Source of the DNA: Zootoca vivipara
Lineage: Eukaryota
Direction: 5' to 3'
Length of the DNA: 64,000 nucleotides
NCBI RefSeq assembly: GCF_963506605.1
Contig: NC_083288.1
Span: forward strand, 54,064,001 to 54,128,000
Part shown: one piece after another, positions 1 through 64,000 of the stretch
Position numbering within the stretch: position 1 is the stretch's first letter
Layout of the letters: each line of letters starts with the position of its first letter
The notes under the pieces: model-generated
Seen by the model: the letters and a program-made list of their open reading frames with translations, nothing else
Told to the model about the DNA's origin: nothing
The model's database searches: none
Translations under genes and position numbers: made by a program

Positions 1-59
1 CTTACCCTCAGAAAAGCCTCAATTTTTAGTATCTCCTTTCTTGCAATTTGAAACCATGG

Positions 60-330
60 GTTCGGATCCTGCCCTCCAGAGCAGGAGATAACAAGCTCGC
101 TCCATCTTCCTTGTGACAACCCTTCAGATATTGGAAGACGTCTCTCATGTCTCCTCTTTTCCAGGCTAAACCTCTCCATCTCCCCCCATTGTTCCTCTTA
201 AATAAGGCTGGGTTTCCAGGCCCTTCGCCATCCTGCTCACCCTCCTCTGCACACCTTCTCGTTTCTCAGCAATATCCTTCTGGAACTGGGGTGCCCAAAA
301 TTGGACCCAGGGCCCCAAGTGGGGTCTGAC
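60..330 (-). mobile_element. Degenerate CR1 LINE 3' fragment
   Basis: Minus-strand translation [35 protein letters not shown], the CR1 ORF2 C-terminal motif. Confidence 0.75.
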
Positions 331-839
331 CATTGTTCCCAGCTGCCACTGCAAGGCCCCTCGCTGCTCCCTCCAAAGCTGGAGAGACTGCAGAACATGC
401 CCCCCCCCGGCCATAAACCACCCCAGCTCCAGAAGCAGACAGAGCCTTCCTCTTGAGGAACCTGCCCTGGACACCCCCCCTCCCTCCAGACTCTCCGCCG
501 CCCCAGAGAGGACTTTTTCTGCCATCCAAAGTCTAGCCAGGATTATTTAGATTGTTCTTAATGACAATTTGTGCTCTTAAAAAAACAAAACGCCGTCAAA
601 ATATTCCACGACACAGCGGCCTGGTTGCATCCTTCTCCTGCTAAAGGTTCTCTGGGTGGGCTTCCCCAACCAGAAAGCGGTACAGCAAAGGCGCCTGCTT
701 GATCTCAAGAGGCGGGGAATTCCAAAGGGCAGGGGCTGCCACAGTTCTTACAAAAGCGGCAGGGCCAGATCCGCCGGCAGAACCGGCCAAGTGGGAGCAT
801 GTGGGGCAAAGCGATCTCACAGGTAAACTACTTTCAGAC

Positions 840-1055
840 ACAGGTAGGTAGCCGTGTTGGTCTGAGTCGAAGCAAAATAAAAAAAATTCCTTCAGTAGCA
901 CCTTAAAGACCAACTAAGTTTATATTTTGGTATGAGCTTTCGTGTGCATGCACACTTCTTCTTTTGGTATCTGAAGAAGTGTGCATGCACACGAAAGCTC
1001 ATACCAAAATATAAACTTAGTTGGTCTTTAAGGTGCTACTGAAGGAATTTTTTTA
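840..1055. mobile_element. Penelope-derived inverted-repeat element with a minimal hammerhead ribozyme
   Basis: ~80-bp near-perfect inverted arms (880-961 / 973-1054). Core TTTTGGTAT-CTGAAGA-A-GTGTGCATGCACAC-GAAAGCTC-ATACCAAAA at 962-1009. Confidence 0.8.
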
Positions 1056-1656
1056 CTTTCAGACAACAACCCACATTACGAAGTTCATGCGGGTTTTTTG
1101 CCGTGTTAACTGTTCAAAAGCCTTAACGTTGTTGCTGTTGCAAATTTTTCTGATTGACAATTTATCATCATCATCATCACCAAAACCACCACCCTTTTGC
1201 AAACCACTTTGAGGTTTACTTATTTGCTTCATAAAATCTTTATGTGGTTTCATTGAGAAAACCTTTCCGGCTTTGAGGCTTTTCCCTCTACAATCGATCA
1301 GCGAAGAGATTTTGTGAAGCAAAACAAATGAATAAATAGAAAACAGCACCGTGTAGAAGTCAAACAAACAGCTTAATTTGGAAAGAGAAGAATCAGCTGT
1401 AAACTGATATTATTTCACTCCCTCTTTTGCCCTTTCTTGGGGGGGGGGGGAGAAAATGAGACCCGGGACAGAGGACAGAACAGGAGAAATGTGAGTATCT
1501 GGAAGGGGGTCCCAAGCGATCATTGTTCTTATTTTTATTACGCATTTTGCGTTTATTAGATTGTAATTTTACCCTGCGAATGCCCTGAGATCTATAGGTC
1601 TACAAATTTACCAAACAAAACAAAACCCTTCCTCCACCTGTAATGCCTTCATAATG

Positions 1657-1806
1657 GAGTCATAGAATTGAGAAGTTGGAAGGGACCACGGGGGGGGGGC
1701 ACCTAGTCCCACCCCCTGCAGTGCAGGAACCTTTTGCCCAACGTGGGGCTCGAACCCACGACCCTGAGATGAAGAGTTTCCTGCTACCGACTGAGCTGTC
1801 CCAGGT
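1657..1806 (-). mobile_element. tRNA-Lys-derived SINE with CR1-type 3' tail
   Basis: Reverse complement AGCTCAGTCGGTAG..TCTCAGGGTCGTGGGTTCGAGCCCCACGTTGGGC (tRNA-Lys-CTT-like), then a CR1 tail ..GGTCCCTTCCAAC..ATTCTATGA. Confidence 0.8.
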
Positions 1807-1955
1807 TCCTTTCCCCCTGGAACTTCAACGCCACACCCTGAGCTCCACTATCGCTCCCCGTACAGAATCCAGATAACGAAGGTGTATTATTCCCCACGTG
1901 TGCAGAGCGGGGAGACAGCTGTGCCCTCTCTTCCCACCCTGCCCCTCATGCCCAC

Positions 1956-4900
1956 CTCCTCGTCCGGCAGTGGCTCCTGCTTCTCTGATTCTCCCCGCAG
2001 CGCTGCAGCCTCGGGGGCCGCCCCTCCTGGCTCCCTCCGGCCCCCTTCGTGTACCACCACTTCCTCCTCCTCCTCTTCTTCCTCCTGCCCCTGCGGAGAT
2101 GTGGTCTGGGGGGCAGCTGCAGCCGCAGGGCCCTCCTCCTCCTCCTCCTCCTCGAGGGGCTGCTTCTCGCCCTGCTCCTCCTCCAACTTCACAGAGGGCA
2201 GGGGGGCCGCACTGGGGAGGGGGGGCTGCCCTTCAGCCGTCCGCAAAGGAGACGCCTGGCCTTCTGCCTCCCCCGGGTCCCGCTCCGGCTGGCCTCCTTC
2301 CTCTTCCTCCTCTCCCATTTCCTCTGGGGGGTGGAAGGCTTCCTCGTCCACCTCCATCAGGAGCCCGGCGGCCGCCTCTTCGTCTTCCTCGCCGTCCTCT
2401 TCCTCCTCCTCCAACTTGGGGGGCTCATCCTTGATGGGCAAGAGCTCCGGTGGCTCCTCGTCATTCCGGTGGGGCGGCAGTGGGGGCAGCACCTTCCGCT
2501 CCTCCTCCTCCCCCTCTTCCTCCTCCTCCTCCTCTGTCAGGCCTTCCTCCTCATCCTCTTCCTCCTCCGTCAGGCCTTCCTCCTCGTCAAACTCCTCGTC
2601 CTCGTCCTCCTCCAGATCCTCCCCAAACTCCTCGTCCTCTTCGTCGTATTCTTCCTCCTAGCCAGCAAAAAAAAAAGGGTGGGAGGGAGAGAATCAGAAC
2701 TGTAGAATTGGGAGAGGGACACCCAAAGGCCATCCAGCCCAACCTGTGCGCAGGAACCACAGCCTGATGGCCACCCAGCAAAGGGCAGCTACCCAACGCC
2801 AGCAAAGGGCAGTTTGCTACCTTGCGAGGGACCCCGCTGAGGGTCATGCAGCCCAACCCCTTGCCACCCAGGGGGGAAAGAAACATGGCTAGGCTTGCCC
2901 TCATCCCGCAACCACGAATCGGGGCCCAGAGCAAGCCCCGTCTTCACCTGTCAGGTGTGTGGCTAACAGCTGTGGCTTGAGGAGGATGTAAACATTAGAG
3001 ACCAAAGGTGTCTGGTTTTGATTTTAAAAACAATATTTCAATACTAATGGCATTTAACCTCAAGATGAAATCCATCAGGGAATGATTTCTGTGAGGCTCC
3101 TGCGTGCCGACATTTTACAACCCTTGTGCTCTCTAGGCCATAAACTAACATTGCTATCTAAGCCTCAAAGTGGCACCAACAGCCAATGATGATGTTTTCC
3201 TAAGTCGATATTTCAAGTTGGCAACCCAGCCTCTTCCTGAAGCTTCCCGAGATGTGAGGGAGGGGCTGGAATGTCAACAGCCTTGCCATGGGAACGTTTG
3301 GGGGTGAAAGTGCGACAACCGAGACCCACGTGGCCTGAGCACTTGGGGGGAGCAGAAACCGGTAGGGAGCCATGCGTGTTTTATATCCCATGACCTGTAA
3401 ACTTTTCTCAATGTTTGATGGCTCTTGGTTTTCATGGCTCTGTGTGCGTGATCCGTTTGCAGCTACTATATAAGCAAAGTTAAGTTGAGCTCTGTCCTAT
3501 TGCAAGAGCAGATAATAAACTGGGTCCCTAACGGGTCTGCTGGACTTGAGTTTATTTCCTTGGTTCTGAGTTTTATTTAAAGGTGTTCCCTTCCCCTGGG
3601 TAATGTCCTGGTGGTGGTGAAGTAAAATCCTTACCCCAGAGGGGAAAGCAGGGATGAATTTGACCCACAGGGTCACAGCACCTCCCGCCCCACAAGCCCT
3701 GCCTCTTCACTGCCTGGCAATAATAATAAAACATAATCCTTAATATGCCCTCCATCTGACTGGCCCCTGCCTCCCCTGTGCACCTCATCCTCATCCTCTT
3801 CAAAGTATTCCTCATCCTCCGGGTAGTCGTCTTCATCGTCCTCTTCCTCCTCACTGCTGTTGATGTTGATGACGGTGGGGTCTTCCTCCACCAAGGCGGA
3901 GAATGGGGGGTCTAGGGCTGCAGGGGAAGGGGAGGCTGGAAGCGCCAGGACAGCGGCGGGGGCAGAGGGCAGGGGCACAACCAGGGAGAGGGGTGGGGCA
4001 GGCGGCTCCGGAGGGGTCTCCTCAGAGGCCGGTGGGGGGGAAGGGGGTGCAGGCGGGGCCGGCGGAGGAGCAGGTGGGGTGGGGATCTGGGCTGGGGTGG
4101 CCGCCACTAACATGGCGCTCCCAGGGCCCTTGCTGAGCTGCCCCTTGGGCACAATGACCACTGAGTCGTCCGAGTCACTCTCCAGGGAGATCTCCACATC
4201 CTCCTCCTCCTCTTTGTCGTAGTGGACGAAGACCGAACGGCGCAGCTTGGCGCCCAGAGCCGCCTCTGCCGCCCCGGGGGATGTGGGCAGGGAGGGCTCC
4301 TCGGGGGCCAGGCGGGGGGGCAGCTGGGCCGGCGAGGCCAGGCCCGGTGGGGGCAGCCCCAGGGGGTTGGCTGCCGAGGAGCCGGGGGGAGGAAGGAGGA
4401 GGCGGGGGGCAGAGAAGGGGGCGGGGGGCGCCGGGCGGAAGGGTGAGGCCAGGGCGGGGGAAAGCTCCGAGGGGCCTGGAGGGGGTGCTTGGGGACCCCC
4501 CGGGGACGGCCAGCGGGAGCTGCAAGGGAGGGCACCCTGGGAGTGCAGGAGTGCATTGCAGACAGCCAGGCCTCCGTGCAGAAGGAAGAGACCTGCAGAG
4601 GTGGAGGAGGGAAATTAAATGCCTTGAAGAGGGGGTGGGAGGGGCATTTTCTAAATTATTTTCATTCTTATTTTCATTCTTACATTTTTTCTTATTACTA
4701 TTATAATTTTTAATTCGCAAACCGCCTTTCATCTGTTGATCTCAGGACCCTTCCCAACATAAAAATACAAGATGAAACCACAAAAACACTGATTACATGA
4801 TATCCTTATTTATACATATAGTTATTTATACCTAACGGGACTCAATTTCATTTAACAGATAAAAATAAGAGCAGGCTGAGAACTTAAGGGGTGGGGGAGA

Positions 4901-7900
4901 AAACAATAATTAAAAAATGATTAAACATCCACAGAATTAAAACTATACACCCACCCATTAAAACCATGCAAATAATTACAAGTACAATTAAGAGTGCGGT
5001 CTCCTTTCTGATGCACAGATATGGGGAAATGGAGGGAGAGGACAAATGGGAAATCTATCTCCATTTGCACAAAAGGAAGAGCTTAGATCAGAACCAGAAC
5101 CAGGATACATAGAGGAGAAAATAGGGTGGGGGGGGAGATTCAGGTAGCCAGGAAATTCAGGGAGCTGGGGCTAAAGGATAACTATTTCAAAACTGCCTAC
5201 GAATGGTATTTTAGCACCTTATAGACTGAACTCAATAGGTCAGTCAAGATCAGACAAAGGCTGGAGACCTGGATTAAATAAAGCACGTCTTTCGGAATTG
5301 TTCCAAAGAGAAATATTTGGGAAATCAGTGCAGGCCAATATATGTCCTACACCCTCGGGACCTGCAATGTTTTCCCCGCACTATCCAAAAAATGTTATTC
5401 TGGAAATGAACAAGAAATAACGCTCACCCTCACTGCTGCAGCTAACATAGAAATGGTTCCGAATGGGAGAAAAGGCCATTTCCTACTCTAGGTGAACGGA
5501 GGGGAGGAAACTGGGGTTGCGTNNNNNNNNNNNNNNNNNNNNNNNNNNNNNNNNNNNNNNNNNNNNNNNNNNNNNNNNNNNNNNNNNNNNNNNNNNNNNN
5601 NNNNNNNNNNNNNNNNNNNNNNNNNNNNNNNNNNNNNNNNNNNNNNNNNNNNNNNNNNNNNNNNNNNNNNNNNNNNNNNNNNNNNNNNNNNNNNNNNNNN
5701 NNNNNNNNNNNNNNNNNNNNNNAGATGCCAGGGTAGCATCCTGGCACCGGGTGCAAAATGTGCCTGGCGAATTCTGAGCCCTGCTACCCCCCCCAAGTAA
5801 CAGCAATATCCACCTTAAAAGTAGGAGGAGACGCACCTGTCTCGGCGCCCTCGTAGAGCGTTCCCAGCAGGCTGTGCAGCGTGGCCAGGAGGCAGTGGGC
5901 CTGCTGTCCCCAGCACTCTGTGTACTTGAGCCCCTGCGTGAAGCCGGCGCCCAGGGAGGGCAGGAGGGCGTAGCAGTCGCAGGCCAGCTGGGGGGGAGAA
6001 GGAGAAGGAGGCAGAGCATCAGTGGGGCAGCCCAAAAGAGGGGCGGGATCCCCATAGCACTCAAAGAGTCCTGGACTAGGACCTGGGTTTAAATCCCCAC
6101 CTCACAGAGATTGCATGGGGATTCAATGGGGTCTAGAGCCTGGGAGACCTGACTTCAGCCCCCCCTGCTATGAAGCTGGGCGAGGGTGACCTTGGGGGCC
6201 AGTCACAGGCTTCTCTCAGCCTGGCCTACCTCACAGGGTTGTTACAGGGATAAAGTGGGGGAGCTGCATATGCCAGCTTGGGGAATGAAGGCGGGCTGTA
6301 TAAATGGGATTTATAAAAGAGCCACGAAGCTGCTGACTGGGCCATTCAGGCCCTGCTGGTGGGATTCTTCCCTCTGGGGGCACCTGGTTGGGCAGGGGTG
6401 GGGAGGCCGGGATGCTGGGCCCCTCTGGCCTGATCCAACTGCACTCTCTGGGGCTCTTCCTAGGTCTCACAAACACCCCCCCTGCCCCCAGGGGACTTTC
6501 CCAGTTTAAACCACAAGGCAGGGGGTCCCTGCGCAGCAGAAGGGCAGGCAAGAGAGGTTCATTTTTACCTGCTGTAGGTGGGGTGTCTCTGCATCCACGC
6601 GAGCCAGGAAATAGGCTGCCAGTTTGCCCTGGGGGGGGGCAGGGGGAAAAAAGGATGGGGGAGAGAGGTCAGTGGGGATTCTGCAACCCAGTGCTGCTCC
6701 TCTGCCCCCCAAAACAGAAGACTTACCCGCAAAGAGCCACATGCCCTGGGGTAAAACATCATGCAGGCCTTGCTTCCTTCCAGGGTGGCAATCTGGCACT
6801 GGGAAGAGTCCCAGGGGGAGGCAAGGGGGGGGGGTCAGAAAAGAGAAAAGGGTCAGGGAAGAGTTTTTACTCCGCAGCGAAGCCAGATGCAGGGAGATCC
6901 AGGAGGGATCAAAGAAAGACCTTCTTTGTTGAACTGCGGAACTCCCTGCCACAGGGAGACCTCCCGCTGTGGCCTAGGCCTGACCCAGCAGCCGAGCTCT
7001 GCTGTCCTCATGGAGCCTCCAGTTGCAGAGGCAGTCTACTTCTGTCCCTTGGTGCAAAGAGGTCTTTGGCCACTGTAACCTCACCCAGCCAGGCTCTGGT
7101 GTTCTCATGAAAGGGGGGGAAGTCACATTATGGGGGGGGCAATCTATTTAATTAGCACATTGATTGTTAAATTCCACTTTGACTGTCTTAATATTTATGT
7201 ACAAATTGTGCTGAATTTCTGATTTTATTAAGCTGGCCCATTAATACTTTCAATTTGTGGGTCTTCAAACATGTTTTGTTCCACCTTGGGGGGGGGGAAT
7301 GCAGGCCACCCCCAGTTCCCCAACTAAGGTGGGTTGGGGGGGGGTCTCACCTCGGGTTTGAGAGCCAGCAAGGAGGTAAGCAGCCCTGGGATGTGGTTGG
7401 TGCCAATGTCTCGGGCCAGCTCAGGGATCTGGCAGGAATACTCAAGCAGGTCACGGAGGATGAGGACGGCCAGCTCCATCGTGGGGGGCGGATCCTGAGA
7501 CTTGGGGGGGGGGAGGGAGAAGAAATGAGGTTAGTGGGGGGCAGCCTTCCTCATCTAACACCGCCCACCCAAAACATCTGAACCACCCAGCCTTCCTGGG
7601 GACAGAAAGGGCAGCTTCTGCTGGTGGGTGCAGCTGTGGAGCTCTTGGGCCGGGGGGGGGCACTGCTGCCCCCCCACTCACCTGAATGAGGTGCTGAAGG
7701 TTTCGCAGCCACCCCAGGCAGTTCTGGCTGAAGGCTTCGGTGGAGCTCTCTGTCACCAGCAGGGAGAGGAGGCAGAGGCCCTCAAACCTTTGCAGGGAGA
7801 AGAAAAAGCAGGCGGCAGGGCAGAGTCAGAGAACTGCACGGCTGGAAGGGGTCCCCAAGGGTCATCCAGCCCAACCCCGGGCCAGACGATGATGTGTCAA

Positions 7901-8659
7901 GAGAAAAAGGTCCCAGTAGCTTGTGGCTGGTGGGGTTGGACTACATGCCCCTTTGGGTCCCAATTCTGAGACACCTGTGGGTCCACCCGAGGGGGCTGCA
8001 CTGGTTTTGGAGTGGGGCCACAAGACCCCTGCCACCCCGTTTCACAGAAGTTGTGAAAGGGGATGCTGGGAAATTGGCAGAGTGAGAAGAGCCACCCAGC
8101 CACCCCCTGGGTCAGCTCCAGATTCCAAGGAGCTGGGGATGCTGGGAGTTGTAGTCCCCGGCGCCTGTGGGGCATTGGGGGAGGGAGGAGAGGCAGCGAC
8201 TCACCGGGTTTTGATGGAGCCCAGGCGGGTGTTGCTGAGGCTGACCAGACCCCCCAGGGTGGGCGACGCCTGGAGGGAGGGAGGGAGGGAGGGGGACAGA
8301 AGGGACCCAGTCAGAGACCAGCGCGGAGGGGGAGGAGGCGGCGCTCTGCTCATGCTCGGGGGCCCGGGGGCCCCCCACCCTGAGGGGGAGGAGGAGGAAG
8401 CGCCAAGGGGAGGCTCCCCCCCCAAGGGGAAAAGGCCCTTCAGACGGGGTGGGTCTCTCACCTGGGCGCCCCCACCGGCCTCCCTGGCGCAGCGCAGCAG
8501 CCCGGCCAGGCCCCGGGGCGTCTCCGGGGGGGTCCCCGCCTGCGCGCCCCCCCTCAGCAGCCCCGCCAGGGTCTCCAGCACCAGCCGCCCCGGCGACGGA
8601 GCCCCCCCGGGACCCGACGACGAGGAAGGCGCCCCCATCGCTAACGCCGCCGCCGCCAT
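1956..8659 (-). CDS. PELP1: Proline-, glutamate- and leucine-rich protein 1 (PELP1), partial: middle exons lost in N gap, last exon beyond the left window edge
   Basis: GT-AG exons: 8462-8659 (MAAAALAMG..), 8205-8269, 7682-7787 ([29 protein letters not shown]), 7351-7500 ([29 protein letters not shown]), 6727-6798, 6569-6628, 5837-5987 ([26 protein letters not shown]), [gap 5523-5722], 3784-4592 ([36 protein letters not shown]; contains a net frameshift), 1956-2657 (Glu-rich). Motifs match recalled PELP1; position next to ARRB2 is syntenic. Confidence 0.95.
5523..5722. other. Assembly gap within PELP1
   Basis: 200 Ns. Confidence 1.
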
Positions 8660-9118
8660 CGCCTCTCATCACCGCCAAGGGCGCATGCGCGGGGCGAGCG
8701 CGAGAGGCATGCTGGGAAGCGCCGGGGGGGGGCTTGAATTGCCCGCCGCGAAGCCGCGCCCCAGGGGAGGGGCTCCGCGAAGCCGCCTCCTTCTCCTCCT
8801 CCCCGCCCCCGCCGGAGCCTCTGAGCGCGTGCAGAGAGCGGAGGGGGGCGCTCTGCACATGCTCGGGGCCTCTCTCTCGCTCCGCCTTCCCCAGCGGGGG
8901 GGGGGGAAATCTGTGTCGGCGCCCGCTGACGTCTCCCCCCTCCCCACCCCGCCTCCCGGGCCAGCCCTCGGATTGGCTGCCGAGGCTCCCACGTGACCGC
9001 GGCCCGGAGGCCAGCCATGGCTTCACTGTGGTCCGCTCCGCCCTGCAGCCCGGACTCGGGTCTGAAGCAGTAGAGGAGGAGGAGGAGGAGGAGGAGGAAG
9101 GCGAGCGCAGGCGGCGGC
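8660..9118. promoter_or_regulatory. CpG-island bidirectional promoter region of PELP1/ARRB2
   Basis: The two ATGs are 459 bp apart and diverge. Very CpG-rich. GCGCATGCGC (NRF1-type) 8681-8690, TGACGTC (CRE-like) 8927-8933, ATTGG (reverse CCAAT) 8972-8976, CACGTGAC E-box 8990-8997. Confidence 0.8.
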
Positions 9119-12100
9119 ATGGGGGAGAAGGCGGGAACCAGGTAGGGAAGGGACCCGGGCGCCCCCCAGCCCCACGCACGCGCATCGGCTGCTCGGGAGG
9201 GAACCCAGGAGTCCGAGCAGCCCCCCGCTGCGCGCGCAAGGGGAGCCCAGGCGCCCCCTCTCCCCGCCAAGGGACCCAGGAGTCCGACACCCCCCTCCCC
9301 CCAAGGAGGAGCGGAGTCTTGGTCTCAGACTCCCCCCTCCCATTCTGCTCTCCGGGACTCTGGCTTCCTTCTCCGTCCCCTGACAAAAGCGCCCCAACTC
9401 GAGGGGACCCAGGCGTCCGAGCGACTCTTCAGGACTTCTCCCCCCACCCCACCCCTTCCCTTCCCTCTGGAGAGCCCAGGTGTCCTGGCCGCTTGCTGGA
9501 GCCTCCCAGGCGTCTGGGTCCCAGATGGCGCAGAAGGGCTGGGGGATCTTTTTTTGGGGGGGCGGGGAGACTTGGCTGCAACGTGGGGGACCCCGGGGCC
9601 CTCTGAGCGAGGAGGCATTAGGGTGCCAGGCCCGGGGGGGGCTGGCAGCTGCCCCAGCACCCAAAGGCTTTCCTGCCGTTTCCCCTGGGTGGGGGAACCC
9701 CCCCTTCTATGCCCAGCTTGCATTTCTATTCCCAATGGTTCTGGAGGGGGGTGTCCTTTCTTTTTCTCCCCCTTTGCTTTGGGTGGGGCAGAAAAGAGAA
9801 GTTACTTTTCTCTCTCTCTCTCTCGCCCTCCTCTCCGTTATTTACTTTTATTAGTTGGCTATTAACCTCTTCCCGGAGCCTGGCAGGAGTTGGCACCAGA
9901 GCCCCATATGTTGTGGGGCAAGAGGGAGGGAGGGCTGGCCACGTCTGCCTGTGTACACACAACACACACACACACACACAGAGCTCGGCCTCTGGATCCA
10001 GAGGTGAGAGGGTGCCCGACCCGCCAAGGCAGTTCTTCCCGTTTATTAGTTGCGTTTATCCCCTGCCTCCTGGAGCTGAAGGTGCTTCTTCAACGCACAC
10101 AACAACCCTGCGAGGCCGAGAGGCAGAGGCCAACCTGCTCTCTCCAAGGCCCTCATCCCAATTCCATTCACACAACAGCCCTGCAAGGCGGGTGCAGCAC
10201 CCCAGGCTCACCCCCCCCCAGTCTTTGGGCGGTAATCGAACCCAGGTCTGAACTCTAACCACTATGCCTGCTTTTCTCAACTCACTTCCAGACACAAAGC
10301 CCCCCCCCCGGATTATTTTCCAGCGCTGCACTGAGGGGGAGGGGGGACAGAACGAAAACGGCCCATTTATAAGGAAGCGGTGACTCTCCTCCCCATCTTT
10401 GCGTGAAAACAGGAAGTCATCTGCCGGGTGACATTTGGAAGAGGGTGTAAATAACTTTCTCTGCTCTGCACCCACCATCCCTCTGGACAGCTCTGGTTCC
10501 ACTCTGGCAGCCCCCCCCCCCCGAGACGGCCCAGGATGGAGGGTCCTGCCCTGACATGCAACAGGACGCAACGCCGCTCCCTGCGGTGATGGCCCTGCAG
10601 AGCTGCTGGCCCCCCTTGAACTTCTTAGAAAGGAGGGGGAGATGGCAGGTCTCTGTGCCCCCCAGGCTTTCCTGCCCCACTGAAACTCCAGCCAGGGCAG
10701 AGAAAATCCCCCATCGGGCTTCTATAGGGCAGGGAGGGAGGTGTGTGTTGGGTTTATAAGGGGGAACCCTGCCCCACCTCTGCTTACAAACCTCCAGTGA
10801 AGGAGAGCCCAGGCAGTAGAGCACGAGACTCTCTGTCTCAGGGTTGTGAGTTCGAGTTCCACGTTGGGCAAGGGATTCCTGCATTGCACGGGGTGAGGCC
10901 GGATGACCCCACAGGGTCTCTTCCAGCTCTAGATTCCGAGGTAGAAACACGGGCCTTTTCTGATCTTGGGAGGAGACGGTTCAGGGGAGGGGTCCCGAGA
11001 GCCTGTTCCCCACCCCCTTTCTCTCCCCCTTTGGGGCAAGAGCCCCCTCCCAAGGAGAACAGGATATTGGGAATAAGTGCACCGTGTTCTGAAATTCTCC
11101 TGCATCACCACCCAGTTCCTTTTAAGGGCTCAGAGGCAAGGATTGGGGGGCAAGGAAAGAGATGGCTGGTTTATTATGATTATTATTACCGTACTTTTTC
11201 AGATGGGGCTTATGGGGGCTTCCAACCCTGCGATTTGTGAGCTCAGTGGCACCTGCTCCAGGTTCGAATTCTGCAGATGGCATTTCCAGGCTGGGGGAGA
11301 CTCCTGGCCTGGCTCCGTCAGGGCAGAACAGAGCTGGCGGGGACCCCCAGCGACGGCCTTGCCCTGGACCTTGCTCTGTCTCTGCTGGGCTGGACCTCCC
11401 CCCCCCCCGCCATGCCCAGGCTGGAAAAGAGGTTCCCCAGCGGGGTTTGCCCTCACCACCCAACCCCCTTGATAACAGGGTAACAGCTGCTCCCGTTGCT
11501 GCGGCAACCCTCAGGCACCTGGTCCTGATGCGGTTCCCACGGCAACACATTGTACTAAGCCCTGCTGGTGGTGGATTTCTGTTCCTGGGGGAGAGAGGGA
11601 GCTGTCCTGAGAAAGCATTGGATAATTTAACGGTGGGGAGAGGAGAAGGGGGTGGGGGGACGGTGTTTCTTTTTGGGGGGAGTCCCACTTGTAGGGTGGG
11701 GGGAGATGCTGCACGCGCCCCACTTATCCTAACTGCCTTGTCCTCTTTCTCCCTCTCTGTCGTTGGAAACAGGGTTTTCAAGAAGTCCAGCCCCAATTGC
11801 AAAGTAAGTGACCCCCTTGCACCCGGCTTTGCCTCCTCCCCCTGCAAAACACCCCCTTCCCAGTCCGATGGGTGCTGTGCAAATAATAATAATAATAATA
11901 ATAAGCAGCAGTAGTATTCCCTCCAAAATCCGGCCAAGCCCAATTTCTACCCCCTGAGTTTGGCGCCTGGGCCAAAAAGGCACGTTTAACGGTTTATTCG
12001 TGTGGCCTCCTCTCTCTCTCTCTCTCTCCCCCCATCTCTCTCTTTGTGGGTTTCCTGTCAGCCACCCTCCCCCTCCCAGCTTCCTTCCTCCCCAACAGGC

Positions 12101-15100
12101 AAGCACAAGTCTCAAACCAGGAACTGACTCCCGCCTGCCGCTGCCTCTCTTTCTCCCCGCTCTGCGCACTCTGCTTCTCCCCCCCCCCCACCTGTCAGTC
12201 GCCCGAGAAACACCCCCGCCCACCCCCTTGATCTGATCACAGACTCAAATTTGCGGATGGCGCTCCCCCTCTCCCTGCCACATCCAGCAAAAGGGATCTC
12301 TTGCATTAGGGTCTGGCTGGTGGATCAGGCCCACGGCCCACTCAGCCCAGCATCCTCTTCTCACAGTGGCCAACCAGATGAAAGTCACACACAAATCGAG
12401 GATTCGATCTCAGGAGCAGCTTCTGCCGTCTTGGGGTTTCCAGTTTGCTGCCTCTGGAGGCAGAGCTTATGCATATTCCATTGCATTTAATGTCCATCCA
12501 CTAGTCTCCTCCATGGTTTTTTTTTAATCCATCCAGGTTTGTGGGCCATTGCTGCCTCCTGTGGCAGGGAGTTCCGCAGTTTAACTTCGCATGGAGAAGG
12601 ACTTTTTTCCTCTCTCTCCTGCATCTTCCAACATTCAGCTTTGTTGCATGTCCACAAGTGTTATGAGATAGAGGGAAACTTTTCCCTGCCCAGTTTCTTT
12701 ATGCCATGCATAATTTTACATACTTTATAAGTTGATTTTATAAACTTAGTTGCACAAGAACATCCCCCCACCGAAAGAGAAAAAAATTCCTTCCAGTAGC
12801 ACCTTAGAGACCAACTAGGTTTGTCATTGGTATGAGCTTCCGTGTGCATGCACACTTCCTCAGATATCAGGTATCTGATATCTTCTGAAGAAGTGTGCAT
12901 GCACACGAAAGCTCATACCTATGACAAACTTAGTTGGTCTCTAAGGTGCTACTGGAAGGATTTTTTTAATTTTGTTTCGACTACGGCAGACCAACACGGC
13001 TACCCACCAAAAGCGATCTCTCTTCTTGCTGATGGGGTGTGGGAAGAGGCTTCTTGTGGGGGGGTGCAGATGGGGGGGCTGGCTTTACAGGGGGGCTGAA
13101 GGAGAAGGGAGGGCGCGGAGGCGATGAACTGGAAAATTCAATTTTTGAGCTGGTTGCGGGGGGTGGTCTTGAGTGCCTGAGAAAACCACTGTTGGTGGAA
13201 GGGAGGAGGGAAGCGCCCTTGTGGTGGTGGTGGGCTTTTGTTTGGGGTGGGGGCAGCGAAAAAAGCGTGTGGGTGCCAGCCCTGCTTTCAGAACACCTGG
13301 CTGGAATCCTGAATCTTGGGCAAGGCAGCTGAGAGGCAAGGATGGANNNNNNNNNNNNNNNNNNNNNNNNNNNNNNNNNNNNNNNNNNNNNNNNNNNNNN
13401 NNNNNNNNNNNNNNNNNNNNNNNNNNNNNNNNNNNNNNNNNNNNNNNNNNNNNNNNNNNNNNNNNNNNNNNNNNNNNNNNNNNNNNNNCTCTCCTGGTTT
13501 ATTAGGGGGTTGGGCTAGATGGCCCCTGGGGGTCCCTCCCAAGCCTCCAATGCTTTGCTCAATCTGGGTGAGGAGGACGGCGCTTTGTTGACTCCCGGAG
13601 TCTCTGTGGTGATCCTCCCTCCCTCCCTCCCTCCCTCCCTCCCTCCCTCTCTGTGGGGCAGCCAGCAACGCAGACTCCTGGCAGGGTAGGGCAGCCAGAA
13701 AACGCTGCAGGCCAAACAGCCTTTGGGGCTGGGGGGGGGAGGAGTGAAGGGGGGGCAGCTGGGATCAACGGAGGAAGTGGGGAGGGCAGGATGGAACCCC
13801 TGGAGCTGGGCCAGATCCGGTGCGAGGTGCCTCCTCTGGGCGTGCGGGTTTATCGGAAGCAGCTCAGCAGCCAGGTGGGGATCTTTGGGGGGTGGGAGTG
13901 GGGTGGGGTCCTGCTTTGCAGGTTATGGATTTGGGGGTGGGAGAAGGATGGTGGGGCTGGAAGTGAGCTGGGGGGGCAGTTCCAGGTCTTGGGGGGGGGT
14001 GAGGAGAGGACGAGGGACCTTGGCTGCGTGGGGGGGCAGGTGCTTGATGTCACAAGGTTTGGGGTCTTTCCAGTGTCCCATTGCCCTTGTCTGTCCCACT
14101 GATATAGAATCAGAGATTTGTGGGTTTGGAAGGGCTCCCCAGGGGCCACGCAGGAACCGCAACCAAAGGATCCCTGACAGACACCCCTCCCCCCCCGACC
14201 TCTGCTTAAAAATCCCTAGGGAATCCAGGAATTGTAGAGTCGGGCGGGGCTCCCGAGGCCATCTAGCCCACCCCCCTGCCATGTTGGATTGGGGGCTTCC
14301 CTAGAGAGGCCCCCCATGGAGGGAGCTCCCTTCTTGTCTCCACCTAACCGGGCTCTGCCTCTTCTCCTCCCAGCTCACCGTCTACCTGGGCAAGAGGGAC
14401 TTTGTGGACCACCTGGACAGAGTGGACCCCGTAGGTGAGTAGGGGGCAGGGGGGGCAGAGAGCCCCTGGGGCAGTCGGTGGTGCAAGGGGGGAGCAGGCC
14501 GCTCTTCCTCCAGAGGAATGCTTGGAGAAGAGGAAAGTGAGTTAAGCGGTGGTCCCTTCCAATTTCTTTGGGGTGCGTCAAAGTCTCCCCGCCCCCCCCC
14601 CCACTCCATTCAGGCGAAAATGCCTTTTTAAAAACTGCACTTTTAGACCACTTTATTTTCCTGCAAGGAGCTCAAGGTGGCCAAGACTGCAGGAAGGCAG
14701 CGACTGGTCCCGGTGGTCGCCGGCGGGGGGGGGGCACGGCTTCCAAGTCTGAGCATTTGAACCCAGGTCTTTTTTTTAAGCCCAAGGGCTTTAGTAGCGC
14801 TGTGCTGTTTTGTTTTAATGGCACATACTGTATTTTCATAGGCATGGCTTTCAAATATTCTTGCAGTTCTGTTAGAGTTTGATTACATTTTTCGACAGTG
14901 ATAGTAGATGATAGGAAGAGGTATACCTTAATAAATTTGGATCCAGATTGCAAAGCGATAGAACTCAGCATCAGAAATGCAGGCGGCGATGAAATTGCAA
15001 TTTAAATAAAAATAATAATAAATTGTCCAGTAGCACCTTAGAGACCAACTAAGTTTGTTCTGGGTATAAGCTCTTCGTGTATCTGAAGAAGTGTGCATGC

Positions 15101-15221
15101 ACACAAAAGCTTATACCCAGAACAAACTTAGTTGGTCTCTAAGGTGCTAGTTAGAGCACCTTAAAAAGGAATTTTTAAAATTCATTTATTTATTTCGACT
15201 GCATCAGACCTGAATCTAGTT

Positions 15222-15258
<37 letters not shown>

Positions 15259-18200
15259 CCATTTTGTGGAACCAAATGGAGAGAACCTTCCCCTGGAGTG
15301 AAAAGGGTCCCAAGTAAAGGCTATTGATCTGTTATCAGATCATCAAGTCTAGAACAGGAGTCGGGGGGGGGGTTGGCTGGTGTGTGTGTGTTGCTGTTTG
15401 GGCTGTACCAATCCAGGGCGATGTGGGTGGGAATGGAGGTTTGCATCCCCCCCTTACCCATAGCTGCCAAGTTATCCCTTTTTTAAAGGGATTTTCCCTT
15501 ATGCTGAATAGGCTTCCTCGCGAGAAAAGGGAAAACTTGGCAGCTATGCTTACCCCCCCCTCTGTTTCTTTTCTGCCCCCTTAGATGGTGTCGTTCTGGT
15601 GGACCCCGAATACCTCAAGGACCGGAAGGGTAAGTAGGGGGGCAAGAAAAGGGGCTGATGCTTGAATTTTTGGGACACTGATTTTTACTTGTTTGCCTTT
15701 ATGTATTTATTGTGCATTTTGTATGGGCACCAAAAATGGCCGGCGCCGACAATGGAAGTTGCATCTACACATGTCCAGAAGTGCGTAGGCGCAACTTCCT
15801 GTGTCGCTTTGCCCATCTATGGGCACCGAAAATGGCCGGCGCCGACACCGGAAGTTGCGTCTACGCACTTCCAGACATGCATAGACGCGACTTCCGGCGC
15901 CGGACATTTTCTGGGTGGCTCCCAACCAAATTAGTGATAATAATAATAATAATAAAGCAATAAAACATCAGACATTAAAAACTTCCCTAAACAGGGCTGC
16001 CTTCAGATGTCTTCTAAAAGTCAGATAGTTGTTTATTTCCTTGACATTTGAAGGGTGCCACTACTGGGAAGGCCCTGTGCCTGGTTTTACAGGCTCCAGT
16101 CCTTAGGATGCTCCAAATTGCTCAATGTCTGATCGTTTGAGGAGCTGGGGGGGGGGTCGGGCAGCAGAGGAGACTTATCTGGGAAATTCTGTGAAAAAAC
16201 GGTCAACCTACAAACGCATTTTTCCTGTTCACACGTGGTCAACACGTTCTCCACACCATTCCAAAGATAATTCAGTTCAGAGTTTGATGATCAATCATTC
16301 TGCGCATGATTAGAGCAGCTGGAAGTGTGACAGGAAGATGACTCGGATTTTCTCTAATTTCTACTCCCCATCTCCCACCCTAAAGTTCTTCTAACGACCT
16401 TGCCAGAGAAAAGAGACAGTAGGTTAATGACCCTTGATCGTACTAATAGATTTGCTTCTTCCTTTGGGGAACTGATAAGAAGTGCCATGCTAGGGGCGGA
16501 AATCAGATGACTGGAGGGCAATGAAAATTGCATTGCTTGAACATGTTATGTTGGTCACACATACCTCTCCCTCCCCATAGCAAATGAAAAGGAAAATGTA
16601 TGGTTTTTTTCCTCTTCTTTGAGGTTCTTAGCATTAAGATAACGGGGTGAGATGTTACCTGAAATGTGTCATATATTCAGTATTTCTTGTGACCAACGAA
16701 ACATCACAGCAGGCAACTTATAAGAGGGTGTGTCCCATGAACCTCCTTTTAGGACCGTCATAATTCCTTCCCTGAGAATTTAATAAGCATTAGGACTGCA
16801 GTTTGGACCATACTATCAGTAAAGGTAAAGGGACCCCTGACCATTAGGTCCAGTTGTGACTGACTCTGGGGTTGCGGCGCTCATCTCGCATTATTGGCCG
16901 AAGGAGCCGGCGTACAGCTTCCGGGTCATGTGGCCAGCATGACAAAGCCACTTCTGGTGAACCAGAGCAGCACACGGAAACACCGTTTACCTTCCCGCCG
17001 GAGCAGTACCTAATTATCTACTTGCACTTCGTGCTTTCGAACTGCTAGGTGGGCAGGAGCTGGGACCGGGCAACGGGAACTCACCCCGTTGCAGGGATTC
17101 GAACCGCCGACCTTCTGATCGGCAAGCCCTAGGCTCTGTGGTTTAACCCACAGCACCACCTGCGTCCCTATACTATCAGTACATGGCATCTTATAGCTCT
17201 CAGGAAGTTTGAAACATATAGGTAAAAATAAAAATAAATAAAACTTTAAGAGAAAGTCATTATCCAAGTGTTACAGGTAAATTCTTGAGGCTGCAGAACC
17301 TTTGCCACAGTCAAACACACCTTTTAATTGCAATAAAAGAAATTAAACGACAGCTTCTTGGTAATTTTTGCAGAGAAGTGCCTTGCCACGAAAAGAGGTC
17401 CACTGGAGTTCAAAAAACATTAGCTTGGAGGGAACCAAAACATGACGTGTCAAGGAGCTTGCCAATGTGACGTTGGTCACGGCGGAATCACCCGCGTGGG
17501 GCGTTGAAGCACCCCCAAATTTCTGTCACCAAACAGAAGTAGTGAAGCCCTTGCTTTCTGCAAAACTGCAAAATCCTAGATGCCTGGGGGGCGACCGTTT
17601 CCTTTTTTCTGAGCATGTCCTTCCCTTTGGCTCCAGGGCTGTGTGGCATCGGAGGGGCCTAACCGTGTCCCCCTTCTTCCCTGGCAGTCTTTGTGACGCT
17701 GACCTGCGCTTTCCGCTACGGCCGCGAGGACCTGGACGTGCTGGGCCTCTCCTTCCGCAAGGACCTCTTCCTGGCCTCGTGGCAGGCCTTCCCGCCCCCC
17801 GAGGAGACTGCCGAGCCCCTCACCCGCCTGCAGGAGCGGCTGCTGCGGAAACTGGGGGCCAACGCCCACCCCTTCAGCTTCATAGTAAGAGAGGGAGGAA
17901 GCCCACCCAACCTTTTCACCCCTAAATTCCTGCATTGCGGCGGGTTGGGCTAGAGGCCCTTTGGGGGTCCCCCCCTTCCAACTCTCTGCAGTTCTCTGGC
18001 TCTATGATCATGCCATTACTGTCCCCTTACAGATTTCCTTTCCATCCCCTGTCACAGAATCAAAGGACTGTCAGGTTTGAGGGGAACCCAAGGGGCATCT
18101 AGCCCAACCCCCAGCTTTGAAAGTTGCCGTGGAAGGCACCTGCTGAATTTTCAGTGGCAGGGAGTTCCGCAGGGTGGGGCTGATGGTGCGGCTACTTTGG

Positions 18201-21200
18201 TTTCTGGGTTTCTGGTCTCCGTTTGTGGGGTGGAGAAAGTGGCAAGAGGGGAAAATGCGGGGGGGGGGGGTGTCTGTGTGCTGGGACTCAGAGGAGAAGC
18301 CCTTGGGGTGCCATGTTGGTGACCCCAAAGTAGGAGTTGGGGGGGAACTTTTTCACTGCTCTATTTCTCTCTGCGCCCCTCAGATCCCACAGAACCTGCC
18401 CTGCTCTGTGACGCTGCAGCCGGGTCCAGAGGACACAGGAAAAGTAAGGGGTTTCTGAAGGGGTGGGGGGCAGATTTTGGGGGTTCAGGGGAAAGAAAAG
18501 GATGCAGCCTTGTGGATTCTGCCCTGAAAGCAGCATTAGGGGCAGAGCTGCTTATGGGGCAGCTGGGGGGGGGGACACACGACAGGACCAGCAGTGTCAC
18601 TAAGGGACACCCCCCCCCCCGCTTTCCCCCTCCTCCAGGCTTGCGGTGTCGATTTTGAGATCCGGGCTTTTTGTGCCAAAATTCAAGATGAGAAGATTCA
18701 CAAAAGGTGAGCCCAACGTCTCAGGGCTGTTCTTCATGGGCAAACAAATCCTGTGGCTGAGAAATTGCAAAAAGCAAAACAGATGTATTGTTATTTTTGG
18801 TGTTATGTAGCCCAGTCTTCCCCGCCAAACCCCTGGGAGTTTTCCTAGAATGGTAGAGTTGGAAGGGGGCCCCCGGGGTCATCCAGCCCAGCCCCCGGCA
18901 ATGCAGGAACTGCGGTTGATCAGGGAAGGTTGTGGGGCAGGGAGATAAGGCTGTGTCCTTTTCTGTGAAGCCCCTTGCCCCCTTTTCCGGCTGCTTTGCC
19001 CATGGCAGGCTCTGGGTTCAGATCTCTGGCAACACGTCCAGTTCAGGCCAGAAAATACCTTTGTCCCAGAAACTGTAGGGAGAAGTGTTTGGCCCAACTC
19101 TGTATTTAATTCTTTACTATTTGTTTTTCCCCTCGATTTATATACTGGCCTTTATCATGACCCCCTTCTCTCGGACTTCCCTAACTCGCAGGGTGGTGGT
19201 GGGGGTGTGAAATGGGGAAGAGAGCTCCTTGCGATTCCTAAAGGTGGGCTGACGTTCATGCAATGGATTAATAGGGCTTTGAACTGCCCCCTCCTCACTC
19301 GCCTTGGGGAGAACCCAGGCATCCTGGGCCACAGCCAACTCCTCTTTCAGCCACTCTCCCTTCTTGCCCCCCACCCCACCCACAGGAATTCCGTCCGCCT
19401 GGTCATCCGGAAAGTTCAATATGCCCCGGAGAAGCCCGGCCCCCAGCCCATGGCCGAGACCACCCGCCACTTCCTGATGTCCGACCGCTCCTTGCACCTC
19501 GAGGCTTCGCTCGACAAGGAGGTATTTTTTTTGGGGGGGGTTGCGATGCACATAGGTGCATTTGCGGTGTGTGTGTGTGTGAAATGTGCTTCTGACTGAG
19601 ACCCTGCGGACCCCCGCCACCAGTATTGCAAGAGTCGCAGTAAGGAATCCGGGAGTCATAGCTCAACCCCCTGCAAGGCGGGAACCGCAGCTCAAGACTC
19701 CCTTGGCGCCCAGCCTCTGCTCAAAAGCAGCCCCAGTCTAGTCCCCATCTCCCCCACCCCCAGCAATAGCTGCCCCCTCCCCACAATGCCCCACCTGCAA
19801 GTTGCTGCAATGAGGGAAAGGCCCTTAAAGCCGATTAAAACACACCCCAGTATCCCCAGGCTGGTCTGAGCAAATCAATGCTTTTAAAAATGGTTGATAA
19901 TTTTGATTTTTTTAAATTGATATTTAAATTTGCTGGAAGCCACCCAGAGTGGCATAGAAATAATGTATTACTATTACTACGGTATAATTTTAGAACAATT
20001 TTGTTTATGAAAGAAAAGAGACGAAGAAAATATGTGAGAAAGAAGATGCAGAAATAAAATCAGTACATTTCCATACATTGAAATAAATGATGCTCTATCC
20101 CTGATAGAAGTGTAGCTATTCAAAACCTAATACGTTCTTTGCAAACTCATTCCAAATATCACTATATTAATCCAAACCAAGTATCTGTTGTCTGACTGTC
20201 AAGTTCCACACCGTAGGCGTTTAGTTCAAGAGAATATTCTCCCCGGAGTATTTTCGCTTTTAGGAAGCTCTGAAAAAAGGGTCAAGAGGCAGTGAGTTCC
20301 AAAGATGGATCTCTTTCAAATGCAGAACTCTTGGCAGCCATGGTTCATTTAGAGAGTCTCTGGGGTCACAGGCTTCAAGGTGGATGTTCCCCGCTTTTGA
20401 TTTGGGGGGAGGGTGTTGCGAGAGAGAGGCAACTGGTCCAAGGGGGGTCCTGGGAGAGTGGGCTGTGTCTTCCCTTTGAGGGCCCTTCCTTGGCCATGTA
20501 TCCTGACCCCCCCTTCTCTCCCCCCTCCAGCTTTATTACCACGGGGAGCCCATCAGCGTCAACGTTCACGTCACAAACAACTCCAGCAAAAGTGTCAAGA
20601 AAGTCAAGGTGTCCGGTAGGAAGGGGGGGTCCCTGCGGAGCTGGGTGGGGCCACCTTGGAGCATTTTTTGGGGGGGGTGCGTGGGGATGGAGCGGCCAGA
20701 TGAGGACCCCGCCGGAACACCCCCCCCAATTTGGCACTCCATGGACCTGGCTTCCTCTGGACAGTACCTGACGCTTTTCCTTCCTCCCGACCCTGCAGTG
20801 CGGCAATATGCAGACATCTGCCTCTTCAGCACAGCCCAGTACAAGTGCCCCGTGGCCCAAATCGAACAGGAGTAAGTATCCGGATTTGGAACTGGGGCTG
20901 GAGCGATGGGATGCGGGGTGTGTGTGTGTGATTTCGGAAAACGCAGCCTTGCCTTCGTCGTCTCCCCAAGTGTAGAAATGTTCTGGGACACCCTTCTCTC
21001 CCTAAAAGCTCCAAGGGAGACTCCACCCACCCCCAGGGGGAAGCTGCAGCACTGGGTGGAGCTGGGTGGGACTCCCAAGGCTCATCCAGCCCAACCCTCT
21101 GCAATGCAAGAGTCTCAGCCAATGGCGTTTTGCATTTTGGCACTGGCCTGACGTTGTCCCCTGCACCCCAGCTTGCAATGGGGGTTCGTGGAAGGGCTGT

Positions 21201-24200
21201 CACTCAGTGGTTAGAGCAGGCAGTTTCCGGGTTTGAGCCCCAAGGGAGGAGAGGTAATTCTGCATGACGTGGGCTGACAAACAGCCTTACTCGGTAGAAA
21301 GCAGCTTGCGGCGTCCCTGCGAGGTGGGCCGTGATGGGCTGGCAGGAATCTTGACGCCGCTCTCTCTCTCTCTGTGTGTCTCTGCTTGCCCTTGGCTTCC
21401 TCTGCCAGCGACCAAGTGGCCCCCAGCTCCACCTTCTGCAAGGTCTACACCCTCACGCCCCTGCTCAGCAACAACCGGGAGAAGAGGGGCCTGGCGTTGG
21501 ACGGGAAGCTCAAGCACGAAGACACCAACCTGGCCTCTTCCACCATGTGAGTCCTGCCCCCCCCCCTGCGCCCCCATTCCGGCAATTAAACACCCCTGAA
21601 CTCCCGGGCCGGCTGGCAGCAAATACGCCTTGGCATTGTTCTGTCATGGAAGGGGGGTGCCCAGGGGTCATCCAGTCCAACCCCCCTGCCGGGCAGAAAT
21701 TGCAGCTAAAGGATTCCAGGATTGCACAGGAACCAAACGGGGGTTGCAGCCCCCCCGGTGGGTGGGAGGGGGGGCAGGAGGTTCCTTGGGGGTGTGCTAA
21801 GAGGCAAGAGGGCAGGGAATATTGGACTTTGCAGAGCTGCTCACCCCAGGATTGATGGCGCTCCGTGTAGCAAGGTGCTCTCCTTCTGGCTGCCCTGGGT
21901 GCAGGCTGCTGACTGGAGGGGGAGACCCAGTCAGCATACGACACCTGTGCTGGCTGCCAATTGGCTCCCGGGCCGAGTCCAAGGTGTTACTCTTAGTATA
22001 TAAAGCTCTTAACAGGGGGTTGGACTAGATGACCGCCGGGGATCCCTTCCAATTTGACGAGGCTGTGATTCTGACAACTTGGGGGCAGCTTATCTGCAAG
22101 ATTGCTTGACCACCCTTATTTTTATGCATAAGCCGCCTTGAGTCCTGTCAGAGGAAAAGGTGGGGCATAAATACATTAATATTAGTTATTATTAATAATA
22201 AATGTGGCAGCATCGACACTTTCGAACCCCTGCCTCTTGATATCCTCCCGCACAACTGCCTTCACTGTATTCTTTTTGGTGCCTGCTGAACACGTTCCCG
22301 TTTGAGACAAGTTTGCACAAGTTTCAGTCTATTCTGCTGCAGTTTTAAATTGTGCTTGTAGTGTGTTCCATTGTGGTTTTGCAATTTTTGTGACAGTTTT
22401 ATGGTTTTGATAAACCTCTCTGAGGCATTTTCCCTTTGCAATCAAGCGGTATACAGTGGTACCTCAACTTACAAACGACTTAAAAACCGAATTTTTCAAC
22501 TTACGAATGGGGGTAATGGCCACGCGCTTACGAATGTCTCGACATCCGGAAAAAACCCGCAGCGGTTTTAGATAGGGTTGCTTCGACTTACGAATTTTTC
22601 CGTTTTCAATGCATTCCTATGGGAAATTGCGTTTCCAATGGCCTTTTTCAACGTACGAATTTTTCGACTTATGAAGGTGCCTTCGGAATGGATTAAATAC
22701 ATAAGTCGAGGCACCACTGTATAAATTTTATGAAGTAAATACAGTGGTCGTTTCAGTTGGATTAATCTGGCAATTAGCTGCTGCTACTGCTCTGAATCTT
22801 CTTTTCGGAGGGGTGGAGCCACTGGGGGTGAGTTCATGGCACCGAGGAGGCGGAAGGGACCCCCAAAAGTTTGGGTAAAAAATGTGAGCGTAGGGAAAAG
22901 GGGAGGCATTGTTCTTTGCAGGGTCCTTGGGGTGTTTCTAGGTCAGAACAGCCTCCCCATTTCTTTTTCCTTGGCATTGCAGCGTGAAGGAGGGTGCCAA
23001 CAAGGAGGTCCTGGGCATCCTGGTCTCCTACCGGGTCAAGGTCAAGTTGGTGGTGTCCCGGGGAGGGTAAGTATGAATATCGGGTGGGTTGCTCTTCTTC
23101 TCTCGTTGTCGCCATGCCCCCCCCCAAATCCCAACTCGTCTGTTGCAAAAGAGGTGTTTGGAAGAGAGACTCCTGCTCTCTAGTAGCAGAGTTAAGCACA
23201 ATGGTTCACTCCAAGCGCATTTAAATTTGGTTAGATTTTACATTGGCTCTCGCCCACTTTCAAACAAACACCTAGGCTAGAATAAATCACAGGCACTTGG
23301 CATTGCAGATAAGTGGATATTTTGGGGGCTTTGCAGAAGTTACAGCCAACAAGTTGCAGTAGTAAAAAAAAGGGGGGAGGAGTTTCCAATCGATCTAAAA
23401 AGAAGAGAATAAAAAGGATCGTGCAATATTTGGGGTTTGCAAAGATGCAAAATCTCCCCAAAAAGATGTAAAATCTCCCCAAGGAGTTGCAGCAAACCAA
23501 GGATTTGAAGTAGGATGCCAATGGAAGATAAGTCGGGAAGTCTGTGTAAGATTAAAATAAGAGTTGTATAGATGCAATGTGCCAAACGAAAAATGATTAA
23601 ATAACTAAATATGAACACCTAAAAAATAAAAAAGGCATCTGTTCAGCTACTGTGAGGGCAGGATGCTGGACGAGCCTCATCCAGCAGCCAGACATTTCAG
23701 ATGACAGTATGGAGCTTCCAGGTCCAGAGGCAGTATATCTCAGTTCCCAGGTTCTATGAGGCATTTGGCCCTTTGAGGCCAGGATGCCTTGGGCCTGATC
23801 CCGCTTGCAGGCTCTTCTCATGATCTTCTCCTCCCCCGCCCCCCAGGGATGTTTCCGTGGAGCTGCCTTTCGTCCTCATGCACCCTAAGCCACCCGACCA
23901 GGCCTCGCCCAAGTTGCAGCCTCAGCTGGGTAAGTCTCTGAATGGGAGTGCAAGCCTTCTCCTACGGGATGCCACCCCAGAGGCAGCTGTGCTCGTTCCG
24001 AGTGGAGGGTGGGGTGGGAGACGTTTCATGGGTCAAAAGGGGCGCCTTGCCTTGGAGAACGAGGAAACTCACGCTCCCCGTTTCCCTTCCAGCCGCCCCC
24101 GAGACGGACGCCCCGGTCGACACCAACCTCATTGAGTTCGAAACGAAGTAAGACAAGTCTGACCCTTTCCCTGGGGGGCTCAGAGGCCAGCACCCACAAG

Positions 24201-25314
24201 GCCCTGCTCTCGGGGGGGGGGGAGGTAGGAGGTAGCCAGGCTGTGCCCAAAGGGTCTGCCTCTCTCTCTCTCTCTGCCTAGTTATTTCCCACTCAGCCCA
24301 ATTATTTAGTATTATTATTGACTTATTTTTATTCCCAGCATAAGAAGGCAAGATGGAAACCCAAAATGCATAATAAAAACAAAGCTAGCCAATAAGCTGC
24401 CTCCCCCTCTAGCAACAGATCGAGGCTCTTAGGATTATTACATTTATGCCGGCCCTTTCCTCCAAGTTGCTCAAGGACATGTGCCTTCTTCTCTCCCTCC
24501 CCTTTTTATTCCCCCCCAACAACAACCCTGCGAGGGAGGTTTGGGGCCCAAGTCACCCAATGGGCTTCATAGCCGCTTTGAACCGGCGTCTCCCCAGTCC
24601 GAGTCTAGAACTTACAACACATTTCCGTCTTCCATTCCACAAGTTGGAGTGGCTTCTTTTTTTATATAGGGCAGGGCGGAGCCCCCAAACCACCTTTGAG
24701 GACTTCTGTGGGGTGACTGCATTGCCATCTAACACTTGGGGGGTGTTCAACTGGGGTGGGGGGTTTAAAAGTGGAGAATCTTGGTCAGCGGTTGGGGCAT
24801 GGAAAGGAGAACCCACAAGGAGGGGGGGGACAGCTGCAAGGGCCCCCAAACCCACCACCCACCCCCGTGTCCAGGGCCCAGGAAAGGAGCTGGACCTTGG
24901 GGTCTTGCACAGGGAGCTCCCAGTGTGGTGCAGTGGTCGGAGCACCCGGGTTCAAATCTCTGCTTGGCTGTGCTGCTTGCCTGGGGGTCTGGAGGGGGCC
25001 GGTTTCTCCCTTTCAGCCCTAGCCTACCTGGCAGGGTTGTTGCTTCACGCACCACCTTGGAGGAAATGATGGGATGTAGGAATGCGGGGAAAGAAGCAGA
25101 TCTTTTACAGGTGAAAGAAAAAGAAAATCCACCATTTTTGTGCATATCCAAAGCAGCCTGACTGTGTCTCCCTGTTCTCTCCTTTCCTTCCCCCCCCCCC
25201 CACAAAAAACAACCCAGCTACGGGCAGGACGATGACATTGTATTCGAAGACTTTGCCCGCCTGCGCCTGAAGGGGCTGAAGGACGACAAGGAAGACGACG
25301 ACCATTTTTGCTAG
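9119..25314 (+). CDS. ARRB2: Beta-arrestin-2 (arrestin-3), 15 coding exons, 411 aa
   Basis: Exons 9119-9141 (MGEKAGTR), 11773-11803 ([10 protein letters not shown]), 14374-14434 ([15 protein letters not shown]), 15585-15629, 17688-17884 ([26 protein letters not shown]), 18384-18443, 18639-18706, 19386-19521, 20531-20615, 20799-20871, 21409-21546, 22983-23066, 23847-23929, 24093-24147 (TNLIEFET clathrin box), 25218-25314 ([17 protein letters not shown]2 motif, TAG). Total 1236 nt, all GT-AG and in frame. Confidence 0.98.
10810..10937 (+). mobile_element. tRNA-Lys-derived SINE with CR1-type tail
   Basis: GTAGAGCACGAGACTCT..CTCAGGGTTGTGAGTTCGAGTTCCACGTTGGGC followed by TTCCTGCATTGC..CTTCCAGCTCTAGATTC. 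Confidence 0.75.
12780..13006. mobile_element. Penelope-derived inverted-repeat element (hammerhead cores on both strands)
   Basis: Same family as 840-1055. CTGAAGAAGTGTGCATGCACACGAAAGCTCATACC at 12885-12919, with a mutated inverted copy at 12829-12868. Confidence 0.8.
13347..13488. other. Assembly gap in ARRB2 intron 2
   Basis: Run of Ns. Confidence 1.
15020..15215. mobile_element. Penelope-derived inverted-repeat element (mutated hammerhead core)
   Basis: TAGCACCTTAGAGACCAACTAAGTTTGTTCTGGGTATAAGC and its inverse. Core CTGAAGAAGTGTGCATGCACACAAAAGCTTATAC at 15083-15116. Confidence 0.75.
15459..15548. mobile_element. 90-bp MITE, TIR CATAGCTGCCAAGTT, 6-bp TSD
   Basis: Perfect 15-bp TIRs; CTTACC direct repeat on both flanks; near-identical copy at 59682-59772. 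Confidence 0.85.
16822..17168 (-). mobile_element. Sauria SINE, full length
   Basis: AAAGGTAAAGG (ACCTTT tail) at left end, GGGACGCAGGTGGTGCTGTGG head on the minus strand, TSD TACTATCAGTA. Confidence 0.9.
22451..22722. mobile_element. Tc1/mariner (pogo/Tigger-like) MITE
   Basis: TA-CAGTGGTACCTCAACTTA ... TAAGTCGAGGCACCACTG-TA termini. Confidence 0.8.
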
Positions 25315-26198
25315 GGAGGGAGAAACGCCCCCCCCTCGCCACCACAGGTCCAGCCAAGTTTGGGGGGGGGGAGCGGAGAGAGAGGAAAGAGCTGAGAAAT
25401 GCCCCCCCCCCCGTATGGATGTCGCCTCATCCTCTACTCCCCCCTCCTTTCTTATAGGAGCCATCACCCCCCCCCTTTGCCTTGTGTCTTCATGCTGTAT
25501 GGGGGGGGGGCTTTTAATGTGACTAAAAACGGAGGGGGGAAGGGGCCACCGCTTCACCCCCCCCCAGCTTTTAATCTTTACCTGCTGCTGCGTATCTTCT
25601 CCACAGATGGATTTTAACGCCACCGTCCTCGTCCGTCCCCCTCTCCCAAATTTTTGTCTAACGCACTGGAATCATATATTGGGCATTATCGTCTGACTGT
25701 CGTATCCCCACCCCGAAAAAAGGACCACGTTGTGTGTGTCTAATCTCTCTGGGCAACCCCCCCCACCTGCTCTTTATATAAATGTTTTATTTTTAAATGC
25801 TATTTTAACTGGTTAGGGAAAACAATTGGTCAATTGAACTCTCTCCTCTTTCCCTTAAAAAAAAATCCATTGGGGCTGGGAGGCATCTTCTGTCTCCCCC
25901 CCCTCTCTTTTTCAACAAAGCCCCCCACCCACCCACAAGGAGATATGCCTCTGCTGGCCATGGGGAGTGTGAGCTGAGCCCCACCCCCACTGCCTGGGAT
26001 TGGGGACCCCTCCCCGTGCCCCCAAATGCAGAAGGGGGCAGGTGTGTGCCAATGTCTCTGTGCTTTGTGCCCAGTCCCCCCACCTTTGCAGGGCTGCCCC
26101 TCTGTACAAACAGGTGCGGGGCAGGCAATGCGTGTAAAAAGAAGTAAAAAAAGGCCATTATTATTTCTTATATTGTCTGAGCAGAGAGCAAGAAATGA

Positions 26199-26204
26199 AT
26201 TAAA
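26199..26204 (+). terminator. Candidate ARRB2 polyadenylation signal (ATTAAA)
   Basis: ATTAAA ~885 nt after the ARRB2 stop; a second ATTAAA at 26250-26255. Confidence 0.5.
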
Positions 26205-26230
26205 AAGTGGTTAACAGATGCCTGGAGGTT

Positions 26231-26236
26231 TTTATT
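26231..26236 (-). terminator. Candidate polyadenylation signal (AATAAA) of the ATG16-like gene
   Basis: TTTATT on the + strand, ~440 nt downstream of the predicted TGA at 26677-26679. Confidence 0.55.
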
Positions 26237-26676
26237 AAGTGGTTTGAGCATTAAAAACGGTGGAAAGGGGGCTCCTGTGAAAATAGCACCCCCTGCCAGA
26301 GATTCTCAGATCTGCAGCAAGGACTCCCCTCTTGCTGCACCGCTGTGGGGCTAGACGCTCCCTGACCCCCCCCCCCCCCCGCAGAAGAAGAGCCATGTGG
26401 GGCTTTCGATAGCTGCCCATCCGGGGGGGGGGCTGAGGCCACACCACCCCCAAAAACTTGTAGACTCCTGGGTTGTGGGGTGTGGCTAGCTCCCTTTTCC
26501 TGAGCAATTCACAAAACCAGCACGCTCTCCGTGACATGCAGTCGCGGCTGGATTTCTCCCCCCCCCCACCCTGAGGTCCAGGTAAAGAACCTGGGTGCAA
26601 TTGCAAGCGTGCTGTGACCACTGAGCAAGCCCACCGACGGCCGTGCAGATGTTCCTCGGAAAGGGCCAGGCTGCAT

Positions 26677-29627
26677 TCACAGGGCGGGGGCTGCCTCAGG
26701 AATCGGACCTGTGGCGAGAAAGAGAGGAGCCAAGTGAAGGACATGGAGAAGGTTCACTGCCCCCCCCCAACTCCCCAGGAAGGAGGGACAAGGGTACCTG
26801 CAGCCCCGCGCTGACCCAGAGGGGATGAGGCCTGGGGAGGGCTGGACTCGGCTCGCCCTGCTTCTGAAACCTAGAAGCAGAGGAAGGAGGAGCTCTAGGA
26901 ACTTCAGGAATGAGGAGTTGGGAGGGACCCCAAGGGTCCTCTAGTCCAACTTCTGCAATCCAGGAATCGCAACTCAGGAATCCCCGACAGGTGGCCCCCA
27001 AAACAGCTTGAAGACCTCCAACAAAAGACAGGAAGGTTCTTCCTGATGTTAGCTGGAATCTCCTTGCCTCAAGTCGTCTCCTCTGGAGCAGGAGAAAACC
27101 AGCTTGCTCCGTAGCAAAAGGAAGAACAAGGAAACAGTGGGGTCACTTAGAGGAGAAGATGGTGAAATGCGAACAGGGGACAGAGAAAGGGCAGAACTCC
27201 TCAATGCCTTCTTTGCCTCAGTCTTCTCCAAAAAAGAAAACAACGCCCGACCTGAAGAATATGGAGCAGATGATTCAGCAGGGGAAACACAGCCCAGAAT
27301 AAGTAAGGAGGTAGTACAAGAATACTTGGCTAGTTTAGATGTATTCAAGTCTCCAGGGCCAGATGAACTACATCCAAGAGTATTAAAAGAACTGGCAAAG
27401 GTGATTTCAGAATCACTAGCAATAATCTTTGGGAATTCCTGGAGAACAGGCGAAGTTCCAGCAGACTGGAGGAGGGCAAATGTTGTCCCTATTTTCAAAA
27501 AGGGGAAAAGAGAGGACCCAAACAATTACCGCTCAGTCAGCCTGACATCAATACCAGGAAAGATTCTAGAGCAGATCATTAAGCAAACGGTCTGTGAGCA
27601 CCTAGAAAGGAACGCTGTGATCACTAAAACTCAGCATGGGTTTCTGAAAAATAAGTCATGTCAGACTAATCTGATCTCATTTTTTGACAGAATTACAAGC
27701 CTGGTAGATGAAGGGAACGCTGTGGATGTAGCCTATCTTGATTTCAGCAAGGCCTTTGACAAGGTGCCCCATGATATTCTTGTAAAGAAGCTGGTAAAAT
27801 GCGGGCTAGACAATGCTACCATTCAGTGGATTTGTAACTGGCTGACTGACTAAACCCAAAGGGTGCTCATCAATGGCTCCTCCTCATCCTGGAGAGTAGT
27901 GACTAGTGGGGTGCCACAGGGTTCTGTCTTGGGCCCAGTCTTATTCAACATCTTTATCAATGGCTTGGATGATGGGCTTGAGGGCATCCTGAGCAAGTTT
28001 GCAGATGACACCAAATTGGGAGGGGTGGCTAATACCCCAGAGGACAGGATCAGACTTCAAAATGACCTTAACAGATTAGACAACTGGGCCAAAGCAAACA
28101 AGATGAATTTTAACAAGGAGAAATGTAAAGTACTACACTTGGGCAGAAAAAAAATGAAAGGCACAAATACAGGATGGGTGACACCTGGCTTGAGAGCAGT
28201 ACATGTGAAAAGGATCTAGGAGTCTTGGTAGACCACAAACTTGACATGAGTCAGCAGTGTGATGCAGCAGCTAAAAGAGCCAATGCAATTCTGGGCTGCA
28301 TCAATAGGAGTATAGCATCTAGATCAAGGGAAGTAATAGTACCACTGTATTCTGCTCTGGTCAGACCTGACCTGGAATACTGTGTCCAGTTCTGGGCACC
28401 ACAGTTCAAGAAGGATACTGACAAGCTGGAACGTGTCCAGAAGAGGGCAACCAAAATGGTCAAAGGCCTGGAAACGATGCCTTATGAGGAACGGCTTAGG
28501 AAGCTGGGTATGTTTAGCCTGGAGAAGAGAAGGTTAAGGGGTGATATGATAGCCATGTTCAAATATATAAAAGGATATCATATAGAGGAGGGAGAAAGGT
28601 TGTTTTCTGCTGCTCCAGAGAAGCGGACACGGAGCAATGGATTCAAGCTACAAGAAAGAAGATTCCACCTAAACCTTAGGAAGAACTTCCTGACAGTAAG
28701 AGCTGTTCGGCAGTGGAATTTGCTGCCAAGGAGTGTGGTGGAGTGTCCTCCTTTGGAGGTCTTTAAGCGGAGGCTTGACAGCCATCTGTCAGGAATGCTT
28801 TTAAGATGTTTCCTGCTTGGCAGGGGGTTGGACTGGATGACCCTTGTGGTCTCTTCCAACTCTATGATTCTATGATCTTTCATGGAACAGCCCATCAGAT
28901 ACCAGATGATGGTTCTCATCTCTCCTCCCAGTCTCCTCTTTCCCAGGCTAAACATCCCCAGCTCCTTCCCCCATTTCTCACAAGGCCTGGTTTCCATCTT
29001 GGCTGCCCTCCTCTGCCCATGTTCCAGCTGGTCAACATCCTTCTTAAACTGGACTCCAGGTGGGGTCTGACCAAGGCAGAATAAAGCGGTATTATTCCTT
29101 CTCTTGATCTGGACACTCGACTCCTGCTAGAATAGCATTCACCCTTTCTTGCTGCTGCATCACGCCATTCGCTCATGGTCTACCAAGTCCCCTTGATCGT
29201 TTTCAAGATCACAATAAACACAAGATCAAATGGTACGAGAATGCATTTTGAAGCTTTCCAAGAAACCTTCTGCCCTGGAAGACTATCGCCTGAAAGGTGG
29301 AGCACAGCTTACTTGAATAAATACACACACACACCCAGCCACAACCCCACACCCACCTTTGGGCTGCTCCCACCTTCTACACTGGTTTCCTCGCAAGACG
29401 TGCTGAAGGTGTTGTCACTTGGGGACGATTCTGCAGCTGCCGGCCTGGGAATCCTGTGTCGAGAGAGAGGGGCAGACTGTGTTTGGGGGAGGCAGTGGGA
29501 TGCCCCACTTTCATAAGAAAAAGTGGGGGGCTTTCAGAGCAAAGGCAGCTGCTGTTCAGAAGGCAGGGCCAGCCTCTGCAAACCGGCTCTTCTTAGAAAA
29601 CGACACCCTGCTTTCCCCACAGAGGGA

Positions 29628-29685
<58 letters not shown>

Positions 29686-30085
29686 CTATTTATACCCCAT
29701 CCACCTGACTGTGAAAAACAAAACATTCTATCTAGTCTGTTCAGTCTAGACTCTCCTCCCTTGGAGGTTTTTAAGCAGAGTCGAATTGAGTGATTTCAAT
29801 ACCACTTAATATTTTAAATACATCTCTAAGCGGTCTACCAAAAACAGGCAACTGAAACTGTTGCAAAAATACAGATAGGCTTGAGTCTTTTTACAATAAT
29901 TCAAAGGTTTGGTGGCCGCCTGCCATGAATGTTTCAGTTGCAATTCCTGCATTGAAGGGGCTGCACCAGAGCCCCCCCCCCCGCTGCCCTTTCCCGCCTT
30001 TCAATTCTGTGATTTATTAATTGCATTTTTATCCTGCTGCTGCTGTTTTTTGTTTTTAAGACCTAAGGACCAGACCCAGGATGAT

Positions 30086-30137
<52 letters not shown>

Positions 30138-33100
30138 CGGTCAGCCAAGATGCAGGATCCCAGTGTAACAGACACAGGATAATTCTATTATTATTGGTAC
30201 TACTACTAATTTTGAGGGCCTGGTCCATAGAGAAGGGCTGGGAAGCTTCAGGGGCCATCATCGGTTTCCCACTGAAAACCAGAGGTGCTTGGGGCCCAGG
30301 GACGGTTGAGGAAAAGCCAGGTGCCCCCAGGACTCCCCGGATTGGCACCGTGATAAAGGGTGAGGTGCAGAATGCCCACCTCCCTTCTCAAAGCAACCCC
30401 AACACTACAGCTACCTGGAGCTGGGAATGGCTCCCCCCTCTCTATAAGGGAGGCCTTGAAGCAGTTGCCCCCTCCCATCACAAAGCAGGGGACAGCAAGG
30501 CACCCCAAAACCTTGTGCCAGGACTGATAACGCCCCCATTTAAGGCCCCAAGGGGAGCCCTGCTGGATCAGGCCAATGAGGGCCCATCATCCTGTTCTCC
30601 CAAGGGCCAAATGCACCAAAGAACTGAGGAATCAAGGTAGACAGCCTCTGGAGCTGGAGGTTCCACAAGGACATCAGGGCAAGCGGGATCCAAGCACAAG
30701 GGCAACTCTCCCCTCCTGCAGCTTCTGGCAACTGGGATTCAGAGGTACAGCCGCCTGCCATTGTGGAGACGGAGCAGGCCCACCGATGGCCCATGAATTT
30801 GCCTTGTCTCCCCCTTCCACCGCTGCCCCCTGCGGGAGGGAGTTCCACAGTTCAATTACGTGCTGTGTGCCAGAGTGGCCCAGGGAGCTTTGAGGCCGAG
30901 CCCCCCTAGAGAGAGAGAGAGACACCTGCTTGCCCTCCCTCAGAAAAAGGAGACAGACTCACATGCCGGCCACTTCCCTTGCCTCCTGCAGCTTCTCTCG
31001 GAGGCACTGGACTCTCCGCTGATACCTGGGGGTGGGAGGAAGCCATCATTAACAAACAATTAAACATTAATAGAATTTATATATACGTACTATATGTACG
31101 CTCAGGAACAACATACCCAAGGACCACCTCTCTCCCTATGAACCATCCCAGATCCTCATCTGAGGCTTTCTTCGTGTGCTGCCTCCATGAGAAATCCAGA
31201 GGGTGGCAATAAGATAACATGGCCTTTTCTGTGGTGGCTCCTCATTGGTGGCATGCTCCCCCCAAAGTGGTTCGCCTGGCGCCTTCATTGTACCTAGGGC
31301 CTCTGTATGTCCGTATTTTCCCGGGACACGTCCGGAAATCGGGCTCTCTGAATGGCACCTGGACTATTTTCAATTGGGGCCTAAAAATGTATTCATTTTG
31401 GGGGGCGGGGGGAGAGACATTAAAAAAAAAAAGCCTCCCCCCCATCACACATTTTTAGGCACCAGGCAGAAACTCCCCTCTTCTCCCAGGCCCTTGGCTA
31501 ACTAACACCCTGTGTCTATTGCCTTTGTGTTTTTATCTTGTACAGTGGTGCCTCGCTAGACGAAATTAATTCGTTCCACGGGTCTTTTCTTATAGCGAAA
31601 AATCCGTCTAGCGAATCCCATAGGAATGCATTGATTTTTTTTGATTTTTTTTTTGCCCATAGGAACGCATTAATTGAATTTCAATGCATTCCTATGGGAA
31701 ACCGCGATTCGTAAAACGCATTCGTCTAGCGAGGCAACCTCTGCTCGAAAAATCCTTTCGTTAAGCGAAAATTTCGTTAAGCAGGGCATTCGTTAAGCGA
31801 GGCACCACTGTATTTTATTCTGTGATCTGCCCAGACACCTTATGACAAAGGGCAGGATATGAATTCTAACTACAATCGTACCTTGGAACCCAAACATCTT
31901 GGCACTCGAACGTTTTGGCTCCCGAACGCCGCAAAACCGGAAGTGAGTGTTCCGGTTTGCGAACGTTCTTTGGAACCCGGGCGTCCGACGGGGCTTCCTG
32001 CAGCCCATTGGAAGCCGTGCCTTGGATTCCGAATGTTTTGGAATGGATTCCGTTCAGCTTTCAAGGTACGACTGCACCTGCACAGCTACACGCAGGAGCA
32101 TCTTTCTGGATAGAGCCCCTCCGCTCACCGGTCGCGCTCCTCGTTGGCCTGGTTCATGCGGCCGGCCTCCAGCGCCTTCTCCTGCACCCAACGCGCCTCG
32201 AGGTCCTCCCTTTTCCGCTGCGCCTCCTGCATGAGTCCCTGCGCCTCGGCCAGCTCCCGGCGCAGCCCCTCAGCCTCCTGGAAAAGCGCCCAGGCCTGGC
32301 ACTGTGCCTCCTCATGCTGGCGGGTCAGAGCAGCCAAATCCTGGGCCAGGCACCTCATCCTGCAGAGGGGCAGAAAGCACCGGATCCCAGAGCATGGAGG
32401 GACACCCCGGGGTCATCCAGACCAACCCCCGGCAATGCAATATTTCATTTTCTAACATTTTGTGGGCATGGTGCCCGGCCTCCTGGTGAATTTTGCAGCA
32501 AAGACGGGGAAGGAAGGAAGAAAATCCGCCGGAACGCAACGCTGGCGAACCAGATGCACCCCGGCTTCTTTAAAAGGCCGAACCCCATTCCCCTCCCACA
32601 ACTGGGGGGGCCAGAGAGACCAAGACTCCTACTTTGCCCGCTGCTCCTTGTTCTCTGCCTCCGTCTCCCGCAGGACGTCTGTCAGGAGGGCGACCTGCTG
32701 CCGCAACTGCAAAGCAAGCACAGCGTTTATTCATTTCTCTCCCAGATTTGCACACGACTAATTTTGTCCCGGGAGCAGAGGTCGGGTGGCTGTCTGTCAG
32801 AGATGCCAGCCTTGAGATTCCTGCACTGCAGGGGGGTTGGCCTAGATGACCCCTGGGGAAGCCCCTCTCGCTCTACAATTCCATAATCTGACGAAGCCAC
32901 AGGAGATGGACCTGATCCAGGCCCTTGCGGAGCCTCAACTCACCTCCTCCCTCTCTCTCCGGACATCGATCAGCTCCATCTCCTGCTGCACCTGGATGGA
33001 GGCCAGTTTCTGGGGGGGCCTGGAAAAAGCCAGAAGAGGACCCCCCAGTTCAGCAAACGCCCATCCTTCCCCCCCCCCCCATGCCAGCACCTCACCCTGG

Positions 33101-34814
33101 TGCACTCACCGGCAGGACCCCACGGCCGCCGGCCACTGCCCCTCCTCCGCCGCTGCCAGGAGGGTCTGCATAGCATCCAGGCAGCCATGCAGCTTTTCAT
33201 CTGGAAGAGCAAGAAGGAGCCTCTCAGGAGGGGGCTGGGAAGGAAGGGGGTCTCTGGGAAAAGGGGGAGAGAGCAGGAGCTATTAGAAAGGGCAACCCCA
33301 CCCCAGGCCTCCACTGCCCCGCTTGCCTCTCAAAAGGCTGAGGAGAGTAAGCAACTTCTTCACGCTGCATGCCATTAACCTGCGGAACTCCCTCCCACAG
33401 GAGGTAGCAAATGGCCACCAACCTGCATGGCTTTAAAAAGAGAATCGGGCACTTTCGCAGCGGAGAACGGGCCTATCAGTGGCTACTAGCGAGGATGAAG
33501 GCCCTTTGCTGGAAATTATGGGGAGAGCTGCTCTTGTGTTTGAATCCTGACAGGCGGCTTTCCATCAGAGGAGTCTGGGTGGCTGCTGCGAGATCCGGAA
33601 GTTGGGCTCGGTGGCCCTGCTTTGGCCCCTCCAGCAGGTGGTTCTTATGTTCAAGTCAATGGTTGCCAGCAGAAGGGGCCCTACGGGTCATCCAGCTCAA
33701 CCCCCTGCGGTGCAGGAATCACAGCTAAGGAAACACGCAAGCCAATGGGTGCTGTGGTTCAGCCTTCACCCACTTGGGGGCTACTGGGAGTTGTAGTCCA
33801 GCAACCTCTGGAAGGCACCAGGGAGGCGAGGGCTGCTGTAGCAGTTGCAGGATTCTGCACCAGGCAGAGCGGCAGGAAGATGAGCTCAAAGATCTTATTC
33901 CTACTTTATGGCAGCGAAGCGGCCCTCCAGTCCTTTCTGCCTGGCCCTCGAAACTCTTGCTAGGCTACACGCCTCTCTGCTCCTGCTTTATAGCCTCTCA
34001 GCATTTTTGTCTAACCAGAAACTATCCTCAAGCTCCAAAAGATGCGGGCCCAGGGTGTGGCAGCGGCAAAAAAGGCCAATCCCCACACCAAGGATCCTTG
34101 GGAAAGGAATTGCAAACAAAAAACATGCTGGTATAATTAATGAGGTTCTGCAAATCAATGATGTGACTGTATCTCTGTGTGGTTCTGGTTGTCTCACCTG
34201 AAAAAGGATATTGCCAAGTTGGAGAAGGTTCAGAAAAGGGCCACCAAAATCACTATTATGATCAAGGGGATGAAGCAACTCCCCTTTGAGGGAAGGTAGC
34301 AGCCTTTGGGGCTTTTAGTCAAGAGTAAAGTTGATGAAGAGGCAGCATAAAGGAAGTTTGTAAAATGATTAATGTCACAGAGAAAGTGGAGAGAGGAGAG
34401 TTTTTCTCCCCCTTTGGACACAGGAGGAGGGCAACCAAGGAAGCTGAATGGCGGGAGTGGCGGCTGGAGAAGGATGAATGGAGGAGAGGGTTCTGCTAGC
34501 AGGTGGCCCCTGGAGGGGAATGTGGCCCCAGGGCGACCCCTCCCCCGCAAGGAAGAAGCCCCAACGAAGCCATTCCGGGCGGGGTGGGCTGCGCTGAGCC
34601 GGGAGGCTCCCCGGCTGGCTTTCGGGCGCCTTGTGGCGGGGAGTTCCCTCGACTCTCTCCCGCTCCCCCCCCCCCGACTCCGCGGACGGGGCGAGGGGGC
34701 TCTGCACGCGCGCAGGGGCTCACGTCGCTCCAGCAGCACCCGCAGGCCCCGCGCGCGCCGCTCCCGCCGCTGCAGCTCCGCACGCACATGCTGCCGCCAG
34801 CCAGCGCCAGGCAT
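26677..34814 (-). CDS. ATG16-family protein lacking the WD40 domain (ATG5-binding helix + coiled coil + short S/P-rich tail), ~275 aa, 9 exons
   Basis: Exons 34724-34814, 33110-33200, 32944-33019, 32633-32706, 32129-32359, 30963-31025, 29357-29453, 26798-26870, 26677-26708. All GT-AG, phases compatible, 828 nt open. Protein: [39 protein letters not shown]...[46 protein letters not shown]...[41 protein letters not shown]...APAL*. It resembles ATG16L1 segments WKRHISEQLRRRDR, HQEELTELHKKRGELAQLV and RWMAEKAQEANRLNAENE. Exons 1-6 are firm; exons 7-9 rest on splice signals and frame only. Confidence 0.85.
27111..28875 (+). mobile_element. 5'-truncated young CR1 LINE (ORF2 RT region; one stop and one frameshift) in intron 7 of the ATG16-like gene
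   Basis: [71 protein letters not shown]. Stop at 27851-27853, frameshift in the A run near 28150, ATTCTATG-type tail. Confidence 0.97.
28876..29180 (-). mobile_element. Older CR1 fragment (its other half lies at ~26930-27110)
   Basis: Minus translation [21 protein letters not shown] and [14 protein letters not shown]. Confidence 0.75.
29629..29683. repeat. (ATT)n microsatellite
   Basis: ~18 perfect units. Confidence 0.95.
30087..30136. repeat. (CA)n microsatellite
   Basis: ~25 units. Confidence 0.95.
31541..31812. mobile_element. Tc1/mariner (Tigger-like) MITE
   Basis: TA-CAGTGGTGCCTCGCTAGACG ... CGTTAAGCGAGGCACCACTG-TA. Confidence 0.85.
31871..32075. mobile_element. Degenerate Tc1/mariner-type MITE
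   Basis: TACAATCGTACCTTGG ... CAAGGTACGACTGCA inverted termini. Confidence 0.6.
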
Positions 34815-35071
34815 GGCCCCGCCCGCTTTCCGGGTCACGTGTGCACCGCCGAACGAAATGGATGACGGGAGATGGAGTTCTAAAGGAATTTATTTAAATG
34901 CACCCCGCCTCATAGAGGCGCATGCGCACGCCTCCCGGCGGAAGCCACCCCGGGTCACGTGCCGCTAATAGAGCGCAGGGCACTCAGCGAGGCGCACGCG
35001 CACGCGTTCCGGCGGAGGAGAGGGCGGGGCTCAGACCAGTAGCTCGCGGACGGGAGCCGGGAAGGACCGAA
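34815..35071. promoter_or_regulatory. Bidirectional CpG promoter of ATG16-like gene/MED11 with two CLEAR/E-box motifs
   Basis: 257 bp between diverging ATGs. CCGGGTCACGTG occurs twice (GTCACGTG at 34834-34841 and 34954-34961). Also GCGCATGCGC 34918-34927, ETS-like CGGAAG ~34939, GC box ~35021, and YY1-like AAATGGCGGC at the MED11 start. Confidence 0.8.
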
Positions 35072-55586: not shown

Positions 55587-56499
55587 TACATGGGTACCTC
55601 AGGTTACAGACTCCAGTAACCCAGAAATAGTACCTCGGGTTAAGAACTTTGCTTCAGGATGAGAACAGAAATCGTGTGGCAGCAGCGGGAGGCCCCATTA
55701 GCTAACGTGGTGTCTCAGGTTAAGAACAGTTTCAGGTTAAGAACAGACCTCCAGAACGAATTAAGTTCTTAACCCGAGGTACCATTGTACTACNNNNNNN
55801 NNNNNNNNNNNNNNNNNNNNNNNNNNNNNNNNNNNNNNNNNNNNNNNNNNNNNNNNNNNNNNNNNNNNNNNNNNNNNNNNNNNNNNNNNNNNNNNNNNNN
55901 NNNNNNNNNNNNNNNNNNNNNNNNNNNNNNNNNNNNNNNNNNACGAACTTAATTCATTCCAGAGGTCAGTTCTTAACCTGAAACCATTCTTAACCTGAGG
56001 TACACTTTAGCTCAGGGGTCCCCAAACTACGGCCCGGGGGCTGGATGCGGCCCAATTGGCCTCCCAATCCGGCCCGCGGCGACCCCCACCGCTCGCTGCC
56101 GCTGCCCGCTCTTAACGGCGCACAGTGCGGCGGCGCTCTTCCAGGTCGGAAAAAAACGCCGAAAATCCTTTGTGCGCATGCGTATGGGCCTCTCCCGACC
56201 CAGAAGAGGTCATTTCTGGTGCACTTCCGGGTCGGGGGAGGCCCATACACATGCACACAAACGATTTCCGTCGCTTTTTCCGACCTGGAAGCGTGCCGCC
56301 GCGCCAGTAAGCACCCGTGCGCATGCGCACGGGCGCACACTCCCCCGCCCGCCGGGCGATCGGCGCGGTGGGAACCGGCCCAAAGCCCGGTAAGTCTGGG
56401 GGCCCCTGCTTTAGCTTAATGGGGCCTCCCGCTGCCGCCACGGCGCAATTTCTGTTCTGTTTGTAACCCGAGGTGTTTGTAACCCGAGGTACCACTGTA
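55587..56499. mobile_element. Tigger-like MITE(s) spanning an N gap (55794-55942), with nested hAT element
   Basis: GTACCTCAGGTTACA ... TGTAACCCGAGGTACCACTG-TA termini; internal GGTTAAGAAC subrepeats. Confidence 0.65.
56013..56408. mobile_element. Non-autonomous hAT element
   Basis: CAGGGGTCCCCAAACT ... AGTCTGGGGGCCCCTG termini; perfect 8-bp TSD CTTTAGCT. Confidence 0.85.
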
Positions 56500-56504
56500 T
56501 ATAT

Positions 56505-56640
56505 CAGGCATCCCCAAACTGCGGCCCTCCAGATGTTTTGGCCTACAACTCCCATGATCCCTAGCTAACAGGACCAGTGGTCAGGGATGATGGGAATTGT
56601 AGTCCAAAACATCTGGAGGGCCGAAGTTTGGGGATGCCTG
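56505..56640. mobile_element. Palindromic hAT MITE (136 bp)
   Basis: CAGGCATCCCCAAACT ... AGTTTGGGGATGCCTG; 8-bp TSD GTATATAT. Confidence 0.9.
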
Positions 56641-56654
56641 GTATATATATATAT

Positions 56655-56945
56655 GCAGGGTGATTGAGCGGGTGGTCACTAAACAACTGCAGGCATATCT
56701 GGAGGAAGCAGACCTGGATCTGTTCCAATCGTGATTAAGCCCCATCATGGAACTGAAACCGCTCTGGTTGCACTGCTCAATGATCTCCAATGGGCTATGG
56801 ACAGAGGTGAGAACTCTTCTGGTTCTGCTGGATCATTCTGGACCATCTAGTGGGGTTGGGAGCTGGGAGCACTGTTATGCAGTGGTTCTGTTCCTTCCTC
56901 CTATGTCGTGTCTAGAACGTGCTGAGTGTTTGGACCCCTGAAGGC
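56655..56945 (+). mobile_element. Degenerate L2 RT fragment
   Basis: QLQAYLEEA..PHHGTETALVALLNDL..MDRGE motif of the L2 reverse transcriptase. Confidence 0.65.
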
Positions 56946-58341
56946 AGGCCTGTACCAAGAGGTTTCTAATGGTCAAGTGTTTTATTGTGTTTTTAATATC
57001 TACCCATCTTCTATATTTGCTGCTGATTATTCCTGCCTATATGCAGAACCTGACATTTGTCCTTACTGAAATTTCTTTATGGCATTAATATGCCATCTTT
57101 TTCTCCAGGGAGCTCCAGGTGGTGTCACATGGGTCTTGCCCTTCTCATTTAATCCTGATAATAACCCTGTGAGGTAGGTTAGGCTGCGAAGCTACGCCTG
57201 GCCCTCAAGGTCACCCAGTGGGCTTCATGACCAGGCGGGGATTTGAACCCACGTCTCCCAGGTTGTAGTTTGACACTCTAACCACTATTGGGTTGTTGGT
57301 TTTATTTTTATTATGCATTTTGTCATGTTATATCTTGATTTTATTCTGTGAACCGCCCTGAGACCCCCGAGTATAGGGTGGTATATATATCCAATAAATG
57401 AATGAATATACCACACGGACTCTTTAATGAGACTCTCAGGAAGTGTGCATACATGCATCTGCTTAAAGTTTCGGTGTGATGTTCTGGTATTTGTATTGAA
57501 AGTTGTATAGACATGTATCAAAATAATTATGGTAAAAGAGGTTTTAGCAACTAGATCATAATAACCAGGCCTTTAGTTAATTAAACCATCTATGTCCTTT
57601 TGGATGCGCTTGTGGGAATGGGGCTTTTTGTTTTATTTTGATTCTTTTATTTTGCATTTATATTTTGTATTTTTATGGTGTGAACTGCTCTGAGATCTTC
57701 AGATGAAGGGCCACGGTATACAAATTTAATAATAAAGAAATACTGAAGTATAGTAATAAGCGATAAAGAAAGCCTTAAAAAAGACACAACCAAACTAAAA
57801 AACTGGTGCTTAAATCACAAGATGTAAAATAAAGATACAAAAACGAACAGCCACAACCCCCGGAAAACCTGTTAAAGCCAATAGTTTGTTCAGCAGCCTC
57901 AGCCTTTCTAGCTGGAGTCTATGGGCCCCTTCAGTCAATCACTCCACGTGGGGAAAATCTTGCAAGTCATGGAGCTGGTCTTCCTGGACTCCCAGCTGTG
58001 GCAAGAGTTTGCTGCTAGACCACTGGTCCTTGTCCAGTGAAGAAACAAACCTTGGAATGAAAAGGCAGCTCAGCACATTGGCCAAGAAGGTGCCCAAATA
58101 AACCCGGGGTGTTGGTGTGTGTGTGACGCATGAGGCTCCTGCTGGGCTGCTTTGGAGAGGGAGAGAAGGCTTACTTGGTGCACTTGGCTTACCAAGGGTT
58201 AAAAGGAACAGAGCTGGATTCCTAGAGAGGACAGGAAATAAAGGTGGGGAAGGGGCAGGTCCTCCAGAGCAAAACCCCCACCCTCCCCAGTCCCTTTCTT
58301 GAACTACAAAACTGGGAATCAGGGGCAAAGCAACTGCTTAT

Positions 58342-59675
58342 ATACAGTGTTTCTCCTAAAATAAGACGGGCCTTAAAAATAAGCCATGACAGGCTTCTCA
58401 TGAGTAGAATAAATATAAGACATACCCCAAAAATAAGCCAGGGGGGAGCAGGTCTGGCAAGGAAAGGAAGGCATTTAAGCGCCTTCGGAAGAGCCGGCAA
58501 GAGGCAACAGCGCGCTTGCTGGCGACCTTCTTTTCATGCCACTCGCAGTGGCCGTCTCCGCCGCCGCCGCTGTGCTTTGGGGCTTGGCGCGTGCCCACAG
58601 CCACCTCCGCAGCCCCTGGGATTACCGTCGCTGCAGCTGCGCTCCTGGGCGCTCTCGGCACTTCCCCCGCGGCCGCCTCACTGTGTTTTGCGGGGGTGGG
58701 AGCCGCTTGGGGGAGCACAGCGCAGCGCGAAGAGCCTAGTGAGAGGCAGCTACGGCTGCAGGTGAAGCCCGGGATCTGCGTGGGCGACTGGGGGCGAGCG
58801 CCCTGAGCGCTGCGGCGGTGGCGAAGAGGCGCCTGATCAGCTGAGAGGCGGGCTGATCGGGCGGCTCTTCGCTACCGCCACAGCGCTCAGGGCCCTCGCC
58901 CCCAGTCGCCCACGCAGGTCCCGGGCTTCACCTGCAGCCGCAGCTGCCTCTCACCAGGCTCTTCGCCCTGCGCTGTGCTCCCCTTAGCGGCTCCCGTGCA
59001 GCCGCCTCTTGCCACGGCGGAATCGGGCATCCCAAGGAGCAAACTCCCGAGCCGGAAGGAGCGGCTGGGGGAGTTGGTCCACTTTCCCCGCTCCGTTTGT
59101 CTTTTGGTGGCGCGCGCGCCCTTTTCCTCCCTCCTTGCCTTCCTCCGTCTTAGCCCCGCACCGGGTCCGCCTCTCGCCCATGCATACTCTCGCCTACTCA
59201 TCCCTTGCACACACACACACACACCTGGCGGGAGCAGTCACCAGTCACCAGCCTGGTCCCAGGCCGAAAGGGGGCCGGGCTATAGGCAGGCAAGGGCAGA
59301 TTTGCACACTGGCGTTTGAATGGAGGAATTGGCCCTCTGAGCCAAAACAAGTCCCAGCAGCCCCTCCGCCGGCTCAGGAATGCGCGCCGTGTGGATGCCA
59401 TTCCCTAGGGAGAGACAGGCGCTCGCCCGGGGGCGGGGAGGATGGTGACGAAAGGGAGCAAAGGATCCCAAAGCCAAGAGCTTCCGGAGGGATTGGCCCA
59501 CAAGATCCCTTGGGGAACACTGGGAGGGCACGTGTGCTTCCTCCCTGCTCGGCCGGTAGCGCGGTTGCCAGCTCCCGCTCGAAAAAATAAGACATCCCCT
59601 GAAAATAAGCCATGGTGTGTTTTTTGGGAGGAAAAATAAATATAAGACGTGTCTTATTTTAGGAGAAACACGGTA
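58342..59675. mobile_element. Non-autonomous Tc1/mariner-type element (~1.3 kb) with a large internal GC-rich hairpin
   Basis: TA-CAGTGTTTCTCCTAAAATAAGAC ... GTCTTATTTTAGGAGAAACACGG-TA; subterminal AAAATAAG repeats. Confidence 0.85.
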
Positions 59676-59681
59676 CATTCC

Positions 59682-59772
59682 CATAGCTGCCAAGTTATCC
59701 CTTTTTTTAAAGGGAAATTCCCTTATGCTGAATAGGCTTCCTCGTGAGAAAAGGGAAAACTTGGCAGCTATG
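59682..59772. mobile_element. 91-bp MITE, TIR CATAGCTGCCAAGTT, 6-bp TSD
   Basis: Second copy of 15459-15548; CATTCC on both flanks. Confidence 0.85.
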
Positions 59773-60014
59773 CATTCCTGAAAGCCTAGGCCACTCCCAC
59801 TCCCAACATGATTGGCTGTCTAAACTTCCAAGCTGCAAATCATGATTCAGGGTTCAAGGGCCAATGGCAGAGGCCCAAATCCTGACATAGTCTGTGATTG
59901 GACATCATGTATTGAATCAGAACACAGGAGCTCAGAATCCTTAGTCCAGACTCAAGCTCAGGTAAGCACAGACCCACTGAATACATAAAAGGCTCCAGCC
60001 TCAAGATACACATA

Positions 60015-60370
60015 GGTAAAGGTAAACGGACCCCTGACTGTTATCGCGGACGACTCTGGGGTTGCAGCGCTCATCTCACTTTATTGGTCGAGGGGGCCAG
60101 CGTACAGCTTCTGGGTCGTGGCCAGCATGACCAAGCCGCTTCTGGTGAACCAGAGCAGCGCACGGAAACGCCGTTTACCTTCCCGCCGGAGCGGTACCTA
60201 CCGTATTTATCTACTTGCACCTGATGTGCTTTTGAACTGCTACCGGTAGGTGGGCAAGAGCTGGGACCGAGCAACGGGAGCTCACCCCGTTGCAGGGATT
60301 CGAACCACTGACCTTCTGATTGCCAAGCCCTAGGCTCTGTGGTTTAGTCCACAGCGCCACCCGCACCCCC
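60015..60370 (-). mobile_element. Sauria SINE
   Basis: GGTAAAGGTAAA tail at left, same body as 16822-17168, ATACACAT flanking repeat. Confidence 0.88.
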
Positions 60371-61365
60371 AATATACACATGACACCCCCCCAAAAAGCA
60401 TCTTAGAACCTTCCAAGGAAGGAGAGGCCACCACCTCCTTCCAAGGGAGTCCGTTCCTCTTTCCAGCAGGGCTTCTCCTGCCTCGGATTCCTTGGATGGT
60501 GGGACCTCCAGGGCTTCTCAGCAGGGCTTTCTGTTCAGTCTCTAAAGATCCCCTGAACACCTGAGCAGCCTCATGTCTGAATGGGCAATCGTGTGCCAAC
60601 CAGGAGTCTGGATCACACCCCTGTCTGATGGGTGGGTGGTGGGAAGAGCTTTGCTTCTAACTGAAGGACTATAGAGGACTTGCTTGCATCTTGATCTCAG
60701 CATCTGAGGAGGAGAGGAGCCCTGCAGGATCAGGCCAATGGGGTCCCCGTATTGAGTCCAGCCTCCTGTTCTTCTGGAAAGCCCACCAGCAGGAAGAGTT
60801 TTCACTCTGCACCGCAGGAAGAAGCACTTTCTCCTCTGCTCTCCATCTTCCAACAATCTGTGTCAGGGTTTCACTTTTATTCTTTGTTTATATTTTATGT
60901 CCAAATGCTTTCATCTGCTTAATAATTGGGAATTTGTGGGCTTTATGTTTTTGTAGTTATGGTTATCATTATTCCTGTTATTAGGATAGTGCTATTAGAA
61001 TGCTGTTATAATAGAATCCAGTTCTCCAGAGCAAAGGTACCTCCTTCCAAGGGTTAAAATGAAGTGAGTCAGAGATTCCTAGAGAGGACCGGAAATAAAT
61101 GCAGTGTGAGGGGGGGGGAGAGCAGGTCCTCCCAAGCAAAAGCCTTCATGTCCTATCCTGCAAGGGGGTGGGTTTTGTCTCCTCTGCAAGGAGAGGGGGG
61201 CTGTTTCCTCTGCTCTGGGATCTGGTGAGTCTCTTCTCTCTTCTTGCATAGGGTGCATTGGGGCAGGAGCTGCAGTGGAGGATGCATGCTCGGGTGGGGG
61301 GCTGTTCGGCTCATGCAGGGGGAGAACCCCCAAGTCAGGGAGCAGAGGGTCCTCCTCCTGCTAAG

Positions 61366-61493
61366 AGGTAAAGGACCCCTGGACGGTTAAGTCCAGTCAA
61401 AGGCAACTCTGGGGTGCAGCGCTCATCTCGCTTTTCAGGCCAAGGGAGCCGGTGTTTGTCCACAGTTTCCGGGTCATGTGGCCAGCAGGACTA

Positions 61494-61548
<55 letters not shown>

Positions 61549-62245
61549 GCTTTTTTCTGGGGGGATGCATAGGTACACATACCCCTAAACATTTTCTGAA
61601 TCTAAGTTTGGCCTCATTGAGGGGCAGTATTTCAATATGAGTAGGAAAATGAGAGTACCCCTAAACATTTTTTTTAGAAAAAAGCACTGATAAGAATAAC
61701 AACTTATTACTTATACCCTGCCCATCTGGCTGGGCCTCCCCAGCCACTCTGGGTGATTCCCAATAGAATATTAAAAACAAAATAAAACACCAAACATTAA
61801 AATCTTCCCTATACAGGGCTGCCTTCAGATGTCTTCTGAAAGTCAAATAGTTCTTTATCTCATTGACATCTGAAGGGAGGGTGTTCCACAGGGCAGGCGC
61901 CACCACTGAGAAGGCCCTCTGCCTGGTTCCCTGTAACCTCACCTCTCACAGGGAGGGAACCGCTAAAAGGCCCTCAGAGGAGGACCTCAGTGTCCAGGCT
62001 GAATGATGGGGTTGGAGACGCTTTTTCTGGCGCTTCTGATGCAATAGGACACCATGACGGAAACCAGAGCACCCAGAAACACTGTTTACCTTCCCGCTGC
62101 AGCGGTACCTATTTATCTACTTGCACTGGCGTGCTTTGGAACTGCTAGGTTGCCAGAAGCTGGGACAGAGCAACGGGAGCTCCCTCCATTACGGAGATTC
62201 GAACTGCCAACCTTATGATCAGTAAGCTCAAGAGGTTCGGTAAAG
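61366..62245 (-). mobile_element. Sauria SINE split into two parts (61366-61490, ~62055-62245) by (AAT)n, a MITE and an L2 3' end
   Basis: The two halves are collinear with the intact SINE copies. Intervening (AAT)n 61494-61548 and L2 sequence [26 protein letters not shown]. Confidence 0.7.
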
Positions 62246-62835
62246 CCAGAGCATGAGGCGAGTTCTCAGGAGGTCTGCAACTGTATTATTTATTTGGACC
62301 CATACACTTATTGCCACTTTAGGGAGGGGTCCCTGGGTCAGGGAAAAAGTGAGGAGTTTATGGATTATTTAATTTCTATACCTCATTTATATTAGAAATA
62401 TCTCTAAGCAGTGCACAGGAAACGAAAGCAAGCACAGGCTACGTAAACAAAAATATTGCAAAAATACACAGTTGCATATAAAAATGTATCTATATGATAC
62501 AAAGTTACTCATATAGATAGATAAATAATGCAAATCAATGAAATTAATAAACCCCATTTATTAACCAGATGGAAACATTGGGACATAAAATGTACACACA
62601 CCCAAAAAATGAAAACCTGACCTATGCAAAAAAATGAATAAACACTATTAGAATATGGAGGGCAGAGACACATCCACACTTAATAGAGAACTTTCTTAAT
62701 GCTCCTGACAGTGTGCAAATTTTATAACAGAACAATGAATTTGCTTTGTAGAATTTGCCAGCACCTCTCATTCAGAATTTGACAGGTGAAAAGGGGGATT
62801 CCTTACATTCTCTTGGAAGCTTCCCGAGAGCACAG

Positions 62836-63822
62836 ATGGATGAGCAAGACTCAGCTGGCCTTGAAGCAGGAAGAGGCCAGGCCATGGAAACTGGGAGCAG
62901 TGGGGGATTCTGGGAAAGCTCCAGGCAGAAGATCCTGGGCGAGGAGGACACCCTTCGCTCAGAGGCGCAGAACCACCAGTTCAGGGAGTTCTGCTACCAG
63001 GAGGCCAAAGGACCCCGAGAGGTTTGCAGCCGACTCCACCACTTTTGCCACCAGTGGCTGAAGCCAGAAAGGCACACGAAAGCTGAGATGCTGGACCTGG
63101 TGATCTTGGAGCAGTTCCTGGCTGTCCTTCCACCGGAGATGGAGAGCTGGGTGAGGGAATGTGGAGCGGAGACCAGTTCCCAGGCAGTGGCCCTGGCCGA
63201 AGGTTTCCTCCTGAGTCAGGCAGAGGAGAGGAAGCAGGTGAGAGAGACTTTCCTCTGGATACTCCCAAGGGGTTCAATAGATAAAGGAGAGCATCCCAAA
63301 TGCTCTACCAACGGCCCATCCTTTTTTTTTGGAAAAGCATCCAAGGAAGGATATCAGAAACCTCTAAAGTTTTTGCCTCTGCCATTCTTATTCTGATACT
63401 CTTCCCCATTCTCTGTTTGGAATCCTATTTCAGGAAAAGGATCTTTTTGCAGAAACGGGTCCTGATTCCTCTGAGGCAGAGAGGACTTCGCTGGACACCA
63501 GAGAGAGGCCGCTGGGTAAGGAGGAAGGAGTTTTTCCTCTGTGTGGTCACATTTTGGCGATTCTCAAACTACTCTGGGTTCTTTCAGTATTTTGGGGGAG
63601 ACACTTGAGGCCAAGAGCCCAATGGAGAGGAGATGTATTTTAACATAACTAAAATATAAAATGAGGACAAACTCCCAAATGCACCTCTGAGAGAAGCATC
63701 TTGCTCTCCTGTCTCCCCACTTCCCTTTGTCTCTCGCAGGTGAAAGAAGGATGCTGGCAAGACCTCCTCATCTATCTCTTCATCCTGGTGGAGGGGAAGC
63801 AGCGGCTGAGGAACCGGATCAG
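62836..63822 (+). CDS. Second SCAN zinc-finger paralog, 5' part (continues beyond window)
   Basis: Exons 62836-63237 (SCAN: [48 protein letters not shown]), 63434-63515, 63740-63822. Exon sizes (82, 83 nt) and sequence closely match the upstream paralog. Confidence 0.88.
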
Positions 63823-64000
63823 GTAGGGGGAAGGAGCCTGGGGGGGGGATAGGCTGAGGGGTGGGGCACTAAAATGCACAATTTAAAAATTCCATTTAGA
63901 CATTATAATAAGCATCCATAGTTAAAATGCGCAGTGAAATAAACCCAATAAAACACCACCACAACAAACAGGCAGAAAACAGCAAAACAATGTGTAGTAA

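What the first reader, a model, noticed from the sequence alone, without database searches (positions are those of the whole stretch)
26677..34814. A third vertebrate ATG16 paralog: WD40-less, yeast-like architecture, between ARRB2 and MED11
Seen in sequence: nine minus-strand GT-AG exons (91, 91, 76, 74, 231, 63, 97, 73, 32 nt) join into an uninterrupted 275-aa ORF. It has a CpG promoter upstream and AATAAA downstream. The ORF track shows only fragments of it. Established: ATG16L1 consists of an ATG5-binding helix, a membrane-binding helix 2, a coiled coil and a C-terminal WD40 domain. WD40 is dispensable for canonical autophagy but required for LAP/CASM; yeast Atg16 lacks it. Here [12 protein letters not shown] fits W-x3-I/V-x3-L-x2-R, and LRVLL mirrors helix-2 [19 protein letters not shown] keeps the K/A/N positions of the RAB33B-binding segment, and [10 protein letters not shown] resembles the WIPI2-binding LQKELAEAAKE. 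Intron phases 1,2,0,2,2,2 and the 74-nt exon 4 match ATG16L1 as I recall it. After the coiled coil there is only a ~65-aa S/P-rich tail and no room for WD40 exons before the ARRB2 3' end. Inference: a natural delta-WD ATG16 that could build an autophagy-only ATG12-ATG5-ATG16 complex, or tune CASM by heterodimerising or competing for ATG5. It may exist as an automated LOC model, but I know of no description of it.
Basis: partly seen in the sequence, partly recalled or inferred. Interest (0 to 1): 0.93.

Follow-up and report, generated by a model that had tools for sequence, protein, structure and literature searches.

The report
Reptile ATG16 paralog without WD40
The common lizard, like other lizards, snakes, turtles and alligators, has a transcribed extra copy of the autophagy gene ATG16 that lacks the WD40 propeller; it keeps the ATG5- and RAB33B-binding residues but not the WIPI2-binding ones, and no paper in the searched library describes it.

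Summary
Nine minus-strand GT-AG exons join into a 275-aa ORF. It is letter-for-letter NCBI's automated model XP_034991247.2 (Zootoca vivipara LOC118094737). RNA contigs from two studies show the predicted junctions of introns 1-6.

It is a true ATG16 homolog. Single sequences stay below Pfam's ATG16 cut-off, but a family profile hits the ATG16L1 N-terminal region colinearly (E 9.5e-17; hhalign 98.2%). There is no WD40 domain and no WD40-like exon in the window.

Orthologs were found only in squamates, turtles and crocodilians, so "vertebrate" is too broad. Their tree follows the species tree, so the gene predates the squamate/turtle-crocodilian split.

The ATG5-binding motif, the helix-2 hydrophobic residues and the RAB33B triad (K/A/N) are kept. 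The RAB33B triad is invariant in 22 of 22 orthologs. Both WIPI2b sites are degraded: D164 is replaced, a heptad is deleted, and E226 is mostly R. An "autophagy-only E3" is therefore less likely than an ATG5/RAB33B-binding regulator.

The arrestin linkage (SAG-ATG16L1; ARRB2 next to this gene) favours an old ohnolog; the scan noted this linkage before, on this same stretch. No paper in the searched library describes the gene.

The parts
34724..34814 (-). Exon 1, coding part (ATG at 34814-34812). Encodes the ATG5-binding-type motif W6-x3-V10-x3-L14-x2-R17 and the helix-2 residues L24/L27/L28.
   Evidence: The joint 33200->34724 is seen in RNA contigs. Residue conservation.
33110..33200 (-). Exon 2 (91 nt): end of the N-terminal helix and the variable linker.
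   Evidence: Joints 33200->34724 and 33019->33110 are seen in RNA contigs; an alternative acceptor at 33253 is also seen.
32944..33019 (-). Exon 3 (76 nt): start of the coiled coil. Skipped in some transcripts, which shifts the frame.
   Evidence: Joints 32706->32944 and 32706->33110.
32633..32706 (-). Exon 4 (74 nt): coiled coil.
   Evidence: The joint 32359->32633 is seen in X1 and X5.
32129..32359 (-). Exon 5 (231 nt): coiled coil, including R167-W168-x2-E171-K172-x2-E175-A176-x-R178-x-N180, the RAB33B-site equivalent.
   Evidence: The joint 31025->32129 is seen in X1 contigs and in 2 raw reads of X10.
30963..31025 (-). Exon 6 (63 nt): end of the long helix. It is the equivalent of ATG16L1 WBS1, with the hydrophobic positions kept and the acidic ones not.
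   Evidence: The joint 29453->30963 is seen.
29357..29453 (-). Exon 7 (97 nt): disordered S/T-rich acidic tail with the small conserved motif S-x-S-C-E-E.
   Evidence: The acceptor is confirmed by RNA. The donor rests on the NCBI model, and alternative donors occur in other NCBI isoforms.
26798..26870 (-). Exon 8 (73 nt): poorly conserved tail. Present in isoforms X5 and X6 only.
   Evidence: No RNA evidence could be laid here.
26677..26708 (-). Exon 9, coding part, with the TGA stop at 26679-26677.
26231..26236 (-). AATAAA poly(A) signal candidate, 440 nt after the stop.
34500..35500 (.). CpG island and bidirectional promoter shared with MED11 (MED11 ATG at 35072, + strand). It holds two GTCACGTG (CLEAR-type half-site) motifs at 34834-34841 and 34954-34961.
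   Evidence: (3 matches in the window against 0.37 expected).
17693..25314 (+). Neighbouring beta-arrestin gene (best match beta-arrestin-2), convergent with this gene. Its stop codon is at 25312-25314.

Best explanation
This is LOC118094737 of the common lizard Zootoca vivipara. It is a conserved, transcribed gene for a roughly 275-aa member of the ATG16 family that consists only of the N-terminal half of ATG16L1.

The protein has three parts. First, an N-terminal helix carries the ATG5-interacting motif and the hydrophobic helix-2 face. Second, a single long helix of about 145 residues forms the coiled-coil region and keeps the RAB33B contact residues. Third, a disordered acidic Ser/Thr-rich tail follows. 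There is no WD40 propeller.

The gene was already present in the common ancestor of squamates, turtles and crocodilians and has been inherited vertically.

Most likely mechanism (inferred, not shown): the N-terminal helix binds ATG5 or the ATG12-ATG5 conjugate, and the coiled coil binds GTP-RAB33B. The family has lost the WIPI2b-binding determinants and the WD40 domain that senses the V-ATPase. It therefore probably cannot by itself direct LC3 lipidation to phagophores or to stressed single membranes. Instead it would act as a regulator. It could divert or titrate ATG12-ATG5 and/or RAB33B away from ATG16L1, or bring ATG12-ATG5 to RAB33B-positive Golgi-type membranes.

Confidence by part: about 0.9 for identity (a real ATG16-family, WD40-less, reptile-wide gene), about 0.65 for ATG5 binding, and about 0.4 for the regulator reading. 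The single figure given averages these.
For: Gene and transcript:
- ORF and splice sites.
- Identical to an NCBI model.
- Spliced RNA contigs for introns 1-6 from two studies.

Homology:
- A profile of 12 squamate orthologs hits PDB ATG16L1 5npv_B at E 9.5e-17, positions 6-228 against 6-250.
- The 17-sequence profile hits a bird ATG16L1 at 4e-19.
- hhalign against 9 ATG16L1 sequences gives 98.2%, E 4.4e-14, residues 4-206 against 11-230.
- ATG16 is the top Pfam family for 9 of 10 members.

Architecture:
- The AlphaFold2 model has a helix at 4-49, a helix at 63-206 with pLDDT above 90 over most of it, and a disordered tail.
- No WD40 hit in Pfam or by tblastn over the whole window.

Residues, numbered as in the papers read:
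- AFIM W/V/L/R is kept in 21-22 of the 22 orthologs aligned, depending on the position (Pelodiscus P0069 is the exception).
- F32/I35/I36 equivalents are L/L/L or V.
- K198/A202/N206 equivalents are invariant in 22 of 22. The K198A, A202W and N206K mutations abolish RAB33B binding (PMC7395093).
- The D164 equivalent is R/G/T/A. D164R abolishes WBS2 binding (PMC9977175).
- The I171-E177 heptad is deleted.
- The E226 equivalent is mostly R.

Constraint:
- The family clade has 100/100 support, and its inner topology follows the species tree.
- Mean pairwise identity is 60-65% in the N-terminal helix and the RAB33B segment, against 25-30% in the tail.
- RNA-contig differences in the exons are 5 synonymous and 4 non-synonymous.
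Against: - No binding was measured or modelled for ATG5 or RAB33B.
- The fifth AFIM position (Q/E) is not kept; it is A21 in Zootoca.
- Alignment inside a coiled coil can slip by a heptad, so the loss of WBS2 is an inference from two concordant alignments.
- Zootoca itself keeps E at the E226 position and A at the A227 position, so some WBS1 binding in lacertids is not excluded.
- Expression in the two raw-read RNA libraries is very low.
- The C-terminal exons 8 and 9 are not confirmed by reads.
Confidence: 0.55

Rival explanations
1. One reading: a yeast-like, stand-alone 'delta-WD' ATG16 that builds an ATG12-ATG5-ATG16 E3 able to carry out canonical autophagy but not CASM.
For: - The architecture matches yeast Atg16: an ATG5-binding helix plus a coiled coil, with no propeller.
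- The AFIM and the helix-2 hydrophobic residues are kept.
- Zootoca keeps L200, E202 and A203 at the L224, E226 and A227 positions of WBS1.
- Two GTCACGTG motifs sit in the promoter.
Against: - Canonical autophagy needs WIPI2b binding. In PMC9977175 the D164R/L224Q double mutant cannot rescue.
- In this family the D164 equivalent is never acidic. It is R in Zootoca.
- The heptad with I171 and A175 is missing.
- E226 and E230 equivalents are mostly R and A/G.
- The region equivalent to the FIP200-binding stretch (229-242, numbered from memory) is not conserved: identity in the tail is about 30%.
Confidence: 0.15
2. It works mainly as a heterodimer partner of ATG16L1. The resulting complexes would have only one propeller and one set of WIPI2 sites, which would shift the balance between autophagy and CASM. 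This parallels the ATG16L1-ATG16L2 heterodimer reported in a 2026 preprint.
For: - The coiled coil is homologous to and colinear with that of ATG16L1.
- Paralog heterodimers have been reported for ATG16L2 (bioRxiv 10.64898/2026.06.01.729256).
- Complex prediction on the Emydura pair (ATG16L1 70-240 with the short paralog 55-205) gave weak support. The score was 0.47 and the best of 3 controls was 0.00.
- That mark was reached by 51 of 78 solved complexes and 2 of 108 mismatched pairs. At 0.60 or under, however, it was reached by only 5 of those 78 solved complexes and by all 4 mismatches that passed.
- The runs agree in at least 17% of their contacts, and the partner's pLDDT is at least 79.
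Against: - By the tool's own calibration, a weak pass is more often wrong than right.
- The controls were not coiled coils, and any two long helices tend to be laid side by side.
- The family has a 7-residue deletion (squamates) or a 14-residue deletion (turtles, alligator) in the coiled coil relative to ATG16L1.
- Identity to ATG16L1 is only 26-29%.
- Homodimerisation was not compared.
Confidence: 0.2
3. It is a decaying or functionless relic: a truncated duplicate transcribed from MED11's bidirectional promoter, with no selected protein function.
For: - Expression in the two raw-read libraries is low.
- Frame-breaking isoforms exist, with exon-3 skipping and alternative acceptors.
- The 3' end is variable.
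- The gene evolves fast compared with ATG16L1.
Against: - The ORF is intact in more than 25 species of three reptile orders.
- Invariant residues cluster at known functional sites of ATG16L1.
- Conservation is strongly uneven along the protein.
- The gene tree follows the species tree.
Confidence: 0.05
4. It is an unrelated coiled-coil protein that resembles ATG16 only through heptad composition.
For: - Pfam ATG16 scores are below the gathering threshold in every member.
- The exon-5 phmmer search did not reach ATG16L1.
Against: - The match is colinear from end to end. It includes the non-coiled N-terminal motif and eight identical invariant residues in the RW-EK-EA-R-N segment.
- hhalign gives a probability of 98.2%.
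Confidence: 0.02

Closest known systems
ATG16L1 (vertebrate autophagy-related 16-like 1), N-terminal region 1-250
   Same: - The order of modules is the same: AFIM helix, helix-2 hydrophobic face, linker, long coiled coil, RAB33B site, short amphipathic stretch, acidic S/T linker.
- W13, I17, L21 and R24 have equivalents.
- R193, W194, E197, K198, E201, A202, R204 and N206 are identical.
   Different: - Identity is only 26-29%.
- There is no WD40 propeller and no long linker with T300.
- The loop before the coiled coil is shorter.
- One heptad (squamates) or two heptads (turtles, alligator) are missing.
- The acidic WIPI2b contacts D164, E226 and E230 are not kept.
- It evolves much faster than ATG16L1: tip branches are 0.03-0.66 against 0.003-0.07.
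ATG16L2
   Same: It is a diverged vertebrate ATG16 paralog. ATG16L2 is reported to bind ATG12-ATG5 yet be dispensable for canonical autophagy and excluded from WIPI2 membranes (papers cited). That is the same predicted weakness as here.
   Different: ATG16L2 keeps the WD40 propeller, which the 2026 preprint finds critical for its VAIL/CASM role; this protein has none. No ATG16L2 sequence could be fetched, so no direct comparison was made.
Yeast/fungal Atg16
   Same: The domain architecture is the same: an Atg5-binding helix plus a dimeric coiled coil, with no propeller.
   Different: - It is not orthologous in any special sense. The lizard protein is closest to vertebrate ATG16L1, and its short form is best read as a secondary loss.
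- The PROPPIN (Atg21/WIPI2) site that yeast Atg16 shares with ATG16L1 WBS2 is the very part that is not conserved here.
TECPR1 (AFIM-containing alternative partner of ATG12-ATG5)
   Same: It carries the same ATG5-interacting motif, W-x3-I-x3-L-x2-R (PMC4453027). It is a precedent that ATG16L1 is not the only way to use ATG12-ATG5.
   Different: It is unrelated outside the motif. TECPR1 is a large multi-domain, membrane-damage-sensing protein and is not a coiled-coil dimer.

Membership tests
ATG16 family (Pfam PF08614 ATG16) | Score at or above Pfam's gathering threshold (33.7 bits). | tested here: not met
   Zootoca scores 11.3 bits (E 0.39). Eight of the other nine orthologs tested score 13.6-24.8 bits, and Pantherophis has no hit at E up to 1. 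ATG16 is nevertheless the best family for 9 of 10. Exon by exon, only exon 5 hits, at 13 bits. Some turtle and gecko members carry a precomputed PF08614 hit in the database tables.
ATG16 family | Significant, colinear homology to the ATG16L1 N-terminal region at profile level. | tested here: met
   hmmsearch of profile A1 against the PDB: 5npv_B at E 9.5e-17 (6-228 against 6-250), 6y09_C at 2.5e-08 and 6sur_I at 3.4e-05. hhalign of A2 against A3: 98.2%, E 4.4e-14. Profile A2 hits a bird ATG16L1 at 4e-19 in a database of 5.8 billion sequences.
ATG16 family | ATG5-interacting motif W-x3-I-x3-L-x2-R-x3-Q/E in an N-terminal helix (PMC4453027). | tested here: met
   W6, V10, L14 and R17 are present in Zootoca, and 21-22 of the 22 orthologs aligned keep each of these positions. 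The fifth position is A21, not Q/E. The stretch is predicted helical, 4-49. Binding itself was not tested.
ATG16 family | Binds ATG5 and supports ATG8/LC3 lipidation as part of the E3-like complex. | not testable with these tools
This needs co-IP and rescue assays.
ATG16 family | Dimeric coiled-coil domain. | tested here: inconclusive
   There is one continuous helix at 63-206 with pLDDT above 90 over most of it, homologous to the ATG16L1 coiled coil. Self-pairing was not modelled. Pairing with ATG16L1 got only weak support: 0.47 against 0.00 for the best control.
Metazoan ATG16L1/ATG16L2 type | C-terminal seven-bladed WD40 propeller. | tested here: not met
   No WD40 family at E up to 1 in 10 members. 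hhalign aligns only to ATG16L1 residues 11-230. tblastn of three full-length ATG16L1 proteins finds no significant WD40-like segment in the 64-kb window. The neighbouring arrestin gene's stop codon is 1.36 kb beyond this gene's stop.
ATG16L1-like function: WIPI2b recruitment | WBS2 residues D164, E165 and I171, and WBS1 residues L224, E226, A227 and E230 (PMC9977175; Dooley 2014). | tested here: not met
   - D164 becomes R/G/T/A.
- E165 is kept in squamates only.
- The I171-E177 heptad is absent in all 22.
- E226 is mostly R and E230 is A/G.
- Only L224 and, in part, A227 are kept.
ATG16L1-like function: RAB33B effector | K198, A202 and N206 at the RAB33B interface. Mutating any of them abolishes binding (PMC7395093). 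| tested here: met
   K172, A176 and N180 are invariant in 22 of 22 orthologs. R167, W168, E171, E175 and R178 are also invariant and match ATG16L1. Binding itself was not tested.
Fungal Atg16 type (WD40-less) | Short protein with an Atg5-binding helix, a coiled coil and the PROPPIN (Atg21) site, and no propeller. | tested here: inconclusive
   The architecture matches, but the PROPPIN-site equivalent is not conserved. The closest relatives by sequence are vertebrate ATG16L1 proteins.

The most novel reading that the evidence does not exclude
The gene is a true third ohnolog ('ATG16L3') from the vertebrate whole-genome duplications. It would have been kept beside ARRB2 just as ATG16L1 sits beside the arrestin SAG. 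In this reading it survived only in non-avian reptiles, after losing its propeller and its WIPI2 sites. It would then be a natural WD40-less, WIPI2-blind module that binds ATG5 and RAB33B. Such a module could re-allocate the ATG12-ATG5 conjugate between canonical autophagy, CASM and a RAB33B/Golgi-directed route, either alone or as a heterodimer with ATG16L1.
Probability: 0.3. Interest if true: 0.75.

Novelty: new variant of a known kind. Interest (0 to 1): 0.62.

Why it matters
ATG16L1 decides where LC3/ATG8 is lipidated. Its coiled-coil region reads WIPI2 and RAB33B for canonical autophagy. Its WD40 propeller reads the V-ATPase for CASM/LAP. All of this domain logic has been worked out with engineered truncations in mammalian cells.

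Here evolution has kept, since before squamates split from turtles and crocodilians, a natural protein that has only the ATG5-binding and RAB33B-binding parts. Studying it would show what such a module does in a whole animal. It would also test whether paralog choice allocates ATG12-ATG5 between pathways, as a 2026 preprint now proposes for ATG16L2.

It also corrects the picture of ATG16 as a two-member family in vertebrates. A 2026 survey of ATG gene duplications included a tortoise that has this gene, and the green anole in an older annotation, yet treats ATG16 as a pair.

The limits are clear. The gene is absent from the bird and mammal protein sets searched here, so its medical relevance is indirect, and nothing about its biochemistry has been measured.

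Tried and rejected
- Exon-by-exon Pfam scan. Only exon 5 touched ATG16 (13 bits), which is too weak to decide.
- Exhaustive phmmer with exon 5 alone. It found 18 reptile-family representatives. Every one that carries a species name is a squamate; six have no name. It also found two unrelated repeat proteins. It reached neither turtles nor ATG16L1, so a single exon is too short for distant relatives.
- First read-laying run failed on the server. The retry worked. Only 29300-34900 could be laid, so introns 7 and 8 were not checked.
As a result there is no synteny in alligator, turtle or anole, no ATG16L1 gene structure to compare intron positions and phases, and no ortholog coding DNA for dN/dS.
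- The third homolog search, with a bird ATG16L1 N-terminus, listed only amniote ATG16L1. No ATG16L2, amphibian, fish or invertebrate sequence was obtained. The tree therefore cannot date the duplication or say which paralog is closest.
- tblastn for hidden WD40 exons. There were only chance-level hits (E 0.4 or worse), one of them inside an arrestin intron.
- A fold search of the model was not run. A single long helix would match any coiled coil.
- The joined 275-aa model was assembled only inside a script, to check the frame. It was never sent to a search as typed letters. Whole-protein searches used P0026, the identical database entry returned by the listing of cluster members.

Full report
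**What is in the sequence.**
- On the minus strand between 34814 and 26677 there are nine exons of 91, 91, 76, 74, 231, 63, 97, 73 and 32 nt.
- Every intron starts with GT and ends with AG behind a pyrimidine tract. The phases are 1,2,0,2,2,2,0,1.
- The join is 828 nt, giving 275 codons plus TGA.
- The joining was done only inside a script, to check the frame.
- The exon-5 search then led to a database protein, P0026 = XP_034991247.2, 'autophagy-related protein 16 isoform X6' of Zootoca vivipara LOC118094737.
- From there on that database entry was used. The typed or joined model was never sent to a search.

**Transcription and splicing.**
- Contigs of two runs from two studies (X1 and X5; their RNA nature is a guess on record, but they carry spliced forms) show CT..AC joints at exactly the predicted borders of introns 1 to 6.
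- Two raw RNA-seq reads of X10 support intron 5.
- The same data show exon-3 skipping. The exon is 76 nt, so skipping it shifts the frame.
- They also show an alternative exon-2 acceptor at 33253 and some unspliced RNA.
- Expression in the two raw-read libraries is very low.
- Introns 7 and 8 lie outside the 6-kb stretch that could be laid. The last two exons rest on the NCBI model, and NCBI lists several other 3' ends.
- Upstream lies a CpG island at 34500-35500 (GC 0.70, CpG o/e about 0.9-1.1).
- This island is the bidirectional promoter shared with MED11. The MED11 ATG is at 35072 on the + strand, and Pfam Med11 matches its next exon.
- The promoter holds two GTCACGTG motifs. The window has 3 matches against 0.37 expected.
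- AATAAA follows the stop at 26231-26236.
- The other neighbour is a beta-arrestin on the + strand. It matches Arrestin_N, and its best PDB matches are beta-arrestin-2.
- The arrestin stop codon is at 25312-25314, only 1.36 kb from this gene's stop.

**Is it an ATG16?**
- Single sequences are not convincing. Pfam ATG16 gives 11.3 bits for the lizard protein. Eight of the other nine orthologs tested give 13.6-24.8 bits and one gives no hit, against a cut-off of 33.7. It is still the best family for 9 of 10.
- phmmer against the PDB gives ATG16L1 at E 2.4e-4.
- Profiles settle the question. A profile of 12 squamate orthologs matches the ATG16L1 N-terminal fragment 5npv_B at E 9.5e-17, colinear from residue 6 to 228 against 6 to 250.
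- A 17-sequence profile finds a bird ATG16L1 at 4e-19 in a database of 5.8 billion proteins.
- hhalign against nine amniote ATG16L1 proteins gives 98.2% probability (E 4.4e-14), residues 4-206 against 11-230, and nothing against the propeller.
- AlphaFold2 predicts a helix at 4-49, a short loop, one helix at 63-206 with pLDDT above 90 over most of it, and a disordered tail.
- No WD40 family appears in any member. tblastn with three full-length ATG16L1 proteins finds no WD40-like exon in the 64-kb window.
- Homology to the N-terminal half of ATG16L1 is therefore shown, and the lack of a propeller is real.

**Who has it.**
- All named relatives are non-avian reptiles.
- The squamates are lacertids, an amphisbaenian, anguid, cordylid and skink lizards, anoles, agamids, a varanid, snakes and geckos.
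- The others are six or more turtle genera and two alligator species.
- NCBI calls them variously 'autophagy-related protein 16(-1)-like', 'uncharacterized protein', or wrongly 'golgin' and 'eIF3 subunit A-like'.
- In alligator and in two turtle genera (Emydura and Chrysemys) the same species also has a normal 607-aa ATG16L1, so this is an extra gene.
- No bird or mammal member appeared, although the same database holds over a hundred bird and many mammal proteomes.
- Absence from amphibians and fish is not established, because the searches were limited by shared words.
- In a maximum-likelihood tree the short family is one clade (100/100). It splits into squamates (99/97) and turtles plus alligator (92/66).
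- Within squamates, geckos, anoles, agamids, snakes and lacertoids are each recovered.
- This is vertical descent from the common ancestor of living reptiles. 'Vertebrate' in the title is therefore too broad on present evidence.

**Residue-level reading.** Numbering comes from papers read here, and conservation was counted over 22 orthologs.
- The ATG5-interacting motif W-x3-I-x3-L-x2-R-x3-Q/E (PMC4453027) is present as W6, V10, L14 and R17 in Zootoca. All 15 squamates and 6-7 of the 7 turtle and alligator sequences keep each position. Only the last position is lost.
- The equivalents of F32, I35 and I36 are L24, L27 and L28. These are the helix-2 membrane-binding residues, numbered from my own knowledge of Lystad et al. 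2019.
- The RAB33B interface residues K198, A202 and N206 each abolish binding when mutated (PMC7395093). Their equivalents K172, A176 and N180 are invariant in 22 of 22.
- So are R167, W168, E171, E175 and R178, which are identical in ATG16L1.
- By contrast, the WIPI2b sites described in PMC9977175 are degraded.
- In WBS2, D164 is replaced by R/G/T/A. It is R in Zootoca, the same change as the D164R mutant that kills binding. E165 is kept only in squamates. The heptad with I171 and A175 is deleted.
- In WBS1, L224 is kept and A227 mostly so, but E226 is mostly R and E230 is A or G.
- Two independent alignments agree on this (with 64 in support).
- Conservation along the protein is uneven in the same sense. 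Identity is 60-65% in the N-terminal helix and the RAB33B segment, and 25-30% in the tail.
- Nine differences between the RNA contigs and the reference in exons split 5 synonymous to 4 non-synonymous. That is a small sample, compatible with purifying selection.

**Mechanism.**
- Shown: the gene, its transcripts, its homology, its architecture and the pattern of kept and lost residues.
- Inferred: the protein binds ATG5 (or ATG12-ATG5) and RAB33B. It is blind to WIPI2b and, lacking the propeller, to the V-ATPase signal.
A regulator would divert or titrate ATG12-ATG5 or RAB33B, or take ATG12-ATG5 to RAB33B-positive membranes.
- A heterodimer with ATG16L1 is a live alternative, given the 2026 preprint on ATG16L1-ATG16L2 heterodimers.
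- The one complex prediction allowed used the Emydura ATG16L1 coiled coil and the Emydura short paralog. It gave only weak support: score 0.47, best of three controls 0.00.
- That mark was reached by 51 of 78 solved complexes and 2 of 108 mismatched pairs. At 0.60 or under it was reached by only 5 of those 78 solved complexes and by all 4 mismatches that passed.
- The runs agree in at least 17% of their contacts, and the partner's pLDDT is at least 79.
- The controls were not coiled coils, so I give this little weight.

**Origin.**
- The stem between the short family and ATG16L1 is about 2.3 substitutions per site. Root-to-tip distances inside the reptile clade are 0.6 to 1.0. That suggests either an old split or strong acceleration after duplication.
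- ATG16L1 lies next to the arrestin gene SAG, with conserved synteny (PMC3782427). This gene lies next to a beta-arrestin.
- ATG16L1 and ATG16L2 are regarded as products of the vertebrate genome duplications (PMC13020874).
- A late partial copy landing by chance beside another arrestin seems unlikely. I therefore favour an old ohnolog that lost its propeller and was lost in other lineages, at about 0.6-0.7.
- That origin needs several independent losses and was not tested here. The position of ATG16L2 near ARRB1 is from my memory only (no paper found).

**Literature.**
- Nothing was found for 'ATG16L3'.
- The 2026 survey of ATG gene duplications treats ATG16 as a pair and does not mention reptiles. 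Its species list includes Gopherus evgoodei, which has this gene, and Anolis carolinensis in an older annotation. It also says short sequences were removed.
- Another word search found nothing relevant.
- The gene is annotated by pipelines but, as far as this library shows, not described.

**What could not be done.**
Synteny in other reptiles, comparison of intron positions with ATG16L1 and dN/dS were therefore left out.
- No ATG16L2, ATG5 or RAB33B sequence was available.
- The assembly gaps in the window (N runs) were left untouched.

**Verdict.** This is a real and conserved WD40-less ATG16 paralog of non-avian reptiles. It is a new variant of a known kind and of moderate to good interest. 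Its biochemistry is untested, and its likely role differs from the one first proposed.

Noticed in passing
window 31541-31812 (intron 5): A repeat of about 270 bp with terminal inverted repeats (ACAGTGGTGCCTCGCT... at both ends), which looks like a MITE. Depth in all four runs is hundreds to thousands of times that of the exons. Reads run on into unlike sequence at both ends, and there are opposite-strand joints. The local CpG o/e is 1.37.
   Followed up: partly
window 27104-28875, + strand (intron 7, antisense to the gene): Open reading frames of 249, 118 and 233 aa that look like LINE reverse-transcriptase fragments by eye (e.g. ...[29 protein letters not shown]...). This retroelement insertion makes up most of the 2.5-kb intron 7.
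   Followed up: no
window 34834-34841 and 34954-34961: Two GTCACGTG (CLEAR-type half-site / E-box) motifs lie 120 bp apart in the 257-bp stretch between this gene's ATG and MED11's ATG. The window has 3 matches against 0.37 expected. The same feature was flagged as scan note s1-852173.
   Followed up: partly
window 32706->33110 and 33253->34724 (RNA joints): Alternative splicing: exon 3 (76 nt) is skipped, and there is an exon-2 acceptor 53 nt upstream. Both shift the frame. NCBI isoforms that start at Met41 or Met111 would lack the ATG5-binding helix.
   Followed up: partly
protein residues about 220-232 (exon 7, window 29357-29453): A small motif in the otherwise unconserved tail, S/T-x-S-[CSW]-E-E (TSCEETS in Zootoca), recurs in lizards, snakes, geckos and turtles. 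It aligns with T247-S255 (TSDxxEETS) of ATG16L1. Its function is unknown; it may be a phospho-acidic patch.
   Followed up: no
window 25312-26679: The arrestin gene and this gene converge, with only 1.36 kb between their stop codons. Their 3' UTRs probably overlap or abut (minus-strand AATAAA at 26231-26236 and 25786-25791).
   Followed up: no
window 29621-29694 and 30079-30144 (intron 6): Long (ATT)n and (GT)n microsatellites. The reads tool skipped them as repeats.
   Followed up: no
alligator orthologs P0063 and P0073: Both alligator proteins lack a further stretch of about 11 residues of the coiled coil, including the otherwise nearly invariant W134. The gap is not a whole number of heptads. 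It could be an isoform or a lineage-specific deletion.
   Followed up: no
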